Positions 1 to 64,000 of a stretch of 64,000 bases of DNA are shown here, in pieces. Position 1 is the first letter of the stretch, and the number at the start of each line of letters is the position of its first letter. This DNA comes from Candidatus Moraniibacteriota bacterium (lineage in GTDB: Bacteria; Patescibacteriota; Minisyncoccia; Moranbacterales; UBA11712). Location: contig JAUXSN010000026.1 of assembly GCA_030679895.1 (NCBI GenBank), forward strand, positions 24,661-88,660, given 5' to 3'. The notes under the pieces were generated by a model that worked only from the letters and a program-made list of their open reading frames with translations, made no database searches and had not been told where the DNA came from. The position numbers and the translations under genes were made by a program.

Positions 1-2
1 TC

Positions 3-215
3 GCTCGCTTGAAAAAAGAAAAGATATCTGAAGTGATCATCGCCACCAATCCGACAACTGAAGGCGAAGCCACAGCTCTTTATTTAGCAAGGCTGATAAG
101 ACCTTTGAATATTAAAATCACCCGCCTGGCGCGAGGACTCCCGACAGGAGGAGACATCGAATACGCGGACGAAGCAACTTTAACAGGATCGCTAGAGGGA
201 AGAAAGGAGATGTGA
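3..215 (+). CDS. recR: Recombination protein RecR, C-terminal Toprim part (5' truncated by the window edge)
   Basis: ORF 9..215 reads [47 protein letters not shown], the conserved RecR Toprim C-terminus; the frame is open back to the window start. Confidence 0.8.
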
Positions 216-275
216 AAAATATAAAATTCATTTGAAATTAAAAAACAGGCTCTCGATGCCCGTTTTTTATTTTAC

Positions 276-581
276 TTATATTTTCACTATCTCCACTTCC
301 GCCACTTGCTGCCGATGCCCGAATTTCACCTTATACCTTTTCTTTGCCTTGTGCTTTACGCCTGTTACTTTTTTGTCCTTTCCCTGCTTCAAAATCTTTC
401 CTTCAACTTTCGCTCCAGCAACAAAAGGCGCGCCGATCTTTACATCCTTTTCGCCGCCCTGAAAAAGCACTTCCGAAAATTCAACCTTATCTCCGACTTT
501 TCCTTCGATTTTTTCAATTTTGATCTTGTCCCCCTTTTTGACCAGATATTGCTTCCCGCCGGTTTTGATAACTGCTAGCAT
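276..581 (-). CDS. rplU: 50S ribosomal protein L21
   Basis: MLAVIKTGGKQYLVKKGDKIKIEKIEG is the canonical L21 N-terminus; 101 aa. Confidence 0.9.
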   Translation of the reverse strand: MLAVIKTGGKQYLVKKGDKIKIEKIEGKVGDKVEFSEVLFQGGEKDVKIGAPFVAGAKVEGKILKQGKDKKVTGVKHKAKKRYKVKFGHRQQVAEVEIVKI

Positions 582-645
582 AGTAAATTATTTGAAAATT
601 ACTTATTTAGACTATTAGAGTTTAGCGATTATGTCAAGAAAAAAA

Positions 646-718
646 GTGAACAGTGACCAACGATCAGTGATCAGTAATTTTGAAATATTGATCGCTGTTC
701 ACTGTTCACTGATCACTG
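646..718. repeat. Long imperfect palindrome of CAGTGATCA/CAGTGAACA words around an AT loop; overlaps the htrA stop and lies upstream of rplU
   Basis: Left arm gtgaacagtgaccaacgatcagtgatcag, loop taattttgaaata, right arm ttgatcgctgttcactgttcactgatcactg; a second copy of the same architecture is at 52790..52881. Confidence 0.7.
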
Positions 719-1927
719 TAAAGTCACCTTAATCTCCATCTCTTGCCCGTCTCTCGCGACCGTGATATTCAGTTCGTCTCCCGGCTTATATTTTGAAACA
801 AGATAAGCCAAGTTTTGTCCGGGATTGACTTCCTCGCCATTGACACTCAAAATTACGTCCGAAATGCGCAATCCCGCTTTGTCCGCCGGACTTCCGGAAA
901 TCACCGCGAGGCCCTGTTGGAGGCTGGGCGAATAGACAAGCGCTCCCCGGTCATATTTATTTCCTGTCAAATAAGAATTTTCCTTATCCAAGCTCAAATA
1001 GTATACTCCCAGGCTTCCCCTTTTTATGGCTCCATTTGCCAGATATTCGTCAATGAGATGCTCGATATGATTAACCGAAATAATGAAATATTGCCGGGTC
1101 TGATCCACTTTTTGAGATCCCAGAATGCCAACCACGTCTCCATTATAATCCGCCGCGGCCGCTCCGACCAAGTTTTCGTCTCCGAGATTGTCAAAAGCCA
1201 TATCGGTTAAAAAAACTCCCTGCAGTTTTTCGGATGTTGCCAAGGGTCCGGAAAGCGAGTATTGCTCGGCGAGCTGGCTGATTAATCCCGATTTATAAAC
1301 AATGCTGGCGTTGCTTTCGCCTCTTCCGATAGCGATAATCTTCGATCCCGTTTTTATATCTTCGGGTGCGATAAAGGACGCGGTAGGAAGATTTTCCGCC
1401 CCATCAACCTTGATGAAAGTCAAACCCGTAAAAGAATCAGTAAGGACCACTCTCCCTTCGAAAGATGTTCCGTCTGACGTGATAATCTTATATTTTGCCG
1501 GATCGGCTAAAATAGCTTCCTGATAAGTGATGATGAGTCCATCAGCAGTCGCGATAAGGCCGCTTCCGAATTTAGTTTGCCCGCTTTGATTGCTTTTTTT
1601 TGAAGAAACTCCGCTAGCGCTCTTTTGCGAGATAATTTCCACGACGCTTGATGCCGATTTATTTGAATAGCGGGAAATATTCTGCTCCTCGCTGACCGTA
1701 ACCTGCTCGGTTTTATTGACCACTACCACATTTTTGGTAGCCTTTTGAAGAAACTTGTATTTATTGAGCCACTTTGCCGTCGTGAGACGCGGGATAAGAG
1801 AGTAGTCGATAATCACGAGACTCGCGCCGGAAAGCGCGAATACCAACAAAACAAAAAAAGCAAACCTGATTATTCGCAGGCCCTTGCGAGACTTATGATC
1901 TTTTTCGCTTTTATTGTTTTCGTTCAT
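713..1927 (-). CDS. htrA: HtrA/DegP-family trypsin-like serine protease with C-terminal PDZ domain (N-terminal TM anchor)
   Basis: Trypsin-like core plus a PDZ-like C-terminus (GLRISDVILSVNGEEV). I moved the start to the ATG at 1927 (MNENNKSEK...), just after the upstream gene's stop at 1930; the track ORF 713..2113 overextends upstream. Confidence 0.8.
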   Translation of the reverse strand: MNENNKSEKDHKSRKGLRIIRFAFFVLLVFALSGASLVIIDYSLIPRLTTAKWLNKYKFLQKATKNVVVVNKTEQVTVSEEQNISRYSNKSASSVVEIISQKSASGVSSKKSNQSGQTKFGSGLIATADGLIITYQEAILADPAKYKIITSDGTSFEGRVVLTDSFTGLTFIKVDGAENLPTASFIAPEDIKTGSKIIAIGRGESNASIVYKSGLISQLAEQYSLSGPLATSEKLQGVFLTDMAFDNLGDENLVGAAAADYNGDVVGILGSQKVDQTRQYFIISVNHIEHLIDEYLANGAIKRGSLGVYYLSLDKENSYLTGNKYDRGALVYSPSLQQGLAVISGSPADKAGLRISDVILSVNGEEVNPGQNLAYLVSKYKPGDELNITVARDGQEMEIKVTLQ

Positions 1928-1929
1928 TG

Positions 1930-2673
1930 CTAGATTATCGGGTACCATTTGGTGCTCAAGAGTAAGATTGAGGCAGTCCCGGCCAAAAAAAATAAATTGA
2001 AAACTATTTTTCGAGCTGTTAGTTTTTCCGTAAAATAATTGCGGATAATATCCCAGCTGACGTAGTAGATTATGAGAGCAATAACTCCCGTTGTCAAGTA
2101 ACCGAAAGGCCAAAAATTTTGGATCCAGATAGCTCCCGCCATAAGATAAGCAAGATATACGGAATAGAGAACGCGCTGATAGCGGTTTATTTCAAGCTTA
2201 TTTATCATAATTAAGATATGCGAAACCAAAAAAGTAATTGCGGCAAAAACCGCCATAATATACCAAACTGACACCTGAATATTGAGATACCAGCCGTAAA
2301 CCGAAGTGTACCAGCAAAAAAGAGCGGCCAGCGCGGCCAAATTGACCATTGCCTTGGCTGTTTGATCCTTATCATATTTTCTCAACCGATAACCGGCCAA
2401 AATAGCCAGATAAAAAACGCCGCTTATGAGAAAAATGAATGCCTTGGCTTGGGCGGGAGAATCAATGAGCGGGAGAAGCAGGAGCGCTCCTACCGTCAAA
2501 AGAGCCAACAGAAAAAAGAAGCGGAAATTTCGAGCAATCAGCCTCACTCCGATTAATAACGCCGCCGCGAATATTCCGATAATCCAAAAAGCCCGGTCCG
2601 GATAATCAAAAACCAGCCAGAGCGCCGCCAGATTTATGAAACTTAAAAAAAAGACGCCGAATTCCCAAATCAT
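1930..2673 (-). CDS. Hypothetical polytopic membrane protein
   Basis: 247 aa with 6-7 predicted hydrophobic helices; no recognisable motif; co-directional and near-abutting htrA. Confidence 0.5.
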   Translation of the reverse strand: MIWEFGVFFLSFINLAALWLVFDYPDRAFWIIGIFAAALLIGVRLIARNFRFFFLLALLTVGALLLLPLIDSPAQAKAFIFLISGVFYLAILAGYRLRKYDKDQTAKAMVNLAALAALFCWYTSVYGWYLNIQVSVWYIMAVFAAITFLVSHILIMINKLEINRYQRVLYSVYLAYLMAGAIWIQNFWPFGYLTTGVIALIIYYVSWDIIRNYFTEKLTARKIVFNLFFLAGTASILLLSTKWYPII

Positions 2674-2682
2674 ATTTGCTAA

Positions 2683-5292
2683 TTACTGAATTACGATCTT
2701 ATCCTCTTTCGCGCCCACTTTTACTCTGTCTCCCTCTTTTATTTTCCCTTCCACAATCCGCAGCGCCAATTCGTCCAAAACCATACTTTGAATAGCCCGT
2801 TTTAGAGGACGGGCTCCGTATATCGGATCAAAACCGGATCGAGCCAGAAGATCTTCCGCTTCCGGACTGACATTCAGCTTGATATGTTTCTCCGAGAGCC
2901 TTTTGCGCACCAGATCCAATTGCATATCGACTATTTTTTTGATTTCACCCGTCCCAAGCGGATGGAAAATTATTATTTCATCCAAGCGATTCAAAAATTC
3001 CGGTTTGAATTTTTCGCGAAGAGACTGCATAACGCGATCTTTCATTTCTTCCTCCCGGAAGCCGAATTCTTTTACTTTTCCTTCTTGAAAACCGATTTCC
3101 TGCATTTTGTATATTATTTCCGATCCGACATTTGAAGTCATTACGATAACAGTGTTTTTGAAATTGACCATGCGGCCTTTCGCGTCGGTAAGGCGTCCGT
3201 CGTCGAGAATCTGTAGCAGAACATTGAAAACATCCGGATGGGCTTTTTCAATTTCGTCGAATAAAATCAGGCTGTACGGCCGGCGGCGCACTTTTTCCGT
3301 GAGCTGGCCGCCTTCCTCGTGGCCGATATAGCCGGGGGGAGACCCGATCATCTTTGCCACACTGTGCTGTTCCATATATTCGCTCATATCCACCCTGATC
3401 ATGGCATTTTCATCGTTAAAAAGAAATTCCGCCAAGGTTCTCGCCAGCTCGGTCTTGCCGACACCGGTCGGACCTAAAAATATAAAAGACCCGATTGGCT
3501 TATTTTCTTCGCCGATTCCGGCTCGTGATCTTCGAAGAGCATTCGCTACCGATTTTATGGCTTCGTTTTGACCGACAATCCGCATCTTCAGTTTTTCTTC
3601 CGCTTTAGCCAATTTTTCCATCTCGCCCTCAAGCATTTTGGAAACCGGTATTCCTGTCCAGCGCGATACCGCCCGGGCGATGTCTTCTTCGGTCACTTCT
3701 TCCTTGAGGATGGGATTTTTGCTCTGAATGGCCGTTAACTTTTTTTGTTCGGCTCTGATTTTTTTCTCCAGCTCCGGAATTTTTCCATAGCGGATTTCAG
3801 CTACCCGGCTCAATTCGCCTTGCTGTTCAAAAATATCCGATTCTCCCCGCAGCCGCTCCATTTCACTTTTATGCGAACGGATGTTCGTTATCAATTCTTT
3901 CTCGCTTTTCCACTGCAATTTCCATTTGTTGGCTCTCTCATTTATATCAGCCAGCCTTCTTCCGATATCTTTCAATTTATCTTTCACTCCTTTGTTTTTT
4001 TCTTTTTTAAGGCCTTCTTTCTCGATTTCAAGCCGCCTTTTTTGCCTATCCAGGTCGTCAATTTCCGCGGGCAAACTGTCAATCTCCATCCGGAGAGCCG
4101 ACGCCGCCTCGTCAACAAGATCCACAGCCTTGTCCGGCAGATTTCGATCGGCAATATAACGGCTGGAAAGCCGGGCCGCCGCGATGATCGCTTCGTCCGT
4201 CACCCGGACTCCATGATGAATTTCGTATTTTTCTTTGAGACCCCGGAGAATAGCGATTGTGTCTTCAATAGAAGGCTCATTGACATAAACCGGCTGGAAT
4301 CTTCGCTCCAAAGCCGCGTCTCGTTCAATATAGCGCTGATATTCCTTGAGAGTCGTCGCGCCGATAGCCCGGATCTTTCCGCGGGCCAAAGCCGGCTTGA
4401 TCATATTGGACGCGTCCATAGTCCCTTCCATGGCTCCGGCGCCGACAAGGGTGTGCAACTCATCAATAAAGAGGATATATTTTCCCGCTGACTTTTCTAT
4501 TTCGGAAAGAACCGCTTTGAACCTTTCCTCAAATTCACCTCTGAACTTGGAACCGGCAAGGAGCAAACCCAGATCCAGCATCAGTATTTCTTTTCCCTTG
4601 AGGCTTTCCGGGACGTCGGAGGAGATAATCCTTTGCGCCAATCCTTCCGCAATCGCGGTTTTTCCTGTTCCCGCTTCGCCGATAAGTACCGGGTTATTTT
4701 TTGTCCGGCGCGTCAGGACCTGCATCACCCTTCGGATTTCTTCCTCGCGGCCAATCACAGGATCCAGCTTCTTTTCGGCCGCTTCTTTGGTCAAATTTAT
4801 CGTATATTTTTCCAGAACTTGGTATTTTCCTTCCGGCGTCGGACTGTCCACCCGTTGATTTCCCCTCACTTCTTTCATAATTTTGAGCGCTATTTCAATA
4901 TTAACTTTATTTTCTTCGAGTATTTTCTTGGCGCGGCTCGGCACAGTAAGCAAAGCCAGAAAAAGATGTTCCGTGCTGATAAACTCATCTCCAAGATTTT
5001 GGGCCTGCTTGAAGCCTTCCTGAAGAATGCCGGCCATTTCGGAAGAAAGATAGAATTGTGGCGCCCCCGTCACTTTCGGTATTTTCTCAATTTCCGAAAA
5101 AACCCTTTCCTTAAGCTTTTTATTGTCTATCTCCAGCTTGTTGATAATCGTCGGCACTATGCTTTCCGCTTGCCCCAGGAGGACATAGAACAAATGCAAA
5201 ACATCCACCACATTTTGTTGTTGGGCCTGGGAAATCTGCTGGGCTCCCTGAAGAGCTTCTTGCGACTTTAAAGTAAGTTTATTTAAATCCAT
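2683..5292 (-). CDS. clpB: ATP-dependent chaperone ClpB (two AAA+ modules and middle coiled-coil)
   Basis: 869 aa with Clp N-domain, GEAGTGKT and GPTGVGKT Walker A motifs and a long middle domain. Confidence 0.95.
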   Translation of the reverse strand: MDLNKLTLKSQEALQGAQQISQAQQQNVVDVLHLFYVLLGQAESIVPTIINKLEIDNKKLKERVFSEIEKIPKVTGAPQFYLSSEMAGILQEGFKQAQNLGDEFISTEHLFLALLTVPSRAKKILEENKVNIEIALKIMKEVRGNQRVDSPTPEGKYQVLEKYTINLTKEAAEKKLDPVIGREEEIRRVMQVLTRRTKNNPVLIGEAGTGKTAIAEGLAQRIISSDVPESLKGKEILMLDLGLLLAGSKFRGEFEERFKAVLSEIEKSAGKYILFIDELHTLVGAGAMEGTMDASNMIKPALARGKIRAIGATTLKEYQRYIERDAALERRFQPVYVNEPSIEDTIAILRGLKEKYEIHHGVRVTDEAIIAAARLSSRYIADRNLPDKAVDLVDEAASALRMEIDSLPAEIDDLDRQKRRLEIEKEGLKKEKNKGVKDKLKDIGRRLADINERANKWKLQWKSEKELITNIRSHKSEMERLRGESDIFEQQGELSRVAEIRYGKIPELEKKIRAEQKKLTAIQSKNPILKEEVTEEDIARAVSRWTGIPVSKMLEGEMEKLAKAEEKLKMRIVGQNEAIKSVANALRRSRAGIGEENKPIGSFIFLGPTGVGKTELARTLAEFLFNDENAMIRVDMSEYMEQHSVAKMIGSPPGYIGHEEGGQLTEKVRRRPYSLILFDEIEKAHPDVFNVLLQILDDGRLTDAKGRMVNFKNTVIVMTSNVGSEIIYKMQEIGFQEGKVKEFGFREEEMKDRVMQSLREKFKPEFLNRLDEIIIFHPLGTGEIKKIVDMQLDLVRKRLSEKHIKLNVSPEAEDLLARSGFDPIYGARPLKRAIQSMVLDELALRIVEGKIKEGDRVKVGAKEDKIVIQ

Positions 5293-5341
5293 AATTTAAA
5301 ATTTCTCCCCTGCCCGAAGGGTGGAGGGGTGGAAGCTGTTA

Positions 5342-5368
5342 TTAGCACTCTCGTCATCCGAGTGCTAG
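5342..5368. promoter_or_regulatory. CIRCE inverted repeat (HrcA operator) in the clpB leader
   Basis: TTAGCACTC-tcgtcatcc-GAGTGCTAG against the consensus TTAGCACTC-N9-GAGTGCTAA; 17/18 arm positions match; 50-76 nt upstream of the clpB ATG. Confidence 0.85.
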
Positions 5369-5371
5369 TTT

Positions 5372-5399
5372 ATTATAGCTTTTCAGCGTGATCTGTCAA
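5372..5399 (-). promoter_or_regulatory. Sigma70-type promoter (TTGACA-16-TATAAT on the minus strand) just upstream of the CIRCE, driving clpB
   Basis: The minus strand reads cTTGACAgatcacgctgaaaagcTATAATaaa followed 3 nt later by CIRCE. Confidence 0.7.
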
Positions 5400-5477
5400 G
5401 ACTTACTACGCAACGCGCCCGATTCTATTTTTCCCAATATTCAATGTTGGGTGGCTGTATGCTGAGTTGGGTTTAGG

Positions 5478-5741
5478 TTATAGCACGGCTCTATTCAGAA
5501 TATTTTCTATTACCCAATATTTATAATCGCCGATATCAAAATACGTATATTGTTTAGAATAAAACTTTGCAGTATAGCCGTTCTTTTTTATAAACTTATC
5601 GAATACATCAAAGATCTTTTTATCATTTTCAGATAAATTATCCCTCACAATGTAGTGGTGCGGTATCTCGGACATAGTTTTTGCGAATAACCACTCATTT
5701 TTTTCAACTAGTTTGCAAAACTTTTTATCAATACACTGCAT
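5478..5741 (-). CDS. Hypothetical small protein (87 aa), second gene of a two-gene mini-operon
   Basis: Its ATG lies 5 nt after the stop of the 68-aa ORF upstream (TAAacattATG), which suggests translational coupling. Confidence 0.4.
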   Translation of the reverse strand: MQCIDKKFCKLVEKNEWLFAKTMSEIPHHYIVRDNLSENDKKIFDVFDKFIKKNGYTAKFYSKQYTYFDIGDYKYWVIENILNRAVL

Positions 5742-5746
5742 AATGT

Positions 5747-5953
5747 TTAAATTTCAAATTTATCCGGTATTTCAGACAATGGATTATCCGAGTCTATCCT
5801 CACGGTGATCGAATCTTCTTTTTTGCGCTTGGAAACAAACTTGATTCCCTTGATAAAAGACATGGTTTGTTCGTTGTTTTGTTTTTTCAAGATTTGATAG
5901 ATGCCAGCTTCAATCCTTGCCCATATACTATCAAGAATATATGCGGAAAGCAA
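5747..5953 (-). CDS. Hypothetical small protein (68 aa)
   Basis: ORF abuts the RhuM-like gene and is coupled to the 87-aa ORF; no recognised motif. Confidence 0.35.
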   Translation of the reverse strand: MLSAYILDSIWARIEAGIYQILKKQNNEQTMSFIKGIKFVSKRKKEDSITVRIDSDNPLSEIPDKFEI

Positions 5954-5998
5954 AAATACTGCCGTAAAAAGCAGTACATTTTCCTGATAAACAAAGGC

Positions 5999-6604
5999 CT
6001 ATTCCTTCTTTTTCAACAACTTTTTCACTTCCCGATCGAAATCGGAGATATAATTTTTGTCCTGTTTTTTGCGATATTTTTCGAATTCTTTCAATGCCAG
6101 CGTTTCCGCCACTTCATGGCTGATTTTTCCCGCATTCATCAATATCTCATATTCGCTGAATTTCAAAAAAGCGTTCAGTTTTTTTATCCAGTCTTTCATG
6201 GTCATCACTCTGCCGCGCGCCGCTTGCAACTCGGCGTAATCAAGATACATATTGCCGATGCTGTTGAGATGAGCTAGTTCCTTTTTGTCCAAATAATTTT
6301 TGGCAATCACCGCGTCACTTGGCATGATTTTCCCCTGTGGAGAGCGCCGCCAGGAAGTCAATCCCATTTTTTCTTTTTGAACTTGTAAGAAATCTTTACA
6401 AGTTGCCAGTTCATCCAATTCACCTTCCGTATAAATATTCCTAAGATGCTGGGTAATATTTTGAGGTGTCGTATCAAAAAGCTCCGCCATACGTTTTTGC
6501 GGCAACCAAATATTTTCTTCAGCATAAAGCACCTCGATATTAACCGACCCATCCGGCGCCTGATAAAAAGCGATTTGATTGTCCGGTATCTTTTTTCTTT
6601 TCAT
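5999..6604 (-). CDS. RhuM-family (virulence protein RhuM / Fic-Doc-associated) DNA-binding protein, short form
   Basis: N-terminus IAFYQAPDGSVNIEVLYAEENIWLPQKRMAELFDTTPQNITQHLRNIYTEGEL and C-terminus LAHLNSIGNMYLDYAELQAARGRVMTMKDWIKKLNAFLKFSEYEILMNAGKISHEVAE match the RhuM family signature as I remember it. Confidence 0.65.
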   Translation of the reverse strand: MKRKKIPDNQIAFYQAPDGSVNIEVLYAEENIWLPQKRMAELFDTTPQNITQHLRNIYTEGELDELATCKDFLQVQKEKMGLTSWRRSPQGKIMPSDAVIAKNYLDKKELAHLNSIGNMYLDYAELQAARGRVMTMKDWIKKLNAFLKFSEYEILMNAGKISHEVAETLALKEFEKYRKKQDKNYISDFDREVKKLLKKKE

Positions 6605-6635
6605 GGATTAATTAAGTCATATTTTTACCTCGTAT

Positions 6636-7256
6636 CTACCCTATCAACGGCACAAAAGCGAACCCCGGAAATTCTTCTTCGCGGAATTCTTTCGCAGATA
6701 TTTTTTCAAAAACCCAGATGCTGTTTTCAATGGGGATGACTAACCGCCCGCCAACGGCCAGTTGTTTTTTGAGATCTTTCGGAACTTCCGAAGCCGCGGC
6801 TGACACCAGTATTCTTTTATAGGGCGCTTCGTTTACATAACCCTTTGTGCCATCGGCGCAAATTATTTTGGCTCTCCCCCCTTCTATCAAGTGATATTTG
6901 CTAAGATTATTTATCCCGAAATCGCGAAGACTTTTGATTCTTTCCAGGCCGACCACTTTTCCATGCTTGCCGACAATATGCGCGAGAAGCGCGGTTGTCC
7001 ACCCCGAACCGGAACCGACATCGAGAACTTTATCGCCCGGCTGGGACCCAAGTTTTTCCAGCATAAAAGCCACGGTGAGTGGCTGGGAAATTGTCTGGCC
7101 TTGCCCGATGGGAAGCGGAATATTCGCCTGCGCCGCCGACTGCAGATCGTCCGGTAAAAAATCAATCCGCTTTATTTTTGAAAAAGCCTCGATAACGCGG
7201 TCGGTTTTGAGATAGCCTTGATAGATAAGATCGCGGACAAGAGAATCCATATGCAA
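6636..7256 (-). CDS. pcm: Protein-L-isoaspartate O-methyltransferase
   Basis: GQGQTISQP motif and the SAM-binding LDVGSGSGW; 206 aa. Confidence 0.85.
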   Translation of the reverse strand: MHMDSLVRDLIYQGYLKTDRVIEAFSKIKRIDFLPDDLQSAAQANIPLPIGQGQTISQPLTVAFMLEKLGSQPGDKVLDVGSGSGWTTALLAHIVGKHGKVVGLERIKSLRDFGINNLSKYHLIEGGRAKIICADGTKGYVNEAPYKRILVSAAASEVPKDLKKQLAVGGRLVIPIENSIWVFEKISAKEFREEEFPGFAFVPLIG

Positions 7257-7257
7257 T

Positions 7258-7410
7258 AAAATCTAAATATCAAAATCCAAATGTTCCCGCTAAAGCGGGA
7301 TCCCGCCGTGGCGGTGACAAATCAAGCTCAAAATCTAAAATCTAAAAAATCTTGACATTTGGATTTTTGATTTGATTTGACATTTGAGCTTTGGATTTTT
7401 GATTTCCAAG
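7258..7410. repeat. Composite intergenic repeat: inverted caaaatc/gattttg arms around a GC double hairpin (7286..7319)
   Basis: tatcaaaatccaaatgtt...acatttggatttttgat arms flank cccgctaaagcgggatcccgccgtggcggtgaca; the same double hairpin occurs reverse-complemented at 11219..11252. Confidence 0.7.
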
Positions 7411-7851
7411 TTATTCGCCGATAACTTGAACTATAATATTTCTCTTCCTTCCCCCATCCAGTTCGACCATGAAAATATTCTGCCTTTCTCCCAAAAGCAG
7501 CTTGCCCTCTTCAATCGGAACCGCCTCGCTCACGCCCAAAATCAAATTTTTACAATGGCTGTGGCCGTTGCTCCTTCCATCCGATTTCAATCCGGACTTG
7601 AGTTCAAAAAGATCGTGCGAATATCTCTCATCAATCGGAACAAGTTTATAAAGCAGCCGCTGAAAATCCTGCATAAGCAAGGATTCGTTTTGATTGATTG
7701 AAATACCGACAGTAGTATGGGGAGAAAACACCAGAACCTGGCCGTTCTTTATCTTCGACTCTTTTACCGCTTCTTCAACTTCGTGAGTGATGTCAATAAA
7801 TTCAATCTGGCTGTGGGATTCTTTTTCGATTTTTTGTTTGTATATCTTCAT
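7411..7851 (-). CDS. yjbQ: YjbQ/UPF0047 family protein (secondary thiamine-phosphate synthase-like)
   Basis: ITHEVEEAV...NGQVLVFSPHTTVGISINQNE matches the YjbQ family core. Confidence 0.7.
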   Translation of the reverse strand: MKIYKQKIEKESHSQIEFIDITHEVEEAVKESKIKNGQVLVFSPHTTVGISINQNESLLMQDFQRLLYKLVPIDERYSHDLFELKSGLKSDGRSNGHSHCKNLILGVSEAVPIEEGKLLLGERQNIFMVELDGGRKRNIIVQVIGE

Positions 7852-7961
7852 AATGCTAAATAAGAAATTAAATATAAGAAAGAAAAAATAAATAGTAGAA
7901 ATAAGAAAGAAAAATATTTTTAATCTCTTATTTTTATATCTTCTTTTTTATATTTCATATC

Positions 7962-9074
7962 TTATTTAAACATTCCCGCCACCGCCTTTGTCACCCTTCT
8001 ATCCAGCACCTCTGGCACTATTTTATCGTACTTTGGCTTTTTTACCAAGCCGGCAATCGCTTCAGCCGCTTTTATCTTTATTTTGTCCGTGATAAATCGC
8101 GTTCTCGTGTCCAGCGCGCCTCGAAAAATTCCGGGGAAAACGAGGGCATTATTGATTTGATTGGGAAAATCGCTCCGACCCGTCGCAACTATCAACGCTC
8201 CTCCAGATTTGGCTTCTTTATAGGATATTTCGGGAACAGGATTGCTCATCGCGAAAACAACGGCATCTTTATTCATCTTTTGAATATCGTCGGCTTTCAA
8301 TAAATTCGGCGCTGAAACACCGATGAAAATATCCGCCCCGACCAGCGCGTTTCCTAAGTTGCCTTTGTATTTTTCCCGATTGGTTATTTGGGAGATTTTC
8401 TTTTTCTCTTCGTTTCCGCCGATATTTCGGCCATGATAAATCGCTCCTTTACTGTCAAAGGTAATAATATTTTTTGCCCCGTATTTCAAAAGCAGTTTCG
8501 TGATCGCAATCCCCGCCGCTCCCGCCCCCGAGATTACTATTTTTATATTTTTTATATCTTTTCCGACAACTTTTAGAGCGTTGATGAACCCGGCCAGTAC
8601 CGCAATAGCCGTTCCATGCTGATCATCATGAAAAACGGGAATGTCAAGTTCCTCGATCAAGCGCCGCTCTATCTCAAAGCATCTCGGCGCGGAAATATCC
8701 TCCAAATTTATCCCGCCGAATGTCGGTGCGATATATTTTACGGCTTTTATTATTTCTTCGGTATCTTGAGTCGCCAAAACAATCGGCACCGCGTCAACTC
8801 CGCTCAACTCTTTGAACAAAGCTACTTTCCCCTCCATCACCGGCAAGGCCGCTTCCGGACCCAGGTTTCCCAAACCCAAAACAGCGCTGCCATCCGAAAC
8901 GATCGCCACGCTGTTTTTTTTCCAGGTAAGGTCGTATACTTTCTTTTTATTTTTCGCAATGGCTCTTGAAAGTTCGGCCACACCGGGAGTATAGATTATC
9001 GGTAAATTACGCTTAGTTAATTTAAATTTACTTTTAATTTCAATTTTTGAGCCTAAAATTTTTTTCACTTCCAA
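7962..9074 (-). CDS. NAD(P)-dependent malic enzyme (short, MaeB N-terminal type)
   Basis: IYTPGVAELSRAIA, VVISGAGAAGIA Rossmann motif and FHDDQHGTA typical of malic enzymes; 370 aa. Confidence 0.8.
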   Translation of the reverse strand: MEVKKILGSKIEIKSKFKLTKRNLPIIYTPGVAELSRAIAKNKKKVYDLTWKKNSVAIVSDGSAVLGLGNLGPEAALPVMEGKVALFKELSGVDAVPIVLATQDTEEIIKAVKYIAPTFGGINLEDISAPRCFEIERRLIEELDIPVFHDDQHGTAIAVLAGFINALKVVGKDIKNIKIVISGAGAAGIAITKLLLKYGAKNIITFDSKGAIYHGRNIGGNEEKKKISQITNREKYKGNLGNALVGADIFIGVSAPNLLKADDIQKMNKDAVVFAMSNPVPEISYKEAKSGGALIVATGRSDFPNQINNALVFPGIFRGALDTRTRFITDKIKIKAAEAIAGLVKKPKYDKIVPEVLDRRVTKAVAGMFK

Positions 9075-9197
9075 TTTTCAATTTTCAATGATCAATTTTC
9101 AAACAATTTACAATGATCAATTTTCAAACAAATTCGCATTGTTAATTGAAAATTGAAAATTCATTGAAAATTGTAAATTGATAATTGAAAATTTTTA
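9071..9197. repeat. About 125 nt palindromic array of tandem AATTTTCAA units (left) and TTGAAAATT units (right) in the promoter region of the malic-enzyme gene
   Basis: ccaattttcaattttcaatgatcaattttcaaac...ttaattgaaaattgaaaattcattgaaaattg; the same unit arrays flank GC hairpins at 11127..11285 and 15756..15861. Confidence 0.7.
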
Positions 9198-9231
9198 ATA
9201 AAAATACTGAAAATAATCCTCAAATAGCACA

Positions 9232-10155
9232 TTAAGAAATTTGCAACTTCCTATACACGCTTCCCGCCGCAATCGCTCCTTCCGCCGCCGCGGTCACGAT
9301 TTGGCGTGTTTTGTTCGATCCGGTCGTGGCGTCCCCCGCCGCGTAAATATTGGCGACGTTCGTGCTTTGATCAGATTCGACAATTATGAATCCTTGCTCG
9401 TCCGATTCCACGCCAAGCTGCTTGACTAGCTCAATTCCCGGCTCGCTTCCGATTTCGATAAAGATACCTTGCACTTCCAGCTCATCCGCATTTTCATATT
9501 TTTTGTCGAGAATTATTTTCTCAACTGACTTCTCCCCTTTGATCTCTTTGATGTTAGTTTGATAAATGACTTTGACTTTCGCGTTTCCGGAAATTTTTTC
9601 AAGGTATGCCGGATCCACTTTCAGCCGCTCGCCCCGATAGATGATAAAAACACTGCCGGCGTATTCCGCCAGAAGCAACGCCGCCGAGGCCGCGCTGTTC
9701 CCTCCGCCGACGACAACCACCGTTTTGTCTTTGAAAAACGGCGCGTCGCATGTGGGGCAATAGGAGACTCCTTTTCCTCTAAATTCGGTTTCTCCCGGAA
9801 TTCGCAATTTTCGATATTCCATTCCGAGCGCCAAAATGATATATTTCGCTTTATAATTCTCGGCGTGGGTTGTGACGCTCCAGACATCGCCTTCCTTCAT
9901 GATATTCGACACAGAATCCATAATTATTTTCCCGCCAAGCTTTTCAACGTGTTCGCGCATTTTTTGGCCAAGTTCCAAGCCGGATATGGATTCCGTCCCC
10001 GGCCAATTTTCAACCAGATGAGCTTCGTTGGCCTGTCCGCCCGGCTCTTTGGCGATAACTATATGGTTGATCTTATAGCGCGAAGCATAAATCGAAGCCG
10101 CAAGCCCGGCCGGTCCGGCGCCGATGATGATGAGATCGTAAATGTTTGTATCCAT
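9232..10155 (-). CDS. trxB: Thioredoxin-disulfide reductase
   Basis: IIGAGPAG FAD motif, redox CPTCD, a second GGGNSA NADPH motif; 307 aa. Confidence 0.85.
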   Translation of the reverse strand: MDTNIYDLIIIGAGPAGLAASIYASRYKINHIVIAKEPGGQANEAHLVENWPGTESISGLELGQKMREHVEKLGGKIIMDSVSNIMKEGDVWSVTTHAENYKAKYIILALGMEYRKLRIPGETEFRGKGVSYCPTCDAPFFKDKTVVVVGGGNSAASAALLLAEYAGSVFIIYRGERLKVDPAYLEKISGNAKVKVIYQTNIKEIKGEKSVEKIILDKKYENADELEVQGIFIEIGSEPGIELVKQLGVESDEQGFIIVESDQSTNVANIYAAGDATTGSNKTRQIVTAAAEGAIAAGSVYRKLQIS

Positions 10156-10273
10156 AGAAATATATCTGGCGAACGAAAAATTGAAGTTGAGAGAGTATCG
10201 CGTTCTGTTTCCGCATATTAATATGCGGAAACAGGTTAGCCTACTCGAAAAACTTTAATTTTTCGCGAGCTTA

Positions 10274-10588
10274 TTAAACCTTCCCCAGCTCTTCCCTCAA
10301 ATTATCTTTATTTTGCACGCCTACCAATTGCTTTACAACTTTTCCATTCTTGAAAATTATCAGAGTCGGAATCGACATTACGCTGTAATTTGTGGCTGTT
10401 ACGCGATTCTCGTCCACGTTCAGTTTTCCAATTTTGGCCTTGTCTTTCATTTCTTCAGCCAGCTCGTCGATAATAGGGCCCATTATCTGGCACGGACCGC
10501 ACCAAGCCGCCCAAAAATCAACCAAAACGGGTTTTTCGCTTTTCAACACTTCCTGCTCGAAATTTTGATCGCTGAATTGTTGCGCCAT
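10274..10588 (-). CDS. trxA: Thioredoxin
   Basis: WAAWCGPCQ active site; 104 aa. Confidence 0.9.
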   Translation of the reverse strand: MAQQFSDQNFEQEVLKSEKPVLVDFWAAWCGPCQIMGPIIDELAEEMKDKAKIGKLNVDENRVTATNYSVMSIPTLIIFKNGKVVKQLVGVQNKDNLREELGKV

Positions 10589-10592
10589 AAAT

Positions 10593-11126
10593 TTATTTAT
10601 TAGATTTCTTACGATTTATAAAAATTAACGCGCCTCCGCCGATAAGGATAAGAGCGGCTATTATTGCGGGAAAATAATTTTTTTTGTTTCCGGCCGAAAC
10701 GGGGGCATCCACGCTATTCGGATTTTCCTTTGCGGTATTTTTGCTGATTTTGTCCGGATCAGGAAGTTGAGACGCGTCCGCCGCGTCGATTTCTTTTTCA
10801 AAATTATCAATGATCGGCTGATCACCGGCAATGAATTTATCCGCGAAAGCAATGGCTGGAACACTTCCCTTAAATTCGCTTTTGAAAACTTCTCCGAATT
10901 TCAGGAGCAAGCGGGTATTGAACGGATTGGAAAAATCAAGTTTTGTGATGTCATATTTATCATAAATCCCATTGGCTTTGAAATATTCGTCCACTTTCTG
11001 GCAATGCGGACACTGATCGCCATAAAAATAGTAAGCCTTCTTTTTCGAATCGCTTTGGGCTAGGGAAAAAATTGGAATTATAAAAAGAGCAAGTATAATA
11101 AATTTTAGTTTCATAAAAATTTTCAA
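10593..11126 (-). CDS. Secreted and membrane-anchored thioredoxin-fold (DsbA-like) thiol-disulfide oxidoreductase
   Basis: N-terminal signal peptide, a CPHC motif and a C-terminal TM helix; directly downstream of trxA, giving a trxB-trxA-dsb operon. Confidence 0.6.
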   Translation of the reverse strand: MKIFMKLKFIILALFIIPIFSLAQSDSKKKAYYFYGDQCPHCQKVDEYFKANGIYDKYDITKLDFSNPFNTRLLLKFGEVFKSEFKGSVPAIAFADKFIAGDQPIIDNFEKEIDAADASQLPDPDKISKNTAKENPNSVDAPVSAGNKKNYFPAIIAALILIGGGALIFINRKKSNK

Positions 11127-11285
11127 TTATCAATTTTTAATTTCTAAACAATTTTCAATGACTGAATGAATCAATTTTCAACGTTATGTTTAAGAAATTG
11201 GGAAATTTAAGCATTGTTTGTCACCGCCTTGGCGGGATCCCGCTTGGGCGGGAAAAATTGAAAATTAGAAATTGAAAATTGCGCG
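11127..11285. repeat. Composite repeat: AATTTTCAA unit arms around the GC double hairpin tgtcaccgccttggcgggatcccgcttgggcggg (11219..11252)
   Basis: The hairpin is the reverse complement (loops differ) of the one at 7286..7319 and is flanked by ttgaaaatt and aattttcaa units. Confidence 0.7.
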
Positions 11286-11999
11286 TCAGCGCCCGTATTT
11301 TCTCGCCCTTCGCGAATAATCCAAAATCGCTTCTCTCATTTTCTTCTCGTTAAAATCCGGCCAGAGAGTTTCGGAAAAATAGAGCTGGGCGTTGGCCAAG
11401 TCCCACATCATAAAACCGGCGCTCATATGCGGTTCTCCGCCAGTACGCACTAGAAGATCAACCGGAGGCAAATCTTTCGTCATCAAGTGGCTTTTTATCA
11501 TCCGGGTCGTTATTTTGGCCTTTCCTTTGCATTTTCCGGCGATTTTTTTCATCGCTTCCATAATTTCATCATCCCCGCTATACGCCAAAAGAAAATTCAG
11601 AAAATATTTTCGGTAGCGGTTTGTCCGATTGATGCACTTATGGATTATACGCTTCAGCGTCTCCGGAAATTGCTCTTCCCATTTGCCAATCACATTGATC
11701 CTCACCTTGTTTTTGTGAATATCTTCGCTATCAATCAGCTTTAAAAAATACTTGCGATAAACATCGAGCAAAGCTTTCTTTTCTCTCCATGGCCTTTTCC
11801 GCATATTATCCAGCGACGATCCCCAAAAAGTGACGTATTCCACTCCCAAATCCAAATTTTCCCGAAGCACTTTTTCGAGATTTTTGGCTCCGGCATCATG
11901 ACCCTCCCACGGCTTGAGACCCCGCTCGCGCGCCCAGCGCCGATTGCCGTCGGGGATGATGGCAACATGTTTGGGGATGTTTTTTATCTTATTGGACAT
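11286..11999 (-). CDS. uppS: Undecaprenyl-diphosphate synthase
   Basis: HVAIIPDGNRRWARERG motif; 237 aa. Confidence 0.9.
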   Translation of the reverse strand: MSNKIKNIPKHVAIIPDGNRRWARERGLKPWEGHDAGAKNLEKVLRENLDLGVEYVTFWGSSLDNMRKRPWREKKALLDVYRKYFLKLIDSEDIHKNKVRINVIGKWEEQFPETLKRIIHKCINRTNRYRKYFLNFLLAYSGDDEIMEAMKKIAGKCKGKAKITTRMIKSHLMTKDLPPVDLLVRTGGEPHMSAGFMMWDLANAQLYFSETLWPDFNEKKMREAILDYSRRARKYGR

Positions 12000-12093
12000 A
12001 ATAGCGACAACAAAACAAAATTAGGAAGCTAACAGCTCCTCATTTGATTATTCTATAACAAAAACAAATTTATCTCAATATGCTGTACTTTTC

Positions 12094-13167
12094 TCATACT
12101 TCTCTGCTCACGATATATTCCGCTATCCCGACAAGGAAATCTTTAGCGTCCTTGGATATTGCTGATTTTTCCATAGCTGACACGCCCTTTGAAACCAGGT
12201 TTTTCGCCAATTTTTTGGAATATTCCAGCGATCTGGTATCAATAATAATTTTTCGGAAATCTTCTATTTCCCCTCTTGTGACATTTCTGTTTCCCAAAAC
12301 GCTCTTTATGAATTTTCGCTGGACGCTGTTTCCTTTTTCAACGGCCTTCAGCACCAGAAGAGTTTGCTTCCCCTCCCGAAGATCGCTGCAAACCGGTTTT
12401 CCCAGCTTCTTTTCATTGCCAAACACGCCCAGAATGTCATCTTGAATTTGAAAAGCAACGCCCACCGGAACCGCGTAATCGCTCAATACTTTCAGAAAAT
12501 TTTTATCCGCTCCGGCAAGAAGCGCTCCCAGATGAAGCGGCCCCTCGACCGTATATTTCGCGGTTTTGCTTTTATGGACTTCCGAAATTTCTTTTTCGGT
12601 CGCCTTGCCGCGAGCCTCCAGAATCACGTCCATCATTTCCCCGGCCACCGTGTCCCTGACAATGTCTTGGAGCTTGTCCAGCGCTTTCAGGATCTTCTCC
12701 GCTGAAAATCGGGAATTGAAGATAATGGCGTTTCCTGCCGCCGCGGCCATGTCGCCTATGATTATGGCCATGGAGTTTCCAAAATGAAACGGGTCTTTTC
12801 TTTTATAGAATTGCCTGGCAATAGTCTCGTATCGCTTGTGGATCGTCGGCACCCCATGGCGAAAATTGTCCTGGTCGATAATGTCGTCGTGAATGAGAAG
12901 AAAAATATGCGTAAGCTCGATGCTCATCGAAGCCTCGATTATTTTTTCGTCTTCCTTACCGCTTGCCGCTTTGTATCCCCAATACATAAAAGCCGCCCGG
13001 ACGCGCTTTCCGCCCGCGAGCGTCAAATCTCTCAAATTCTCCGCCGCCTGGGCCGCCAGCGGATTTATTTTCCTTGCTTCCCGGATTCTTTCCCTGAAAA
13101 ATACGGCCAGCTTTCGGTCGAGAATTTTTTTGTAGTTTTGGAGCTCTTGCTTGGCATTCATTAGCAA
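12094..13167 (-). CDS. Polyprenyl diphosphate synthase (trans-IPPS family)
   Basis: First DDxxD (LIHDDIIDQD) and second motif (FQIQDDILGVFGN); 357 aa. Confidence 0.8.
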   Translation of the reverse strand: MLMNAKQELQNYKKILDRKLAVFFRERIREARKINPLAAQAAENLRDLTLAGGKRVRAAFMYWGYKAASGKEDEKIIEASMSIELTHIFLLIHDDIIDQDNFRHGVPTIHKRYETIARQFYKRKDPFHFGNSMAIIIGDMAAAAGNAIIFNSRFSAEKILKALDKLQDIVRDTVAGEMMDVILEARGKATEKEISEVHKSKTAKYTVEGPLHLGALLAGADKNFLKVLSDYAVPVGVAFQIQDDILGVFGNEKKLGKPVCSDLREGKQTLLVLKAVEKGNSVQRKFIKSVLGNRNVTRGEIEDFRKIIIDTRSLEYSKKLAKNLVSKGVSAMEKSAISKDAKDFLVGIAEYIVSREV

Positions 13168-13212
13168 TTCTTTGACAACAATTAGTCTATATTATAAAGG
13201 CAAATTTTGCTA

Positions 13213-13241
13213 TTGACAAATTATATTATTTCGTTTAAAAT
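13213..13241 (+). promoter_or_regulatory. Near-consensus sigma70 promoter TTGACA-17-TAAAAT driving a non-coding transcript
   Basis: ttgacaaattatattatttcgtttaaaat; no protein-coding gene follows. Confidence 0.6.
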
Positions 13242-13247
13242 ATAGTC

Positions 13248-13635
13248 AAATTCTTTTGGGTAAGGAGGTCATAAAACTGGCTAAGGTCGGAGTTCATTTA
13301 ACAAATTAAACTAGTCTATTGAGGAGACAAGATTTGAAACAGACAATATTTCATGACACCGCGGGGGTAAGGGTGAAAACGCCCTGGGATATTACCGTAA
13401 TGCGACAGGGGAGAAAAACTCCTCTCATCGTTCAAGGCATCGGGAGGTTAAGCGTGTTAAAGGATCGAGTCATCGAAGCTTATCCCGGAGCAACGCTGAA
13501 ATTCACTCCGATGATCGCCTGATCCCGCCCCAAAGTGCCAAGTCTCCACAGAACTAGCTAAAATTTTGTCCCAAAAGGATATTACTGCCCCCGTAAGGCG
13601 CCACACCAGTGCCGACCGGGGGTATTTTTTTTATT
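13248..13635 (+). ncRNA. rnpB: Candidate structured ncRNA of about 385 nt, most consistent with RNase P RNA (AU-rich variant)
   Basis: Bounded by the promoter above and a Rho-independent terminator (cccccgtaaggcgccacaccagtgccgaccggggg + U-run); contains GGUAAGGGUGAAA, identical to the E. coli M1 J11/12 segment as I remember it; 3' region CCACAGAACUAGCUAA resembles the P4 3' strand ACAGAACCCGGCUUA and can pair with 5' AAACUAGUCU; ORF 13319..13522 inside uses a TTG start and is judged spurious. Confidence 0.45.
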
Positions 13636-13648
13636 TAAAAGAATTTTG

Positions 13649-13720
13649 TACCGCTACGGAGAATCGAACTCCGGTTTCCAGGATGAGAACCTGATGTCCT
13701 GACCACTAGACGATAGCGGC
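13649..13720 (-). tRNA. tRNA-Glu (anticodon CTC)
   Basis: Hand-folded from GCCGCTATCGTCTAGTGGTCAGGACATCAGGTTCTCATCCTGGAAACCGGAGTTCGATTCTCCGTAGCGGTA; acceptor, D, anticodon (loop TTCTCAT) and T (TTCGATT) arms all pair. Confidence 0.75.
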
Positions 13721-13860
13721 GTAACGCTCTATACATTACTAAAATTTTTTCGGCTTGTCCATATTTTTCCAAAAAGAAAAGGGGCCTACAGACGTGAGTA
13801 GGACCCCATGGAGAGAGGTTTAACGGATAACAAAGATTTACTGGGCGATTGGAGAAAGTC

Positions 13861-14097
13861 TTAAGCATGAGCGATACGCCCCCCATTTCGGACCATAGCA
13901 GCCAGATCCTCGATGGGAACGATGTCAATGATCGTGCTCTGGACAAGTTCCTCCGCGATCGCCAACTGTTCTCGAGATAAATCCCCAAGATGTGTGCGCA
14001 CACTTGCAAGGATTTTTTCTCTCTGGATAGGATATTCCCTTTCCCTTCTCCGGAGAGCTTCCGTTGCCATTTGTTTCTTCTGAGCATCTGGAGACAT
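13861..14097 (-). CDS. Hypothetical small protein (78 aa), GC-richer than its surroundings
   Basis: GGAGGG SD 5 nt upstream of the ATG; no recognised motif. Confidence 0.45.
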   Translation of the reverse strand: MSPDAQKKQMATEALRRREREYPIQREKILASVRTHLGDLSREQLAIAEELVQSTIIDIVPIEDLAAMVRNGGRIAHA

Positions 14098-14227
14098 CTT
14101 GCCCTCCCCCGAGACTAAGCTCGGAATTTTTTTTAAAAAAGTTGGTTAGTCTTGAGCTCAACTTAAGAATCAATAAGTTATTTATAATTCCCAAATGAAG
14201 CCCAAGACTTCTTGTGTTTTCCTCCTT

Positions 14228-14266
14228 TTAAAACACAAAACGATCCGGCAATACCATGCATGGATC
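14228..14266. terminator. Bidirectional Rho-independent terminator at the end of the dcw operon (after murF)
   Basis: aaaacgatccggcaataccatgcatggatcgtttttt with T/A runs on both strands. Confidence 0.6.
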
Positions 14267-14405
14267 GTTTTTTAAAGAGCTGACGGTTATCCCCTATTCT
14301 TGGCAACCGCAAGCTCTCTTAATATTCAATTTTCCCTTTTTGTTTTACGCCCCCCCATTTTATCCCCGGAGCCGGATCGCGTCAATGGGGCAGTTATCCA
14401 CAGGC

Positions 14406-15755
14406 CTATTTTACCTTCCATTCCTCCGTCTGTCTCGGCAGAAGCTTTTCCGCCTGTTCCGGAAAACGCATAATTTCCTCGGAAATAAGCTCCATTCTGG
14501 CTCCCTGGGATCCTTTTATCAAAATCACGTCCCCTTCTTTCAAGGCTTTTTGAATAGGGATTTTAGCCTCGAACGAGTCATCGTAGCAGAAAACATTGTT
14601 TTTGTCAAGTCCCGACCGAATCGCTTCGTCGGCGATGAATTTCGCCTTGTCGCCAATCGCGAAAAGAATATCGGCAACTTGGGCCGCTTTTTTTCCCACT
14701 TCCCGATGTCCCGCTTCCGCTGCTTCGCCCAGCTCCAACATATTTCCCAGGGCCGCTATTTTTCGGCGCGCCTGAATTTTTTCCAGCACTTCAAGGGCGG
14801 CCAGCGTTGACTGCGGAGCGGCGTTATAGCTGTCCTCAATGATCATCGTGTTTTTGATCCCGTCTATAATATTCAATCGTCCCGCCGGTGCCTGAAAATC
14901 TTTGAGCGCTCCGGCAATCTCCAAAAGATTCATTCCAAAATGAATGCCGACCGCCGTGGCCGCCAGAGCCGAATATATTTGAGGCCTTCCGACAGATTGC
15001 GTCAGTCTTACCGGCATAGTTGTCCCTTCAAAGCTCAACTTGAAGCTGATGCCCCGAATCTTGCTGATATCGATACCCTTGCGATCTTTCACCGTTTCAT
15101 AGCCGAAGAAAACATCTGAAGCTCGAACGTCGGCTGCCTCTGAAAAGCCGAAAAACATTTTTTTTACCTTCACCGCTTCGGCCATTTTTCTCGCTTCCTC
15201 ATCGTCATAATTGAGAACTGCCAGTCCTTCTTTGTTTAAAAACCGGACTAAATAACTTTTTTCCCGGACAATTTGCTTTTTATCTTTGAAAAATTCGAGA
15301 TGGCTGATGCCAATGGCCGTAACCACGCCCACTTCCGGCTGGATGAAATCCACCAGATATTTGATATCTCCCGGCCGGTCCGCTCCCATTTCGAGAACCA
15401 TAATTTCGGGATATTTTTTCTTTGATGAAAAGAAAAGAATTCCGATTGACCGCAGAAACACTACGGTCCATTTTAAGAAGCTTCCGCCCCCGCCGGAAAG
15501 GCCGAGGATAGTAAGCGGCAGGCCGATTTCGTTGTTGTAATTCTTTTCGTTCTTGCGCACTCGATACTTTGAAGCCAGCACCGTATAAATCGCTTCTTTC
15601 GTTGAACTTTTTCCCACTGATCCCGTAACGCCGACAATGCGAGGCCTGAATTCACGCAAGGTTCTGGTTGCGAAATATTTTAATATTTTTTCCAATATTA
15701 TTATTCTTTTTGATTTCATGTTAATAATTTTCAATTTCCAATTTTCAATTTTCAA
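14406..15755 (-). CDS. murF: UDP-N-acetylmuramoyl-tripeptide--D-alanyl-D-alanine ligase
   Basis: Mur ligase central domain GVTGSVGKSSTKE; its position after ftsI in the dcw cluster; 449 aa. Confidence 0.8.
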   Translation of the reverse strand: MKIENWKLKIINMKSKRIIILEKILKYFATRTLREFRPRIVGVTGSVGKSSTKEAIYTVLASKYRVRKNEKNYNNEIGLPLTILGLSGGGGSFLKWTVVFLRSIGILFFSSKKKYPEIMVLEMGADRPGDIKYLVDFIQPEVGVVTAIGISHLEFFKDKKQIVREKSYLVRFLNKEGLAVLNYDDEEARKMAEAVKVKKMFFGFSEAADVRASDVFFGYETVKDRKGIDISKIRGISFKLSFEGTTMPVRLTQSVGRPQIYSALAATAVGIHFGMNLLEIAGALKDFQAPAGRLNIIDGIKNTMIIEDSYNAAPQSTLAALEVLEKIQARRKIAALGNMLELGEAAEAGHREVGKKAAQVADILFAIGDKAKFIADEAIRSGLDKNNVFCYDDSFEAKIPIQKALKEGDVILIKGSQGARMELISEEIMRFPEQAEKLLPRQTEEWKVK

Positions 15756-15861
15756 TCAATACTCCAATTCTCCAATTTTCAATGAAATAAAGTTTGAAAA
15801 TTTTGTCATTGTGACATTGAAAATTGTTTGGAAATTAGAAATTGATAATTGAAAATTAGAA
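15756..15861. repeat. AATTTTCAA/TTGAAAATT unit arrays around the short palindrome tgtcattgtgacat (possible empty site or solo terminal inverted repeat of the GC-hairpin element)
   Basis: ttaataattttcaatttccaattttcaattttcaatcaa...tttgaaaattttgtcattgtgacattgaaaattgtttggaaattagaaattgataattgaaaatt. Confidence 0.65.
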
Positions 15862-17733
15862 TTAATGTTTCTTTTTCTTCTCTTTCTTTTCCTCTGCCGG
15901 CGGCATCGCTGGCGGCTGAACTTCTTCTTTCGGCGCCTGATATATCGAAACATCATGCGTCGCGTTGAAGATATCCACATCTTTCTCGGTATATTCCTCC
16001 GTCGGCTCGACTCCAAAATAATCTAGCATAAACTTGGCCATTTCGCCAAAAGTGGGAGCCGCGCTTGACTCCGCCCACTCGACATTCTTGGGATTATCCA
16101 GCTTGACCAGCATCGCGAATTTCGGATCATAGGCCGGCGCGAAACCGGCAAAGGATCCTATATGCGCGCTTTCTTCATAACCCCCGCCATTCTTTTTTGG
16201 CACTTGAGCCGTTCCCGTTTTTCCCGCCACGAGATAACCGGGAACCCCCGCTCTTTTCCCATGACCGCTTTGAACGACGCTGATGAGCATTCTGGTCAAA
16301 TCCAGGCTGGATTCTTTGGAAATAACCCGCCTTATTTCCCGGGGCTCGATAACATTCTCATTTCCGTCTCCGCTGGAAATTTTTCCGACCAAATGAGCTT
16401 TCATCATTTCGCCGCCGTTAGCGATCGTGGCAAAAGCGCTCACGAGCTGAAGAGGAGTCACCGAAAGTCCCTGCCCGAAAGCGGCCGTAAAGGCGTTTAT
16501 GCTTCTTAGTTCCTTGAGGCCCGAGATATTGCCGGAAACTTCTCCCAAAGTGTCAATTCCTGTTTTTTCGCCAAAACCAAAATTTTTCACGTATTCAAGA
16601 AATCTCAAATTGCCCAGCAATTTTTCGACGAAGATCACTCCTGTGTTCAAGGATTTTTCAAGCACCTGCGTCATTGTTTGCGCGCCATTCGCCTTGCCAT
16701 CTGAATTTTTGATGGTATATCCGGCTTCGCTTACCGCTCCGGTGTCAGTATAAATAGTGTCGGGAACCACCAGCTTCGCGTCAAGGCCGCCCGCCATCGT
16801 AACCGGCTTGAAAACAGATCCGCATTCATAAGTCTCGCTTACGACCGGATTGGCAAACACCGCCATATCTTCAACTTTTGAAAAATCATTGGGATTGAAA
16901 GTCGGCCAGGACGCCATCGCCAAAACCGCTCCGGTGCGAGGCTCGGTGATCACGATGTTGCCACTATCAGCCATAAACTTTTCCACCGATTTTTTTATTG
17001 CCATTTCCGCCCGGTACTGGATCGTATGGTCGATTGTCAGATAGAGGTCGGATCCGTTTACGGCCGGTATTATTTTTCTCTCGCTGATTGATATCCATCT
17101 CCCACCCGTGTCTCTTTCCTGCTCAAGTTTTCCTTCCTGCCCCTCAAGCTCTTTGTCCCAATAGGCTTCAAGTCCGTAACGTCCCTTCGTTTTCTCGCCG
17201 TCTGATCCGACGAAACCGACTATTTGCGAGGCAAATGTGCCGGCCGGATAGGAGCGTTCGTTTTCCGGAGCAAAATATATTCCTTTTATATTTTTTTCTT
17301 TTATGGCGCCGGATTTGTCATCCTCTGTTTTGTGGGCAATAACCGCGTACCAGCCTTCCGGCTGATCCAGCTTATCCTTCAGCTCCCCTTCGTCCAGTCC
17401 CAGGATTTCCGCGATATCGCGGGCGGCTTTTGCCGGATCTTCAATCTCTTTTGGAACGGCATAAACCAAACTCAACTCTTTGTTAGCCGCGACCGGGTAA
17501 TAGTCATCGCCGTCTTTGACGAATATCTCCCCGCGCCTTGGCACAAGATCTTCAAAAACCTTGTGCTGGTCAAAAGCCAGCTCTTGATAATATTCATGGG
17601 CAAGAATCTGAAGAGAATACAGGCGAAAAAAAATGAGGCCGGAAAATATGAAAACAAAAACAACCAGAAGATATATCCGGAAGTTTGTTTTAAGAGAACT
17701 TCTTTTCTGTTTTCCAAATTTTCTTTTAGTCAT
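15862..17733 (-). CDS. ftsI: Penicillin-binding protein / peptidoglycan D,D-transpeptidase FtsI
   Basis: N-terminal TM, PBP dimerisation domain, transpeptidase motifs (SxxK: SVFK; KTGTA); its dcw position. Confidence 0.85.
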   Translation of the reverse strand: MTKRKFGKQKRSSLKTNFRIYLLVVFVFIFSGLIFFRLYSLQILAHEYYQELAFDQHKVFEDLVPRRGEIFVKDGDDYYPVAANKELSLVYAVPKEIEDPAKAARDIAEILGLDEGELKDKLDQPEGWYAVIAHKTEDDKSGAIKEKNIKGIYFAPENERSYPAGTFASQIVGFVGSDGEKTKGRYGLEAYWDKELEGQEGKLEQERDTGGRWISISERKIIPAVNGSDLYLTIDHTIQYRAEMAIKKSVEKFMADSGNIVITEPRTGAVLAMASWPTFNPNDFSKVEDMAVFANPVVSETYECGSVFKPVTMAGGLDAKLVVPDTIYTDTGAVSEAGYTIKNSDGKANGAQTMTQVLEKSLNTGVIFVEKLLGNLRFLEYVKNFGFGEKTGIDTLGEVSGNISGLKELRSINAFTAAFGQGLSVTPLQLVSAFATIANGGEMMKAHLVGKISSGDGNENVIEPREIRRVISKESSLDLTRMLISVVQSGHGKRAGVPGYLVAGKTGTAQVPKKNGGGYEESAHIGSFAGFAPAYDPKFAMLVKLDNPKNVEWAESSAAPTFGEMAKFMLDYFGVEPTEEYTEKDVDIFNATHDVSIYQAPKEEVQPPAMPPAEEKKEKKKKH

Positions 17734-17769
17734 CGAGCTTAATGCCTATCGCATCGTTAACAAAGTATT

Positions 17770-18135
17770 TTACTTCATCGCCACATCACCCGGAAGATTC
17801 AGATAACTGACATCTTTCGGAACAATCATATTAAGTCCTTTGGTTTTTTCTTCGATATTATACATCGATCTCTGCTGCGCCTCCCGGATTTTCAGTTTTT
17901 CGTTTTCTTTCTTGAGATCGCTCATCTGATTTTCAAGCGCTTTGATTTCATATCCTTTTGTCGCCATATTATTCACCTCGAAGATATAAAAAACTCCCAA
18001 AAGACAGACTAAAGCGGCCACCAAAAAATTCAAGGTGACGTTGCCCATCCTCGCTGCTGATTGCGATTTTACTGTTTTTTTCCTCTCACCGAAATTCACG
18101 GAACTGGAATTGGTGATAGTGAGAAACCGGCTCAT
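17770..18135 (-). CDS. ftsL: Cell division protein FtsL-like (single TM plus coiled coil)
   Basis: 121 aa with a TM helix then a coiled-coil; lies between rsmH and ftsI, the standard ftsL position. Confidence 0.6.
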   Translation of the reverse strand: MSRFLTITNSSSVNFGERKKTVKSQSAARMGNVTLNFLVAALVCLLGVFYIFEVNNMATKGYEIKALENQMSDLKKENEKLKIREAQQRSMYNIEEKTKGLNMIVPKDVSYLNLPGDVAMK

Positions 18136-18163
18136 TGAACTTTTGGCCCCCCTCAGTTAGAAT

Positions 18164-19120
18164 CTATTTTTTGTTTATGTTTGTTTTTTGCCGAACTAAC
18201 CTTTCTGCCACTCTCATTTTGGCGCTTCGGCTCCTGGGATTGGTCCTGATTTCTTCTTCCGAAGCGCCAATCGGCTTTTTGGTGATTATTTTCAGGCTTT
18301 TTCTGTGCCCGCAAACGCATTTCGGAAAATTCGGCGGACAAACGCAATCTTTCGAATGCAGCCTGAAAAAATTCTTCACAATCCGGTCTTCCAATGAATG
18401 GAAGCTGATGACCGCTAGCCTCCCCCCGCTAGCAAGCATTTTTATGCTTTGGTCCAAAAATGTTTTCAAATTTTCAAGCTCCTGATTAACCTCGATTCGA
18501 AGGGCCTGGAATACTTTCGTAGCGGGATGGATTCTGCCATTTCGATATCTTTGGGAAATACTTGCGCTTATTATCTCAACCAATTGCAGTGTCCGGGCTA
18601 TTCTCTTTTCTTTTCTGGCGATTGCCACAGCTCGCGCAATACTCCTGGCAAATTTTTCCTCCCCGTAATTCCTGAATATTTCAACTAATCTTTCTTCCGG
18701 ATAATTGTTTATCACATCGGCGGCGGTAATTTTTTGAGTCTGCGGAGAATAGCGCATATCGAGAGGTCCGTCTTTTTGGAAACTGAAGCCTCTTTCGGCG
18801 TTTTCGATCTGGTCAGAGTTGAATCCAAGGTCAATCAAAATGGCGTCCACGGTTTTTATCCCCAGCCCCCTAAGAATATTCTCCAGATTGGCATAATTAT
18901 CAACTATCCCGATCAGTTCTTTTTTCGAAATAATCTCTTTGAAATTTTCAATTGCCTCCGCGTCCCAATCAATCGCAATCAATTTGCCGCCGGGCAGAAT
19001 CTTTTTGAGAATTTCAATCGCGTGCCCGCCCGCTCCCAATGTCCCGTCAACGACCACGCTCCCTTTTTTCAAATTTAGACTCTCGATTGCTTCCCCTGGC
19101 AATACCGGTTTATGTATCAT
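18164..19120 (-). CDS. rsmH: 16S rRNA (cytosine1402-N4)-methyltransferase RsmH (MraW)
   Basis: VDGTLGAGGH SAM motif, 318 aa, follows mraZ. Confidence 0.9.
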   Translation of the reverse strand: MIHKPVLPGEAIESLNLKKGSVVVDGTLGAGGHAIEILKKILPGGKLIAIDWDAEAIENFKEIISKKELIGIVDNYANLENILRGLGIKTVDAILIDLGFNSDQIENAERGFSFQKDGPLDMRYSPQTQKITAADVINNYPEERLVEIFRNYGEEKFARSIARAVAIARKEKRIARTLQLVEIISASISQRYRNGRIHPATKVFQALRIEVNQELENLKTFLDQSIKMLASGGRLAVISFHSLEDRIVKNFFRLHSKDCVCPPNFPKCVCGHRKSLKIITKKPIGASEEEIRTNPRSRSAKMRVAERLVRQKTNINKK

Positions 19121-19129
19121 CGATTATTA

Positions 19130-19180
19130 TCCTAAAGTTCAACTTTCGGAACGCTTCCTAAAGTTGAACTTTAGGATTCA
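19130..19180. promoter_or_regulatory. Twin palindromes TCCTAAAGTTcAACTTTcGGA and TCCTAAAGTTgAACTTTAGGA between mraZ and rsmH
   Basis: Two tandem 21-bp inverted repeats of the TCCTAAAG-N5-CTTTAGGA type; the same design recurs at 55644..55691. Confidence 0.65.
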
Positions 19181-19185
19181 ACGAT

Positions 19186-19620
19186 CTAATATATCCCTAA
19201 CTTCCCTAGTTGCTCCGCGATGTCATCAGTGTTTTTTTCAGCTTCCTTTTTGTACTGGGCCCATTTCACGCTGTCCCAGACTTCAAGACGGTTATAGAGT
19301 CCGGCGATGACGACTTCTTTTTTGAGGCCGGCGTAAACTTTCAGATAGTCCGGAATCAGCACTCGTCCCAATTTATCAATGTCCGTATCGACCGCCCCGG
19401 CCAGCATCAAACGAACAAAACTTCTTGTCCCCGACTCCCCCATCGGAAGACTGCCCAGTTTCCCCGAGAGCTCCTCCCAGGTTTTCATCGGATATATAAA
19501 AAGACATTTATCAAGACCGCGGGTCACCACTGCTTTGCCGCCGAAATCATTTCTAAATTTGACCGGGATTGCCAGCCGCTTTTTCGGATCTACGTTGTGC
19601 GAGTATTCGCCGATAAACAT
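19186..19620 (-). CDS. mraZ: Transcriptional regulator MraZ
   Basis: MFIGEYSHNVDPKKRLAIPVKFR and a duplicated MraZ domain; 144 aa. Confidence 0.9.
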   Translation of the reverse strand: MFIGEYSHNVDPKKRLAIPVKFRNDFGGKAVVTRGLDKCLFIYPMKTWEELSGKLGSLPMGESGTRSFVRLMLAGAVDTDIDKLGRVLIPDYLKVYAGLKKEVVIAGLYNRLEVWDSVKWAQYKKEAEKNTDDIAEQLGKLGIY

Positions 19621-19665
19621 GAAATATCATTCTATCTTTATAAATTAAGAGGCAAGCGAAGCATT

Positions 19666-19712
19666 GACTTATCCCCAATTCGGCCGACTTATCCCCACTT
19701 CTATCCACTTTG
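19666..19712 (-). promoter_or_regulatory. Putative MraZ boxes: GTGG/TGGGG direct repeats at about 10-nt spacing upstream of mraZ
   Basis: The minus strand reads aaaGTGGatagaaGTGGGGataagtcggccgaatTGGGGataagt, 45-90 nt upstream of the mraZ ATG. Confidence 0.5.
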
Positions 19713-20087
19713 CAACACTGTAACTACATTCTAAACCACTTCAAAACATCGGTCAACACTTTAAACCAAAAATGAAAATGGCTTATATAAGCCACTCGAC
19801 ACCATTCTTACGCACAAGTTATCCACTTTCTCCCTGCCCCGTACCAATTCTATCGCCTTACCATCGGATAGCTGCAAAGCAAGGCGAAGCCGTTTCGCTC
19901 TTTCACGTGAATATCAAAAAAAGATAAATGGAATTGGCGCGGGGTTGCGCTCGTTTGAAAGTCATATTATAATTCCAGTGTAATATTCCGCACTAAAATG
20001 CCGATGCTGAATTTTTCTTAAATGCAACAGTGTATTAAGAGGCATATGAACATTTTGATGCGGGACAAGTAAAAACAAATATAAAAA

Positions 20088-20900
20088 ATGCAATCGGCTG
20101 ATGGGGGTTTTTTCTTTGCCAGCCAATTGCAAAATTCAAGAATGCCAAAAAAGAAAACCAGCGATAAAGACAAAGATCAGGAACTCCAAAAAATAGCCGC
20201 GATTCGTGAAATGATCGCCAATGCCGAACGGACCATCCAATCCGCCCGCGCGATGCTAACGCAAATTGAAGGACCTTCCGCAAGAATGTCCCGCCGGCCG
20301 GCAGCAATCAATGGGTCAGAAGAAGAAGGGGAAATCGTCGAAGGAGTTTTTGACGGACAAGTTATGATGGGAACCGACGGGAAACAATATCCAGTCCCGG
20401 CTAACTATGCTTCAAAATCAAAGTTAGTCGAGGGGGATATGATGAAACTTACAATCACCCCGGACGGTTCTTTTATTTATAAGCAAATCGGACCCGCTGA
20501 AAGAAAAAGGCTGATCGGAGTTGTCAGCCAGGATGATTTAGGGAACTATGTCGTCATTGCTGATGGCAAGGCTTATCGCGTCCTTCTTGCTTCTGTCACC
20601 TATTTCAAAGCCGAACCGGGAGACGAGGTGACCCTCGTTACTCCCAAGGACAGTGATTCGATTTGGGGAGCCATTGAAAATCTCGTCAAAAAAGGATCCA
20701 TGGGCGGATTTGGAATGGAGTCGAGCTTCGGTGAAGAAAATCAAGAAAAAGATTCTTATGAAAAATCTGAAGGCGAAACCTCGTCGATTGATACGGGAAA
20801 ATTCGGCCGGGATGGAAAATTGGAAAGCGACCTCATAGACGAATGGACGCCGGAACTGGAAAAATTGCGGGAAGAAGCCAGCAAGCCGGTTCAAAGCTAA
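20088..20900 (+). CDS. Hypothetical protein with two repeated beta-rich segments and an acidic C-terminus (start may be the internal ATG at 20142, MPKKK...)
   Basis: 270-aa ORF; internal repeats KQYPVPANY...LVEGDMMKLTITPDG and KAYRVLLASV...AEPGDEVTLVTPKD; no recognised family. Confidence 0.5.
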   Translation: MQSADGGFFFASQLQNSRMPKKKTSDKDKDQELQKIAAIREMIANAERTIQSARAMLTQIEGPSARMSRRPAAINGSEEEGEIVEGVFDGQVMMGTDGKQYPVPANYASKSKLVEGDMMKLTITPDGSFIYKQIGPAERKRLIGVVSQDDLGNYVVIADGKAYRVLLASVTYFKAEPGDEVTLVTPKDSDSIWGAIENLVKKGSMGGFGMESSFGEENQEKDSYEKSEGETSSIDTGKFGRDGKLESDLIDEWTPELEKLREEASKPVQS

Positions 20901-20960
20901 GCTTTGAGGAATCCGCCGATGAGGCGGAGGAAAAGGTCGAACCTTGGTTTAAAGGTCGGA
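20901..20960 (+). ncRNA. Gene-3'-end structured element, variant copy of the family-2 element at 21647 and 23430
   Basis: gctttGAGGAATccgccgatgaggcggAGGAAAAggtcgaacctt shares the GAGGAAT...AGGAAAA core with the other two copies but has a different inner hairpin. Confidence 0.5.
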
Positions 20961-21012
20961 CTTTGAGCAAAGCAAAAGAAATCGAACTCTTTTAATTTAA
21001 AATATAAAAACT

Positions 21013-21645
21013 ATGGCAAAAACAAAAACCAATCAGACACAAAATTTGACTTCACGAGATATTCTTTTTGGCGCCATTAACGGTCTTATTTTTGGCGCGC
21101 TGCTGCCGGTTGTCCTCAAGAATATGAACATCGCAATTTCCACGAATATGGGTTTCGTTATTGCTATAGCTTTTACTGTTCTTGCGGCAATTGGGGTGGC
21201 TATCGGCTATTTTCTGTCAAAGTATATAAAAATCATTTTCCAGATCGCTAAATTCGGATGCGTGGGCGCGGCTAATTTTGCGGTGGATATCGGAATCCTG
21301 AATCTCTTGATTTTCCTGTCGGGGACAGCTGTCGGAGTCGCCTATATCGCTTTCAAAGTGATTTCTTTCACCTTTGCCGTCACCAATAGCTATACCTGGA
21401 ACAAAATATGGACATTCAAAAAAGTTGACACAAAAGAAACGGGAAAAGAATTTGGCCAGTTTATTACGATCAGCGTAATTGGACTCATCTTAAACGCTGC
21501 CGTCGCGGGTTTTCTCGTGATTGTCATCGGGCCATTGGGTGGAATAAAAGTCAAAACCTGGGCCAGCGTCTCCGCTGCCGTGGCTTCCGTCTGCGTCATG
21601 GCTTGGAATTTTGTCGGATACAAATTTTGGGTGTTTAAGAAATAG
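21013..21645 (+). CDS. GtrA-family membrane protein (polysaccharide synthesis or translocation accessory)
   Basis: FGCVGAANFAVDIGILNLL motif and four TM helices typical of GtrA, after an N-terminal extension. Confidence 0.6.
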   Translation: MAKTKTNQTQNLTSRDILFGAINGLIFGALLPVVLKNMNIAISTNMGFVIAIAFTVLAAIGVAIGYFLSKYIKIIFQIAKFGCVGAANFAVDIGILNLLIFLSGTAVGVAYIAFKVISFTFAVTNSYTWNKIWTFKKVDTKETGKEFGQFITISVIGLILNAAVAGFLVIVIGPLGGIKVKTWASVSAAVASVCVMAWNFVGYKFWVFKK

Positions 21646-21646
21646 T

Positions 21647-21718
21647 ATAAAGCTAACAAAGGTTCGACCTTGAGGAATTGCAAGTGATAGCGAGCAAGGA
21701 AAAGGTCGAACCTTGAAA
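21647..21718 (+). ncRNA. Family-2 structured element: outer stem aggttcgacctt/aaggtcgaacct around the conserved core GAGGAATTGCAAGTGATAGCGAGCAAGGAAAA, followed by a small terminator
   Basis: The core is near-identical to the copy at 23443..23471 while the stems differ but remain complementary (compensatory changes). Confidence 0.55.
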
Positions 21719-21720
21719 GA

Positions 21721-21745
21721 ATAAGCGCCAAACGCTTTTTTATTT
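21721..21745 (+). terminator. Rho-independent terminator
   Basis: aagcgccaaacgcttttttatttt. Confidence 0.6.
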
Positions 21746-21787
21746 TGCTTTTTTGATTTTTTATCTCAAACGCTATAATATACCTTT

Positions 21788-23428
21788 ATGAGCACAACTC
21801 TTTACCGCAAATACCGTCCCTCTGATTTTTCCCAAGTAATCGGGCAGAAGCACGTCGTTCAGACTCTTCAGAACTCCATCAAAAGCGGCCGGATCGGCCA
21901 GGCTTATCTTTTTGCTGGCCCGCGGGGAACGGGAAAAACTTCAATTGCGCGAATATTCGCTAAAACAATAAACTGCGCTGCTAACTTGGAAACTAAGTTT
22001 CCAAGTGGCGAACCTTGCCTCAAATGCGATTCTTGCAAAACTATTCTTGACGGCCGCTCGCTCGACATCATCGAAATTGACGCCGCTTCCCACACCGGCG
22101 TGGACAACATCCGTGAACTTCGGGAAACAGTGAAGCTTCCGCCCACCTCTCTCAAATATAAAGTCTATATCATCGACGAAGTCCATATGCTTTCCGGAGG
22201 CGCTTTTAATGCCCTTCTTAAAACTCTTGAGGAACCTCCGGAACACGTCGTTTTCATCCTGGCGACCACTGAAGTCCACAAAATTCCGGAAACGATTCTT
22301 TCCCGGGTGCAAAGATTCGATTTCACCCGCTTGACAGTCGAGGAAATTATAGAAAGACTAAAACAAATCGCGAAACTCGAAAAAGTGAGCGTCGAGCCGG
22401 AAGCTCTCGAAATAATCGCCTCTTCCTCCGAAGGCGGAATGCGAAACGCCGAAAGCCTTTTGGGACAAGTGATCGCCCTTGAAGACAAAAAGATTACGGC
22501 CAAGGAAGTCGAATTCATCCTGGGAACGGTTTCGGAAAAAGAAATAGCCGATTTTGTCGGTCAATTAGTGGCACATAATTTTCCGGCTGTCTTTTCGAGA
22601 ATCGCCGACCTGCGGGAATCCGGCATCGATTTCAAAAATTTCGGCAAGTCGCTGCTCAATTATCTTCGACAGATGCTGGTCTTGAAGATAAATCCGGATC
22701 TTGGAAAAAAATTGTCATACGAACTAACCAAAGAGAGGCTGGGGCAGATCCAAAAACAAATTACCGAAATAGAAATTGATGCAATATTGGATATGATCAA
22801 TATTCTTCAGGAAAATACCGAGCGTTTCAAAAACAGCCAGATTCCCCAGCTGTATCTCGAAGCAAGTATTGCCAGCCTCACCGTAAATTCTGGCAAGTCT
22901 AGGCGGGCTGAAGCGGCTGTCAGCGAAGTTATTGATGCCTCCCCTGCTCCACCAATCGCAACTCAAATTAATAATAATAAAAAAGAAACAGCCGAGATCA
23001 AACAAGCTGCGGAAAATAAATCTTTTAAAACATCGGCCGAGCCTAAAAAAGAATTAGCTGAAGCGGTTAAAAAAGAAATCAGCGGCGACGACCTTGAACT
23101 CGTCCGCTCCAGATGGCTGGATATCATAGATTCGCTCAAAAGCTACAACCATTCCCTGTCGTCTGTCCTTAAAATGGCCAGCCCGTCTCTTATCGAAGGA
23201 AACAAACTGATTGTCAAAACAAAGTATGATTTCTACAAAGACAAAATCACCGAAACCCAAAATCGATTGACAATCGAAGACGCGATTGATAAGATAACAG
23301 GCGTTAATTTGAAAATAAAAACGCTCACCGAAAAAGAATTCCAAGCCGAATATCCGGACTTCAAAGAGAAAAAAAGCCTCCTTCAGGAAGCCGTGGATAT
23401 CTTCGGAGGGAAGATCGTAAAAGAATAG
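21788..23428 (+). CDS. dnaX: DNA polymerase III subunit gamma/tau
   Basis: GPRGTGKTS Walker A, Zn module CLKCDSC, DEVHML Walker B, SRVQRF sensor; 546 aa. Confidence 0.9.
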   Translation: MSTTLYRKYRPSDFSQVIGQKHVVQTLQNSIKSGRIGQAYLFAGPRGTGKTSIARIFAKTINCAANLETKFPSGEPCLKCDSCKTILDGRSLDIIEIDAASHTGVDNIRELRETVKLPPTSLKYKVYIIDEVHMLSGGAFNALLKTLEEPPEHVVFILATTEVHKIPETILSRVQRFDFTRLTVEEIIERLKQIAKLEKVSVEPEALEIIASSSEGGMRNAESLLGQVIALEDKKITAKEVEFILGTVSEKEIADFVGQLVAHNFPAVFSRIADLRESGIDFKNFGKSLLNYLRQMLVLKINPDLGKKLSYELTKERLGQIQKQITEIEIDAILDMINILQENTERFKNSQIPQLYLEASIASLTVNSGKSRRAEAAVSEVIDASPAPPIATQINNNKKETAEIKQAAENKSFKTSAEPKKELAEAVKKEISGDDLELVRSRWLDIIDSLKSYNHSLSSVLKMASPSLIEGNKLIVKTKYDFYKDKITETQNRLTIEDAIDKITGVNLKIKTLTEKEFQAEYPDFKEKKSLLQEAVDIFGGKIVKE

Positions 23429-23429
23429 A

Positions 23430-23485
23430 AAGCTAAGCTTTGAGGAATTGCGAGTAAAGCGAGCAAGGAAAAAGCTTAGCTTTGG
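23430..23485 (+). ncRNA. Family-2 structured element: stem agctaagcttt/aaagcttagct around the core GAGGAATTGCGAGTAAAGCGAGCAAGGAAAA
   Basis: Directly after the dnaX stop and before tRNA-Gln; the core is conserved with the copy at 21671..21700. Confidence 0.55.
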
Positions 23486-23498
23486 AAAAAATTAATTT

Positions 23499-23570
23499 TG
23501 GGGCGTCGCCAAGTGGTAAGGCAGGGGCCTTTGAAGCCCCCATTCGTGGGTTCGAATCCTACCGCCCCAG
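23499..23570 (+). tRNA. tRNA-Gln (anticodon TTG)
   Basis: Hand-folded tggggcgtcgccaagtggtaaggcaggggcctttgaagcccccattcgtgggttcgaatcctaccgccccag; anticodon loop cTTTGaa, T-loop TTCGAAT, 7-bp acceptor. Confidence 0.75.
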
Positions 23571-23677
23571 CTGATAGATTAAGGCTTAAAAAAAGCCTTT
23601 TTATGCTATCGTTTTCCATTTGACAAACAAATTCCAATGTGCTATGATAACGAATCTTAAATACCCATTCATTTGAT

Positions 23678-24688
23678 ATGAACATCCGGAAAATTCTCAT
23701 ACCGAATAAGCCTCACCTTGACCCGATAGCGGCCATATATTTGTTGCGTAAACACGGAAAGGAGAAATTTCCCGGAGTTGAGCGTGCCGAAATAGTTTTT
23801 TGGGAACATGCAAAAAATCCCAGCGAGAAAGAGGCAAGCGATTTTGAAAAAGAGGGCGGCTTGATGATTGACGTTGGCGGAGGCTTGTTCGACCATCACG
23901 GCGGAAAAAACAGCTCCGAAACCTCGACATCATTGGTGGCTTCCCATCTGGGCATAGAAAATAATCCCGAGGTGTCGGCGCTGCTCGGATACATCAGGGA
24001 AGATGACCTCGAGGGCCTTCACAACCGCTACGGCGATCTTGCCTACATCGTGAAATGCATGCACAAGCAGAATGTGCCTTCGGCAAAAGTCATTGAGTAT
24101 ATAATGCTCGCGATTGATTTCTTGCAGCTTAATCAGGACGAATGGCACCATGTGGTGAAAAAGGAATACGAAGAAAAATGCAAAGTAGTCATGGTGAAGC
24201 GCCCCAAAAGAAAAATAAAGCTTGGGGTGATCGAATCGGACAATGTGCAAGTCGGCAATTATGGAATTTCCGTCGATAATCTTTCCATTCTGATTCAGAA
24301 ACGTTCGACAGGCCATATTGTGATCCTGACCAATAAACATCACCGAATAAATTTGAGGGAAATTGTTGGCGCTATCAGAAAAAGAGAACTTGAATTGGCG
24401 GATTATGGAAAACCGATTGATCCGAAAAAGCTGCAGTTCGAAGGAAAAAACTCTCTTGTTCCCCAATGGTTTTTTCACCGGTCTCTCAACGCGTTCATGA
24501 ACGGATCGGACGCGCTGAATAAAGCGGATCCGACCAAAGTTCCGCTGGAAGAAATCATGAATTTGGTCTGGTATGGAATTACCGCGGAAATTTCCGAATA
24601 CTGCGATTGCGACAAGGGCGGAGAAATGTGTCCTTTCGCGCCATACGGATTTAGCAAATGCGAAGAGAGAAAAAACAGCCCAGCGTAA
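23678..24688 (+). CDS. Hypothetical protein with a DHH-phosphoesterase-like motif (IDVGGGLFDHHGG) and a C-terminal Cys cluster (CDCDKGGEMC...C)
   Basis: 336 aa; N-terminal HLDPIAA loosely resembles DHH motif I; family assignment is tentative. Confidence 0.5.
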   Translation: MNIRKILIPNKPHLDPIAAIYLLRKHGKEKFPGVERAEIVFWEHAKNPSEKEASDFEKEGGLMIDVGGGLFDHHGGKNSSETSTSLVASHLGIENNPEVSALLGYIREDDLEGLHNRYGDLAYIVKCMHKQNVPSAKVIEYIMLAIDFLQLNQDEWHHVVKKEYEEKCKVVMVKRPKRKIKLGVIESDNVQVGNYGISVDNLSILIQKRSTGHIVILTNKHHRINLREIVGAIRKRELELADYGKPIDPKKLQFEGKNSLVPQWFFHRSLNAFMNGSDALNKADPTKVPLEEIMNLVWYGITAEISEYCDCDKGGEMCPFAPYGFSKCEERKNSPA

Positions 24689-24790
24689 CAGTCCTATGAG
24701 GATGATATTTTCACCATGGGATTGCGACGCTATCATCGGTCGCAATAAAAATTCCGCAGCACATTCCAATACTGTATAAAGGGAGAAGAG

Positions 24791-25246
24791 ATGGCACAGA
24801 AAGGTGTTGTTCCGAGAGAAGTTCAGCGGCAAACGGTCTGGGGGCCAGAAGCGGCCTTCATCGGTATTGACAAGAACGCGGTTCTGAAGACTTATATCCC
24901 CGAAGGCAAAAAAAAGTCTCTCCAATACCTGGAATGCATGAAGGCTGTGGAGGGAGGATTCATTCCCCTCTACGTCTTCGGCGAAGGGGATCTGGAAATG
25001 ATCCGCGGGAAAAAGGTTCCCGCCGAGGTCGAGCTCCGGACCAAGCGCGAGCGCGGCCAGAAAATCCACTACCTGCGGGCAGAGATCCTGCCGCCGGATG
25101 CTGCCCGTCCGCAAGTCAAGCTTTATGTCGGTAGCGGAAAAGACGAGAACATTGTCCTGCTGGATAATTACCCGCGGCTGAAAGGCGCCGAGGAACTCCG
25201 GCGGTTCATTATCGGCTTCATCTCCACCACCAAAAAGGCGGCCTGA
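24791..25246 (+). CDS. Hypothetical protein (151 aa) in a GC-rich patch
   Basis: Good RBS (aagggagaagag) before the ATG and a terminator after; composition is clearly GC-richer than the flanks. Confidence 0.5.
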   Translation: MAQKGVVPREVQRQTVWGPEAAFIGIDKNAVLKTYIPEGKKKSLQYLECMKAVEGGFIPLYVFGEGDLEMIRGKKVPAEVELRTKRERGQKIHYLRAEILPPDAARPQVKLYVGSGKDENIVLLDNYPRLKGAEELRRFIIGFISTTKKAA

Positions 25247-25332
25247 AATCAGCGCCTCCAAGGAGGAAAAAAAATGGGCGGATGTGGATTTGTCTCTCAT
25301 TGAGACGCTCCCATCCGCCCTACCCCCCACTA

Positions 25333-25360
25333 CCCAAAACGCACTTTCGTGCGGTTTTTT
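25333..25360 (+). terminator. Rho-independent terminator
   Basis: aacgcactttcgtgcggttttttt. Confidence 0.6.
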
Positions 25361-25440
25361 TATTTTATACAAACTAATTAAAAATATTGCATTCCCGCTC
25401 CCCCATTGCCAAAAGACTCGTTGAAAGGTAAGGTTACCCT

Positions 25441-26397
25441 ATGATTACCGATGAAGTAAAAATTATCACGCGCGCCGGAAAAGGCGGAGACGGAATTGTG
25501 GCTTTTGATAAGATCAAGATGAGTCTCGGGCCGACCGGAGGAAAAGGCGGAGACGGCGGAAATGTTTTTTTTGAAAGCGTAAGGGATCTGACCGCGCTAA
25601 ACAAGTATAAACAAAGGAAAGAATATTTCGCCGGACCGGGCCGTAACGGAAAAGCGGATCGCTCCACCGGACATACTGGTCGAGACCTGACTTTGACCCT
25701 TCCTATCGGATCCGTTATTAAAAATCTCAAAACGGGGGCGGAATTTGAAATAACTACGGCCGGAGAAAAAATATTGGTCGCCAAAGGCGGCCTGGGAGGA
25801 CGAGGCAATTATCTTTTCCGATCTTCGAAAAACACCAGTCCGGAAGAATACGAGGAAGGAAAACCGGGAGAGAAAGCGGAATTTTTCATTGAACTGCGGC
25901 TCATTGCCGACATCGGGCTTGTCGGACTTCCCAATGCCGGAAAATCAAGTCTCTTGAATGAAATCACCAATGCCAATGTGAAAGTGGCCAACTACGCCTT
26001 CACGACGCTCGAACCGAATCTTGGAGTTTTGGATAATCTTGTCATCGCCGATATCCCCGGCCTTATCGAAGGCGCTTCGAAAGGAAAGGGCCTGGGCATT
26101 AAATTTTTGAAGCACATCCAAAGAACAAAAGTTTTGGTTCATTGCATTTCCCTCGAATCCGATGATCTGATGAAAGACTACAAGACCGTGCGAAAAGAAC
26201 TGGATGATTATTCAAAAAAGCTGACACAGAAAAAAGAGATTATCTTTCTCACGAAATCAGATCTCGTTTCAGAAGAAAAAATCACCGAAAACACGGCGCT
26301 AATGAAAAAAATCACACCGGAAGTTTATTCTGTTTCAATCCACGATTGGGACAGTCTGCAAAATTTGCTAAAGATACTATCCGACACTCAAGCATAG
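25441..26397 (+). CDS. obg: GTPase Obg/CgtA
   Basis: Gly-rich Obg fold (GKGGDGGNV), G1 GLPNAGKSSL and G3 DIPG motifs; 318 aa, short form without a C-terminal extension. Confidence 0.9.
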   Translation: MITDEVKIITRAGKGGDGIVAFDKIKMSLGPTGGKGGDGGNVFFESVRDLTALNKYKQRKEYFAGPGRNGKADRSTGHTGRDLTLTLPIGSVIKNLKTGAEFEITTAGEKILVAKGGLGGRGNYLFRSSKNTSPEEYEEGKPGEKAEFFIELRLIADIGLVGLPNAGKSSLLNEITNANVKVANYAFTTLEPNLGVLDNLVIADIPGLIEGASKGKGLGIKFLKHIQRTKVLVHCISLESDDLMKDYKTVRKELDDYSKKLTQKKEIIFLTKSDLVSEEKITENTALMKKITPEVYSVSIHDWDSLQNLLKILSDTQA

Positions 26398-26414
26398 TCC
26401 ATAACTCCAATCAG

Positions 26415-26443
26415 TTGACAAGACTCTATTTCTCTTATATACT
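26415..26443 (+). promoter_or_regulatory. Sigma70 promoter TTGACA-17-TATACT with about 140 nt leader for the DEAD-box helicase
   Basis: ttgacaagactctatttctcttatatact; the leader contains the hairpin aagcctttaggcttt. Confidence 0.6.
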
Positions 26444-26586
26444 ATACAAACGTAACTAAATCTCTTTGTTTTATATCTCTTAGTATTATTCCTCTAAGAA
26501 CTTCAAAGCCTTTAGGCTTTATCTAAAACTTATGAGACGAACTCGCCAAATTCTTTATTAAAGGCGAGAGGTTATTAGATAAAGCT

Positions 26587-27810
26587 ATGAATACAAGAAC
26601 TCCCAACAGAAGAGGACCGAGAAGATCCTTTTCGCGGTCAACAATGCCTCGAAAACCCTATGGCGGTTCGCGCTTTGGCGGAGGTCAAAGAAGCCGTCAA
26701 GGCGGCGAACGGATTGATTTCTCAAGATTCATCAACAAAGCGGTGATAACCGAAGAAGTTGATCATTTTGTACCGGAACATAAATTCCAGGATTTTGCCA
26801 TTGACCAACATTTGAAGCGCGCGATTACCGCAAGAGGCTACACTGACCCGACCCCGATCCAGGACCGGACCATTCCTCATATTTTGCGCGGTTCGGATCT
26901 GGTCGGCATCGCCAACACCGGCACCGGAAAAACGGCCGCTTTTCTCATTCCGCTCATCCACAAAGTTCGACAGAGCACTTCAGAGCACGTTTTGATCATC
27001 GTGCCGACTCGCGAGCTTGCGATTCAAATCGATCAGGAACTGAAAGACCTGACGAGAGGAATGAAAATATTTTCCGCTTGTTGCGTCGGAGGAATGAACA
27101 TCCGCCCCCAGATTCAAGCTCTTCGCTACCGGCATAATTTCATCATTGGAACGCCGGGGCGGCTTAAAGACTTGATCGACCGAAGGATCATCCATCTTTC
27201 AGATATAAAAACAGTAGTACTCGACGAAGCCGATCGGATGCTCGATATGGGATTCATCGCTGATATGCGTTTTGTGATAGCGGGAATGTCCAAAGAACGG
27301 CAAACTCTTTTTTTCGCGGCCACTTTTTCCTCGGAGGTTGAAAGGTTCGTCAAAGAATTTTTGCGGGATCCGGTGAGAATTTCCGTCAAAACGCGGGATA
27401 CTTCGAAAAATGTCGACCAGGATGTCGTGAAAATCGGCCGGGATCAAGTGAAAATAGAAGTGCTCCATGACCTTCTCAACCAAAAAGAGTTGAGCAAAGT
27501 ACTCATTTTCGGACGGACAAAGCACGGAGTGGAAAAACTTTCAAAGATTCTTATTCAAAGGGGCTTCAGCGCAGAGTCAATTCACGGCAACAAAAACCAT
27601 GCGAAACGACAGCGCGCACTTGGTCTTTTCAAAACCGATCGGATCAAAATTTTGGTAGCCACCGACGTCGCGGCTCGCGGTATCGATATTGCGGATGTGA
27701 GTCATGTGATCAACTACGACCTGCCGGAAACATACGATGATTATATCCACCGCATCGGCCGAACCGGACGAGGCGACAAGAAAGGCAAAGCCCTGACGTT
27801 TGTCGGGTAA
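26587..27810 (+). CDS. DEAD-box ATP-dependent RNA helicase
   Basis: Q-motif, PTPIQ, AxTGTGKT, DEAD (LDEADRM), SAT, HRIGRTGR; N-terminal R/G-rich tail. Confidence 0.9.
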   Translation: MNTRTPNRRGPRRSFSRSTMPRKPYGGSRFGGGQRSRQGGERIDFSRFINKAVITEEVDHFVPEHKFQDFAIDQHLKRAITARGYTDPTPIQDRTIPHILRGSDLVGIANTGTGKTAAFLIPLIHKVRQSTSEHVLIIVPTRELAIQIDQELKDLTRGMKIFSACCVGGMNIRPQIQALRYRHNFIIGTPGRLKDLIDRRIIHLSDIKTVVLDEADRMLDMGFIADMRFVIAGMSKERQTLFFAATFSSEVERFVKEFLRDPVRISVKTRDTSKNVDQDVVKIGRDQVKIEVLHDLLNQKELSKVLIFGRTKHGVEKLSKILIQRGFSAESIHGNKNHAKRQRALGLFKTDRIKILVATDVAARGIDIADVSHVINYDLPETYDDYIHRIGRTGRGDKKGKALTFVG

Positions 27811-27860
27811 ACCCCGCGCCAAATATAGCAAAAATGCGCTTGGGATGCTAAAATCAAGCC

Positions 27861-29435
27861 ATGGAAGCAGTTTTTCGCTTTTTAGAAAAATACAGGAGTT
27901 ACTTCCTCGTTCTGATCTGTCTTATTGTTGGCGCTTATTTACGCTTTCACCACATAGGCCTTCGAACTTTTTGGCTCGACGAAGCCAGCTCGGCCACTTT
28001 GATAAAATACAATTTTTCGGACTTGTGGCGGGAAATCGCCCAGAAAGACAGCTGTCCCGCTTATCTTTTTTTTCTGAAAATATGGTCGCTCCTTTTTGGC
28101 GATTCAGAATTCGCCCTAAGATCTTTTTCCGCCACAGCCGGCCTGCTCTCGATAGCCGCTATTTACCGGCTTGGTAAAATGCTTTTTGGAAAAACCGCCG
28201 GCCTTTGGGCCGGATTTTTGCTGTCGATAAATTATTTTGGCATTTTTTATGCCATTCAAGCCCGGCCGTATTCTCTGGCAATTCTTTTCAGTATTTTATC
28301 TTATTATTATTTTGTTAAATTAATAAGAAATGAAAAGTCCGCTCTCAATGTTATTTTATATATCGTCGTAACCGCCGTCGGAATTTATATCCACATCTGG
28401 TTTTTCCTTATTTTAGGCTCCCAAATTCTCTATTGGCTGATAAAGAAAGCGGCAAAAAGAAGCTATTTCATATTTGCGATATACCCTGTTTTCATCATTC
28501 TCCTTTCCCTTCCATGGGCAAGCACCCTGCTCCGATTTGGAAAAAACGGCGCCAGTGATTGCTATGGACCGGCCAAACTAAGCGCCTTTTCGGAAACGTT
28601 TAACTATTTTATGTTCGGCAGCGCCGCCGTCTATATAATCTTTTCTTTGATCGTTTTGGCAAGCTATTTTATCGGAATCAAAAAAGAGGAAGAGGGGGAT
28701 ATTGTCCGCTATCGATTGGTGGAAAAAACCAGCGGAATAAAAATAAATGAAAACGCGTATTTGCTTCTGAATTATTTGTTTTTCCCTCTCATCTCCGCGT
28801 GGATCATATCCCAGTTCGTTCCCATCTATTTAACCGGGAGGCACGAAGCCGTTGTGCTTCCCGCTTTCATTCTGCTCGTGGCCGGCTTTTGGTCCACTTT
28901 TCCAAATAAAAAAATTATTTTAGCTGCGGCGCTGATTCTGATCGCCTTGGGCATCCGTTCCGCCGAAGCAGACAAGCAAGCCATAAACTCTTACAAAATC
29001 AACGATAGAACAATAGCTAGGGACTTGATAAATAATATGACCGGCAACGATGTCATCATTTTTACAGGCCTTAGCCGCCCTTCTTTCGATTATTATCTGC
29101 CCCGAGTGAACACGGAAAACAAAAAATATCTGGAGATTTCCTTTCCGGAAGAAATGGAACATCACCCCGCCTTCCAAAGCATTAGGATTATGAATACAAA
29201 AATTGATAAAATATCCTTTGAGGCTGACGCATTGATTGAGAAAATAACCAATCTCAAGCCGTCTCATATTTGGATAATTTTTGCCTCCGGCAACCCCGCC
29301 AGCGAAATTTTGCGCGAAAAGATGGATGAAAAATTTAAGCTGATTGAATCTACATCTTTTCTGGACCCGGAAACTTCCGCTCCTCAAGCGGACGTTTCTC
29401 CTTTGCATTTCCAATATATTTTGGAATATGAATGA
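27861..29435 (+). CDS. GT-C fold glycosyltransferase, ArnT/PMT family (GT39/GT83-like)
   Basis: Polytopic N-terminus with FWLDEA (DE motif) in the first loop; 524 aa. Confidence 0.6.
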   Translation: MEAVFRFLEKYRSYFLVLICLIVGAYLRFHHIGLRTFWLDEASSATLIKYNFSDLWREIAQKDSCPAYLFFLKIWSLLFGDSEFALRSFSATAGLLSIAAIYRLGKMLFGKTAGLWAGFLLSINYFGIFYAIQARPYSLAILFSILSYYYFVKLIRNEKSALNVILYIVVTAVGIYIHIWFFLILGSQILYWLIKKAAKRSYFIFAIYPVFIILLSLPWASTLLRFGKNGASDCYGPAKLSAFSETFNYFMFGSAAVYIIFSLIVLASYFIGIKKEEEGDIVRYRLVEKTSGIKINENAYLLLNYLFFPLISAWIISQFVPIYLTGRHEAVVLPAFILLVAGFWSTFPNKKIILAAALILIALGIRSAEADKQAINSYKINDRTIARDLINNMTGNDVIIFTGLSRPSFDYYLPRVNTENKKYLEISFPEEMEHHPAFQSIRIMNTKIDKISFEADALIEKITNLKPSHIWIIFASGNPASEILREKMDEKFKLIESTSFLDPETSAPQADVSPLHFQYILEYE

Positions 29436-29502
29436 CCTTGTTTGAGAAATAATCCACGAAATGGTAAATTGAGCTTGATCCTCTAAGTTGTAAAACAAAC
29501 AT

Positions 29503-29703
29503 ATGGAACAAGAATTATTGGATAAATTGAATCAAATGGAGCAAAAAGTCGAGGAAACCCGCGTTCTGGCGCAAAAAACCTATAAGCTTTTTCTTTGGAC
29601 AATGATCGCAACGGTTGTGATGTTTGTTTTGCCGCTTATCGCGCTGGCGATTGTCATTCCCTATTTCCTAAAAACTATCACTTCAGGACTCAACGGACTA
29701 TAA
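29503..29703 (+). CDS. Hypothetical small membrane protein (66 aa)
   Basis: ORF with a single TM helix; no SD. Confidence 0.3.
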   Translation: MEQELLDKLNQMEQKVEETRVLAQKTYKLFLWTMIATVVMFVLPLIALAIVIPYFLKTITSGLNGL

Positions 29704-29723
29704 AAAAATATCAGTAACAAAAA

Positions 29724-29750
29724 AAGTTTCCACTCGGAAACTTTTTTATA
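29724..29750. terminator. Bidirectional terminator between convergent genes
   Basis: aaaagtttccactcggaaactttttt. Confidence 0.6.
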
Positions 29751-29773
29751 TACGAAATACTAAACACCAGCTG

Positions 29774-31237
29774 CTATTCCACTTGATAATTCGGCGATTC
29801 TTTCGTGATGGTCACATCATGGACGTGGCTTTCCTTGAGTCCCGCGTTTGAAATTTTGATAAACTTCGCTTTCTCTTGAAGTTCTTTCAGATTTTTGCAT
29901 CCGCAATACCCCATTCCCGAACGCAGCCCTCCCATAAGCTGATAAACGCTCTGCGAAAGCGGTCCCTTGTAGGGAACGCGCCCTTCAATTCCCTCCGGAA
30001 CCAATTTTGAAGCTTCAACCCCGCTCTGGCCGTAACGATCCCTGGACCCCTGCATCATCGCTCCCAACGACCCCATGCCGCGGTAGAGTTTATAGTGCCG
30101 GCCTTGGTATAGGATCGTCTCGCCCGGCGATTCATCCGTTCCGGCAAAGAGGCTTCCGATCATCACCGCGTTCGCGCCAGCCGCCAGAGCCTTGGTGATA
30201 TCACCCGAATATTTCACTCCCCCGTCGGCAATGACGGGAATATTATATTTTTTTGCCACGCCGACAACATTTTGAATGGCCGTGATTTGAGGCATACCCG
30301 CTCCCGACACAATTCTTGTTGTGCAAATCGATCCCGGACCGATGCCGACTTTCAAAGCGTCCGCTCCAGCTTTTATGAGATCTTCCGCCGCTTCCGCGAT
30401 GGCGATATTCCCGGCAATGACGGGAATATTAAATTTCTTTTTTATTTCTTTCAGCGTATTCAAGACGGATTGGCTGTGGCCATGCGCCGTATCGATTGAA
30501 ATTAAATCGGCGTTAGCTTCCATCAACAAACCAACCCTATCGAGAGTATCGGCGCTCGTACCGACAGCCGCTCCCACCCGAAGCCTCCCTAATTTATCCT
30601 TGCAAGCGTTGGGATATTTCTTTTTCTTTTCAATGTCCTTTACGGTAATGAGTCCCTTAAGGATATAATTTTTATCGACAATAAGCAGTTTTTCGATCTT
30701 GTATTTTCCCAGAACCCTTTTGGCTTGGTCGAAGTCCGTTCCGACCGGCGCGGTGATCAAATTGTCTTTAGTCATCACCTGCCTCACCGTTTTTTTGATA
30801 TTCGTTTCGAAACGGAGATCGCGGTTGGTAATAATGCCGATTAATTTCCCTTTTTTATCCGTGACGGGCACGCCGGAAATGCGATAATGTTTCATCAGCT
30901 TCATGACATCGGAAATCAGAACATCCGCGGAGACAGTCACCGGGTCTATGATCATTCCTGATTCTGATTTTTTCACCTTTTCAATTTCACCGGCTTGTTG
31001 GGCCGGCGTCATATTGCGGTGGATAAAACCGATGCCTCCTTCTTGCGCGAGCGCGATCGCGAGAGCTGATTCCGTCACTGTGTCCATCGCCGCAGAAAGT
31101 ATCGGGATGTTCAATTTTATTTCGCGCGTGAGAAGCGTCGTCACGTCCGCGTCTTTCGGCATCACTTCTGATTTTCGCGGAACGAGCAGAACGTCGTCAA
31201 AAGTGAGTCCCGTTTCAATTTTTTTTATTGTTGGCAT
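29774..31237 (-). CDS. guaB: IMP dehydrogenase
   Basis: IGxGSICTT catalytic Cys loop and tandem CBS domains; start set to [16 protein letters not shown] (ATG at 31237). Confidence 0.9.
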
Positions 31238-31392
31238 AAAATTTGGAAAAATTATTAAAAAATAAAGCCCCAAAAAAAGAGAGCTTGTTCCTTTTTATAA
31301 ATATAGTATTTTTTGGAGATTGTGTCAAAAATAGAAAAATGGTTGACGTAACTGTATTTTTCCTTATATTTAATACCAAGAAGGTGCGTGGC

Positions 31393-31506
31393 ATGAAACC
31401 TTTTTTCCGCCGGATGCTAATGACTTTGGAGTTCCACTTTGACTGGTTATTGGGGAGAATATTGCCCGATTGCATCATCAAAGCGATCGACCGAAGACTG
31501 GGTTAA
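31393..31506 (+). CDS. Possible 37-aa small ORF or leader peptide followed by a hairpin (31519..31553) upstream of tsaC
   Basis: GGTG SD 5 nt upstream of the ATG; followed by gctgctgcttccttctttaagggagcagcagc and a T-rich tract. Confidence 0.25.
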   Translation: MKPFFRRMLMTLEFHFDWLLGRILPDCIIKAIDRRLG

Positions 31507-31568
31507 TGCCTCCGAGAGTGCTGCTGCTTCCTTCTTTAAGGGAGCAGCAGCCAATTTATTTATCACAA

Positions 31569-32150
31569 ATGACAAAAAACATAATCAATATATCAAAATT
31601 AATTAGGTGCAATAAAATCGGTGTCATACCCACCGACACTATCTATGGCATCGTGGCTTCGGCGTGGTCGAAAAAAGCGGTTGCGCGAGCCTATAAAATA
31701 ATGGGGCGTGATCCCAAAAAACCTTTTATTATTCTCATCTCATCAATTGAAGATTTAGCCTTATTTAAGGTGAAAATAGACAATGCGACAAAAAATATTC
31801 TCAAAAAACTCTGGCCGGGAAAAATCAGTGTGGTTTTGCCAATTCCCTTCAAAAGATTCCAGTATCTCCATCGCGGAACAAAAACTCTTGCTTTTCGCGT
31901 TCCGAAAAAGCCCAGTTTGATAAAAATACTGAAATATTCCGGTCCGCTAATCTCAACTAGCGCCAATCCGCAAGGCTTGAAACCGGCTGCGACTATCACG
32001 GAAGCAAAAAAATATTTCGCGGATGAAATAGATTTTTATATCAATAACGGAAAAATGCCGCTTTTCCCTTCTACCCTGGTGGAGATTAAGCATAATAAGA
32101 TCGTCATTAAAAGAATAGGCGTTGGTAAGATACCCAATGAGCTGTTATAA
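31569..32150 (+). CDS. tsaC: L-threonylcarbamoyladenylate synthase (TsaC/YrdC family)
   Basis: IPTDTIYGIVA and SANPQG motifs; start set to the internal ATG (MTKNIINI...). Confidence 0.8.
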   Translation: MTKNIINISKLIRCNKIGVIPTDTIYGIVASAWSKKAVARAYKIMGRDPKKPFIILISSIEDLALFKVKIDNATKNILKKLWPGKISVVLPIPFKRFQYLHRGTKTLAFRVPKKPSLIKILKYSGPLISTSANPQGLKPAATITEAKKYFADEIDFYINNGKMPLFPSTLVEIKHNKIVIKRIGVGKIPNELL

Positions 32151-32223
32151 TCATCGAGGAAATAATTTTACTATCTCTGCGTATTAGATAAAGCCTAATA
32201 ATTAATAAGTTAACTTATATATT

Positions 32224-32346
32224 ATGGAAGACAAATGCCCAAACTGCGGCGAGCCTACGGAGAGCTGCAAGTGCGAATCGAGCGAAGAAAAATCCGGTTG
32301 CGATTGTTCCTGTTGCGGCCATCCGTGCGAACCGGAAGAAAAATAA
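32224..32346 (+). CDS. 40-aa cysteine-rich peptide (9 Cys; metallothionein-like or other Cys-rich small protein); not in the ORF track because it is under 60 aa
   Basis: MEDKCPNCGEPTESCKCESSEEKSGCDCSCCGHPCEPEEK, followed by a perfect terminator hairpin aaaaatcaacttcgcccgccgcgaagttgattttt (32356..32390). Confidence 0.45.
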   Translation: MEDKCPNCGEPTESCKCESSEEKSGCDCSCCGHPCEPEEK

Positions 32347-32423
32347 TCCCATTGCAAAAATCAACTTCGCCCGCCGCGAAGTTGATTTTTCGATACGATA
32401 ATTTGTCATGAGCAAAAAAACAG

Positions 32424-33152
32424 ATGCTTTACAATGTTAAATTATTTAGAAAATATCAAAATATTCAAGCTTTTTTCTCCCGAAAATCAGATAGTTCAAT
32501 GAAATTGACAAGCAATTCCCTTTTGAAAAAAAGAATATCCGCCAATCGAGAAGATTATTTCGTGAAAAATAACATCGATCCGAAAAATGTTGTTTCGGCA
32601 AAAATAGTTCATGAAAAGAAGCTTGCTGCTGTTCATGAAAAAGACAGCAGGAAAATTATATCAGGCGTTGATGGATTAATTACTCAAAATAAAAACATAT
32701 TTTTATCAATAACTTCAGCTGATTGCCTGCCGATTTTTTTGTTCGAGCCGGAAAAAGAAATTATCGGCATGATCCACGCCGGCTGGCGGAACCTGGAAAA
32801 AGGCATCGCATCCAATGCTGTCGAAAAAATTATTAAACTTGGCGGAAGACCGGAAAATATTTTGGTCGGGATTGGCCCCGCTATCTGCCAAAAACATTAT
32901 GAAGTCGGACTGGAGGTCGCGGAAAAATTCAAAAAATATCCCGAGGCGATAAAAAAAGAGGGTGGAAAAACATATCTGGACATAAAAAAAATCGCCCAGC
33001 TTCAGCTCTTGGAATTGGGAATAAGAAAAGGAAATATTGAAATTAGTTCTGAATGTACTTTTGAACTTCCTAAAAAATATTTTTCGGCGAGACGAGACAA
33101 ACCAAAGATAGTAGAAGCAATGATAGCAGTAATCGGAATGAAAAATACTTGA
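32424..33152 (+). CDS. pgeF: Peptidoglycan editing factor PgeF / YfiH (DUF152, laccase-domain) family
   Basis: SADCLPIF...HAGWRN motif pair; 242 aa. Confidence 0.75.
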   Translation: MLYNVKLFRKYQNIQAFFSRKSDSSMKLTSNSLLKKRISANREDYFVKNNIDPKNVVSAKIVHEKKLAAVHEKDSRKIISGVDGLITQNKNIFLSITSADCLPIFLFEPEKEIIGMIHAGWRNLEKGIASNAVEKIIKLGGRPENILVGIGPAICQKHYEVGLEVAEKFKKYPEAIKKEGGKTYLDIKKIAQLQLLELGIRKGNIEISSECTFELPKKYFSARRDKPKIVEAMIAVIGMKNT

Positions 33153-33210
33153 TATAAATGGAAGTCGAACTTCCAAAGATATCAAAAGATTATCCCACTT
33201 CTGTATATTT

Positions 33211-33340
33211 TGTGCCCTCGACAGCCCCGCTCCTCACGAAGGGCGGGGTAAAGAATCACACGATATAGTTTTCTTGTGTCCTCAGAGGGAGTCGAACCTT
33301 CATCTCCCCGCCACGGCGGGGCGCTCTTTTTTTATAGCTA
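33211..33340 (-). repeat. Two tandem truncated copies of a tRNA 3' half (T-arm plus acceptor) downstream of tRNA-Arg, each next to a GC hairpin (33306..33336 is also a plus-strand terminator)
   Basis: Minus strand: GAAGGTTCGACTCCCTCTGAGGACA and GCGGGGCTGTCGAGGGCA against the genuine 3' half ACAGGTTCGATTCCTGTCGAGGACA; neither fragment has a D or anticodon arm. Confidence 0.6.
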
Positions 33341-33341
33341 G

Positions 33342-33413
33342 TGTCCTCGACAGGAATCGAACCTGTATTTTGAGTTCCGGAAACTCACGTCCTATCCGTT
33401 GGACTACGAGGAC
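33342..33413 (-). tRNA. tRNA-Arg (anticodon CCG)
   Basis: Hand-folded GTCCTCGTAGTCCAACGGATAGGACGTGAGTTTCCGGAACTCAAAATACAGGTTCGATTCCTGTCGAGGACA; all four arms pair. Confidence 0.75.
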
Positions 33414-33417
33414 TTTT

Positions 33418-34707
33418 CTATCTATCCTTCCAGTTTTCCCTTCTTAATTTCTTGTGATAACTGATCGCGAAGCGGTGGGCTTCGTTTCGGATTCGCTCAA
33501 GCAATTTTTCGTCGCTCAATATCCGATTATACTTCTCTCTTATTTGCTCATTTCGACCGAGATATGTCAAGAGAAACTTTGACTGATAGACATCCAGTTT
33601 TTTTCGCGTCGGTCCTTTGGCAACTGCGATGACCGGGATATCCATTTTAAAATCCTTCAAAACGCTTTGCGCCATATTGAGATGCCCCTTTCCCCCATCA
33701 AGAAGAATTAGATCCGGTCTTGCCCAGTTATTTTTGAATCTCCTATATAATACTTCTCGCATCATGGCCACGTCATCAATTCCGGATACGGTTTTTATTT
33801 TGAACTTTCGGTATTCGTTTTTATCCTCCTTCCCATTTGTAAATACAACCATCGAGCCAACCGCGTAATCCCCGCCGATGTTTGAAATATCATAGGCTTC
33901 AATCCTGAATGGTTTTGGAAGTTTAGCTTCCATAATGGAAGCTAAACTTCCACTTCCACTATCCTCGGATATCAACACCACATCCCGAATATGCTCCAGA
34001 GCAAAGATCCGATTGCGCGTTTCAGCGGCTTTTTCGAATTCTCTTTTTTTGGAATAATCTTTCATTTCTTTTTCCAGTTTTCCAATCAAACTTTTTTTCT
34101 TGCCTTCAAGGATCATCTTCACTCCCCGAATATTTTTGAGATAATCTTTTTTCGAAATCGCGCCCGCGTACGGCCCCGGACATCTTCCGATCTGGAAATC
34201 GAAACAACATTGACTCGTCGCCCGCTTTGCGCTGTGAAACGGAAAAATTCTGCGGATGAGTTTCAAAGCAATATTCATTTGGTGCTTCGAGAGATACGGC
34301 CCGTATATTTTTTTCGCCGGTACTTTCCCCAGTTCCGTTTTCCAAAGGATCACCACCCGCGGAAATTTTTCTTTGGTGATCACAAAATAGCCGAAACTCT
34401 TGTCATCTTTCGCCATCACATTATATTTCGGCTGGTGTTTTTTGATGAGATTTGCTTCCAAAATCAGCGCTTCAAGAACCGAATCAGTTTCATGGATTTT
34501 AATGTCCGCAACTTGCAAAACCATCGGCTCAATATTCGGCCTGTCGAGGTGAAACCTCGACAGGAAATAACTCCCCACCCGATCCTTGAGACTCGTCGCT
34601 TTCCCAATATAAAGAATTTTCCCTTGCTTATCACGGAATTCGTACACGCCGGGGGATTTTGGAAGCTTATTTATGCTGTTTTTTGGGGCTTGGCTTGACA
34701 ATGGCAT
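33418..34707 (-). CDS. uvrC: Excinuclease ABC subunit C, short form lacking the C-terminal (HhH)2 domain
   Basis: GIY-YIG (GVYEFRDKQGKILYIGKATSLKDRV), UvrBC-interaction and RNase H-like endonuclease regions; only 429 aa. Confidence 0.8.
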   Translation of the reverse strand: MPLSSQAPKNSINKLPKSPGVYEFRDKQGKILYIGKATSLKDRVGSYFLSRFHLDRPNIEPMVLQVADIKIHETDSVLEALILEANLIKKHQPKYNVMAKDDKSFGYFVITKEKFPRVVILWKTELGKVPAKKIYGPYLSKHQMNIALKLIRRIFPFHSAKRATSQCCFDFQIGRCPGPYAGAISKKDYLKNIRGVKMILEGKKKSLIGKLEKEMKDYSKKREFEKAAETRNRIFALEHIRDVVLISEDSGSGSLASIMEAKLPKPFRIEAYDISNIGGDYAVGSMVVFTNGKEDKNEYRKFKIKTVSGIDDVAMMREVLYRRFKNNWARPDLILLDGGKGHLNMAQSVLKDFKMDIPVIAVAKGPTRKKLDVYQSKFLLTYLGRNEQIREKYNRILSDEKLLERIRNEAHRFAISYHKKLRRENWKDR

Positions 34708-34760
34708 ATTTTTTATATATTGTTATCTGAAAACCAAATAAAGCGAATTAAGGAGGCGTC

Positions 34761-35003
34761 ATGCAGTACGTTATCGTTGAGAGGGTTCACATCACGAACC
34801 TTCATACGGTATTTGGCCCGTATTCTTCTCTAGGAGTGGTGGGAAGAATTTTACAGAATAAAGGATATCACCTCTACCTCAACTGGGAGAAATCCGCCGG
34901 ACGGTTGGTGTATGAAAAGGAAAATGAGCGGGGCACGCACACCATCAAAACAGTAAGCGCAGTTGTGTGCCCGATTCTTCCGGACGCCAGCGGCATGGTT
35001 TAA
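34761..35003 (+). CDS. Hypothetical small protein (80 aa)
   Basis: Strong SD (AAGGAGG) before the ATG; terminator at 35033..35070. Confidence 0.45.
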   Translation: MQYVIVERVHITNLHTVFGPYSSLGVVGRILQNKGYHLYLNWEKSAGRLVYEKENERGTHTIKTVSAVVCPILPDASGMV

Positions 35004-35095
35004 TTTAATCACCGACTTGGTGACCACCCATAGTGGGAGCAGGTTTTATAGCTTGTCTCCCGCTTTTTTATTTGTAAAAAACCCTGACTCCTTTT

Positions 35096-35177
35096 TGTCA
35101 TTCCCGCGAAAGCGGGAATCCAGTAATCGTTGCTATTCAGTTTTTTTCTGGATTCCGCATCAAGTGCGGGATGACAC
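35096..35177. mobile_element. GC-hairpin palindromic MITE-like element, full copy A, immediately 3' of uvrA
   Basis: tgtcattcccgcgaaagcgggaatccag - spacer - ctggattccgcatcaagtgcgggatgacac; termini TGTCAT/ATGACA. Confidence 0.7.
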
Positions 35178-35183
35178 TTCGTG

Positions 35184-38135
35184 TCACTTCCTTAAAATTT
35201 CTTTAAGAAATTTTGCTGTATAACTTTCCTTGTGATATTTCACCACTTCCTCCGGCGGGCCGGTGACGACGACGCGTCCGCCAAGGTCACCGCCTTCGGG
35301 ACCAAGATCAATTATCCAATCCGCCGTTTTGATGACATCCATATTATGTTCGATCACGATCACGGTATTTCCCGCTTCGACCAAACGGTTGAGAACGCCC
35401 AACAACTTCTTGATATCTTCAAAATGCAGTCCGGTGGTCGGCTCGTCCAATATGTACAGGGTATCACCCGACGAGCGGCGCGACAATTCCGTGGCCAGTT
35501 TGATCCTCTGCGCTTCCCCGCCGGAAAGAGTGGTCGCCGATTGGCCGAGATTGATATACCCAAGTCCCACGTCTTCGAGAACCTTGAGCGCTTCATGAAT
35601 CGCCGGGAAATTTTCAAAAAAATCTTTGGCTTCGCTCACCGTCATCGCCAAAACATCGGCAATGGTTTTTCCTTTATATTTCACTTGCAAGGTTTCGCTG
35701 TTATAGCGCTTTCCGGAACATACGTCGCAAGGAAGATAAACGTCCGGCATAAATTGCATTTCGATCTTGAGAAATCCTTCGCCGGCGCAATTGTCGCAAC
35801 GCCCGCCATTCACATTGAAAGAAAATCTTCCCGGGCCATAACCGCGTTGTTTGGCTTCTCTCGTCATGGCAAACAAAGTCCGGATCGGCGTGAAAAGTCC
35901 GGTGTAAGTCGCCGGATTGGACCGCGGCGTGCGACCGATCGGAGACTGGTCGATGTGGATCACTTTGTCGACATATTGCGTCCCAAGAATTTCTTTGTGC
36001 CGCCCCGGCCGCTCGAGTGAGCGCATAATTTTCGACGACAAACCTTTCCCCAGTATATCCTCAACCAGTGTCGATTTTCCGCTACCGCTGACACCCGTCA
36101 CACAAGTCAATGTTTTCAGGGGAAATTCGACTGTTATACTCTTGAGATTGTGTTCAGTGGCACCTTTCACAGTGAGCCACTTTTTGTTTTTCACCGGACG
36201 GCGGAATTTGGGAATTTCTATTTCAGCATCACCTCGCAAATATTTTCCCGTGATCGATTTTTTTTCTTTTTCGATATCCTTCACCGAACCTTCGGCCACG
36301 ATTTCTCCGCCAAGTTTTCCCGCTCCCGGACCGATATCAACCAGATGATCGGCCGCCCGGATCGTTTCTTCGTCGTGTTCAATGACAATGACCGTGTTCC
36401 CGATATCTCTCAATTTGAGCAATGTTTCAAGTAATTTCGCATTATCTCGCGCGTGAAGCCCTACTGACGGCTCGTCGAGGATATACAAAACTCCGACTAA
36501 TTGCGATCCAATCTGGGAAGCGAGGCGGATTCTCTGCGTTTCGCCACCGGCCAAAGTATTGGCGGATCTGCCCAAGGTCAAATACCCAAGACCCACATCC
36601 TCCAAAAACTTCAAACGATTTTTCACCTCTTTGAGAATTCTGTCGGCGATTATTTTTTCCCGCTCGTTTAATTTTATGCCTTCAAAAAATTTCAGCGTTT
36701 CATTCACGCTCACGGTTGAAATTTCGGATACATTTTTTCCGCCAACAGTCACAAGCAACGCTTCGGGTTTGTATCTCGATCCTCGACAAGCGCCGCAGGG
36801 ACTTTGGGACATATATTTTTCAATGCCTTCCCGCACCGCTTCCGAATCGGTCTTGAAATATCGGTCGCGCAAAAATCCGACCACGCCCTTCCATTCGATC
36901 TCCCATTTCCAGATCGATCCTGTTTTTGAATGGAATCTCACCGGTATCTCGTCGGCCGGATCATCGCCATTCACAAGCAGTTCTTGCTGGCGGTCCGTGA
37001 GATTCCGGAAACGAACATTGTCCGGAATGGAATAAAAATTCGTCACCGAGCGCAAAATAGTCCCGTAATAATTATTGCGCTTATACGTCCAGGGAATAAT
37101 CGCCCCTTCGGCGATGGTCTTCGTTTTGTCAGGAATTACCATATCGGGATCAATTTCTTTTTTTGTTCCCAGTCCTTCACATTCGGGACACGCTCCCTGC
37201 GGACTATTGAAAGAAAACAGCCGCGGCTCCAGTTCCGGAAAAACAGCATCTTCGTGATCAGGACAGGCCATGTTTTGATTATATATCTGCTCGGATTTTC
37301 CATTGCGCACTTTCACAAATCCTTTCGACAGCTTTAGCGCGCTTTCTGCACCTTCAAATATCCGGCTTATATTTTTATCATTCATTTCGATCGTATCGAT
37401 CAAAATATCAATACTGTGCTTTTTGTATCTGGCTAAAATTTTGCCTTTTTTGGCTTCTTCTTCGAGATTTACTTTTTTGCCATCAATATATGCTTCCGAA
37501 AATCCACGTTTCCACATTTCCGCAAGCAAGGTCGCGTAATCACCCTTTCTCTCGCGTACGACTGGTGAAAGAATTTCAATTTTCAAACTTTTTTCTTTTT
37601 TGTCATCCCCGTGAAAACGGGGATCCAGTTTTGCCTGGTCACTGGAACTTTTCTGGATTCCCACGGAGTTTATCCTCGTGAAAACGGGGACGGGAATGAC
37701 AAGATTGGACAAATCAAATATTCTATCAACTACTTCATCAATCGAAAGTTTTGAAATCTCTTTTTCGCACACCGGACAATGCGTCACGCCGATCTTGGCA
37801 TATAAAAGCCTCAAATAGTCATGAATTTCAGTCACCGTTCCCACCGTCGAGCGCGGATTGTGCGACGCCGCTTTCTGGTCAATCGAAATCGCCGGGCTCA
37901 AGCCTTCGATCGAATCCACATCCGGTTTTTCCATCTGTCCCAAAAACTGCCGGGCATAACTCGAAAGACTCTCGAGATACCGCCTCTGCCCCTCGGCAAA
38001 AATTGTATCAAAAGCCAGCGTCGATTTCCCCGACCCGCTGATGCCCGTGAAAACAATAAACTTCCCCCGAGGTAGTTCAAGGTTTATATTCTTCAAATTA
38101 TGCTCTCGCGCGCCGCGAATTATTATTTTATCCAT
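35184..38135 (-). CDS. uvrA: Excinuclease ABC subunit A
   Basis: Two ABC ATPase modules and Zn fingers; 983 aa, about 35 aa longer than typical because of an in-frame repeat-element insertion (separate entry). Confidence 0.95.
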   Translation of the reverse strand: MDKIIIRGAREHNLKNINLELPRGKFIVFTGISGSGKSTLAFDTIFAEGQRRYLESLSSYARQFLGQMEKPDVDSIEGLSPAISIDQKAASHNPRSTVGTVTEIHDYLRLLYAKIGVTHCPVCEKEISKLSIDEVVDRIFDLSNLVIPVPVFTRINSVGIQKSSSDQAKLDPRFHGDDKKEKSLKIEILSPVVRERKGDYATLLAEMWKRGFSEAYIDGKKVNLEEEAKKGKILARYKKHSIDILIDTIEMNDKNISRIFEGAESALKLSKGFVKVRNGKSEQIYNQNMACPDHEDAVFPELEPRLFSFNSPQGACPECEGLGTKKEIDPDMVIPDKTKTIAEGAIIPWTYKRNNYYGTILRSVTNFYSIPDNVRFRNLTDRQQELLVNGDDPADEIPVRFHSKTGSIWKWEIEWKGVVGFLRDRYFKTDSEAVREGIEKYMSQSPCGACRGSRYKPEALLVTVGGKNVSEISTVSVNETLKFFEGIKLNEREKIIADRILKEVKNRLKFLEDVGLGYLTLGRSANTLAGGETQRIRLASQIGSQLVGVLYILDEPSVGLHARDNAKLLETLLKLRDIGNTVIVIEHDEETIRAADHLVDIGPGAGKLGGEIVAEGSVKDIEKEKKSITGKYLRGDAEIEIPKFRRPVKNKKWLTVKGATEHNLKSITVEFPLKTLTCVTGVSGSGKSTLVEDILGKGLSSKIMRSLERPGRHKEILGTQYVDKVIHIDQSPIGRTPRSNPATYTGLFTPIRTLFAMTREAKQRGYGPGRFSFNVNGGRCDNCAGEGFLKIEMQFMPDVYLPCDVCSGKRYNSETLQVKYKGKTIADVLAMTVSEAKDFFENFPAIHEALKVLEDVGLGYINLGQSATTLSGGEAQRIKLATELSRRSSGDTLYILDEPTTGLHFEDIKKLLGVLNRLVEAGNTVIVIEHNMDVIKTADWIIDLGPEGGDLGGRVVVTGPPEEVVKYHKESYTAKFLKEILRK
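37601..37701. mobile_element. GC-hairpin palindromic MITE-like element, copy B, in frame inside uvrA (encodes VIPVPVFTRINSVGIQKSSSDQAKLDPRFHGDDKK)
   Basis: tgtcatccccgtgaaaacggggatccag...ctggattcccacgg...gtgaaaacggggacgggaatgaca; the uvrA ORF runs through it; the segment is absent from E. coli UvrA between ...VDNVLSQP and EGKRLMLLAPI... Confidence 0.75.
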
Positions 38136-38142
38136 GGTCTTT

Positions 38143-38188
38143 GCTAAAGCTTAGCCTTAGCGAGCCGCCGCTAAGGCTAAGCTTTAGC
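38143..38188. promoter_or_regulatory. Perfect 20-bp inverted repeat (6-nt loop) 8 nt upstream of the uvrA start codon
   Basis: gctaaagcttagccttagcg-agccgc-cgctaaggctaagctttagc; candidate operator or RBS-sequestering hairpin. Confidence 0.6.
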
Positions 38189-38543
38189 TCGCATAGTTTC
38201 CTAACACAAAAATTCCCCATTTAAGGCTTGCTCCGTACCAAATATCTTTGAGAATAAGTTTCTGATTTGCAAATACAAAAACTTACCCCAAATTGGCACA
38301 TATACACACCAACATATTTTGGTGCGGGGGTTTCACTAATATAATACTATTGAACTAATAAATCAATTATAAAAAGGGATAATTAACCTAAATAAAAACT
38401 ACTTCTATACAAACCGTTTAGGGATTTACATAGAAGTAGTGGAGACGGTGCAATTCGTCCCCAAGAAAGATAGAATATCTGTATTGCACTCGAATGTAAT
38501 AATTCGAACAGATATTGCAGCTTCAGCCAACGGCTTTGGCTTT

Positions 38544-38945
38544 CTATGCCATCGCCAGTCTTTCCTCAAGCGCAGCTCGGAGTGAGGCTTCCAAAAGCTG
38601 AAGGGGTTCTCCAGGAACTCTATACACCATAGGGCTTTCAAGTAATTTTCCGACGGTGTATTCGATCGCCTCTCCCTTATTGAAGCCGGCCACCACGGTG
38701 TCAATTTTGTGGCATAAGAGCCGATAGGGAAAGATATCATACTGTTCCCACGTGGTAAGAAGGAAAACATCTCTATCCACTTTAAGAGAATATCGGAAGG
38801 TGTAACCCATCTCGCCATGTTCAATTTTGACCCAAATTTCAGGGCTGGTGACATTTGGGTCGACCAGAAACCTAAAGGAAGTTTCCTCTCCCGAGCATCG
38901 CGACTGCGGGATCTCCCTTTTTCCCTCAATTTTAAGCAACTCCAT
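38544..38945 (-). CDS. Hypothetical protein (about 133 aa from MELLKIEGK...), GC-richer patch
   Basis: Protein-like composition in this frame; the competing frame 38426..38929 is W-rich junk. Confidence 0.4.
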   Translation of the reverse strand: MELLKIEGKREIPQSRCSGEETSFRFLVDPNVTSPEIWVKIEHGEMGYTFRYSLKVDRDVFLLTTWEQYDIFPYRLLCHKIDTVVAGFNKGEAIEYTVGKLLESPMVYRVPGEPLQLLEASLRAALEERLAMA

Positions 38946-39025
38946 AGGCCGCTCCTTTTGTGCGTTTTTATTCCCCAATTAAAGGGGAATGTTTAATTTA
39001 AGCAAATAAAAATTCATTTGTCCAG

Positions 39026-41026
39026 CTACCCCATCTGCAATTTCCGCAGCTGAATTATTTCATCCCGGATCACCGCCGCTTTTTCGAATTCCATATTTCG
39101 GGCGGCGGTTTTCATTTCCATTTCTTTTTGCTTGATATATCCAGCGATGTCCTCGAGCGATTCCAGTTTCACGAATTCGCGCGGGACTTCAGGTTTCAGT
39201 TCATGGTCAACAATAGATTCGATCTTCTTCTGGATGGTTTTTGGCGTAATGTGATGCAGTTTGTTGTATTTCGTCTGCGTTGCGCGCCGGCGGTTGGTTT
39301 CGTCTATCGCCCGCCTCATTGAGCCGGTAATATGATCGGCATATAAGATAACCCGCCCGGAAATGTTTCTTGCCGCGCGGCCAATGGTCTGAATGAGCGA
39401 AGTTTCCGAGCGTAAAAATCCTTCTTTGTCTGCGTCGAGTATTGTGACGAGTGTTACTTCCGGCAAGTCCAAACCTTCCCGCAAAAGATTCACCCCAACG
39501 AGAACATCGAATTTTCCTCTTCGCAAATTTTCCAAAATCCGCACCCGCTCCATCGTATCCACTCCTGAATGCAAATATTCGGCTTTTATCTGGCTTTCTT
39601 TGAGGAAATCCGAAAGATCTTCAGCCATTTTTTTCGTCAGCGTCGTGACTAAAACCCTTTCTTTTTTATCTACTACTTTTTTAATTTCGGAAATAACATC
39701 CTTGATTTGACCCTTTGCAGGTTTTATCACTAATTCGGGATCTATCAAGCCGGTCGGACGGATGATTTGCTCGACAATCTGCTTCTTGGAGCCTAAAGCC
39801 CCAATTGGGGCTTTAGGCTCCAAACTATGGGATATTTCATAATCCGCCGGAGTCGCCGAAGTGAAAATAACTTGGTTTATTTTGTTCTCAAATTCCGAAA
39901 ATTTGAGAGGTCGATTATCATAAGCGCTCGGAAGACGAAAACCATTATCAATAAGAGTTTTTTTGCGCGCGTGATCCCCATTATACATTCCATTGAGTTG
40001 CGGGACGGTGACGTGTGATTCATCAATGACAATCAGAAAATTTTTATCAAAATAGTCCACAAGAGTATACGGCGCCTCCCCTGGCGCGCGGCCGGTGAGA
40101 TATCGCGAATAATTTTCAATTCCGTTACAATAGCCGATCTCACGCATCATTTCCAGATCCTGTTTGGTGCGACGCCAAATCCTTTCAGCTTCCAGTAATT
40201 TGTTATGTTTTTTAAAATACGCCACCCGCTCATTAAGCTCTTTTTCAATTTCTTTGAGTGCCTCTTCCATCACCGGCTCGGGCACGACAAAATGTTTCGC
40301 CGGATAAATCAAAACTTTTTCCAAATTACCCAGTGCCTCGCCGGTCAAAAAATCATATTCGCTGATTTTTGCTATTTTATCATTCTTGAGTTCTATTCTC
40401 GTCACGATTTCCCTTGATGGCGACATTATTTCAATCGTCTCTCCGTGAGAGCGAAATTTCCCGCGGGACAAATGTTCCGAGCGAAGAAAATGCATTTCCG
40501 TGAGATCCCTGATCAATTTTTCCCGGTCAATCGCTTCTCCAATTTTGAGGCTCAAAGAAATATCTTCATAGAATTCCGGCGATCCCAAGCCGTAGATGCA
40601 AGAAACGGACGCGACAATGACCACATCTTTTCGCGACATCACCGCCACCGTCGCCGCGTGCCGCAACCGGTCAATCTCGTCATTTATCTGGGACTCTTTT
40701 TCAATATATGTGTCGGAGGATGCAATATACGCTTCCGGCTGGTAGTAATCATAGTAAGAGACAAAATATTCCACCGCGCTTTTCGGAAAAAAAGTCCGAA
40801 ATTCCTGCGCCAATTGCGCCGCTAGCGTCTTGTTCGGCGCGATCACCAGAGTCGGCTTTTGCACATTCTCAATCACATTCGCCATCGTGAAAGTCTTCCC
40901 GGAACCGGTCACACCGAGAAGAGTTTGAAATTTATTTCCTCGCTTTAAGCCAGCGGTCAATTGCTCGATCGCCTTCGGCTGATCGCCATCGGGTTTGAAT
41001 TTTGAGGATATTTTAAATTTAGACAT
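39026..41026 (-). CDS. uvrB: Excinuclease ABC subunit B
   Basis: Helicase motifs, beta-hairpin and UvrB/UvrC interaction region; start set at MSKFKISSKFKPDGDQPKAI, the conserved UvrB N-terminus (the track ORF extends to 41125). Confidence 0.9.
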   Translation of the reverse strand: MSKFKISSKFKPDGDQPKAIEQLTAGLKRGNKFQTLLGVTGSGKTFTMANVIENVQKPTLVIAPNKTLAAQLAQEFRTFFPKSAVEYFVSYYDYYQPEAYIASSDTYIEKESQINDEIDRLRHAATVAVMSRKDVVIVASVSCIYGLGSPEFYEDISLSLKIGEAIDREKLIRDLTEMHFLRSEHLSRGKFRSHGETIEIMSPSREIVTRIELKNDKIAKISEYDFLTGEALGNLEKVLIYPAKHFVVPEPVMEEALKEIEKELNERVAYFKKHNKLLEAERIWRRTKQDLEMMREIGYCNGIENYSRYLTGRAPGEAPYTLVDYFDKNFLIVIDESHVTVPQLNGMYNGDHARKKTLIDNGFRLPSAYDNRPLKFSEFENKINQVIFTSATPADYEISHSLEPKAPIGALGSKKQIVEQIIRPTGLIDPELVIKPAKGQIKDVISEIKKVVDKKERVLVTTLTKKMAEDLSDFLKESQIKAEYLHSGVDTMERVRILENLRRGKFDVLVGVNLLREGLDLPEVTLVTILDADKEGFLRSETSLIQTIGRAARNISGRVILYADHITGSMRRAIDETNRRRATQTKYNKLHHITPKTIQKKIESIVDHELKPEVPREFVKLESLEDIAGYIKQKEMEMKTAARNMEFEKAAVIRDEIIQLRKLQMG

Positions 41027-41187
41027 GCTGAGAGGGTTTACTTGCCCCGTCAAATTCGCGAAGTGAAAATTTGACGGGGGAACTTTGAAGATATTTGAAA
41101 TTTCATGTTCAACTATTATACACACGAAAAAACAAAAAGTCTACATCTAGATTAGCATGAATTATAATATAGTGATATAGTGATAGT

Positions 41188-42384
41188 ATGTTCAAACGTG
41201 GAATTGCTACATTCACTCTTGATTATGGCAAATGCCCGAAATGGCTTTTTGAGCGGATGGTGAAATTGGGACGGGAAATGTCGCGGGTCATCATTGCCGA
41301 ATACGGGCCGGACGAATTTGTGAAACGGATTGCCGATCCGGTCTGGTTTCAGGCACTCGGAACGGTGCTCGCTTTTGATTGGAACGCGTCGGGATTGACG
41401 ACCATTCTCACCGCGGCTTTGAAAGAAGCGATCCGCGGAGAAGAAAGAGATTTGGGAATATATATTTGCGGAGGGAAAGGAAAAACTTCCCTCAAAACTC
41501 CGGAGCAGATCAGTTTGTTCGGCGCGCGAGCGGAGCTTTCGCAGGAAAAAATAAATTCGCTGGAATACAATTCCCGCATGGCCGCCAAAGTTGATTCTTC
41601 TCTCGTTCAAGACGGATTCCAGATTTATCACCATTGCTTTTTCTTTTCGCAAAACGGCGTATGGGCAGTGGTTCAACAGGGAATGAATGAAAAAAATGTA
41701 ACGGCGCGACGCTATCACTGGTTTTCAGACGACGCCAAGAATATGGTCATCGAACCGCACGCTGGAATAATTTCAGATGGCCAGCATACCGGACTCAATA
41801 TGACTGCAAGAGAAAGTGAAAATACACAAAAGATCAGCACCGAGCTTGTGCAAGGAAGTTATAATACGCTGATGAAGGATTTAAAACTATTGAGCAAATA
41901 TCCAATCAACAGGAAGTCCAACTTCCAAAAGGGAATTTGGACTTCCTCGTCGACGCCGCAGAGCCAAGTTGTATCGATTAAAAACAAAAAACAGGAGTTA
42001 ACCCTGTTAAACTTAACCGATCTAAATTTCAAAACCCACCCCGTTCTCTTAGAAGACTTCACCAAAAGCAAATACCTGCAAAAAATACTTTATGAAGTAA
42101 ATGAAATAAAACCGAAAAATTATGAACAACTTTTGTCCCTCAAAGGCGTCGGACCGAAAACCATCCGCGCGCTCGCCCTCACCGCCGAAGTGATCTACGG
42201 CGCCAAAGCTTCCTACGAAGATCCCGCTCGCTACTCCTTCGCCCACGGCGGGAAAGATTTTATCCCCTACCCCGTCGACCGCCCGACATATAATCAAACC
42301 ATCGCCACCATGCGCCAGCTTGCATCCAAGATGAAAATTGGATATAGTGAAAAAAATAAGGTAACGGATCGACTTATAATATAA
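41188..42384 (+). CDS. DUF763-family protein with a C-terminal helix-hairpin-helix
   Basis: KCPKWLFERMVKLGREMSRVIIAEYGPDEFVKRIADPVWFQALGTVLAFDWNASGLTT matches DUF763 as I remember it; HhH LLSLKGVGPKTIRAL. Confidence 0.55.
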   Translation: MFKRGIATFTLDYGKCPKWLFERMVKLGREMSRVIIAEYGPDEFVKRIADPVWFQALGTVLAFDWNASGLTTILTAALKEAIRGEERDLGIYICGGKGKTSLKTPEQISLFGARAELSQEKINSLEYNSRMAAKVDSSLVQDGFQIYHHCFFFSQNGVWAVVQQGMNEKNVTARRYHWFSDDAKNMVIEPHAGIISDGQHTGLNMTARESENTQKISTELVQGSYNTLMKDLKLLSKYPINRKSNFQKGIWTSSSTPQSQVVSIKNKKQELTLLNLTDLNFKTHPVLLEDFTKSKYLQKILYEVNEIKPKNYEQLLSLKGVGPKTIRALALTAEVIYGAKASYEDPARYSFAHGGKDFIPYPVDRPTYNQTIATMRQLASKMKIGYSEKNKVTDRLII

Positions 42385-42399
42385 ATAACAGTAAAAAAT

Positions 42400-42849
42400 A
42401 TGGAAAAAAGTCAGCCAAGAATTGACCCAAAATATATTCCCGCCAGCATGGACGAGCAACAATTTCTTGAAATTCTCCGCATCGATTTTTCTAAGATTGT
42501 TCGTGAAGAACTAGATTCATTTAAAAAACCTGATAATCAAAAAATACTGCAGATAACTGCAAAAATGTTTTTACTGAGAAAAGGCTTTCCCGTCAAATTG
42601 ATGGAAGATCCGACCGGCGGTATAGCCGATTTATGTAATTTTCTTGACAAGATAGGACAACATATTATCAATGAGAGCACCAAAGAAAATGTCGAATTAA
42701 AAACAAAAGCGAGAACGAATCCTGAGGTTCATAAAGCTTTATTAAACCAACAAAAACAAATTGGAGATATGAAAATTGATGAAGAAAAGGCAAGGGACTA
42801 TTTTGGAGAAACACCAGAAGATTTTTTTCTTCGTACGAAAATAAGATAA
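42400..42849 (+). CDS. Hypothetical protein (149 aa)
   Basis: ORF 16 nt after the DUF763 stop; bidirectional terminator 42873..42900 follows. Confidence 0.45.
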   Translation: MEKSQPRIDPKYIPASMDEQQFLEILRIDFSKIVREELDSFKKPDNQKILQITAKMFLLRKGFPVKLMEDPTGGIADLCNFLDKIGQHIINESTKENVELKTKARTNPEVHKALLNQQKQIGDMKIDEEKARDYFGETPEDFFLRTKIR

Positions 42850-42922
42850 ATTACCTTTAAGTAAAACAAAAAAGCCTGTCTTTCGAGACTGGCTTTTTTG
42901 ATGAGCAATCACTAAAAAGTAA

Positions 42923-43084
42923 TTACTCTGCGGGTGTTTCTTCAACCGGTGCGGCTGGAACTTCTTCTGCCGGCGCTTCCGGAGTTGTTGGCTCCATTAC
43001 CATCGGAGCTTCTTCAGTCGTCTCCTCGGCTGGAGTCGCAGTTGGGTCCACCGGAGCGGCGGTTGGGTTCATATCATCAGTCAT
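42923..43084 (-). CDS. Possible 53-aa acidic Pro/Glu/Thr-rich small protein at the distal end of the VirB4 cluster (not in the ORF track)
   Basis: MTDDMNPTAAPVDPTATPAEETTEEAPMVMEPTTPEAPAEEVPAAPVEETPAE; no SD; low confidence. Confidence 0.25.
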   Translation of the reverse strand: MTDDMNPTAAPVDPTATPAEETTEEAPMVMEPTTPEAPAEEVPAAPVEETPAE

Positions 43085-43148
43085 GATATTTATAATTAAA
43101 AATTAAAAGTGAAAAATTATATTTAACTTTTCATTTTAAACTTTTAAC

Positions 43149-45689
43149 TTACAGCGGTTTTTCTCCCATATCGAATGCGTCAGCCGTGGCCGGCGTGGCG
43201 ATATAGCTCGCCTTTTTCATTATCTCTGCATTCACTATATCACGGCTGCGTCCATATTTCAACTTGGAAAGTTCTTTGATGGCTTCCGCCACTTTGGGAT
43301 TGCCCTTTGTCGGCGGATAGGTTTTCATATTGAACGGCGTTGCCACCTGGCTGTTGATCAGAAGCTTCATGAAACAATTGCGGTTATCCACGTTCATCAG
43401 ATCATTCGCGTCGAACACCGGCTCAAATTGCTTCTGCACAAATTCGGCGTCTTCCGCTCCGATCCGGAAGGAACAAATGGATCCGACGTTTCCAAAAACG
43501 GCTTTCGAAATTTCTTCTTTGAGCTGGGCAATGAATTGATGGGCGATAATGAGCGCCAAGCGGTATTTTCGGGCTTCCGAAAGGATCTGGGAGATCGAAT
43601 CGGTGGTGAAGTTCTGGAATTCGTCGATATAGAGATAGAAGTCTTTGCGTTCCGCTTCCGGCATATCCACCCGGGAAAGAGCGGCAATCAGAATTTTTCC
43701 GACAATCACCATTCCGAGAAGATTGGCGTTTATTTCACCGATTTTCCCCTTTGAAAGATTGACGAGAACAATTTGCTGGTCATCCATCGCCCGGCGGAAA
43801 TTCACCGTCGTCTTTTCCTGGGCGATAATCGGCCGCATCATATCGTTCGATATAAACTGCGTGAGTTTCGAGGTGATATAGGGAACCATATTCGCCAGCG
43901 CCGCCTCTCCGCCCGCTTTTTCGGCTTCCTTTTCCCAAAAATTCTTCACAATCGGGTTAGAGCAATAAGAAAGCTTCATGTGCCGGAATTCCTCATCGGC
44001 CAAAACCCTCGGGATCTCCATCAGGGTCGAACCTGATTCCGGATGCTCCATCACCAGAAGCGCCGCGTTTCGCATATATTGCTCGAACATCGGACCGCCG
44101 GTTTGCTTCAAATCATAAAGCTTGTCGAAAATATTGATGATTTCATTGATGACAAAAGTTTTTTGTTCCGGTTTATTGGTATCATACTCGAGCATATTGA
44201 GCCCGAAGGGGCGCTCCATATCCGCCGGGTCGAAATATATGACGTCTTCCGCCCGCTCTTTCGGAACGCATTCGATCACGTGTTCGACAAATTCGCCGTG
44301 AGGATCGATGACGCAAACGCCCCGACCGTTCTTGATGTCTTGCTTGACCATTTCTTCCATCATTGTTGATTTACCGGTTCCCGTCTGCCCGACGATATAG
44401 AAATGGCGGCGGCGGTCGTCATCATCGTGATGGATGACTGTTTCCACTCCCCGGTAATCATTGAATCCCAGAATTATTCCTTCTTTGGAAATATTCGGCG
44501 GCGGCGCGGCCGTCCGGGCCTTGAGCCAGGCAATTTTGGGAGTTTCCGTCGAAAAGAGCGGAAAATGGAAGATGCTGGATATTTCTTCCGAAGAAAGCAC
44601 GAAGCTTTGCTCGTTTTTGAAATTGCGGAAAATGAAATCGAAAGCGATTTTTTTCTCTTTTTTCTGATTTTCTCTCACAACCTTGAAGCCGTTTATACTC
44701 GGATTTTCGTACTGGATAAAAGCATTTTCCAGTTCCGCGAGAACTGCTTCGGCTCTTTCCTTGCTTAGGGCCGAGGATACCAGCCTGATGTTTGCGCTAA
44801 AACCGGGCTTATTAGCTTTTCCTTCAATTTTTTTGACAATTTCCTGCTCTTCCGGAGTGAGTTGGATAGTTTCCTTATCGGATTTAAAAACATCCCTTTT
44901 CTGGTCCTCGTTCTTTTTGACCATTACATTGAAAAATCCGCGGAAAAATTGCCGGAAAGGCGTGTCGCGTTTTACGTCGGAGAGGCGCCTCCCCTGCTGC
45001 ATTTTGTGGGCAATTTCCCTTCCCTTGCTCCTCCAATCTCCGCGGGCAGGCTTCACGAGCAGCTGGATGGCCGCCCCTTCTTTTTTTTCATCAAACTTTC
45101 CCAGAACATTGGTAATGTTGTTGAGCGGATCGGATTCCAAAGTTTGGTACGTGCGAAGCGGAAGACAATCTTTTTCCCGAAGTTTCAAATACGAAGCGGC
45201 AGTGAAGCTTCCCGGATAAAATATATTGTAGTCTTTCACGCGTTCAATGGCCGCTTTCGGATAAAAACTGTGAATTTGTCTTTCGACAATCTCAATAAAT
45301 TTTTTTGGAGCTCCCACATAGAAAGAAATTTCATCGTTTTCAGCCGGGTTGGAAATTTCCAGCGCGATCACCGCGTCGCCATAAATTATCCTGTGCCAAA
45401 GACCCGCTTTTTCTTTTATGTTTCCGAGGCTGGCGAAGAGATGCTCCATAACAGCGATTATCTCTTTTTCCGGCTTGGGCTGCTGTTGTTGCTGCTGGGA
45501 TGATTGCGATTGAGTTTTGAGAGAATGGCTGACCTTCACAACATCGATATCCATATTCAAAGAGCGGGTAATTTGTCCCTTGAATATGGTGAAGCTTCGA
45601 AAAATCATCCATCCGCCGGATATGAAACTAGCCAGAGCCAGAAGGCCAGCCAGCGGATAAAGTATTAAATTGAGGTTATAGGCGTCCAT
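43149..45689 (-). CDS. VirB4/TraC/TrbE-family (FtsK-HerA superfamily) secretion or conjugation-type ATPase with an N-terminal TM helix
   Basis: 846 aa; Walker A HFYIVGQTGTGKST...VIDPHGEF near aa 425; Walker B FYLYIDEFQNF; RKYRLALIIAHQF motif; VirB4-like domain order (large N-domain, ATPase in the C-terminal half). Confidence 0.6.
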   Translation of the reverse strand: MDAYNLNLILYPLAGLLALASFISGGWMIFRSFTIFKGQITRSLNMDIDVVKVSHSLKTQSQSSQQQQQQPKPEKEIIAVMEHLFASLGNIKEKAGLWHRIIYGDAVIALEISNPAENDEISFYVGAPKKFIEIVERQIHSFYPKAAIERVKDYNIFYPGSFTAASYLKLREKDCLPLRTYQTLESDPLNNITNVLGKFDEKKEGAAIQLLVKPARGDWRSKGREIAHKMQQGRRLSDVKRDTPFRQFFRGFFNVMVKKNEDQKRDVFKSDKETIQLTPEEQEIVKKIEGKANKPGFSANIRLVSSALSKERAEAVLAELENAFIQYENPSINGFKVVRENQKKEKKIAFDFIFRNFKNEQSFVLSSEEISSIFHFPLFSTETPKIAWLKARTAAPPPNISKEGIILGFNDYRGVETVIHHDDDDRRRHFYIVGQTGTGKSTMMEEMVKQDIKNGRGVCVIDPHGEFVEHVIECVPKERAEDVIYFDPADMERPFGLNMLEYDTNKPEQKTFVINEIINIFDKLYDLKQTGGPMFEQYMRNAALLVMEHPESGSTLMEIPRVLADEEFRHMKLSYCSNPIVKNFWEKEAEKAGGEAALANMVPYITSKLTQFISNDMMRPIIAQEKTTVNFRRAMDDQQIVLVNLSKGKIGEINANLLGMVIVGKILIAALSRVDMPEAERKDFYLYIDEFQNFTTDSISQILSEARKYRLALIIAHQFIAQLKEEISKAVFGNVGSICSFRIGAEDAEFVQKQFEPVFDANDLMNVDNRNCFMKLLINSQVATPFNMKTYPPTKGNPKVAEAIKELSKLKYGRSRDIVNAEIMKKASYIATPATADAFDMGEKPL

Positions 45690-45716
45690 TTTTTATTTTT
45701 ATTTCCACTATACAGT

Positions 45717-46253
45717 CTACAATTCCACAAGAAGTCCTTTTTGGAAAAGCTGTTTTCTCAAATCTTCCTCGATCATCTTATCGTGCAACTCGTCCAAAGT
45801 GTAATTGTCGTTGGCGTCCATATGTTGAGCTACTTTTATGGCGTGTTCCGGCCCCTTTTGAAGAGCCAACTCCACCAGCTTTTCGACTTTTTTTTCGTAT
45901 TCGGCAATTCCGGCCACTATTTTGGCATCGTCGGCAATTGTGGTCGCCACGGGCGTTTTTTGCGTGCTGATGGTTTTGCGGACAGTTTCGATTTTTTCGG
46001 ACACTTTTTCTTCCTGGAATTCTCCTCCGATTTCCCGCTCGAGACCGGGAGTTTCAATTTCTCCTGCTAATATACTTTCCGCCGACTCCGTCGAAGGTAA
46101 TATTTCTTCCTGTTCCGACGGTTTTTCAGAAACGTTTTTTTCTTCATTTATAAAGGTTTTTTCGGGATTCAAAGCCTCGCCCGGACCGGTAAATTTTTTC
46201 GTCAAATCAAGATCCTCCTTTTCGATTGGCTCCTGATAATTGGACTGTGCCAT
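45717..46253 (-). CDS. Hypothetical acidic protein (178 aa)
   Basis: Co-directional, 27 nt upstream of the ATPase; Glu-rich. Confidence 0.45.
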   Translation of the reverse strand: MAQSNYQEPIEKEDLDLTKKFTGPGEALNPEKTFINEEKNVSEKPSEQEEILPSTESAESILAGEIETPGLEREIGGEFQEEKVSEKIETVRKTISTQKTPVATTIADDAKIVAGIAEYEKKVEKLVELALQKGPEHAIKVAQHMDANDNYTLDELHDKMIEEDLRKQLFQKGLLVEL

Positions 46254-46314
46254 TGGGATAAATTTATCAATTAGTTAGATAATGCAAAAACCGCACTTTT
46301 ACGCATCCTGACCT

Positions 46315-46653
46315 TTATTTATTTTCCACTGGAGCATTTTTGCCAAAGCTGGCGATATCTTCTTTTAATTCGTCCTTTAATTCACTGACAACTTTCTTCA
46401 CGAATTCGTCGTAGTCGCTTATCTTGCTTCGGAGAAAAGATTCGACTTTCTCCTGATCGGATTTTTCCTCCAGCATTTTCATCAATTCCTGCTGATCTTC
46501 TTTCGTTAATCTGTCCATCGTTTCCATATACAAGCGCTTCAAAACAAGTTCCAGCAAGTCAACCAGAATTTGCGCTTTTCTTTCTTCGGGTAAATCTCCA
46601 AGTCCCAGCTCATCAATAATTGTTTGTTGTAAGATCGTATTTTTTTCGGTCAT
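46315..46653 (-). CDS. Hypothetical acidic helical protein (112 aa)
   Basis: Co-directional member of the cluster. Confidence 0.45.
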   Translation of the reverse strand: MTEKNTILQQTIIDELGLGDLPEERKAQILVDLLELVLKRLYMETMDRLTKEDQQELMKMLEEKSDQEKVESFLRSKISDYDEFVKKVVSELKDELKEDIASFGKNAPVENK

Positions 46654-46670
46654 TTTGTTTATTTAATTAT

Positions 46671-48938
46671 TTATGCGTTGACTACTCTTTTTAGAGTTCT
46701 AACTATTTCTTCAGGCGTTACTTTCCCCTGCGCTAATCCTCTTTGAAGCCAACTTTCCGTGCTTTCATTGCCAAGGGTTGGCCCCAGCTTTCTATTCAGC
46801 TCTTGAGCTGCCCGCCAATACTGTTGCTGTTCGCCAACATTAGCCGGCGGTCCCATCGGCTGATCGGAAGTTAGAAATGATCCCAACATTCTTTTTCTGA
46901 ATTCGCTGGCCGGCTCCCTCCAATCAACAGTTGTACCCTCGCCGTATATTCTTTCTTGAATGAAATCCATCCATTTGTGCGTTTGAGTGTTATCTATCGC
47001 AGCCGTTTCAGCAATTCTATCCGCTATTAGCGGTCCTCTTGATTGGACTAAAGCTTCGTGGGTCTGAGCTGATATTGCGGCTTTCTTCGCATAATTTTCT
47101 TGAGCCATTTTTTGCCGATTATCAAGCGCTTGATCCAACGCCGAACGTTTTCCAGTAGTTTCATAAGTGCTCGCTCCTCGCGGATGATTATCGGCAACGG
47201 CTCTCCCTGCTCCTCCGGGCGCGGAAGCTTCTGCTACAGCTTGTCCGGCACCGCCTGCCCGTGGAACATCATGTATGTGGCCCGCCTTTATTCCCGAAGT
47301 TTCACCAAGTAAAATATGCCCGTCTGCGTCGAGAGTGATCGAATCTCCCGGATGAACCACGATGTTGCCTATACCCTGTTCTTTTATGGCGCCCACCGTT
47401 CTCCATTCAGCCCAAATTTTATGTTTTTGATCGTCCGTCAAGCCGCTGAAGTCTTCAACCCCTTTTATGCCTAAACGCTTCAGAATACCTTGATCCTTGA
47501 ACGATCCAAACAGTCTTTTTGCCTCATCGTCGCTATATCCGTATTCATCAAAATGTTGCATAAAAATATCTCGCGTGCTTCTCCAAACGCTCCCGCCTTC
47601 TCCTACTTTTGCTGTACCTCCGGTAAATTCCCAATGCTCTACCTGTTCATATCCAGGTACTATTGGACCATGTTTCTGATCAGGGTTGATAATTCCTTTC
47701 CCGGCTCCGGCTGGCATTTCCGCATCGGTAATTGAACTGTGCGCGGCATCGTAAAAACCGGTTTTTCCGCCTCCGAACGAATGCGTCACCTTTTCCCAAG
47801 CCTGGCCGAAGAATCCTTTAATATCGGCTGCGTAATAGCTGGCGATAGTGCCCGCCAAAAATGTTCCGCCCGCAAGCCCAAGCGCCAATTTTTTATGTTT
47901 TGCGTCTTTATCAGCAAATGCTTGCTCCTCCCCTGTTATTGATTTTAAGCCTTCCCTTTCCGCAATAAAAGCGTTCCATTCTTCATCCGTTTTTTGTTTT
48001 TTGGCCTCAATTATTTTTAAAACATCGGCTTGAACTTCTTTTTCCTTTTTTTCCACGAAGCCTTTCTCCATTCTTTTCTTCAACGCATAACCGGCTCCTA
48101 CAGAACCAAAAGCGCGCCACGCCATTGCTGCCGACGCCCCGGCTGATCCAACTGCCACAATACCCAAAGCGGGCAAACTGGCCGCGATAAGAGACGTTGC
48201 GGCAAAACCAATGGCCGCGGCAGTTGCCACCCCTTTCGCAACTCCTTTTACGGTCAATTTTCCATCCTTTAGAAATTGTTTGGAGATAAACTCCCGGTAA
48301 TTCTTGCTGACGTTTGCCAAGCCCACAAAAGCATTGTTAAATGTGGCATCTTTTGCTCGAATTCCGTCTTCCTCCAGCCTCGATTTGATGGCAACCATTG
48401 TCTCGTGATAATTTGTCTCAAATTCCGCCCACTCTTGCTCATTTCCGCTCAAGACGTGCCTGCCAGCAGCCATTAATTTCGGGTGCAAAGTTTTTCTATT
48501 TTCCAGGTATCCCTTGATTTCTTCATCTTCAATATTTCTTTTCCATATACCCAAAGCTTCAAAAATAATCTTCAATTTGCCTTTCGATTTATGCCTTGCT
48601 GCGGCTATCTTTTTTTCATTTTCATCAAATTCCTTCCTCACTTGATCAAATTCTTTCCGGATTTTTCTTTCTTCTTCAAGCGTTGCCAAAGGAACCGGTG
48701 GCTGATCAATCCGACTGCCCCGGCTACCACCTTCAAATTCACTGAACCTCTTTGGCTCTCTTTTTTCCTCGGTTCCAGCTCTATCGTGACCAGGCTCACC
48801 TCCCATAAGCCCCGCCCCGGATTTTTCAACGGGTTCCGGTTCAGCATCGGGAGACGTGGCTGCTGGAGTCGCAGTTACAAGATCTTCAGGCTTCCCGGGT
48901 CGCGGATTGATATCTTTTCTTAAACCTTCTCTTATCAT
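46671..48938 (-). CDS. Large hypothetical protein (755 aa) with a central Gly/Ala-rich block of 2-3 TM helices; GC-richer than the flanks
   Basis: Hydrophobic block GVATAAAIGFAATSLIAASLPALGIVAVGSAGASAAMAW; no recognised catalytic motif. Confidence 0.5.
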   Translation of the reverse strand: MIREGLRKDINPRPGKPEDLVTATPAATSPDAEPEPVEKSGAGLMGGEPGHDRAGTEEKREPKRFSEFEGGSRGSRIDQPPVPLATLEEERKIRKEFDQVRKEFDENEKKIAAARHKSKGKLKIIFEALGIWKRNIEDEEIKGYLENRKTLHPKLMAAGRHVLSGNEQEWAEFETNYHETMVAIKSRLEEDGIRAKDATFNNAFVGLANVSKNYREFISKQFLKDGKLTVKGVAKGVATAAAIGFAATSLIAASLPALGIVAVGSAGASAAMAWRAFGSVGAGYALKKRMEKGFVEKKEKEVQADVLKIIEAKKQKTDEEWNAFIAEREGLKSITGEEQAFADKDAKHKKLALGLAGGTFLAGTIASYYAADIKGFFGQAWEKVTHSFGGGKTGFYDAAHSSITDAEMPAGAGKGIINPDQKHGPIVPGYEQVEHWEFTGGTAKVGEGGSVWRSTRDIFMQHFDEYGYSDDEAKRLFGSFKDQGILKRLGIKGVEDFSGLTDDQKHKIWAEWRTVGAIKEQGIGNIVVHPGDSITLDADGHILLGETSGIKAGHIHDVPRAGGAGQAVAEASAPGGAGRAVADNHPRGASTYETTGKRSALDQALDNRQKMAQENYAKKAAISAQTHEALVQSRGPLIADRIAETAAIDNTQTHKWMDFIQERIYGEGTTVDWREPASEFRKRMLGSFLTSDQPMGPPANVGEQQQYWRAAQELNRKLGPTLGNESTESWLQRGLAQGKVTPEEIVRTLKRVVNA

Positions 48939-48945
48939 ATAAATT

Positions 48946-49986
48946 TTATTTACTTTTAGCTAAAAAATCTTCAATTTCAGTTGCTTCTTCAAAAAACTTG
49001 GCTATTTGTTTAACACCCTCTTCGCTAAAATTTTCTTCTCTTGCAATTTCTTCCACAAAACCGATAAATTCCAAGTTGAGAGCGGCTAGCTCTCCCTTTT
49101 TTATATCTATTTTATCCTTTTCTTTTCTATAACGGTTTAAAACCGGCATCAGCCAATCTTTCAAAAAATATTCAACATCCTCTTCCGGCAGTTTGGCTAT
49201 TTCGCTTAAGGCTGCGTTTGCTTTGTTCAGAGCTTTCATCTTGACATCAACTATTCTTTTTTCATTCGGAGATAAACTATCATAATTTAGTGCCAGCGAT
49301 TCGCGAGCTTCCTGAATTCCCGCTTTTTTGAATAATTCTTCTTTTATATCCGTTTCGGCAGGTTCCCTTTCTCCGGCAGCATCACCGGCTTCGGAACCAC
49401 TTTTCCCAATATTTTCTCTTCTTTTTTCGATTTTTCGCAACTCCTTATAAGAAGTAAGAAATTTGCTTAATTCCCTCTCCGGATTGAGGCAGCGTTTATA
49501 TACCGCGTTTTGCGCAAATTGTGTATACTTTATTTTTTTCCCGGCTAACTCCAAATCGGCTATTCCAGCCGCTATATCTTGAAAAATTTGCTCCATAGAT
49601 TCTTCGATTTTTTCTATGGAACTTGAAAACTCATCGATCTCTTTTGCTAAATCGTCATAATTTATTCCCTTGCTTTCAATCAGCCTCTTTCTTTCAGCAT
49701 TTTCTTTCGCCACAAGCGCCCATTCCATTTTTTCTTTCAACTTGCCGTACGCCTCCTTGATCGCTTCTTTTATTTCTTCGCCATATTCCTTTTTGATCTT
49801 TTCTATTTTCGCTTTTTTTTCCTCGGAATCAAATTCATCTTTAATCCCTTGGTTTACCACCAATTTTTCTTCTTCCGCAACAGCTATTCCAGGGACAGTA
49901 ATTTTCCTATCTGCCGCCGAGGCAACCGCGGCTCCCTTTACTTCCAAACCCGGAGCTACTCCCGATGTTTTTTTCCTTCCACTCAT
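48946..49986 (-). CDS. Hypothetical coiled-coil protein (346 aa)
   Basis: K/E-rich heptad-like sequence; 7-nt gap to the downstream gene. Confidence 0.45.
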   Translation of the reverse strand: MSGRKKTSGVAPGLEVKGAAVASAADRKITVPGIAVAEEEKLVVNQGIKDEFDSEEKKAKIEKIKKEYGEEIKEAIKEAYGKLKEKMEWALVAKENAERKRLIESKGINYDDLAKEIDEFSSSIEKIEESMEQIFQDIAAGIADLELAGKKIKYTQFAQNAVYKRCLNPERELSKFLTSYKELRKIEKRRENIGKSGSEAGDAAGEREPAETDIKEELFKKAGIQEARESLALNYDSLSPNEKRIVDVKMKALNKANAALSEIAKLPEEDVEYFLKDWLMPVLNRYRKEKDKIDIKKGELAALNLEFIGFVEEIAREENFSEEGVKQIAKFFEEATEIEDFLAKSK

Positions 49987-50159
49987 TTCGTCAAAATAAA
50001 ATTAAACTAGCGCAAAACTAGTCTGCGTTCGTAATTGGATTATACCACAAAATTAATGTGAAAAGAACCCTGTGGATAACTTTTTCTTCAAAAAAATAAC
50101 CCCGATCCGAATCAAGCAGCGCCTGATTCGAAACGGGGGTCGGAAAAACTTACCGTTGC

Positions 50160-50966
50160 TTAGAACACCTCCAGGGGAATCCGAGCTTCTCCCTTCGGAT
50201 CCCCATTGGGGACGATACGAATTTCGCGTTTACCGGGAGCAGAAAATGTGAAGGTATTGGGGTGCTTGATCGTCATTGCGACCGAGCCATCAAACTCGAT
50301 TCGGTCCGAATCATCATTGATGTCGGAGCGGATGAAGAGTAAATCAAACCCGCTTTTCAACCTAATGCCCTGTTTATGGTTTTCGGGGGAGATTATCTCC
50401 ACTTTCCCTCCCTCAATCCTGAATGTGATAATCCGGTCATTGATTTTTTTATCCGTGGGAATTATTACCGCGGTCAAAGGCCTTTCCTTCACCGCTGCCT
50501 GTCCATTCCAATGCGCAATAGACATCGTGACCCCGGACCAAATTTCAATAATGTCTCCGCTGACACGGAGAAAGCCATTAGGGATATCCCTTTCCTCCTT
50601 GACGAATTTTATCCCCCCGCGTATAGGCTGCATCACCAGGTAACTAAGTTCCGGAGCGGAACTGCCTTTTGTAAAAGAGAAAACAATGGCATCTTTGCCC
50701 GCGCCAAAAAAATTGCGGACCGGCTCCACGATTCCAGCCGAATGCTCTGTATAGCTGATAACCTTTTTCAGCTTTCCCCCAGACTTGAGAAATATCTGAA
50801 CATGGGTCTGGTCAGATTGGAAATCCGTGCAATAAACGACCCGGTAATGCTTTTTGCCCCACTTCAGGAAAAAATTCCCCTCTTCGGCCTTTCCCGGAGC
50901 AGGAAAAGCAAATAAGATCAGAAAAACTACCGCTAATACGCCACACAAATTTTTAAAAAACAACAT
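50160..50966 (-). CDS. Hypothetical secreted protein (signal peptide MLFFKNLCGVLAVVFLILFAFPAPGKA), first gene of the cluster
   Basis: GGAGGG SD before the ATG at 50966; the track ORF extends to 51014. Confidence 0.45.
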   Translation of the reverse strand: MLFFKNLCGVLAVVFLILFAFPAPGKAEEGNFFLKWGKKHYRVVYCTDFQSDQTHVQIFLKSGGKLKKVISYTEHSAGIVEPVRNFFGAGKDAIVFSFTKGSSAPELSYLVMQPIRGGIKFVKEERDIPNGFLRVSGDIIEIWSGVTMSIAHWNGQAAVKERPLTAVIIPTDKKINDRIITFRIEGGKVEIISPENHKQGIRLKSGFDLLFIRSDINDDSDRIEFDGSVAMTIKHPNTFTFSAPGKREIRIVPNGDPKGEARIPLEVF

Positions 50967-51094
50967 GAAGTTCACCCTCCCCGTCCGAGTTTTTTTACCA
51001 CTTTGCCTAATCATTAGGGTAAATTGCTGTTTTTGTCAAGTTATTGCTGGCCGGACTTTTTTAGTGTATAATAATATCGTACCGCGATGAAATT

Positions 51095-52789
51095 TTGAAA
51101 CAAAAAATGCGAAAGAGAATAAAAACTCGATGGAAAAGATGGAGAAGTGTCGCGAGTGATTATATCCGCTATAAGCCGGAACAAAAACTCGGCCGCCGGC
51201 AGAAATATTTATATCTGCTGCTTGGCGCGGTTATCGTGATCGGCGCTTTTGCAATCCGGGCCTACCACATTTCTTCTCTTCCGCCGGGAATATATCCCGA
51301 TGAAGCAGTCAACGGCACGGATGCCATAAACGCGATTGAAACCGGCCATTTTCGGCTTTTTTATCCGAATAATTACGGACGGGAGGGGCTATACATAAAC
51401 CTCATTGCTTTAGGATTTATTTTTTTCGGCGTCAGTATCATCACTCTCAAGATTTGGTCAGTATTTTTCGGGACTCTGACTGTGCTCGGAATGATCTTTC
51501 TTGGCCGGGAATTGTTCCGGTCCTGGCACGCGGGACTGGTCGCCGGATTTTTGTACGCCACCACTTTTTGGGCCATAAATTTCAACCGGATCGCTTTCCG
51601 CGCCAATATGCTTCCCTTCGTCCTGGTTTTTTCTTTTTATTTCCTTTTTAGAGGGTTGCGAACCAAAAAAAAGATAAACTACGTCCTCGCCGGAACACTT
51701 TTCGGACTCGGTACTCATACCTACATCGCGTTTCGGGTCGCTCCCGCGATACTGATCGCCCTTTTTATTGCTCTGATTCTCGCAAAAAAATCTTTTTTGA
51801 AAACATATTGGAAAGAAATTTCCATTTATGTTCTTTCTATGTTTTTCGTGGCTCTTCCGATCCTTCTCACTTTCTACGCCCATCCGGAATATTTCGAAAC
51901 CCGCTCCGAAGCGGTTTCCGTTTTTTCTCCGAAAGTCAACCAGGGCCATCTTTGGCAGGCCCTGGGAACCAGCGCCCGCCTTACTTTCGGCATGTTTAAT
52001 TTCAAAGGAGACCAGAATTGGCGTCATAATCTCCCCAGTCAGCCGGAACTTCAATCCTGGACGGGAACATTTTTCCTGATCGGAATTATATTTTTATTTT
52101 TTCAGCTTTTTTATTGGATTTTTTGGAGAATTAAAAATGGAATTCGAAACGATAATTTGACTCTTCCCGTGCTTCTCCTCTCTTGGATCTTTATCATGCT
52201 TCTTCCGGAAATGCTGGCCTATGAAGGCCTGCCGCACACGTTGAGAGCCATCGGCTCGCTCCCTGCCGCCATTTTAATAGCTGTTTTCTCAATTGAAGTC
52301 TTCAGGAGATGGATAATGAAAATCAGTATCGGATACATCAAGATTCCGCTTTATATTTTGCTGGTTTCAGCTGTTTTATTCAGCGGCTATATCTCAACCA
52401 AAAGATATTTTGTCGATTGGGGCCAGAGCCTCGATATTCATCCGGCTTTTTCTCAAAATTTGAAGAATATGGCCCTTTACCTCAATAGCGCTCCCGACAG
52501 TTATCATAAGTACATAGTCGCCAATGCCGGCGGGCAGATTATGGACGATGGCCTGCCGGTTTCCGCCGAGGCGGTAAAAATGCTAACATACTATCGGACT
52601 CCCGGAATAACTTATCTTCGTCCCGGTTTTGATCCGTCCGTTATAAAATCTCCGGCAAAAATGGTCCTGATGTATTACGACGGAGTGATTATTGCCGATA
52701 TTAAATCAAGATTTTCAAACGTTTACATCCAAAAACTGGATCCCCAACCCGGAAACGGAACCGATTATTTTGTAATAAACATTAATTGA
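51095..52789 (+). CDS. GT-C fold glycosyltransferase, ArnT/PMT family (GT39-like)
   Basis: YPDEAVNG DE motif in the first periplasmic loop; polytopic; 564 aa. Confidence 0.6.
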   Translation: MKQKMRKRIKTRWKRWRSVASDYIRYKPEQKLGRRQKYLYLLLGAVIVIGAFAIRAYHISSLPPGIYPDEAVNGTDAINAIETGHFRLFYPNNYGREGLYINLIALGFIFFGVSIITLKIWSVFFGTLTVLGMIFLGRELFRSWHAGLVAGFLYATTFWAINFNRIAFRANMLPFVLVFSFYFLFRGLRTKKKINYVLAGTLFGLGTHTYIAFRVAPAILIALFIALILAKKSFLKTYWKEISIYVLSMFFVALPILLTFYAHPEYFETRSEAVSVFSPKVNQGHLWQALGTSARLTFGMFNFKGDQNWRHNLPSQPELQSWTGTFFLIGIIFLFFQLFYWIFWRIKNGIRNDNLTLPVLLLSWIFIMLLPEMLAYEGLPHTLRAIGSLPAAILIAVFSIEVFRRWIMKISIGYIKIPLYILLVSAVLFSGYISTKRYFVDWGQSLDIHPAFSQNLKNMALYLNSAPDSYHKYIVANAGGQIMDDGLPVSAEAVKMLTYYRTPGITYLRPGFDPSVIKSPAKMVLMYYDGVIIADIKSRFSNVYIQKLDPQPGNGTDYFVININ

Positions 52790-52881
52790 CAGTGATCAGC
52801 AAACAACGAACAGTGAACAATATTTTATTTAGAAGAAAAATAAAAAAATATTGATCACTGATCACTGATCATTGTTCACTG
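52790..52881. repeat. Long palindrome of CAGTGATCA/CAGTGAACA words with an AT-rich loop, between the two GT-C genes
   Basis: cagtgatcagcaaacaacgaacagtgaacaa - AT loop - ttgatcactgatcactgatcattgttcactg; second copy of the family seen at 646..718. Confidence 0.7.
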
Positions 52882-52887
52882 AAGACT

Positions 52888-54690
52888 ATGCTCGAAAAAT
52901 ACAAAAATTTTATCGTCGCGGGAATTTTGGGAATTGTTTTCGCTATTTCTTTCGGAACCATGCTGGGAGACGCCGCCATTATGGATGAAGTGGCCCATAT
53001 CCCTTCCGGGTATTCCTATGTCCGCTATCATGATTTTCGGCTTAATCCCGAACATCCGCCGCTCCTCAAGGATATGGCCGGCATTCCCTTGCAATTCCTG
53101 AATGTTGATTTTCCGATTCAGAATAAATTTTGGACCACGGATGCCAACGGCCAATGGGAAGCCGGATGGGAATTTTTATATCTGCCGCAAAACAACACGG
53201 AAAATATTCTTTTTTGGTCCCGTCTTCCCATCTTGCTCTTATCTTTGCTTTTGGGATTCATGATTTATCGCTGGGCAAAGGAACTTTTCGGAACAAAAGC
53301 GGGTCTTTTGGCTCTTTCCCTTTACGCCTTCGATACCAACATATTGGGCCATAATCATTATGTCACTACCGATTTGGGTATCGCCGCTTTTATGTTTTTC
53401 GCTTTCTATTATTTCATCAAGTACCTCAAGACGCCGAGCTGTAAAACCATTATTCTCGCCGGAATTTTTATGGGTCTGGCGCAACTGGCCAAATTTTCTT
53501 CGGTTTTGATGTTTCCCGTCTTCGGCATCGCGCTATTGCTTTATATATTTTTTAGAAAAGACAAGCTTCCCTTCTCTTTTCTCGGATCAGGGAAAATCAA
53601 AAAATTCCGGGTTCAAAAGTTCTATTTTTATGCCACGACATTTATCGCGGCGCTTCTCATTCACATGGTCTTGATTGGCATTGTTTACGAACTCAATATT
53701 TACGCGATGCCTCCGGCGAAGATCCACCAGCTGGCGGATACGCAAATGTACGGGAAAATTGCCACTGCCGCGAAACCCATTATCCATAAAATGGCGGACA
53801 ATCCAATTCTGCGGCCATACAGCCAGTATTTGATCGGCCTTGTGATGGTTTTTGGCCGAGTGGCCGGAGGAAACACGACTTATTTCTTCGGACAAGTCAC
53901 GAATCAGAGCTTTAGGGAATATTTTCCCATGGTGTTTCTTATCAAAGAACCGATAGCCAACCTGCTCCTGATTCTTTTGGCGGCCGCGACCGGACTTTAT
54001 CTCGCCCTGAAACGCAATCTTTCCGAGTTTCCCCGCAAAATCTGGAACAATATCAAAGATTATCTTGATGGCCACATCGCGGAATTTTCGATGCTTTCTT
54101 TTATCGCGCTTTATGCTTATGTCAGCATCACAGGCAATCTTAATATCGGTTTCCGGCACCTTTTTCCAATCCTGCCCTTCATTTTTATCCTGGTCTCAAA
54201 GGAAGTCGCATTTTTGGGAAGCGCTCTCGGCAGAAAATATCAGAAATATTTTTGGGGGATAGTTTTGCTACTTGTGGCATGGCTCATCGCAGTAGCCGCT
54301 TTCGCCTATCCGAATTATCTGGCGTATTTCAATGAACTGGTCGGGGGATCAAAAAACGGCTACAAATACGTAACCGATTCCAATGTGGACTGGGGACAAG
54401 ATTTGAAACGCCTCGCAAAATGGGTAAACGAAAACAATATTGATAAGATCCGGGTTGATTATTTCGGCGGCGGCGATGTCGGACATTATCTCGGAAATAA
54501 GGCTGTTATCTGGCACGCCCATATGGGACAAGGGCCCGGCTGGTACGCCATTTCAGCCACTTTTCTTCAGAATTCGCTCTATGAAAAAATAACTGAAGGA
54601 AAACCGGATTATCAATGGCTCCGCGATCGCGAACCCTACGCGAATATCGGGGGATCGATATTGGTATATAAAGTAGAAAACGGAATTTAA
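52888..54690 (+). CDS. GT-C fold glycosyltransferase, ArnT/PMT_2 family
   Basis: IMDEVAHIPSGYSY DE motif; polytopic; 600 aa. Confidence 0.6.
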   Translation: MLEKYKNFIVAGILGIVFAISFGTMLGDAAIMDEVAHIPSGYSYVRYHDFRLNPEHPPLLKDMAGIPLQFLNVDFPIQNKFWTTDANGQWEAGWEFLYLPQNNTENILFWSRLPILLLSLLLGFMIYRWAKELFGTKAGLLALSLYAFDTNILGHNHYVTTDLGIAAFMFFAFYYFIKYLKTPSCKTIILAGIFMGLAQLAKFSSVLMFPVFGIALLLYIFFRKDKLPFSFLGSGKIKKFRVQKFYFYATTFIAALLIHMVLIGIVYELNIYAMPPAKIHQLADTQMYGKIATAAKPIIHKMADNPILRPYSQYLIGLVMVFGRVAGGNTTYFFGQVTNQSFREYFPMVFLIKEPIANLLLILLAAATGLYLALKRNLSEFPRKIWNNIKDYLDGHIAEFSMLSFIALYAYVSITGNLNIGFRHLFPILPFIFILVSKEVAFLGSALGRKYQKYFWGIVLLLVAWLIAVAAFAYPNYLAYFNELVGGSKNGYKYVTDSNVDWGQDLKRLAKWVNENNIDKIRVDYFGGGDVGHYLGNKAVIWHAHMGQGPGWYAISATFLQNSLYEKITEGKPDYQWLRDREPYANIGGSILVYKVENGI

Positions 54691-54695
54691 ACATT

Positions 54696-54725
54696 TGTCA
54701 TACCGCACTTGATGCGGGAATGACA
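54696..54725. mobile_element. Solo half-copy (single hairpin) of the GC-hairpin element, acting as a bidirectional terminator
   Basis: tgtcataccgcacttgatgcgggaatgaca. Confidence 0.6.
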
Positions 54726-54753
54726 AAAAAAGAAGTTAATTATTTTGACAAAG

Positions 54754-55638
54754 TCATTTTTCACTTTCAGTTTTGAGCTTATAATAGACTTTTCCCTTTA
54801 TCCTTAAGTCCAGATAATCAAGATTCTGCCTTTTTTCAGTGCCTAACTCTTTTTCAAAAAGAGTCTGGATTATTTTTTTGGTCTCTGCCGGAGATATTTG
54901 ATCGGAAAGTTTGAGCATCCAGCCTTCTTTGGTTTGAAAATAAACTTCACCGGAGGCGAGAGCCGGCGTGTGATAGGTTCCGTCCGGCTCCAGCTGCAGT
55001 TCTTCGCGCAAAACATAATTCAGTTCTTTGAGATAACTTATAAAGTCCTTGCTGATAACTGTTTTTTCAATCTCCACTTGGCGGGCATTGTCGTCGATAA
55101 CCGTCAAAAAGCCCGATTTTTTCAGTTCCTCGTCAGTGGCATTGGCCCCTGAATAAACCAGGCCGTCTTCATCGACCAAATAGCAAACGCCCGAACTGCA
55201 CCAAACCAGTTCCGCCTGCCTTTCGTCTATTTTGATCAGCATCGTTTTGGGAAATTTTTTTTGAATTTCTATTTTTCCGATCCGATTGAAATCATTTTTT
55301 AGCTTCCGGGACACCTCGTCATTTTTTCCCAGAAAAAAATTGTTTTTGGAAAAATATTTGAAATAATTTCCCTGCAGGGCTTCACTTGCCGATTTTTTTA
55401 TGTCCTCCGCGGATATGCTTTCGTTTCCCTCAACGCTTATCGCGTCAATCTGAAGAAACGGCGAAAGAAAAAATATATAAAAGCTAACACTCAAGAAAAC
55501 GATAAACAGAAGCCAATAAAAAAAACGAGCCAGCGTCAACGCTCTTTTTTCGGCTGTTCTTCCGGGCACGCCGGAATACATCCTGGGGTTGCTCCGTTTC
55601 CAGAATTTATTTTTTTCTTTTTTTTTAAATAGACTCAT
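54754..55638 (-). CDS. ftsQ: Cell division protein FtsQ/DivIB-like (TM plus POTRA)
   Basis: Basic N-terminus, single TM, POTRA-like LQIDAISVEGNESISAEDI; adjacent to a Mur-ligase-like gene. Confidence 0.55.
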   Translation of the reverse strand: MSLFKKKEKNKFWKRSNPRMYSGVPGRTAEKRALTLARFFYWLLFIVFLSVSFYIFFLSPFLQIDAISVEGNESISAEDIKKSASEALQGNYFKYFSKNNFFLGKNDEVSRKLKNDFNRIGKIEIQKKFPKTMLIKIDERQAELVWCSSGVCYLVDEDGLVYSGANATDEELKKSGFLTVIDDNARQVEIEKTVISKDFISYLKELNYVLREELQLEPDGTYHTPALASGEVYFQTKEGWMLKLSDQISPAETKKIIQTLFEKELGTEKRQNLDYLDLRIKGKVYYKLKTESEK

Positions 55639-55643
55639 GTTTT

Positions 55644-55691
55644 TCCTAAAGTTTAGCTTTAGGAAGCGTTCCTAAAGCTAAACTTTAGGAA
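55644..55691. promoter_or_regulatory. Twin palindromes TCCTAAAGtttagCTTTAGGA and TCCTAAAGctaaaCTTTAGGA directly upstream of the ftsQ-like start (the AGGA of the proximal arm sits at SD distance)
   Basis: Same TCCTAAAG-N5-CTTTAGGA x2 design as at 19130..19180. Confidence 0.65.
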
Positions 55692-55698
55692 ATAGACG

Positions 55699-56442
55699 CT
55701 ATAAAATACTTTTCACTACTTTTGCGATTATCCAGGCATAAACGAAATGCCGGCCGTATTTTTTTATGCGGACCGGCTCGCTTTTCCCCTGGAAACTGAA
55801 ATTGAAAGTCTGCCCTTCGGCATCAGTCTTGGAATCCGTCGCCCTTGCATCCGCGCCTTCCTCAAAACCATATGTAATCACCTTTCCTTTGGCGGAACCT
55901 TTGAGCTCCCTTACCCTTTCATCGTCGTTATTCAAGACAATATAACCACCCTCGGGTATTTCCGAAACAAGCTGCCTAAGTTCATTTTGGATTATTTCAA
56001 GGCTGGAATTGGAATAAGTATAGCTGCCCTCCACATTGGTGATTATGGCCACGTTCGGCCGGACCATTTCAAGAAGCTTTTTCATGTCGCCTTTTTCTTC
56101 GACTCCAAGCTCCAGCACAAGTTTTTCGGGAAACTTCCGTCCGAAAAGAGCCCGCATTTTGGCTTGCACAAGCACTTTAATCCATTTTGCGGCCGAAGAT
56201 TCGCCCGAATCCAAATAGAGAATCGCAAGCGGCAAACCAATTTCGGTGTTGTAGGATTTCGGATTTCCTCGCACTTCTTCTTCACCGTGTTTTTCGCGCA
56301 GAAATTTCAAAATATATTCTTTGACTGTCGTCTTTCCGGTACTTCCGGCAATAGCGACAATAAACGGTTTATGCCGCCATAAAACTAACTTCGTGAGGAG
56401 TTTTAGATAATATTGGATAAATGATTTGAGAAATTTTTTCAT
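55699..56442 (-). CDS. Truncated Mur-ligase-family protein (MurF-paralog central domain only, 247 aa); possible gene remnant
   Basis: IAGSTGKTTVKE...NTEIGLPLAIL is paralogous to murF (14406..15755) but the N- and C-terminal Mur domains are missing. Confidence 0.5.
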   Translation of the reverse strand: MKKFLKSFIQYYLKLLTKLVLWRHKPFIVAIAGSTGKTTVKEYILKFLREKHGEEEVRGNPKSYNTEIGLPLAILYLDSGESSAAKWIKVLVQAKMRALFGRKFPEKLVLELGVEEKGDMKKLLEMVRPNVAIITNVEGSYTYSNSSLEIIQNELRQLVSEIPEGGYIVLNNDDERVRELKGSAKGKVITYGFEEGADARATDSKTDAEGQTFNFSFQGKSEPVRIKKYGRHFVYAWIIAKVVKSIL

Positions 56443-56471
56443 GATAGTATTTCAAATAAAACTTTTTTATT

Positions 56472-56553
56472 TGTCATCCCGCACTTGATGCGGGATCCAG
56501 TTTCTATGCATAAAATTACATTTTCTGGATCCCCGCTTTCGCGGGGATGACAC
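56472..56553. mobile_element. GC-hairpin palindromic MITE-like element, full copy D
   Basis: tgtcatcccgcacttgatgcgggatccag - spacer - ctggatccccgctttcgcggggatgacac. Confidence 0.7.
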
Positions 56554-56588
56554 CTAGATGTCAGAAGCTTTTAATTTAAATTTACAAT

Positions 56589-57782
56589 TTAACTAAAATA
56601 TTTCTCCATCCGATCAAACGCCAAATTTATATCCTCTTCCGATCTTCCGAAGCACATCCGAATGTGATTTTCCCCGCTCGGGCCGAAAGCCGCTCCGGGA
56701 ACGGTGGCTACTCTGGCTTTCTCTAACAATTCTATCGCAAATTGCCATGATCCGCCATCGGTCGATATTTTTTTCAGATATTCATCTTTTATCCTCGGAA
56801 ATACGAAATAGGCGCTGTCCGGTTTTTGATAGGAAAACACTTTTGTAAGTTTATCGAGCCGCCGGCAAATCAAGTCCCGCCTCTTTTTGTATATTTGGTG
56901 ATATTTTGCAAGCTCCGAATCCGCCATCTCAAGCGCCGCGAGCGCCGCGTATTGCGAAACGACCGGCGCGCAAGTGACCAGAGCGTCATGAACGGCCAGA
57001 ATTTTTTTCGCGAGTTCCTGATGCGTGGCAAGATACGCTATCCGCCAGCCAGTCATCGCGTAGGCTTTGGAAAAGGAAAAAATGTATATCAAGCGATCCC
57101 GAATACCGCGCAGTTCGGCAAGAGAATATAACGGAAGGTTCGACCTCCCTGTGGAGGTTGAACCTCCATTATCCTCAAAAACAAAATCCTTATACACCTC
57201 GTCGGAAAAAATATAAAGATTATGCTTGATCGCCAGTTGCGCCAAAGCATGAAGCTGGTTTCGTGAAAATATCGTTCCGGTCGGATTGTTCGGATTGCAG
57301 AAAAGGAAAGCGCGCGTCCGCGGCGTAATGAGCTTTTCAAATTTATCGATATCAAACGCCCAGCCTTTTTCTTCGTCAAGCGGAACAAAAATCGGCGTTC
57401 CGCGAGCCACTTTTATCGCTGATTGATATGACGTATAAGTCGGATCCGGTATCAGCACTTCGTCTCCCGGCTCAAGAATGGCAAGAAGCGTGGCTGTGAT
57501 CGCTTCAATCGACCCGGCGGTAGCGATAATTTCCGTTTCAAAATCGAAGAATTTATTTTCTTTCTCCAAATAATGAGCAATAGTTTCCCGAAATTCCAAA
57601 ATTCCCGGCGAAAGGGAATATTTGGCGACTTTTCCCTGCTCAATCGCCTCAATCGCCCGCCGTTTGATCGGCTCGGGCGTATCAAAAGACGGCACACCTT
57701 GCGCAAGCGAAACAACTCCGGGAATGCGAGACGCCCGGAGTTCCATTTCCTTAATTGGGGATAAGTTTATTTTCTCACCCAT
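56589..57782 (-). CDS. PLP-dependent aminotransferase, class I/II (AspC-like)
   Basis: SFSKAYAMTGWRIAY lysine motif; 397 aa. Confidence 0.8.
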   Translation of the reverse strand: MGEKINLSPIKEMELRASRIPGVVSLAQGVPSFDTPEPIKRRAIEAIEQGKVAKYSLSPGILEFRETIAHYLEKENKFFDFETEIIATAGSIEAITATLLAILEPGDEVLIPDPTYTSYQSAIKVARGTPIFVPLDEEKGWAFDIDKFEKLITPRTRAFLFCNPNNPTGTIFSRNQLHALAQLAIKHNLYIFSDEVYKDFVFEDNGGSTSTGRSNLPLYSLAELRGIRDRLIYIFSFSKAYAMTGWRIAYLATHQELAKKILAVHDALVTCAPVVSQYAALAALEMADSELAKYHQIYKKRRDLICRRLDKLTKVFSYQKPDSAYFVFPRIKDEYLKKISTDGGSWQFAIELLEKARVATVPGAAFGPSGENHIRMCFGRSEEDINLAFDRMEKYFS

Positions 57783-57825
57783 AAACTGCTTTTTTCAGAA
57801 ACCAAATCTTTAGAAACAATTTATT

Positions 57826-58167
57826 TTACAAATTATACTTTTCAGTTTTGGCATTTTGCTCTTCATTTTTCTGATCCTCTACTGAATATCCTAGATCAGC
57901 TAGTCTTAGCGCGGCCGCAGCAGTGATTTCTTCTACAATATCTTCCCCGCTCTCATCGTTGATTAAGCTGTCATCTTTTAAGAGCTCACTATACTGATTA
58001 TACACACTGAAAAGCCAGCCGACATCGCTTGTATTCTGCACTCTCGGCAAAATTATTTTTGCTCTTCTAATCAATGATGAATCGTCAAACTTCCCGCCTC
58101 GTAAAACCTTCAGAGAAGGCCTGCGCTTTTCCGGGCTTAGTTTTTTTTGCAAATCCTCAATAGCCAT
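57826..58167 (-). CDS. Hypothetical protein (113 aa), translationally coupled to serS (TAATG overlap)
   Basis: Its start ATG overlaps the serS stop. Confidence 0.45.
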   Translation of the reverse strand: MAIEDLQKKLSPEKRRPSLKVLRGGKFDDSSLIRRAKIILPRVQNTSDVGWLFSVYNQYSELLKDDSLINDESGEDIVEEITAAAALRLADLGYSVEDQKNEEQNAKTEKYNL

Positions 58168-59501
58168 TAATTTATTTCTTTATTAATAATTTTCAAGTTC
58201 CCCGGCATCCATTTTCGCAAAACTTCCGGAATCACAACACTGCCATCGGATTGCTGTCCGTTTTCGAGAATAGCTATTAGCGTCCGACCGATAGCAAAGG
58301 CTGTCGCGTCGTTCATATGCACGAATTCAGTCTTTCCGTCTTTTCTTTTTACTTTCGTATTCAAACGACGGGATTGATAATCATTCATGAGATCGGACGT
58401 ATTTGTTTCGCGATATCTATTTTGTCCCGGCATCCATGTTTCAATGTCAATTTGCCGATAATCCGGACCGCCCATATCGCCCGTGCAGATTGCAACAACT
58501 TGATAAGATAATTTCAAGGACTGCATCAGATATTCCTGGATCGCAACAATAAAATCCTGTTCTTTCAAAGAATTTTCCGGAAGAGAAAATGATTCCATCT
58601 CTAGCTTGTCGAATTGATGAACCCGTAAAATTCCTTTTGTGTCTTTTCCATACGATCCCGCCTCTCGCCTGAAGGCTGTTGAAAAACCAATAAACCTCAA
58701 AGGCATATCCGCTTCTTTCAAAGTCTCATCCATATACATGGCTCCCAAAGTATGTTCAGCGCTACCAACCAAATATAAATCGTCAGCCGGAGTATGATAT
58801 CTTTCTTCGCGCGGTTCGAGTCTCGCCATTCTTTGCATTGACTCGGGCTTGATCAGCACCGGAGGAACAACCGGAATAAACGGCCGATCACTGACATCCA
58901 GATTATTTTCTTTGATAATCTCTTTTAATGTATTTTCATTGGTCAAAACGGAAAGAGCATGTTGAATAAGAGCAAACTCCAAAAGCACTGCTTCGCCTTT
59001 CAAATAACTGAACCTGCTCCCACTAACCTTTACAGCTCGTTCGATGTCGATGATATCCAAATTTTTGCCAAGTTCCCAATGCTCTTTGGGCTGAAAGTCG
59101 AACTTTGGAATTTCTCCCCACTTTCGAATTACTTTATTCCCTGCTTCATCCGGACCAATCGGCGTATCAGGAGAAATAACATTTGGTACGATATAAAGAA
59201 TTTCTTTATATTCTTTTTCTATTTTATCAAATTCAGGATCAAGTTTATCCAGATCTTTTTTAATCTTCTTTCCTTCTGCAATTATTTTATCCTTATCTCC
59301 CGCATTTTTCATTTCGTCGTTCAAGTTATTTTTTTTCTCTTTCAGTTCCCCAATTTCAACAATTAGTTTTCTTCTCTTCTCGTCCAATTCCAAAAGCCGG
59401 TCCACGTCGCATTTGATATTGCGGAGTTCGCAATTTTTCTTCACGGTTTCCTTGTTTTCGCGGATGTATTTGATATCGAGCATATTATTTAGAAGAAACA
59501 T
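58167..59501 (-). CDS. serS: Seryl-tRNA synthetase
   Basis: N-terminal coiled-coil arm plus class II motifs; 444 aa. Confidence 0.9.
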   Translation of the reverse strand: MFLLNNMLDIKYIRENKETVKKNCELRNIKCDVDRLLELDEKRRKLIVEIGELKEKKNNLNDEMKNAGDKDKIIAEGKKIKKDLDKLDPEFDKIEKEYKEILYIVPNVISPDTPIGPDEAGNKVIRKWGEIPKFDFQPKEHWELGKNLDIIDIERAVKVSGSRFSYLKGEAVLLEFALIQHALSVLTNENTLKEIIKENNLDVSDRPFIPVVPPVLIKPESMQRMARLEPREERYHTPADDLYLVGSAEHTLGAMYMDETLKEADMPLRFIGFSTAFRREAGSYGKDTKGILRVHQFDKLEMESFSLPENSLKEQDFIVAIQEYLMQSLKLSYQVVAICTGDMGGPDYRQIDIETWMPGQNRYRETNTSDLMNDYQSRRLNTKVKRKDGKTEFVHMNDATAFAIGRTLIAILENGQQSDGSVVIPEVLRKWMPGNLKIINKEIN

Positions 59502-59745
59502 TAATATCTTTTGTCATAAAATCGATAACAAAATTTGATTTCCCCAGCTCCTCCTGAACTAATTTTATAGTGCCAGATAATTTTTCTAAATCATCTTGGG
59601 ACAAATCTTTATTTTCGAGGAGAAATTCAATTTTTTCTAAATTGCTTTTCAATAAGTCAATTCTTTCATGAATATCTTGAAGTCTCACTCCTTCGTTGGT
59701 TGGACCATTATTATCAATTTGGGATCCGGTTTCTTTCTTATTCAT
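59485..59745 (-). CDS. Hypothetical small coiled-coil protein (86 aa) overlapping the serS start by 17 nt
   Basis: ORF only. Confidence 0.3.
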   Translation of the reverse strand: MNKKETGSQIDNNGPTNEGVRLQDIHERIDLLKSNLEKIEFLLENKDLSQDDLEKLSGTIKLVQEELGKSNFVIDFMTKDINVSSK

Positions 59746-59807
59746 ATTAAATTATAACAATTATTATTTTTTTCATAAAGAGAAACTGTATTTTTTACTG
59801 CGCCGGT

Positions 59808-61394
59808 TTATCTTATCACGTTTTCCAGTCTCTTTTCCAGAAAATTTCGGTCGAGGACGCTCAAAAACCAGCCAACTTTGGGACCACGGTCCTTGCCCAA
59901 AAAGCTGATGTATATAGCAGAAAAGAGCTCCTTTGGCTCAATGGCCATTTCTTTTTTTATGTCGTGGACTGTCGTGTGGAGAATTTGGCCATCAAGTTTT
60001 TTTTGCGTCTTGATATATTCCAGAATTTTCGCGAGACCTTCTTTTTGCCGCGCGGAAAAAGTTTTGGCCGCTTCCGGAACTTTGCCTTCCTGAAGTTCAT
60101 ATTTGAAGTCCTCCGGAGCAAATTTTTCGAGCCACCTTTTCGCATATCCGGCGCGATATTCAATTTCTTTCCTGTCCTCGTCCGTGAGCGATGATTCTTT
60201 CAGTTTTTCCACCGCCTCGAAATTGTCCATATGCGGCATTTGCACGATAAAAGCCATTTGGGAAAATCTTGGCAAAAATCTTTCCACTGTTTTTTCTTCG
60301 CGGTTTTTGTGCATCAGCTTGAAAATTCGGGGATAATCACCGTCTTCTGCCGCAAAATATGCCTCGGCCATCTTGTCATAGGTGTCATAAAGAACCGGAA
60401 TGGTGTCCCCGTCCGGAATAAAATCTATCACCCTTTTCGGGTCTTTTCCAAGCAGAAGCAGTCGCAAAAGCTCCGGAGGGAGAGTGTCGGCGATCTCCCG
60501 CGAAGACGTACCAGCGCCTTTAGAAGACGACATTTTCTTTCCGCTCACGTTGAAAAACTCATAGGGAATATTGAAAGGCGGAAGACAATCGAACACTTCC
60601 CGGCAGATCGCGTCCGCAATGCTGCGCGAACCTCCTTTTGTGGAATGGTCTTTTCCTGCCCCTTCAATATCAACTCCGAGAACCTTGAATTTGGCCGCCC
60701 ATTCCACTTTCCAGGGAAGCTTGGCGTTTCCGTCAAAAGGCGAATTTTTCCCTTTATATCCGCAGCCACGAGTCCAAGAAACCGCGTCTTCGGCACATTC
60801 ATACTCAACTTCCTTGTCATCAAAACTAAAAGCTCGGGTGGTGCTTATTTTACCGCATTTTTCACAAATCATTTGCACCGGCAGCCACTGGTCTTCTTTT
60901 TGCGATCCGGAAACTTTTTTATAAATATCCCTTATCTTGTCGGAGTTTTCAATGGCAATCCTGATAACTTCGTTATATTTCCCTTTTTTGTATAAATCGC
61001 TCGCGCGATAAAATTCCGGTTCGAAGCCCAATTCCCGGATAACCCCGATGTATTCTTCTCTAAAGTACTCGGCGTAATTTTTCGCCTTGCCGTCGGGACT
61101 GGGAATATTGCACAGCGGCACTCCCATAAAAGGCTCGAATTTTTCCTTTTCGAGATAAACCGGCAAGCCGTCCATGGGATCGAAATCATTTATCTCATAG
61201 AGAAATTTATTTTTCACGCCATTTTCACTGAGTATTTCTGAAATTATGCCGTGTATGGCTACTCCGCGAAGAGACCCAACATGCACCCGACCGGAAGCTG
61301 TTTTTTCATCGCGAATAATAAGCGGCTGGCCGCTTTCAACTTTTTCCCTGTATTCTTTTTTGATTTGCTCGACAAGCTTGTCCGCCCAAAACAT
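59808..61394 (-). CDS. lysK: Lysyl-tRNA synthetase, class I (archaeal/LysK type)
   Basis: Class I HIGH-type motif (HVGS) near the N-terminus and KMSKS-type GKKMSSSKG; 528 aa. Confidence 0.8.
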   Translation of the reverse strand: MFWADKLVEQIKKEYREKVESGQPLIIRDEKTASGRVHVGSLRGVAIHGIISEILSENGVKNKFLYEINDFDPMDGLPVYLEKEKFEPFMGVPLCNIPSPDGKAKNYAEYFREEYIGVIRELGFEPEFYRASDLYKKGKYNEVIRIAIENSDKIRDIYKKVSGSQKEDQWLPVQMICEKCGKISTTRAFSFDDKEVEYECAEDAVSWTRGCGYKGKNSPFDGNAKLPWKVEWAAKFKVLGVDIEGAGKDHSTKGGSRSIADAICREVFDCLPPFNIPYEFFNVSGKKMSSSKGAGTSSREIADTLPPELLRLLLLGKDPKRVIDFIPDGDTIPVLYDTYDKMAEAYFAAEDGDYPRIFKLMHKNREEKTVERFLPRFSQMAFIVQMPHMDNFEAVEKLKESSLTDEDRKEIEYRAGYAKRWLEKFAPEDFKYELQEGKVPEAAKTFSARQKEGLAKILEYIKTQKKLDGQILHTTVHDIKKEMAIEPKELFSAIYISFLGKDRGPKVGWFLSVLDRNFLEKRLENVIR

Positions 61395-61444
61395 AAGAAT
61401 ATTAAATTAAGGGTATTTGATTTAATAATATTAGCCGTTTTCCC

Positions 61445-61487
61445 GCAAAAAAACAACCCCGCCTTTCGTGAAGGGCGGGGTTGCTTG
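61445..61487 (-). terminator. Rho-independent terminator of greA
   Basis: caaccccgccctttcgtgaagggcggggttg with a U-run on the minus strand. Confidence 0.65.
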
Positions 61488-61500
61488 AATATCCCATAAA

Positions 61501-61956
61501 TCACTTCACTTCCAAAATCGTGTATTCTTTTTCCCCGCCGGGAGTCTGGACTGTTATCTTGTCACCGGCCTTTTTTCCCATCAGCGATTTTCCCATCGGC
61601 GATTCATTGGAAATTTTTCCGCCCAAGGGATCGGCTTCGTTCGACCCGACAATAGCAAAAATTTGCTCTTCGCCGTTGAGCTTTATTCTGACTTTCGAAC
61701 CCATTTGAACAATTCCGCTTCCCTCCACAAAGCTTGCCACTTGGGAAGTGCGGATCTGGTTTTCAAGCTCCATTATGCGCCTTTCGTTGTCCGCTTGCTG
61801 CCTTTTGGCTTCGGTATATTCGGCATTTTCAGACAAATCCCCTTGTTCTTTGGCTTCCTTGATGATGAGCGCGATCTTTTGGCGCATTTCTCTTTTTCGC
61901 ATTTCAAGTTCTTCTTCCAGTTTTTTTCGGCCTTCGGGAGTGAGATATTTTGTCAT
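61501..61956 (-). CDS. greA: Transcription elongation factor GreA
   Basis: LTPEGRKKLEEELE...GDLSENAEY; 151 aa. Confidence 0.9.
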   Translation of the reverse strand: MTKYLTPEGRKKLEEELEMRKREMRQKIALIIKEAKEQGDLSENAEYTEAKRQQADNERRIMELENQIRTSQVASFVEGSGIVQMGSKVRIKLNGEEQIFAIVGSNEADPLGGKISNESPMGKSLMGKKAGDKITVQTPGGEKEYTILEVK

Positions 61957-62032
61957 ATAAGTTTTTCTCTAAATAATAACAGCGACAAAACAAATGATAA
62001 TCGAAAACAAAAAACCTGTCAATTATAAAAAG

Positions 62033-63922
62033 CTATTTTTTATTTCTCTCCTCGAAATACCATTGGTACACATCTTTGGCCACCGGCACCGCCGTCGAGT
62101 GCCCTTCTCCTCCGCCCTCGACCAAAACTGCCAATGCGATTTGCGGATTATCGTAAGGAGCGAAAGAAACAAACCAGCCGTGAGTCTTGTTCTCGGAACC
62201 GAATTGGGCTGTTCCGGTTTTTCCCGCTACCGCCACCGGAAGGTCCTTCAGCGTTTGAGCCGTCCCTGATATTATTGCTTGCCGCATACCCTCCCGCACA
62301 ACCTGGATGTTTGAAGGGGAAATAAAATCGCTGTTTAAAATTTTTGGCTTGATTTCTTCCCGGCTGCCATCCGGTTTCTGAATATATTGAACTAAATGCG
62401 GCTGGTATACGGTTCCCCCATTGGCAACGGCGGCCGTATAATTCGCGATCTGCAGCGGCGTTGCCGTATCAAATCCCTGGCCGATGGCACAATGGTAGTC
62501 GTCCCCCAAATACCATTTTTCACCGAATCTATTTTGCTTCCAGGACTGGTCAGGTATGAGACCGGACGCTTCTCCGGGAATATCAACCCCCAGAGGCTTT
62601 CCCAGTCCGAAAAAATTAGCGTATTGCTTTATTCTGTCAATTCCAAGAGCCGGAATATTATTCCATCCGCCTCCCACGGCATAGAAAAAAACGTCGCAAC
62701 TTTCGGCAATCGCTTTTCTGATATCGGTAACACCATGCGTTTTCCAGTCCGGGAATCTATAGCTGCCGATATTGATTACACCCGGACAATCCAAACTGGT
62801 ACTCGATGTGATGGTCTTTTCCTCCAGCGCTACCGCGGCAACCAAAAGCTTGAATGTCGAACCGGGCGGGTATTCTCCGCTGATGGACCGATTGAACATC
62901 GGTTTATCGCCGTCGCTTATCAATTTCTGGTAATCTTCCCGCGAAATGCCTCTGGCAAATAAATTATTATCATAACTGGGAAGATTAACAAGCGCCAGCA
63001 CCCCGCCGTCTTTAGGATTGATGGCGACAGCCGCGGCTGTTTTCGTATTGGTATTTAAAAGCATATCCCCGAGGCTGTCCTGAATCTTTTTCTGAAGATC
63101 AGCATCAATATTCAAATGCAAATCATCTCCGTTAACCGGGCTGTCAACGCCTAAATTCTTTTTGATGTTTCCGGAAGAATCGACCTCCGCCTTTTCTTTT
63201 CCATGGACTCCCCGCAAATATTTTTCATAACTGTATTCAAGGCCGATTTTGCCCACATAGTCCGTCATAAGATATCCGGGATATTTTTCCAATTCATCTT
63301 TCGCGATCTTGCCGCTGTATCCCATAATCGAAGAGAAATACTGCGCGTCTTCATAAAACCGGACAGCCGTTTGGTCCAGCTGAAAACCAGGCATCTGCGG
63401 TTTTCTTTCAGAAAATATCAAAGCTTCTTCCTCACTGATATTTTCTTTGATCAAAATCGGATTGAAAGAATCAAGATCCTGCGATTCAACAAGCGCGCTA
63501 AAGCTTTGATCATTCATTCCCAAGAGAGACGCCATTTTTCTTTCTTCCCCGATTCTTTCTGCCGCGTTCCGGGGAAGATCCGCCGGAATTGCAACCAGAT
63601 CGAAGCTGGGGACATTGCGCGTCAGTTTTTTTCCGTTTCGGTCAAAAACCAGCCCCCGCGGAGCCTTCACTGCCAAATATCGGGTGCGATTTTCCCGGGA
63701 AAGTTCCGAATAATGAGCGCCCTTTACGACCTGGAGATAAAAAACTCTGGCAGCCAATAGAAAAAATATTAAAATTACCAAAATTTTAAAAAAACCCGCT
63801 CCTTCCTTTGGAATAGGCTTGGCTAAAGACGGCGCTTCGTCGAAATCATTTGCCAAGCGCGATACCTCTTCGATTTCCGCGCTTCTTTTTTTTCTTTTTT
63901 TCAATAAGTATTTGCCAATCAT
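62033..63922 (-). CDS. mrdA: Penicillin-binding protein 2 (elongasome transpeptidase, MrdA-like)
   Basis: TM plus PBP dimer domain plus transpeptidase (SxxK STFK, SxN, KTGTA); start set to the ATG at 63922 (MIGKYLL); the track start at 63943 is a TTG. Confidence 0.8.
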   Translation of the reverse strand: MIGKYLLKKRKKRSAEIEEVSRLANDFDEAPSLAKPIPKEGAGFFKILVILIFFLLAARVFYLQVVKGAHYSELSRENRTRYLAVKAPRGLVFDRNGKKLTRNVPSFDLVAIPADLPRNAAERIGEERKMASLLGMNDQSFSALVESQDLDSFNPILIKENISEEEALIFSERKPQMPGFQLDQTAVRFYEDAQYFSSIMGYSGKIAKDELEKYPGYLMTDYVGKIGLEYSYEKYLRGVHGKEKAEVDSSGNIKKNLGVDSPVNGDDLHLNIDADLQKKIQDSLGDMLLNTNTKTAAAVAINPKDGGVLALVNLPSYDNNLFARGISREDYQKLISDGDKPMFNRSISGEYPPGSTFKLLVAAVALEEKTITSSTSLDCPGVINIGSYRFPDWKTHGVTDIRKAIAESCDVFFYAVGGGWNNIPALGIDRIKQYANFFGLGKPLGVDIPGEASGLIPDQSWKQNRFGEKWYLGDDYHCAIGQGFDTATPLQIANYTAAVANGGTVYQPHLVQYIQKPDGSREEIKPKILNSDFISPSNIQVVREGMRQAIISGTAQTLKDLPVAVAGKTGTAQFGSENKTHGWFVSFAPYDNPQIALAVLVEGGGEGHSTAVPVAKDVYQWYFEERNKK

Positions 63923-63946
63923 ATTTTTGCAGAGGCCCGGCAAGAA

Positions 63947-64000
63947 TCATCGCCAGACCGATAAAAATTTATTCAGCCTTGCTGCCAGATAATACATAAT
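63947..64000 (-). CDS. 3' end (last 17 codons) of an upstream gene, possibly mreD, truncated by the window edge
   Basis: The open frame from the window edge ends ...IMYYLAARLNKFLSVWR*, hydrophobic, just upstream of mrdA. Confidence 0.3.
   Translation of the reverse strand: MMYYLAARLNKFLSVWR

What the first reader, a model, noticed from the sequence alone, without database searches (positions are those of the whole stretch)
5342..5399. clpB under a perfect sigma70 promoter fused to a CIRCE/HrcA operator
On the minus strand, TTGACA-16-TATAAT is followed 3 nt later by TTAGCACTC-N9-GAGTGCTAG (17/18 match to CIRCE), 50 nt upstream of clpB. CIRCE classically controls groESL and dnaK. CIRCE-regulated clpB is known mainly from wall-less or reduced-genome bacteria (Mollicutes), so this points to an HrcA-centred minimal heat-shock regulon.
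Basis: partly seen in the sequence, partly recalled or inferred. Interest (0 to 1): 0.5.

Follow-up and report, generated by a model that had tools for sequence, protein, structure and literature searches.

The report
Heat-shock repressor site controlling clpB
A textbook heat-shock repressor binding site (CIRCE) sits directly on a perfect promoter in front of the protein-disaggregase gene clpB of an ultra-small Candidate Phyla Radiation bacterium; the arrangement is real and conserved in related lineages, and it extends a well-known control system to a group where I found no published description of it.

Summary
On the minus strand, 5399-5342 reads TTGACA-16-TATAAT-aaa-CTAGCACTC-N9-GAGTGCTAA, 49 nt upstream of a bona fide clpB. 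It is the only CIRCE match (0.01 expected) and the only 12/12 sigma70 promoter (0.03 expected) in the 64 kb. CIRCE upstream of clpB is present in 18 of 20 members of this ClpB clade and in 0 of 35 non-CPR clpB loci; only the promoter hexamers and the two CIRCE arms are conserved. The window holds no hrcA, dnaK or groESL, so the cognate repressor could not be shown in this genome. CPR relatives, including Uhrbacteria and Falkowbacteria whose clpB also carries CIRCE, encode a short HrcA (~230 aa, lacking an internal ~110-residue insertion) at the head of a CIRCE-preceded hrcA-grpE-(hsp20)-dnaK(-dnaJ) operon. Most likely mechanism: HrcA sits over the transcription start and blocks RNA polymerase until heat or protein misfolding inactivates it. 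This is a new member of a known system, close to the Mollicutes HrcA regulon. CIRCE at groESL or lon in CPR remains untested.

The parts
5394..5399 (-). -35 hexamer TTGACA
   Evidence: TTGACA-like hexamer conserved in the type-A orthologous clpB promoters.
5372..5377 (-). -10 hexamer TATAAT, 16-nt spacer from the -35
   Evidence: The only 12/12 promoter in the window.
5342..5368 (-). CIRCE operator CTAGCACTC-N9-GAGTGCTAA (17/18 to consensus). It starts 3 nt after the -10, so the expected transcription start (about 5365-5366) lies in its left arm.
   Evidence: Arms carry 1.0-2.0 bits per column (mostly >=1.6) against 0.1-0.8 for spacer and flanks across 15 orthologous promoters. The transcription start position is inferred from the usual 6-7 nt distance after the -10, not measured.
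5305..5329 (-). GC-rich 5'UTR hairpin CCCCTCC...GGGGAG that pairs the only Shine-Dalgarno-like sequence. Role unknown; not conserved.
   Evidence: Absent from the closest relatives L019 and L061.
2683..5292 (-). clpB (869 aa), the gene under the promoter-operator
   Evidence: TIGR03346 at 1238 bits, cutoff 1232. 100% identical to an NCBI ClpB labelled Candidatus Moranbacteria.
1930..2673 (-). DUF5656 gene, 9 nt after the clpB stop codon; probably co-transcribed
   Evidence: Pfam PF18900. Synteny with L061 and L005. No terminator-like site between it and clpB.
713..1927 (-). HtrA-like PDZ serine protease, 2 nt after the DUF5656 stop; possibly the third gene of the operon. An 11/12 promoter-like site at 2097-2069 could also drive it.

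Best explanation
This is a negatively controlled heat-shock promoter. A consensus housekeeping-sigma promoter drives clpB, and probably clpB-DUF5656-htrA. A CIRCE operator begins 3 nt after the -10 box and covers the expected transcription start. Under normal conditions a dimer of the HrcA repressor, in CPR bacteria a short ~230-aa form, occupies the operator and stops RNA polymerase from initiating. When heat or protein misfolding inactivates HrcA, either directly or by titrating away the GroEL that keeps it active, the very strong promoter fires and the disaggregase is made. Shown here: the sequence anatomy, its non-random nature, its conservation in orthologous promoters, the existence of HrcA and of CIRCE-controlled hrcA-dnaK operons in related CPR lineages, and operator variants shared by hrcA and clpB promoters. 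Inferred: that this genome encodes HrcA, that HrcA binds this site, the transcription start position, and the inactivation mechanism.
For: Anatomy and chance. Gene identity. Conservation: CIRCE (<=2 mismatches) lies 4-103 nt upstream of clpB in 18 of 20 members of the window's ClpB clade that have upstream DNA, in only 2 of 24 members of a second CPR clade, and in 0 of 35 non-CPR clpB loci, whose best match has >=6 mismatches. Footprint: only the -35, the -10 and the two arms are conserved; the N9 spacer and flanks are not. Regulator: a 226-aa HrcA homologue found behind the same module has 6715 relatives. The best 120 are all 178-260 aa with PF01628, and every named organism is CPR; a second search adds Uhrbacteria, Veblenbacteria and Kerfeldbacteria. 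Its AlphaFold model (pLDDT 93) best matches T. maritima HrcA 1STZ (E 1e-11, TM 0.76 normalised by the query). CPR hrcA operons (Falkowbacteria L207, Uhrbacteria L212, L215 and L218, Patescibacteria L209 and L211) all carry CIRCE with 0-1 mismatch. The right-arm variant GACTGCTAA is shared by the hrcA promoters of Uhrbacteria L212 and L215 and by clpB promoters L008 (Uhrbacteria), L013, L003 and L017, as expected if one protein reads both. In 120 metagenome contigs the same promoter+CIRCE module precedes hrcA (66-67), groES (21), clpB-like genes (10-11), htpG (7-9) and hsp20 (2-3), i.e. almost only chaperone genes. Published mechanism: GroE titration and operators overlapping the core promoter and start site (PMC6032397; PMC7053576).
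Against: No hrcA, dnaK, grpE or groESL and no second CIRCE in the 64 kb, and the rest of the genome could not be reached. No HrcA hit among the 240 listed is labelled Moranbacteria. No contig or genome was found that holds both hrcA and a CIRCE-clpB; the nearest case is sister Uhrbacteria MAGs from one study. The CPR HrcA lacks the inserted domain which, from my recollection of the 1STZ paper, forms the main dimer contact. Its binding as a dimer to a palindrome is therefore assumed, not shown. No expression or binding data exist.
Confidence: 0.85

Rival explanations
1. The inverted repeat works mainly as RNA: a 5' stem-loop in the clpB transcript that sets mRNA stability or translation, with no repressor needed.
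For: The repeat folds as a perfect 8-bp stem in the predicted RNA. From my own knowledge, CIRCE has been reported to destabilise mRNA in B. subtilis.
Against: With the -10 ending at 5372, transcription should start inside the left arm, so the full stem would not be transcribed (inference). In architectures B and C the promoter hexamers lie inside the spacer, so the repeat is not fully transcribed there either. Across orthologues the arms keep the specific CIRCE sequence and do not vary with compensatory changes, which points to protein recognition.
Confidence: 0.05
2. The operator is a relic or is read by another protein: this particular genome has lost hrcA, and clpB is simply constitutive from a strong promoter.
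For: hrcA was not found in the window. Two members of the clade (L005, L006) have lost CIRCE. Spiroplasma shows gradual CIRCE decay (PMC5138195).
Against: The site has only 1 mismatch, and that same variant (CTAGCACTC) is kept in relative L019 although the spacer between the arms differs, so it is under selection. Short HrcA is widespread across CPR (6715 and 7835 hits).
Confidence: 0.07
3. Chance resemblance to CIRCE and to a promoter.
For: None beyond the moderately AT-rich composition (GC 0.41-0.47).
Against: Expected 0.01 CIRCE matches and 0.03 perfect promoters per window. The two are adjacent, upstream of a chaperone gene, and conserved in 17 other genomes.
Confidence: 0.01

Closest known systems
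CIRCE/HrcA regulon of Mollicutes (Mycoplasma pneumoniae, M. gallisepticum, Spiroplasma melliferum)
   Same: CIRCE directly controls clpB as well as the dnaK operon in a reduced genome with few regulators (PMC5138195; PMC7737663).
   Different: Unrelated phylum (CPR, not Mollicutes). Mollicutes also place lon, pepA and pip under CIRCE, which was not tested here. The CPR HrcA is about 110 residues shorter. The CPR promoters are near-consensus -35/-10 with three distinct ways of interleaving with the operator.
Bacillus subtilis class I heat-shock genes (hrcA-grpE-dnaK-dnaJ and groESL under sigmaA promoter + CIRCE, GroE titration model)
   Same: Same operator consensus TTAGCACTC-N9-GAGTGCTAA next to a housekeeping promoter. 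An autoregulated hrcA-grpE-dnaK operon is also present in CPR relatives.
   Different: In B. subtilis clpB is absent and the Clp ATPases are under CtsR (my own knowledge). Here the disaggregase itself carries CIRCE. GroEL dependence is untested for the short HrcA.
Helicobacter pylori / Campylobacter jejuni HrcA operators
   Same: The operator overlaps the core promoter and the transcription start (PMC6032397).
   Different: Those systems need a second repressor, HspR; from my own knowledge, their clpB is under HspR rather than HrcA. No HspR-type site was looked for here.
Thermotoga maritima HrcA structure (PDB 1STZ)
   Same: Best structural match of the CPR short HrcA model (E 1e-11). The winged-helix motifs and the C-terminal GPxRMxY motif are conserved.
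   Different: TM is 0.76 normalised by the query but 0.55 by the target. The CPR protein lacks the ~110-residue insertion inside the GAF-like domain (the insertion is noted in PMC3779223). From my recollection of the structure paper, that insertion is the 'inserted dimerizing domain'.

Membership tests
CIRCE operator (HrcA binding site) | 9-bp inverted repeat separated by exactly 9 bp, matching TTAGCACTC-N9-GAGTGCTAA | tested here: met
   17/18 match with a 9-bp spacer at 5342-5368; 0.01 expected by chance.
CIRCE operator (HrcA binding site) | Placed at or just downstream of a housekeeping-sigma promoter of a chaperone or protease gene | tested here: met
   Starts 3 nt after a 12/12 promoter, 49 nt upstream of clpB.
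CIRCE operator (HrcA binding site) | Conserved in orthologous promoters, with arms constrained and spacer free | tested here: met
   18 of 20 clade members. Arms carry 1.0-2.0 bits per column (mostly >=1.6), spacer 0.1-0.8 bits.
CIRCE operator (HrcA binding site) | Cognate hrcA gene in the same genome | tested here: inconclusive
   Absent from the 64 kb by tblastn and by a CPR-HrcA HMM, and the rest of the genome was unreachable. Present in related CPR candidate phyla, including Uhrbacteria and Falkowbacteria whose clpB carries CIRCE.
CIRCE operator (HrcA binding site) | Other regulon members (dnaK operon, groESL) carry the same operator | tested here: inconclusive
   Not in the window. In CPR relatives hrcA-grpE-(hsp20)-dnaK(-dnaJ) has CIRCE with 0-1 mismatch. 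groESL in CPR was not tested: the labelled groESL loci with the module were Caldisericota, Campylobacterales and Deferrimicrobium/Deltaproteobacteria-type.
CIRCE operator (HrcA binding site) | HrcA binds the site; transcription is derepressed by heat or misfolding | not testable with these tools
   Needs gel-shift or footprint assays and RNA measurements.
ClpB disaggregase | Full-length match above the curated equivalog cutoff (two AAA+ modules, N-domain, middle domain) | tested here: met
   TIGR03346 at 1238.2 bits against a cutoff of 1232.1, covering residues 6-868. Pfam Clp_N, AAA, AAA_lid_9, AAA_2 and ClpB_D2-small.
HrcA repressor family (for the CPR short form inferred to read this site) | PF01628 HrcA domain, N-terminal winged helix with the SxATxRN motif, C-terminal GPxRMxY motif | tested here: met
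   Best fold match is 1STZ.
HrcA repressor family (for the CPR short form inferred to read this site) | Inserted domain within the GAF-like domain (dimer contact in 1STZ) | tested here: not met
   A clean ~110-residue gap relative to B. subtilis HrcA and the full-length HrcAs in the alignment. The best 120 hits of each search are 178-266 aa. TM normalised by the target is only 0.55. It is therefore a reduced variant of the family.
RNA thermometer (considered for the 5'UTR hairpin 5305-5329) | Shine-Dalgarno sequestered in a stem that melts in the physiological range, and conserved | tested here: not met
   The Shine-Dalgarno-like sequence is paired, but the stem is predicted to stay folded at 60-70 C and is absent from the closest relatives.

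The most novel reading that the evidence does not exclude
CPR bacteria run their heat-shock response with a stripped-down HrcA that has lost the inserted dimerisation domain yet still reads the canonical palindromic CIRCE. In one large CPR clade this mini-repressor directly controls the ClpB disaggregase (with an HtrA-like protease) in addition to the dnaK operon. If so, the short HrcA must dimerise and sense stress differently from the studied proteins, for example through the GAF-like core alone or as a GroEL-independent intrinsic thermosensor. It would then be the smallest natural form of this widespread repressor.
Probability: 0.35. Interest if true: 0.55.

Novelty: new member of a known kind. 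Interest (0 to 1): 0.3.

Why it matters
Regulation in CPR/Patescibacteria is almost unexplored. Full-text searches for HrcA together with Patescibacteria or 'candidate phyla radiation' returned one irrelevant paper and none, respectively. NCBI labels most of the named CPR HrcA hits 'DeoR family regulator' or 'hypothetical protein'. This locus gives a clearly readable promoter and operator in a CPR genome. It shows that consensus sigma70-type promoters are in use there, and that the disaggregase joined the HrcA regulon in one large CPR clade, in parallel with Mollicutes. It also provides a well-defined strong, repressible promoter module that could be useful once CPR organisms become genetically tractable. 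It does not change how HrcA/CIRCE is understood.

Tried and rejected
1. hrcA, dnaK, grpE, dnaJ, groES or groEL inside the window: none found by Pfam on about 55 ORFs, by tblastn with B. subtilis HrcA (validated against 1STZ), or by a CPR-HrcA HMM.

2. Reaching the rest of the genome: the exact-match lookup of ClpB returned only a 7.3-kb Logan contig, and the lookup of the last complete gene in the window found nothing.

3. Same-contig or same-genome linkage of hrcA and CIRCE-clpB: no locus holds both. Contig lengths of ClpB and HrcA hits do not coincide. The Uhrbacteria HrcA records (JACQMM01, JACPJN01, JACQSE01) are sister MAGs of the clpB loci JACQSC01 and JACQRZ01, not the same genomes.

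4. CIRCE at groESL in CPR: the groESL loci carrying the module that could be named belong to Caldisericota, Campylobacterales and Deferrimicrobium/Deltaproteobacteria-type organisms. Neighbour-gene lookups for the unlabelled loci L162 and L194 returned no organism names, and comparison of their ORFs with held CPR DNA found nothing. No groEL lies in any held CPR DNA.

5. 5'UTR hairpin as an RNA thermometer or a repeated element: too stable, unique in the window, and not conserved.

6. HrcA domain boundaries from the literature: only an indirect statement of an insertion in the GAF-like domain was found (nothing). The name 'inserted dimerizing domain' rests on my memory of the 1STZ paper.

Full report
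OBSERVATION. On the minus strand the window reads cTTGACA(5399-5394)-gatcacgctgaaaagc-TATAAT(5377-5372)-aaa-CTAGCACTC(5368-5360)-ggatgacga-GAGTGCTAA(5350-5342). The ATG of a long ORF follows 49 nt later, at 5292. It is the only match to the CIRCE consensus at up to 3 mismatches in 64 kb, where 0.01 is expected. The promoter scores 12/12. It is the only 12/12 site in the window, against 0.03 expected, while sites scoring >=11/12 number 9 against 1.0 expected. Consensus sigma70-type promoters are therefore in real use in this genome. The ORF 2683-5292(-) is ClpB: TIGR03346 gives 1238 bits against a cutoff of 1232 over residues 6-868.

ORGANISM AND CONTEXT. The ClpB is 100% identical to an NCBI protein labelled Candidatus Moranbacteria bacterium, on a 114,362-bp contig. 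Of its 64-95% identical relatives, those that carry an organism name are mostly Moranbacteria; the others are named Parcubacteria group, Patescibacteria group or simply 'bacterium'. The best species-representative genomes are Parcubacteria/Patescibacteria MAGs. The window (GC 0.41-0.47) encodes typical CPR housekeeping genes and contains no hrcA, dnaK, grpE, dnaJ, groES or groEL. The window holds three tRNAs and no rRNA. Downstream of clpB, a DUF5656 gene (1930-2673) starts 9 nt after the clpB stop. An HtrA-like PDZ protease (713-1927) follows 2 nt after that, then rplU. The order clpB-DUF5656-htrA-rplU is shared with the closest relative L061, and clpB-DUF5656-htrA with L005. No terminator-like site separates clpB from DUF5656, so an operon is likely.

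CONSERVATION. Eighty clpB loci from species-representative genomes were fetched with 3 kb of flank and scanned. ClpB proteins were placed in a neighbour-joining tree.
- In the window's clade (labels: Uhrbacteria, Magasanikbacteria, Falkowbacteria, Parcubacteria, Patescibacteria), 18 of the 20 members that have upstream DNA carry a CIRCE with <=2 mismatches, 4-103 nt before clpB. L005 and L006 do not.
- In a second CPR clade (Saccharibacteria, Paceibacterota, Minisyncoccales, Liptonbacteria), only 2 of 24 do.
- In 35 non-CPR loci (Spirochaetes, Chloroflexi, Calditrichia, Aminicenantes, Deltaproteobacteria, Nitrospina and others), the best match has >=6 mismatches.
When 15 orthologous promoters are aligned on the operator, the two arms carry 1.0-2.0 bits per column (mostly >=1.6), while the N9 spacer and flanks carry 0.1-0.8 bits. 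TTGACA-like and TATAAT-like hexamers sit 1-6 nt upstream. Three interleavings occur:
- Type A: the operator lies just after the -10 (the window and most loci).
- Type B: the -10 lies inside the N9 spacer (L021, L026, L027, L218).
- Type C: the -35 TTGACA lies inside the spacer (L207, L209, L043).
In all three, a bound protein would overlap RNA polymerase contacts.

THE REPRESSOR. A B. subtilis HrcA sequence recalled from memory was first validated against T. maritima HrcA (1STZ, E 6e-28). It finds no gene in the window or in the clpB flanks. The first gene downstream is hrcA (66-67 loci, usually hrcA-grpE-dnaK-dnaJ), groES-groEL (21), a clpB-like gene (10-11), htpG (7-9), hsp20 (2-3) or something else. 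The module is thus almost exclusively a chaperone-gene promoter, and regulon membership varies by lineage.

Four loci encode a 226-230-aa HrcA with a clean ~110-residue internal gap. They retain the winged-helix motifs and the C-terminal GPxRMxY motif. Searching one of them against 5.8 billion proteins gave 6715 hits. The best 120 are all 178-260 aa with PF01628, and every organism named is CPR: Kuenen-, Buchanan-, Giovannoni- and Falkowbacteria and 'Patescibacteria group'. They are mostly annotated 'DeoR family' or 'hypothetical'. A second search added Uhr-, Veblen- and Kerfeldbacteria. The AlphaFold model (pLDDT 93.3) best matches 1STZ, with E 1.3e-11 and TM 0.76 normalised by the query but 0.55 by the target. 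That fits an HrcA fold missing a domain. The full-length C-terminal domain is classified as GAF-like with an insertion (PMC3779223). From my recollection of the structure paper, that insertion is the 'inserted dimerizing domain'.

Labelled CPR genomes have hrcA(short)-grpE-(hsp20)-dnaK(-dnaJ) operons, each preceded by a CIRCE with 0-1 mismatch. The right-arm variant GACTGCTAA is shared by the hrcA promoters of Uhrbacteria L212 and L215 and by clpB promoters L008 (Uhrbacteria), L013, L003 and L017. This is the pattern expected if one protein reads both promoters.

MECHANISM. The -10 ends at 5372, so transcription should start about 6-7 nt later, at A5366 or G5365, inside the left arm. This is an inference. 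An HrcA dimer on 5368-5342 would therefore cover roughly -3 to +24 and block initiation or promoter escape, as described for HrcA operators that overlap core promoters (PMC6032397). Relief would come from heat-induced loss of HrcA activity, or from titration of GroEL by misfolded proteins (PMC6032397; PMC7053576). Because the promoter is perfect, derepression should give very high expression of the disaggregase, and probably of the co-transcribed DUF5656 and HtrA-like genes. I put this explanation at 0.85.

The rivals are weaker:
- An RNA-only role for the repeat is disfavoured. The predicted start lies inside the arm, and the arms keep a specific sequence and do not co-vary.
- A relic operator in a genome that has lost hrcA cannot be excluded, but it is unlikely given the near-perfect site. 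The same variant arm is kept in relative L019 although the spacer between the arms differs.
- Chance is excluded.

WHAT COULD NOT BE SHOWN. hrcA in this genome, and any second CIRCE in it, could not be shown. Same-genome co-occurrence of hrcA and CIRCE-clpB could not be shown either; the nearest case is sister Uhrbacteria MAGs from one study. CIRCE at groESL or lon in CPR remains untested, because the nameable groESL loci carrying the module were Caldisericota, Campylobacterales and Deferrimicrobium/Deltaproteobacteria-type, and attempts to assign L162 and L194 failed. The absence of other heat-shock regulators was not examined.

COMPARISON AND NOVELTY. The closest known system is the Mollicutes HrcA regulon. 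[quoted passage not shown] The present case has the same operator and the same logic, in an unrelated reduced-genome radiation and with a shorter repressor. Full-text searches found nothing on HrcA or CIRCE in Patescibacteria/CPR. I rate it a new member of a known kind. It is of modest interest for the operator itself and of somewhat more interest for the short HrcA noticed along the way.

Noticed in passing
Not in the window; loci L124, L142, L175, L191, L207, L209, L211, L212, L215, L218; proteins P0001-P0120 and P0342-P0459: CPR bacteria encode a 'mini-HrcA' of about 212-246 aa that lacks the ~110-residue insertion in the GAF-like domain of canonical HrcA. Among the listed hits that carry an NCBI name, most are labelled 'DeoR family regulator' or 'hypothetical protein'. 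The model has pLDDT 93 and its best fold match is 1STZ.
   Followed up: partly
window 5305-5329 (-): GC-rich hairpin CCCCTCC...GGGGAG in the clpB 5'UTR pairs the only Shine-Dalgarno-like sequence. It is predicted to stay folded up to 60-70 C, is unique in the window, and is absent from the closest relatives, whose leaders are short, A/U-rich and lack a Shine-Dalgarno. Similar CCCTCC/GGAGGG hairpins occur in the hrcA leaders of L209 and L218.
   Followed up: partly
window 5478-6604 (-): About 1.1 kb is inserted between the PCMT gene (6636-7256) and the clpB promoter: a truncated RhuM-family gene (5999-6604) plus two small ORFs (5747-5953, 5478-5741). In relatives L061 and L019, PCMT lies directly upstream of the clpB promoter. 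A full-length RhuM gene also follows dnaK in Uhrbacteria locus L212.
   Followed up: partly
loci L021, L026, L027, L218 (type B); L207, L209, L043 (type C): Besides the window's layout (operator just after the -10), CPR heat-shock promoters use two other interleavings. In type B the -10 box lies inside the CIRCE N9 spacer; in type C the -35 TTGACA lies inside the spacer.
   Followed up: partly
loci L040, L048, L049 (near the clpB start) and the second CPR ClpB clade in general: Paceibacterota-type clpB loci lack canonical CIRCE. Three of them carry a variant palindrome, TTAGCAATC-N9-GATTGACAA, whose arm changes partly preserve the symmetry. In this clade an htrA-like gene sits directly upstream of clpB, not downstream as in the window.
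   Followed up: no
window 43149-52789: A VirD4/TrwB-like coupling ATPase (43149-45689) lies next to several large ORFs with no Pfam match (46671-48938, 48946-49986, 50160-51014, 51095-52789). This may be a CPR type IV secretion or DNA-uptake cluster.
   Followed up: no
window 2069-2097 (-): An 11/12 promoter-like site (TTGACA-17-CATAAT) inside the 3' part of the DUF5656 gene, about 140 nt upstream of the HtrA-like gene. It could be an internal promoter that lets htrA escape CIRCE control.
   Followed up: no
metagenome loci L084, L085, L088, L107, L118, L154, L165, L184, L186 (htpG); L110, L115, L172 (hsp20); L169; L091; L147, L166, L195: The same promoter+CIRCE module precedes htpG and hsp20, a sigma-70-family factor gene (L169) and a SecA-like gene (L091). 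It also precedes N-terminally shorter ClpB-like ATPases (about 700 aa) outside the CPR ClpB clades. Several of the htpG loci are from gut-type contigs.
   Followed up: no

Follow-up and report, generated by a model that had tools for sequence, protein, structure and literature searches.

Nested palindromes at the 3' ends of three consecutive genes

The window (the whole stretch of 64,000 nucleotides of Candidatus Moraniibacteriota DNA that was analysed) contains three full copies, A, B and C, of a nested palindrome, all of them near the stop codon of an ORF on the same strand. Copy A overlaps the stop codon of an ORF of 270 amino acids, copy B begins 14 nt past the stop codon of a gtrA-like gene, and copy C begins immediately 3' of the dnaX stop codon and ends 15 nt before a tRNA-Gln gene (23499-23571). 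The layout common to all three is a 13-nt arm, the motif GAGGAAT, a variable inner hairpin, the motif AGGAAAA and a second 13-nt arm. The full copies, the related short forms and the neighbouring features are as follows.

19129..19176, unstranded: short form without the core, with arms AAAGTTCAACTTT and AAAGTTGAACTTT and TCCT/AGGA extensions, filling the spacer between mraZ and rsmH (mraW)
20893..20945, + strand: copy A, a full element whose hybrid arms do not match each other (cmsearch 51.5 bits, E = 2.7e-12)
20893-20905, + strand: left arm of copy A, AAAGCTAAGCTTT, which takes in the TAA stop codon of the ORF at 20088-20900
Core of copy A, + strand: GAGGAAT-CCGCCGATGAGGCGG-AGGAAAA
20933-20945, + strand: right arm of copy A, AAGGTCGAACCTT
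20952..20964, + strand: single arm AAGGTCGGACTTT, just 3' of copy A
21649..21656, + strand: half-arm remnant AAAGCTAA of the other arm type, abutting copy B on its upstream side
21659..21714, + strand: copy B, a full element composed of AAGGTTCGACCTT, GAGGAAT, TGCAAGTGATAGCGAGCA, AGGAAAA and GGTCGAACCTT (76.4 bits with the covariance model)
21723..21745, + strand: canonical intrinsic terminator AAGCGCCAAACGCTT with a T tract, downstream of copy B and separate from the element
23429..23483, + strand: copy C, a full element composed of AAAGCTAAGCTTT, GAGGAAT, TGCGAGTAAAGCGAGCA, AGGAAAA and AGCTTAGCTTT (74.7 bits with the covariance model)
38143..38188, unstranded: short form, a perfect hairpin of 20 bp made from arms AAAGCTTAGCCTT and AAGGCTAAGCTTT
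55643..55690, unstranded: short form with arms AAAGTTTAGCTTT and AAAGCTAAACTTT and TTCCT/AGGAA extensions, filling the spacer between a Mur-ligase gene and ftsQ, both on the - strand

A sequence-only reading of this DNA had reported three such elements after consecutive genes; they are present on the + strand with the sequences that it quoted, and its coordinates are off by 1-3 nt. As it had described, the outer arms of copy B (AAGGTTCGACCTT and AAGGTCGAACCTT) are perfectly complementary, as are those of copy C (AAAGCTAAGCTTT and AAAGCTTAGCTTT), the arm sequences of the two copies being unlike each other, and copy A has a different inner hairpin (CCGCC-GATGA-GGCGG) and mixes the two stem types: its left arm is of the C type, its right arm is of the B type, and these non-complementary arms form no outer stem. 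The pattern GAGGAATN{8,30}AGGAAAA has three matches in the window, which are copies A, B and C, versus 0.08 expected, and three or more matches occur in none of 100 shuffles. The RNA fold z-scores of copies B and C are -5.0 and -4.6, respectively. The elements are not intrinsic terminators, in agreement with the earlier argument: what comes after the right arm is GGAAAAA, GAAAGAA or GGTTTAA and not a U tract, and a terminator scan passes over the elements but picks out a separate terminator downstream of copy B (21723-21745), which is kept in the relatives L031, L035 and L036.

Arms and short forms

The repeat unit is the 13-nt near-palindromic arm AARGYYNRRCYTT, which is observed 14 times in the window versus 0.52 times expected; 13 of the 14 arms are located in six intergenic loci, and 13 of the 14 belong to inverted pairs or clusters. 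An arm at 59094-59106 is likely a chance match within the coding sequence of SerRS rather than a copy. The palindromes containing CTAAAG/CTTTAG words that had been thought to be related to the elements (19129-19176, 38143-38188 and 55643-55690) are indeed arm pairs without the core, and the second of them stops 8 nt upstream of the uvrA start codon (ATG at 38135, - strand). Beyond the window, two degenerate forms are found in the relative L031: a short form upstream of a gene, at a place that is free of one in the window, and a counterpart (AAAGGGAACTTTGG) of the single arm at 20952..20964, in the same place. The density of arms varies between loci from 0 to 12 per 10 kb.

Distribution of the family and covariation of its stems

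Further copies, for which the sequence-only reading had proposed a covariance-model search, exist: such searches found 24 distinct full copies, together with short forms, in several Candidatus Moranbacteria assemblies. Chance matches in coding sequence aside, genome and metagenome scans (of collections that do not include the genome of the window, the metagenome matches being mostly redundant copies) recovered the core only in Moranbacteria/Patescibacteria assemblies, and no copies were found in viral contigs. Full elements are approximately 53-62 bp long, and the arms occur as inverted pairs, spaced 26-43 bp apart, that either stand alone (short form) or flank the core (full form). A search of Rfam 15 identified only tRNAs at the gathering threshold and nothing that overlaps the elements up to E = 10, and no description of the element was found in the literature searched or in Rfam.

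Among the 24 distinct copies, 93.2% of the cells in paired columns of the alignment can pair (96.8% in the arm helix), 15 of the 21 pairs change on both sides, and none of 500 shuffles matches this; meanwhile GAGGAAU and AGGAAAA stay conserved and unpaired in the nested hairpin. The earlier description of a conserved core enclosed by co-varying stems holds. Wobble pairs on the sense strand are G.U in 23 cases versus A.C in 6, but approximately 12 of the 23 G.U pairs descend from one inherited T.G of a single arm subfamily. The co-directional intergenic full copies are in the sense orientation with respect to the upstream gene in 12 of 13 cases, starting no more than about 14 nt from its stop codon, whereas copies inside genes occur in both orientations.

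Presence, absence and exchange of modules between relatives

Three relatives are syntenic with the window, with DnaX proteins that are 86% (L031), 88% (L035) and 87% (L036) identical to that of the window. The 3' end of dnaX is empty of the element in all three, and L031 has none of the three full copies. The mraZ-rsmH spacer, which is 66 nt long in the window, is 1 nt long in L031, which lacks that palindrome. At the gtrA 3' site, L035 and L036 have a family member as the window does, but its arm types and inner hairpin are not those of copy B; L031 has another hairpin there. In each of the three genomes with a family member at this site, half-arm remnants of the alternative type immediately precede the element, and in L035 and L036 the arrangement of remnant and element is the reciprocal of that in the window. 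The inner hairpin of copy A recurs in another assembly (L022, 282-336) with other arms, which match each other. Arm types and inner hairpins combine independently and are swapped as modules, and copies are gained, lost or replaced between close relatives. No clear target-site duplication was seen where filled and empty sites were compared (dnaX-tRNA and mraZ-rsmH, window versus L031 or L036). The mraZ-rsmH junction has a possible ATCG...ATCG.

Copies inside protein-coding genes

Of the 24 full copies that are distinct, 12 or more are in frame within protein-coding genes, including positions in loops of housekeeping proteins. Sense copies are found in the genes for MiaA, a MiaB-like protein, ArgS, an ELP3-like radical-SAM protein and a membrane protein, and antisense copies in those for the CCA-adding enzyme, ArgS and XseA. 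At least three reading frames of the element, two sense and one antisense, are open, and the encoded peptide has approximately 19-21 residues. Among ArgS orthologues that are 70-80% identical to the query, some have the element in the same loop in the sense orientation, some have it there in the antisense orientation and some lack it. In an AlphaFold2 model of ArgS (mean pLDDT 85), the one host protein for which compatibility of the insert with the fold was modelled, residues 68-78 of the insert have pLDDT below 50 and are predicted to form coil between a helix (54-65) and a strand (82-88). No orthologues of the host proteins were found among the other loci of the comparison set, and a search with a concatenated peptide of 44 amino acids gave no candidates for further host proteins.

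A dispersed and probably mobile palindrome

The elements are best explained as a dispersed palindrome, probably mobile and resembling REPINs and Rickettsia palindromic elements (RPEs), in a clade of Candidatus Moranbacteria (Patescibacteria/CPR); mobility is inferred from the comparisons between relatives. According to the proposed mechanism, a non-autonomous hairpin-forming element would spread within genomes, either through mobilisation in trans by an enzyme or through copying and exchange between copies via the conserved joints, and only copies that keep the hairpin and the conserved unpaired motifs would go on spreading. This would account for a conserved loop within stems that change on both sides. 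The copies in the window would be insertions at gene ends that the host tolerates, with at most a secondary role as hairpins at mRNA 3' ends. Pfam scans of 38 ORFs in the window, whose 64 kb are a small sample of a genome, identified only housekeeping and uncharacterised families and no transposase or mobilising enzyme, and no transposase family is present in the gene tables of L031-L036, which cover a small fraction of any genome. The sense orientation of 12 of 13 co-directional intergenic copies, compared with the two orientations of copies inside genes, points to some constraint at the level of RNA or translation; a purely selfish model does not predict such a constraint, and so it counts against this explanation. 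Sense copies at gene 3' ends may therefore have a secondary role at the RNA level. Other points against the explanation are that no target-site duplication is evident, that viral contigs gave no copies and that the occupation of the gtrA 3' site could reflect a need for a hairpin.

The sequence-only reading favoured a structured RNA element of the 3' UTR, and of this the nested hairpin stands but the tie to these particular genes does not: the element is dispersed, with copies in frame inside genes and an empty dnaX site in three relatives. A cis-regulatory RNA specific to these genes is rejected on the same grounds, together with the empty site after the 270-aa ORF in L031 and the existence of antisense copies. 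Furthermore, mobile REPINs are known to change in a matched manner on the two sides of their hairpin (PMC3116915), and thus such changes are not by themselves proof of a regulatory RNA.

A rival explanation, which we regard as unlikely, is that the elements are a structural RNA module that benefits the host at gene 3' ends by protecting mRNA 3' ends, insulating cistrons or providing a site for processing or protein binding, with the repeat family as the source from which modules are recruited. The sense transcript would fold into a long hairpin whose internal loop is rich in purines, for example an RNase III-type site or a G.A-rich loop. The stable folds of the mRNA strand with stems that change on both sides, the excess of G.U over A.C on the sense strand and the position of copy B upstream of a separate terminator, hence inside the transcript, are all in its favour, as is the gtrA 3' site, where the presence of a family member in three of four close genomes and of another hairpin in the fourth suggests that a hairpin could be needed. 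The orientation and proximity to stop codons of 12 of 13 co-directional copies also agree with it, but where genes are only 1-5 nt apart, as in this genome, an element inserted between two of them inevitably follows a stop codon directly. The module is further disfavoured by the vacant dnaX and 270-aa ORF sites, by the arms of copy A that cannot pair, by the origin of about half of the G.U pairs in one arm subfamily, by the absence of an Rfam match and, in the antisense in-frame copies of ArgS, XseA and the CCA-adding enzyme, by the retention of the structure where the mRNA carries the complement.

It is very unlikely that the 13-nt arms are operators or architectural sites in DNA for a dimeric protein such as a regulator, a nucleoid protein or gyrase. 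Gyrase binding has been reported for enterobacterial REP/BIME elements; every arm is itself near-palindromic, and arm pairs occupy the spacers directly before the start codons of rsmH, ftsQ and uvrA. However, arm sequences vary by site while each pair stays self-complementary, which fits a hairpin better than the operator of one protein; the pairs are absent at the orthologous positions in L031, many copies are within coding sequence, and no candidate binding protein was identified. Finally, mimicry of Shine-Dalgarno sequences, in which the anti-Shine-Dalgarno sequence would pair with GAGGAA, AAGGAAAA and the GGAAAAA of the 3' flank so that ribosomes are parked or reloaded for a downstream gene, is extremely improbable and is rejected: the motifs do resemble Shine-Dalgarno sequences and the distance from the end of the element to the next start codon is 7-14 nt for several copies (those before rsmH and ftsQ in the window and others in L004, L009 and L005), but the window genes lack Shine-Dalgarno motifs and the organism appears not to use them (GGAG, GAGG, AGGA or AAGG at -16 to -7 in 7 of 49 genes versus 10.5% at random positions, two of the seven being those preceded by short forms), and there is no coupled ORF after copy B, which is followed by a terminator and promoter, or after copy C, which is followed by a tRNA.

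Comparison with known repeats

The family is a new example of an already known type of repeat. REPINs and the REP/BIME elements of Pseudomonas and enterobacteria are likewise short near-palindromic units, mostly in inverted pairs that fold with their spacer into one hairpin; they are likewise strongly over-represented, mostly between genes and often right after stop codons, and occur as subfamilies and mosaic combinations. In REPINs, both sides of the hairpin often carry changes (PMC3116915). The arms in Moranbacteria differ in being 13 nt long, beginning with AAAG or AAGG and ending with CTTT or CCTT, whereas REP palindromes are headed by a conserved GTAG or CGTC, neither of which occurs in the alignments; they flank an asymmetric conserved core (GAGGAAT, hairpin, AGGAAAA); no gene for a RAYT (Y1 HUH transposase) was seen among the sequences examined; and, whereas REPINs are extragenic, many copies here are in frame inside genes, in a CPR bacterium.

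RPEs are palindromic repeats of Rickettsia, a host with a reduced genome, that are found between genes and in frame in unrelated housekeeping genes, where the encoded peptide is placed where the fold tolerates it, and no transposase is known for them (PMC10969869). The element shares with RPEs the in-frame palindromic inserts in unrelated proteins, the predicted fold-compatible position (in the ArgS model), the lack of a known transposase and the reduced genome of the host; RPEs are approximately 150 bp long and specific to Rickettsia, versus 53-62 bp here, and the two are likened by description and not by sequence.

Miniature inverted-repeat elements (MITEs) such as Correia/NEMIS, ERIC and RUP are also non-autonomous, have terminal inverted repeats (here the 13-nt arms), differ in insertion between strains, and can be co-transcribed and form RNA hairpins, but the element in Moranbacteria is much shorter, its arms are themselves palindromes, and no clear target-site duplication was seen. 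We know of no parent insertion sequence that shares the ends of the element, and no autonomous insertion sequence with the same ends was seen in approximately 320 kb of sequence. The RNase III hairpins of phage T7 type lie between cistrons, are long, have a conserved asymmetric internal loop and leave a 3' hairpin on the upstream mRNA. A long hairpin between genes with a conserved asymmetric internal loop, which would leave a 3' hairpin on the mRNA upstream, resembles these by functional analogy only, and the element differs in being located also inside ORFs and in antisense.

Significance

A further proposal, speculative and rather improbable, is that the GAGGAAU/AGGAAAA loops are the recognition site of a dedicated protein, either a domesticated HUH-type enzyme or an RNA-binding or processing factor. 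Purine-purine pairs could form between 5'-GAGGAA and 5'-GGAA as predicted from the sequence, in a register that is not canonical for a kink-turn, in which a bulge of three nucleotides precedes tandem sheared G.A pairs and an L7Ae-type protein is bound. If a single-copy HUH-type enzyme maintained the repeats in the way that RAYTs maintain REPINs, it would be the first case of this kind among CPR bacteria. With an RNA factor, sense copies after stop codons would define mRNA 3' ends or cistron boundaries in ultra-compact genomes that are poor in Shine-Dalgarno sequences.

For annotation and for the discovery of RNA motifs, the family is a warning that covariation in a repeated palindrome can mimic a regulatory RNA, and the element could be used as a marker of strain-level variation and for tracing the enzyme responsible for its spread. 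The genomes of CPR bacteria are very small and densely packed with genes, so that the persistence of selfish repeats in them is unexpected. Nevertheless, a nested palindrome of approximately 55 bp is present at several copies per 10 kb in some Moranbacteria. Its copies extend into essential genes (those for ArgS, MiaA and a CCA-adding enzyme), in which it makes protein loops vary in length, and within CPR bacteria it parallels REPINs and the Rickettsia palindromic elements.

Nested palindromes at gene ends

The three full copies of the nested palindrome in the window each consist of two 13-nt arms around a core of GAGGAAT, an inner hairpin and AGGAAAA:

Copy A, 20893-20945, + strand, AAAGCTAAGCTTT-GAGGAAT-CCGCCGATGAGGCGG-AGGAAAA-GGTCGAACCTT
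Copy B, 21659-21714, + strand, AAGGTTCGACCTT-GAGGAAT-TGCAAGTGATAGCGAGCA-AGGAAAA-GGTCGAACCTT
Copy C, 23429-23483, + strand, AAAGCTAAGCTTT-GAGGAAT-TGCGAGTAAAGCGAGCA-AGGAAAA-AGCTTAGCTTT

The pattern GAGGAATN{8,30}AGGAAAA has exactly three matches in 64 kb (0.08 expected). Copies B and C fold as long hairpins with z = -5.0 and -4.6, respectively; copy A combines a C-type left arm with a B-type right arm, and therefore folds as three small hairpins and not as one long hairpin. The genes 5' of the copies encode a 270-aa protein that has no match in a Pfam search (A; the stop codon falls within the left arm), a GtrA-family protein (B; 14 nt from stop to element) and DnaX (C; directly after the stop). 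After copy B come a distinct canonical terminator and a promoter-like TATAAT near the dnaX ATG; copy C is followed by tRNA-Gln. The sequence-only reading had thus described the three elements accurately.

Every 13-nt arm is a near-palindrome by itself (e.g., AAAGCT-N-AGCTTT). The window contains 14 matches to the degenerate arm pattern AARGYYNRRCYTT (0.52 expected), 13 of which fall in six intergenic loci, namely copies A, B and C and three short forms:

19129-19176, arm pair without core, filling the mraZ-rsmH spacer
55643-55690, arm pair without core, taking up the spacer that separates a Mur-ligase gene from ftsQ
38143-38188, arm pair without core, forming a 20-bp hairpin that lies 8 nt before the uvrA start

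A covariance model trained on the full copies also recovers the short forms; thus, by arm pattern and model alike, the palindromes of uvrA and the division genes that had been noted as related belong to this family. One further arm match (AAAGTCGAACTTT, 59094-59106) lies within the seryl-tRNA synthetase gene, where it encodes PKFDF; it is probably a coincidence of the native coding sequence and not an insertion.

Range and covariation of the family

When 185,579 species genomes were scanned for the exact core, six loci came from Candidatus Moranbacteria/Patescibacteria assemblies; the two other matches, one in a Peptostreptococcus genome and one in a Cellvibrionaceae MAG, are read as chance. 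Additional copies from a metagenome scan were mostly redundant, and the protein that best matches DnaX carries a Candidatus Moranbacteria annotation. A covariance-model search of the collected loci yielded 24 distinct full copies, in which 93.2% of cells hold standard pairs and 15 of 21 pairs are changed on both sides. The observed values are not reached in any of 500 shuffles, and pairing falls to 45-55% when the partner is shifted by one column. The inner hairpins are highly diverse (UUGCGGCA/UGCCGCAA, UGACGGG/CCCGUCA, UCCCGCAC/GUGCGGGA, CCCUCCCUU/AAGGGAGGG) while GAGGAAU and AGGAAAA are near-invariant; the conserved core with co-varying stems described from the three copies is borne out. 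An Rfam search gave no match to the element.

Comparison with syntenic relatives

In the relative locus L031 (PMCQ01000006), DnaX is 86% identical and gene order from mraZ to uvrA is as in the window. No arms at all were found by the arm pattern in its 21.6 kb: 5 nt separate the dnaX stop from tRNA-Gln, only a degenerate single arm is left in the spacer after the 270-aa ORF, and the mraZ-rsmH distance is 1 nt versus 66 nt in the window. In place of copy B, the gtrA 3' region of L031 has an unrelated perfect hairpin (9885-9905, ATTCCCGCGAAAGCGGGAAT), which may be a member of another palindromic repeat family. Because the dnaX 3' end is also empty in two closer relatives, L035 (DnaX 88%) and L036 (87%), copy C is a recent gain. 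The element is not tied to these genes.

The gtrA 3' site is filled by a family member in both L035 and L036, with C-type arms versus B-type in the window and with different inner hairpins (TTTCCCGACGAGTAGTCGGGGAA and TTGCGAGCGACGCGAGCAA, respectively), and in each genome the remnant of half an arm, of the other type, persists just upstream. The inner hairpin of copy A recurs in locus L022 with a third arm type. The differing arms and inner hairpins at the gtrA 3' site indicate that arm type and inner hairpin combine independently of each other. Compensated point substitutions cannot yield such mixing of modules at so short an evolutionary distance; cassette exchange between copies or repeated insertion at one site can.

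Other features of these loci also differ. Upstream of gtrA in L036 (1-130), TACGAA-containing direct and inverted repeats replace the 270-aa ORF region. Downstream of tRNA-Gln, the window has overlapping opposite-strand ORFs of 336 aa (23678-24688, +; no match in Pfam) and 480 aa (23930-25372, -); this position is a variable spot, because relatives have different genes there (a 231-aa gene in L031, a deaminase in L035).

Copies inside protein genes

Several copies lie in frame within long conserved ORFs:

Sense, MiaA, encoding KKLSFEELRTKVSKEKSLAL
Sense, MiaB-like methylthiotransferase
Sense, ArgS, encoding EKLGFEEPREAGREKPSFG
Sense, ELP3-like radical-SAM protein, in a different reading frame
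Sense, small membrane protein
Antisense, CCA-adding enzyme
Antisense, XseA
Antisense, ArgS, at two loop positions

Among 75 ArgS orthologues (P0121-P0195, 68-99% identical to the query), the N-terminal loop contains the sense element, the antisense element (QSSAF...EIPQSQAF), other palindrome-like peptides or nothing, and a second loop contains KLSFEELRANSEQGKSLAL in two orthologues. For the ArgS that carries the sense copy, an AlphaFold2 model (mean pLDDT 85) puts the insert within a low-confidence coil between helix 54-65 and strand 82-88. Because every in-gene copy keeps the reading frame, the inserts are evidently translated and not removed.

ArgS alignment columns of about 120-155 and 281-318 hold other palindrome-like peptides too (FRRPTSK...DVGRLQ, SGPTARPQRDADGPL, IRGLTSSALEVRPRI, LRSRLSGRSNPVEEGKDGIAVVTTLPRDDK), and several small palindromic insert families seem to share these two loop hot spots. 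A Moranbacteria contig rich in the element (L033) carries a 346-aa reverse-transcriptase gene (RVT_1, 1104-2144) that could be part of a diversity-generating retroelement or retron.

Possible constraint at the RNA level

Twelve of the 13 full copies between co-directional genes have the sense orientation relative to the gene upstream and begin no more than about 14 nt after its stop codon; the sole exception is the L004 copy. Copies inside genes divide about 7 to 5 by orientation. Closeness to stop codons is partly trivial because empty spacers span only 1-5 nt, but short spacers do not account for the sense-orientation bias. The bias argues for some RNA-level constraint; it is possible, although not likely, that sense copies act secondarily as 3' hairpins or as sites of processing. 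The wobble asymmetry (23 G.U versus 6 A.C) is weak evidence of RNA-level constraint because about 12 of the G.U pairs trace to one T.G inherited in one arm subfamily, which occurs also in copies antisense to the host gene. Useful Shine-Dalgarno sites are ruled out as an explanation of the purine motifs, since the motif precedes 7 of 49 window genes, a background rate (10.5% at random positions).

The leaders of the 49 ORF starts in the window are A/T-rich, and for several of these starts (among them those of dnaX, 21788, and of two ORFs, 41188 and 42400) a TATAAT only 9-20 nt upstream suggests a leader that is very short or absent. A/T-rich units (AATTTTCAATT / TTGAAAATTGAAAATT; families D1-D6) form arrays in three intergenic regions that separate minus-strand genes (9054-9225, 11099-11280 and 15707-15857), apparently a recurring upstream motif distinct from the palindrome.

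Relationship to known palindromic elements

The best-supported reading is that the element is a dispersed nested palindrome, probably mobile or copy-exchanging. Propagation that required both a hairpin shape and specific unpaired motifs would fit a conserved loop with co-varying stems; the pattern does not establish a regulatory RNA. The architecture of the element recalls that of REPINs, in which small palindromes are paired as inverted doublets, fold into a hairpin and vary on both sides of the stem (PMC3116915); its presence in frame within housekeeping genes recalls the Rickettsia palindromic elements (PMC10969869). Because it lacks the REP-defining GTAG/CGTC head and is not restricted to extragenic space, it belongs to neither of these families but to a new one of similar general character. 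Neither a RAYT nor any other transposase turned up in the small sequence sample covered, and the literature searched gave no account of comparable elements from CPR bacteria. The phenomenon itself is known; the family is a well-supported case of it from a new lineage, of moderate relevance to CPR genome biology and a caution for RNA-motif discovery.

Follow-up and report, generated by a model that had tools for sequence, protein, structure and literature searches.

To our knowledge, only a few unrelated families of bacterial metallothioneins are known (SmtA/BmtA, MymT). SmtA holds a Zn4Cys9His2 cluster and has an aromatic/hydrophobic mini-core and a helix, and MymT, the Cu(I) metallothionein of Mycobacterium tuberculosis, is induced by copper and binds up to about six Cu(I). 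Knuckles of the CPxCG/CxxCG type, in which the Gly is conserved, are a hallmark of structural zinc ribbons and of rubredoxins and not of metallothioneins. In fungal Gal4-type Zn2Cys6 modules, which are basic DNA-binding domains of large eukaryotic proteins, some 30 residues hold two Zn through bridging Cys. The function of just two bacterial metallothioneins has been studied, and PflQ2MT, a Pseudomonas metallothionein, forms a Zn3Cys9His cluster; MymT, which is mentioned in the same work, was found as a small ORF (PMC7387436). Small zinc finger proteins of the CPxCG-related class are defined as proteins of <100 aa with a CPxCG-like pattern and a second Cys/His pattern 7 to 40 residues away (PMC2253796).

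The 64-kb stretch of DNA analyzed here (the window) contains a small gene that begins with ATG, ends with TAA, and encodes the 40-aa peptide MEDKCPNCGEPTESCKCESSEEKSGCDCSCCGHPCEPEEK (Table 1). Translation of this frame reproduced exactly what the original prediction had described, namely, a 40-aa ORF with nine Cys (residues 5, 8, 15, 17, 26, 28, 30, 31, and 35) that are spaced CxxC, CxC, CxCxCC, C; a single His is present at residue 33. The composition of the peptide is E9 C9 S5 K4 P4 G3 D2 M1 N1 T1 H1, which amounts to 22.5% Cys, with no aliphatic or aromatic residue after Met1 and with 11 acidic residues versus 4 basic ones, for a net charge of about -7. A single Phe is present in some of its homologues. 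Predicted tryptic peptides of the product are CPNCGEPTESCK and SGCDCSCCGHPCEPEEK. Across the 174 ATG-started ORFs of 30 to 60 aa found in the six frames of the window, the median Cys fraction is 0.02, and just two exceed 0.10, this ORF and one that is evidently spurious. A chance origin of the Cys-rich ORF is excluded far more strongly by its conservation across genomes, described below, than by this count. The gene has no paralogues in the window. It had been reported as unannotated, which holds for the 60-aa ORF track used at the time and not for GenBank, where the identical protein, encoded by a Candidatus Moranbacteria MAG, has the accession MDP1845557.1 and the name "hypothetical protein Q8L09_02300."

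Table 1. The small gene, its candidate signals, and its neighbors in the window
Feature	Position or gene order in the window	Strand	Basis or remarks
PMT_2 glycosyltransferase	gene order 1	+	Pfam
66-aa membrane protein	gene order 2	+	
IMP dehydrogenase (IMPDH)	gene order 3	-	Pfam
Sua5/TsaC	gene order 4, directly upstream of the small gene	+	Pfam
Candidate promoter	32122..32151	+	TTGGTA, 18-nt spacer, extended -10 TGtTATAAT; 10/12 consensus matches with TG
Candidate extended -10	32143..32151	+	
Candidate -10 hexamer	32146..32151	+	
Putative AU-rich 5' leader, ~66 nt	32158..32223	+	inferred start of transcription
Perfect 14-bp palindrome in the leader	32205..32218		
Small gene, CDS of the 40-aa Cys9His peptide	gene order 5; 32224..32346, stop codon included	+	ORF, homologues, selection pattern
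Antisense ORF, 66 aa, TTG start	32215..32415	-	judged not to be a gene
Predicted intrinsic terminator hairpin	32356..32390	+	15-bp perfect stem, fold energy, recurrence in homologues
Hairpin arms	32356-32370 / 32376-32390		loop CCGCC
YfiH/Cu-oxidase_4	gene order 6	+	Pfam
uvrC, uvrA, uvrB	gene order 7 onward	-	Pfam

Relatives of the gene were sought at the DNA level, using back-translated conserved stretches, and at the protein level. With the DNA searches, we recovered 14 metagenomic loci and, among the species-representative genomes, three relatives that are genuine, and an exact-protein look-up identified one additional locus. After removal of duplicates, the set comprised 17 loci with distinct DNA and 18 distinct peptides, all from MAGs of the Candidate Phyla Radiation (CPR) and from metagenomes. 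A fourth match among the species representatives was rejected as a homologue, as it has only the nonapeptide GCDCSCCGH in common with the peptide, and this lies within a 1206-aa protein (L005). At the protein level, only a single relative emerged when 1.84 billion representative proteins were scanned in full with HMMER, and a search of 5.8 billion protein clusters found five clusters; all of these protein-level relatives are "hypothetical proteins" of 40 to 41 aa from CPR-type MAGs. The viral contigs searched contained no relative. These searches indicate that the small gene is restricted to a narrow, Moranbacteria-like clade of ultra-small bacteria in the CPR and that most of its copies have never been called as genes.

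The small gene is almost certainly a real protein-coding gene, and it is under strong purifying selection in the sense frame. All 17 homologous loci contain an intact, ATG-started ORF of 37 to 48 aa, and stops or frameshifts in this frame, which the original prediction had named as evidence against it, are found at none of them. In a pairwise DNA alignment, the ORF is ~80% identical, whereas the flanks cannot be aligned. For the 16 loci analyzed, the mean pairwise difference at codon positions 1, 2, and 3 is 0.169, 0.153, and 0.408, respectively, and the median dN/dS is 0.13, with dS at or past saturation. The overlapping antisense ORF that had been noted earlier is indeed present in the ORF list, and its frame, like the +2 frame, is free of stops in many homologous loci. 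Variability peaks at the third position of the sense frame. This corresponds to codon position 1 of the antisense frame and to position 2 of the +2 frame, and we therefore rejected both of these frames as coding. The antisense ORF also spans the terminator hairpin.

Selection on the peptide is concentrated on eight Cys and one His. None of the 18 distinct peptides departs from C5, C8, C15, C17, C28, C31, H33, or C35, and M1, K4, and G9 are also invariant in all sequences. One lineage (L020) has Gly in place of C26 and keeps C30. Position 30 itself is Cys at 7, His at 8, and Ser at 1 of the 16 loci analyzed, and the alternation between Cys and His at this position is a ligand-for-ligand swap. 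Additional His residues have been gained or lost at positions 25 and 27 across the homologues, yet the sum of Cys and His is at least 9 in every sequence of the family; most relatives are Cys8-9His2-3, while the window peptide is Cys9His. Codons for Cys and His have a pN/pS of 0.059, compared with 0.37 for the other codons, a pattern that fits the metal-binding peptide first proposed for this ORF. Conservation spans the full length of the peptide, from M1-K4 to the C-terminal PEE(E)K, and the conserved blocks of non-ligand residues are MEDK, PMES, SDEKES, and the PEEEK tail. The value of 0.37 at non-ligand codons reflects more constraint than a pure chelator would be expected to need and hints at a specific partner.

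From the arrangement of signals around the gene, we infer that it is transcribed on its own, from the candidate extended -10 promoter to an intrinsic terminator of its own. The candidate promoter extends over the stop codon of Sua5/TsaC, the gene upstream. At two homologous loci (L009 and L020) that have different and divergent upstream genes, the block TGnTATAAT-CATCGRGGAAATAATTT is again present 5' of the small ORF, in support of a promoter of its own and of a leader of ~66 nt. The palindrome in the leader, ATAAGTTAACTTAT, retains its GTTAAC core at the same two loci. It occurs only once in the window, so that a regulon search with it was uninformative. At eight other loci, the sequence TnAATAT is invariant ~11 to 13 nt 5' of the ATG. 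Because this sequence is kept regardless of whether it lies in non-coding DNA or inside the 3' coding end of Sua5, and there in different reading phases, it is likely a DNA or RNA signal, possibly the -10 element of a transcript with a very short leader.

A riboswitch or other structured leader was considered and rejected, as the leader matches no Rfam family and folds worse than shuffled sequence (z = +1.5). No Shine-Dalgarno (SD) motif is present 5' of the ATG at any homologous locus. We dismissed this absence as an argument against translation, because a survey of start sites, albeit crude, ORF based, and noisy, indicated that several unambiguous genes in the same genome (e.g., uvrA) have no SD sequence either. 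Translation would thus start at an obligatory AUG behind an unstructured, SD-less, AU-rich leader.

At the other end of the gene, the terminator with a perfect 15-bp stem that had been predicted was located, beginning nine bases past the stop codon. It is predicted to fold at -23.1 kcal/mol (z = -7.5), and not one of 200 shuffled sequences does as well. The outer five pairs of the stem are formed by an A5/T5 tract, with the A tract on the 5' side and the T tract on the 3' side. The hairpin can thus be read as a GC-containing stem of 10 bp between an upstream A tract and a U tract, which is the form expected of a two-way intrinsic terminator. The window sequence thus has the GC-rich stem-loop and the U tract just past the stop codon that characterize rho-independent terminators. 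A GC-rich hairpin with a U tract is likewise found 1 to 33 nt past the stop codon at 15 of the 16 homologous loci that could be evaluated. The stem sequences differ between loci, which suggests that the function of the predicted terminator is kept and its sequence is not. At one locus (L012), the stop codon has been lost and the ORF extends into the hairpin.

The genes around the small gene vary. Sua5 lies upstream at 9 of the 17 loci, and elsewhere this place is taken by a membrane protein, a divergent IMPDH, or something else; at two loci (L017 and L010), a relic of the Sua5 3' end remains. Where Sua5 is present, its identity among homologous loci is 59 to 73%. The most persistent neighbor is uvrC, which is convergent with the small gene, and YfiH is found downstream in the window, in L009, and in L020. 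Further neighbors in the window include Obg and DnaX, and genes of a similar kind surround the small gene at the homologous loci. Functional coupling to Sua5/TsaC was rejected since, at 8 of the 17 loci, another gene or none lies upstream, and coupling to uvrC was rejected on account of the convergent orientation. Within ~15 kb in the window, genes for radical-SAM, YcaO, lanthipeptide, or other maturases are lacking, as are genes for proteases, exporters, and metal homeostasis (Zur/Fur, ZnuABC, P-type ATPase). Similarly, no gene of these kinds was recognized beside the homologues among the Pfam hits of called genes and the ORF translations that were read there. The statement in the original prediction that no maturase gene is adjacent therefore extends to this distance and, as far as those hits and translations show, to the homologous loci. 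The context indicates only a stand-alone gene in a housekeeping region of a narrow Moranbacteria-like clade.

Searches for related families and folds gave weak matches only. The peptide had no hit above threshold in Pfam or NCBIfam, nor did the 15 aligned members of the family in Pfam. PF02069 was not reported for any of these 15 members at E <= 10, and a profile search of the PDB contained no metallothionein chain at E <= 10. Below threshold, the PDB search placed the archaeal ribosomal protein aS34 (E = 0.04) ahead of Nop10, eS27, DUF1610 (HVO_2753; 6ydh_A, E = 2.6), LIM, and CDGSH entries (E = 0.3 to 3), and Zn_ribbon_NUD was another weak zinc-ribbon match. Two low E-values, to designed C2H2 fingers, were set aside as the product of repeated KCPxCG, not of homology. 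MymT had no sequence similarity to the peptide in any search. An AlphaFold2 model of moderate confidence built from a five-sequence alignment (pLDDT 68) has strands at residues 15 to 17 and 26 to 28, between the knuckles, and structure comparison, including with Foldseek, returned no significant fold neighbors. In the literature, we found no paper that pairs metallothioneins with the Candidate Phyla Radiation. Judged by its sequence, the peptide appears to lie outside every described protein family and to found a new sequence family of a known kind, the small Cys-rich metal-binding proteins.

In all likelihood, the product binds metal through its conserved Cys and His, and the bound metal is probably zinc. 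We counted in favor of metal binding that the sub-threshold database matches are all zinc knuckles or zinc ribbons. As is known from zinc fingers and metallothioneins, a chain without a hydrophobic core must have a fold that is nucleated by metal. The peptide has no such core; it would therefore not fold unaided, and metal ions on its thiolates must organize it. In the likeliest arrangement, the knuckles C5-P-x-C8-G and C28-x-x-C31-G-H33 would be paired across a short beta-hairpin in the manner of a zinc ribbon. Further ligands would be provided by the CxC pairs C15/C17 and C26/C28, together with C35, H33, and the variable position 30, and some of these are probably bridging. With 8 to 9 Cys and 1 to 3 His, the capacity of such a peptide may be two to three Zn(II) or a larger number of Cu(I).

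We favor a metallothionein-like role, to which we assign a probability of roughly 0.45: in the cytoplasm of a reduced-genome CPR bacterium, the peptide would buffer or donate zinc (or another thiophilic metal) rather than bind a partner as a zinc finger. This role is favored because the peptide has two CxC motifs and a CC motif, because its ligand set is plastic, Cys being exchanged for His and positions 25, 27, and 30 offering spare and variable ligands, and because its Cys9His inventory is that of the Zn3Cys9His cluster of PflQ2MT (PMC7387436). Binding to nucleic acid is improbable given the strongly negative charge. Of the operational features of a metallothionein, the peptide has the low molecular weight, the high Cys content, the CxC/CxxC/CC motifs, and the lack of any aromatic or aliphatic residue after Met1, and it would form metal-thiolate clusters with several ions per chain. 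Its sequence does not place it in the BmtA/SmtA family (PF02069). The label "metallothionein-like" that had been given to the peptide is hence borne out by its composition but not by any sequence relation to a bacterial metallothionein family, as none was found. We also note several points against a metallothionein-like role, namely, the lack of a sequence or fold relation to metallothioneins, the ribbon-type knuckles, the constraint on non-ligand residues, the lack of a metal-homeostasis neighbor, and a structure model that is only moderately confident and has no structural neighbors.

A more specific proposal, which we make only tentatively, is that the gene represents a lineage-specific metallothionein family of the CPR, the smallest bacterial one (~40 aa, Cys8-9His1-3), that is unrelated to both SmtA/BmtA and MymT. 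Its cluster would be nucleated on the zinc-ribbon knuckle pair, and it would serve as a zinc or copper buffer for minimal genomes. Control could be exerted through the conserved palindromic or AT-rich element just 5' of the start codon.

Of the alternatives, the one that survives best is that the product is a structural double zinc-finger micro-protein, which we regard as possible without preferring it. Zinc would then be bound at two fixed sites, of the Zn(Cys)4 or Zn(Cys)3His type, that fold the peptide into a rigid, zinc-ribbon-like module, whose acidic surface would bind a specific and probably basic partner, and the peptide would be a small regulator or subunit and not a metal store. Two CxxCG knuckles with a predicted hairpin between them are consistent with this, and so is the number of invariant or nearly invariant Cys, eight, which corresponds to two tetrahedral sites. 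With CPNCG at residues 5 to 9, CSCCG at residues 28 to 32, 19 residues between them, and both patterns conserved in the family, the peptide falls under the definition that Tarasov et al. (2008, PMC2253796) gave for a "small CPxCG-related zinc finger protein," a class that is motif defined and operational and not homology based or evolutionary. The best database matches, although weak, are zinc ribbons (aS34 at E = 0.04, Nop10, DUF1610/HVO_2753, Zn_ribbon_NUD), and the conservation of non-ligand residues and of the acidic tail (pN/pS of 0.37) also suits a module with a partner. However, the ligands are not fixed as such a module would have them, since position 30 may be Cys, His, or Ser, C26 has been lost once, and positions 25 and 27 vary in whether they carry an extra His. 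Zinc ribbons moreover seldom have CxC and CC motifs, there were no significant fold matches, and no partner gene is co-inherited, given an upstream neighbor that varies (Sua5, membrane protein, IMPDH) and a convergent uvrC.

An iron or iron-sulfur redox protein is improbable. Such a protein would hold a rubredoxin- or desulforedoxin-like Fe(Cys)4 site or a Cys3His [2Fe-2S] center and would transfer electrons in an anaerobic CPR bacterium. Rubredoxins are likewise acidic, have ~50 residues, and carry CxxCG and CPxCG knuckles, and rubredoxin was among the non-significant Foldseek hits. The C-x-C...C-G-H segment also gave weak matches to CDGSH [2Fe-2S] profiles (E = 0.5 to 1.3), and the CPxCG search class is known to include iron-sulfur contaminants (PMC2253796). 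Yet the peptide has no aromatic residue and so lacks the aromatic core that defines rubredoxins, no rubredoxin, ferredoxin, or CDGSH family of Pfam matched at E <= 10, and the spacing C-x-C-x2-C-x-H is unlike the CDGSH motif. Its Cys count is twice that needed for one such center, and no redox partner gene is nearby.

Very improbable is the second possibility raised in the original prediction, that of a RiPP-like precursor (e.g., a thioether-crosslinked, SCIFF- or ranthipeptide-like one) whose enzyme is encoded elsewhere in the genome. The product is short and Cys rich and would be transcribed separately, and a distant maturase could lie outside the window, but no maturase, protease, or exporter gene was found in the neighborhoods described above, and no NCBIfam precursor model was hit. 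The peptide is uniformly conserved from Met1 to its tail, with no cleavage motif and no split into a conserved leader and a variable core, and its His and the Cys-to-His exchanges point to metal ligation and not to crosslinking. We therefore did not retain this part of the prediction.

Hardly credible, finally, is that the locus is non-coding in this frame, as a conserved small RNA or as an antisense or +2 ORF that leaves the Cys-rich frame open by accident: the stop-free alternative frames and the missing SD sequence could be cited for it, but the period and phase of substitutions fit the sense frame only, changes at ligand positions are conservative (Cys to His), the ATG and a stop codon are maintained at all loci, there is no Rfam match and only a weak folding signal, and many genes of this genome lack an SD sequence.

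Should the favored, metallothionein-like role of the peptide be right, this would be the third independent family of bacterial metallothioneins, and it would come from minimal genomes whose metal homeostasis is essentially unknown. At 40 residues, the peptide is open to chemical synthesis. If it is merely a structural zinc-finger micro-protein, it would be an ordinary member of a large, poorly understood class. The gene is also a clean example of a strongly selected gene below the usual ORF cut-offs, for which DNA searches identified 17 loci versus five clusters in protein searches. It is unsurprising in kind and of modest interest for CPR metal biology and for the annotation of small ORFs.

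Of the known systems, the BmtA/SmtA metallothioneins (PF02069) resemble the peptide in being small, cytoplasmic, and Cys rich with His among the ligands and in having nearly the same ligand inventory, and they show that a metallothionein can be built around a knuckle of the zinc-finger type. The peptide has no detectable sequence relation to them, is shorter (40 aa versus about 55 to 80 aa), is strongly acidic, differs in its Cys spacing, and lacks both the mini-core and the helix of SmtA. Like MymT, which is a lineage-restricted, ~50-aa Cys-rich protein, it has no homology to SmtA. The small CPxCG proteins, with examples such as Brz of Halobacterium and HVO_2753 (DUF1610) of Haloferax, are comparable in having <100 aa and no further domain, and they are often acidic and often missed by gene callers, as is the peptide. 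Four ligands in each finger and a small hydrophobic core are usual among them, whereas the peptide has no core and its two CxC pairs add four conserved Cys that are placed between and after the knuckles. The characterized members of that class are archaeal regulators, whereas the family of the small gene is restricted to the CPR. In its N-terminal spacing, C-x2-C-x6-C, the peptide is identical to the first half of the Gal4 Zn2Cys6 motif, the second half of which differs from that of the peptide. The features that set the peptide apart from all of these systems are its extra CxC pairs, the lack of a hydrophobic core, its acidity, its size of 40 aa, and its restriction to a CPR clade.

L017 and L010, homologous loci without a Sua5/TsaC gene upstream of the small ORF, retain ~60 to 95 nt there that share homology with the Sua5 3' end. 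In the ancestor, the small gene probably lay downstream of tsaC. In both loci, the deletions spared the final ~80 bp of Sua5. Deletions ending before this segment are what would be expected if the promoter of the small gene sits there. A conserved 66-aa membrane protein (MEQELLDKLNQMEQKVEETRVLAQKTYKLFLWTM...), which has no Pfam match, is common to the same neighbourhood and adjoins the small gene on its upstream side where Sua5 is absent.

Features of the small-gene neighbourhood and of cysteine-rich comparison sequences
Feature	Locus	Coordinates	Strand	Remark
Sua5 3'-end remnant	L017	1418-1498		comparison with L018:2881-3000
Sua5 3'-end remnant	L010	1360-1458		comparison with L018:2881-3000
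66-aa membrane protein	window	29503-29703	+	conserved
66-aa membrane protein, homologue	L002	4212-4412		
Palindrome ATAAGTTAACTTAT	window	32205-32218		perfect, 14 bp
YfiH/PgeF-type gene	window	32424-33152	+	Pfam Cu-oxidase_4
YfiH/PgeF-type gene	L009	3996-4724		Pfam Cu-oxidase_4
YfiH/PgeF-type gene	L020	1167-1886		Pfam Cu-oxidase_4
uvrC	window	33418-34707	-	
Extended small ORF	L012	987-1133		product 48 aa
31-aa ORF	window	45418-45513	+	seven Cys, including a CCCCC run
846-aa gene	window	43149-45689	-	
GCDCSCCGH	L005	4300-4326		exact nonapeptide

Directly before the small ORF, the motif TnAATAT lies ~11 to 13 nt 5' of the ATG and is invariant in eight loci (L002, L010 and L013-L018). It takes the form TAAATATT or TTAATATT, is often palindromic, as in TTAATATTAA, and is retained both in non-coding DNA and in loci where the motif and the Sua5 stop codon overlap, in differing phases. 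It may belong to a promoter, as the -10 element of a transcript with almost no leader, or serve as an operator. In the window, a perfect palindrome that occurs only once there ends 6 nt 5' of the start codon of the small gene, and its GTTAAC core is also found in L009 and L020, together with an imperfect 16-bp symmetry. This palindrome could be a repressor site.

Downstream, the three loci with the TGnTATAAT block, a candidate extended -10 promoter (the window, L009 and L020), each carry a YfiH/PgeF-type gene on the same strand as the small gene and past its terminator; in L009, a Nudix-like ORF lies between the two. Co-expression of the small gene and the YfiH/PgeF-type gene by read-through is possible. 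In the metagenomic variant L012, the small ORF has lost its stop codon and continues for 7 extra codons, entering the 5' arm of its own terminator hairpin, so the C-terminal tail of the peptide tolerates extension.

The neighbouring UvrC is only 413 to 439 aa long in this clade where complete (the window, L001, L004, L006 and others). Pfam detected GIY-YIG, UVR and RNase H-like endonuclease domains in these proteins and found no C-terminal helix-hairpin-helix domain in the window or its homologues. The minus strand of the window carries uvrB, uvrA and uvrC side by side.

The taxonomic labels of two homologue contigs are open to doubt. DATGZC010000088.1, the source of L001 and L003, is labelled 'Candidatus Bathyarchaeia archaeon' and is probably mis-binned, since it holds a bacterial Sua5 (~63% identical to that of the window) and uvrC in Moranbacteria-like synteny. 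The 'Candidatus Saccharimonadales' label on the contig of homologue P0003 (HUD08828.1) is doubtful, the sole ground being a peptide ~68% identical to that of the window.

Cysteine-rich sequences also occur in other ORFs. The 31-aa ORF in the window lies antisense inside the 846-aa gene and is most probably spurious. A 1206-aa protein in L005 contains GCDCSCCGH ~30 residues downstream of HEACGH, an HExxH-like motif; despite the shared nonapeptide, this protein is not homologous to the small peptide, and the match may be coincidental or may reflect convergence on a metal-binding element.
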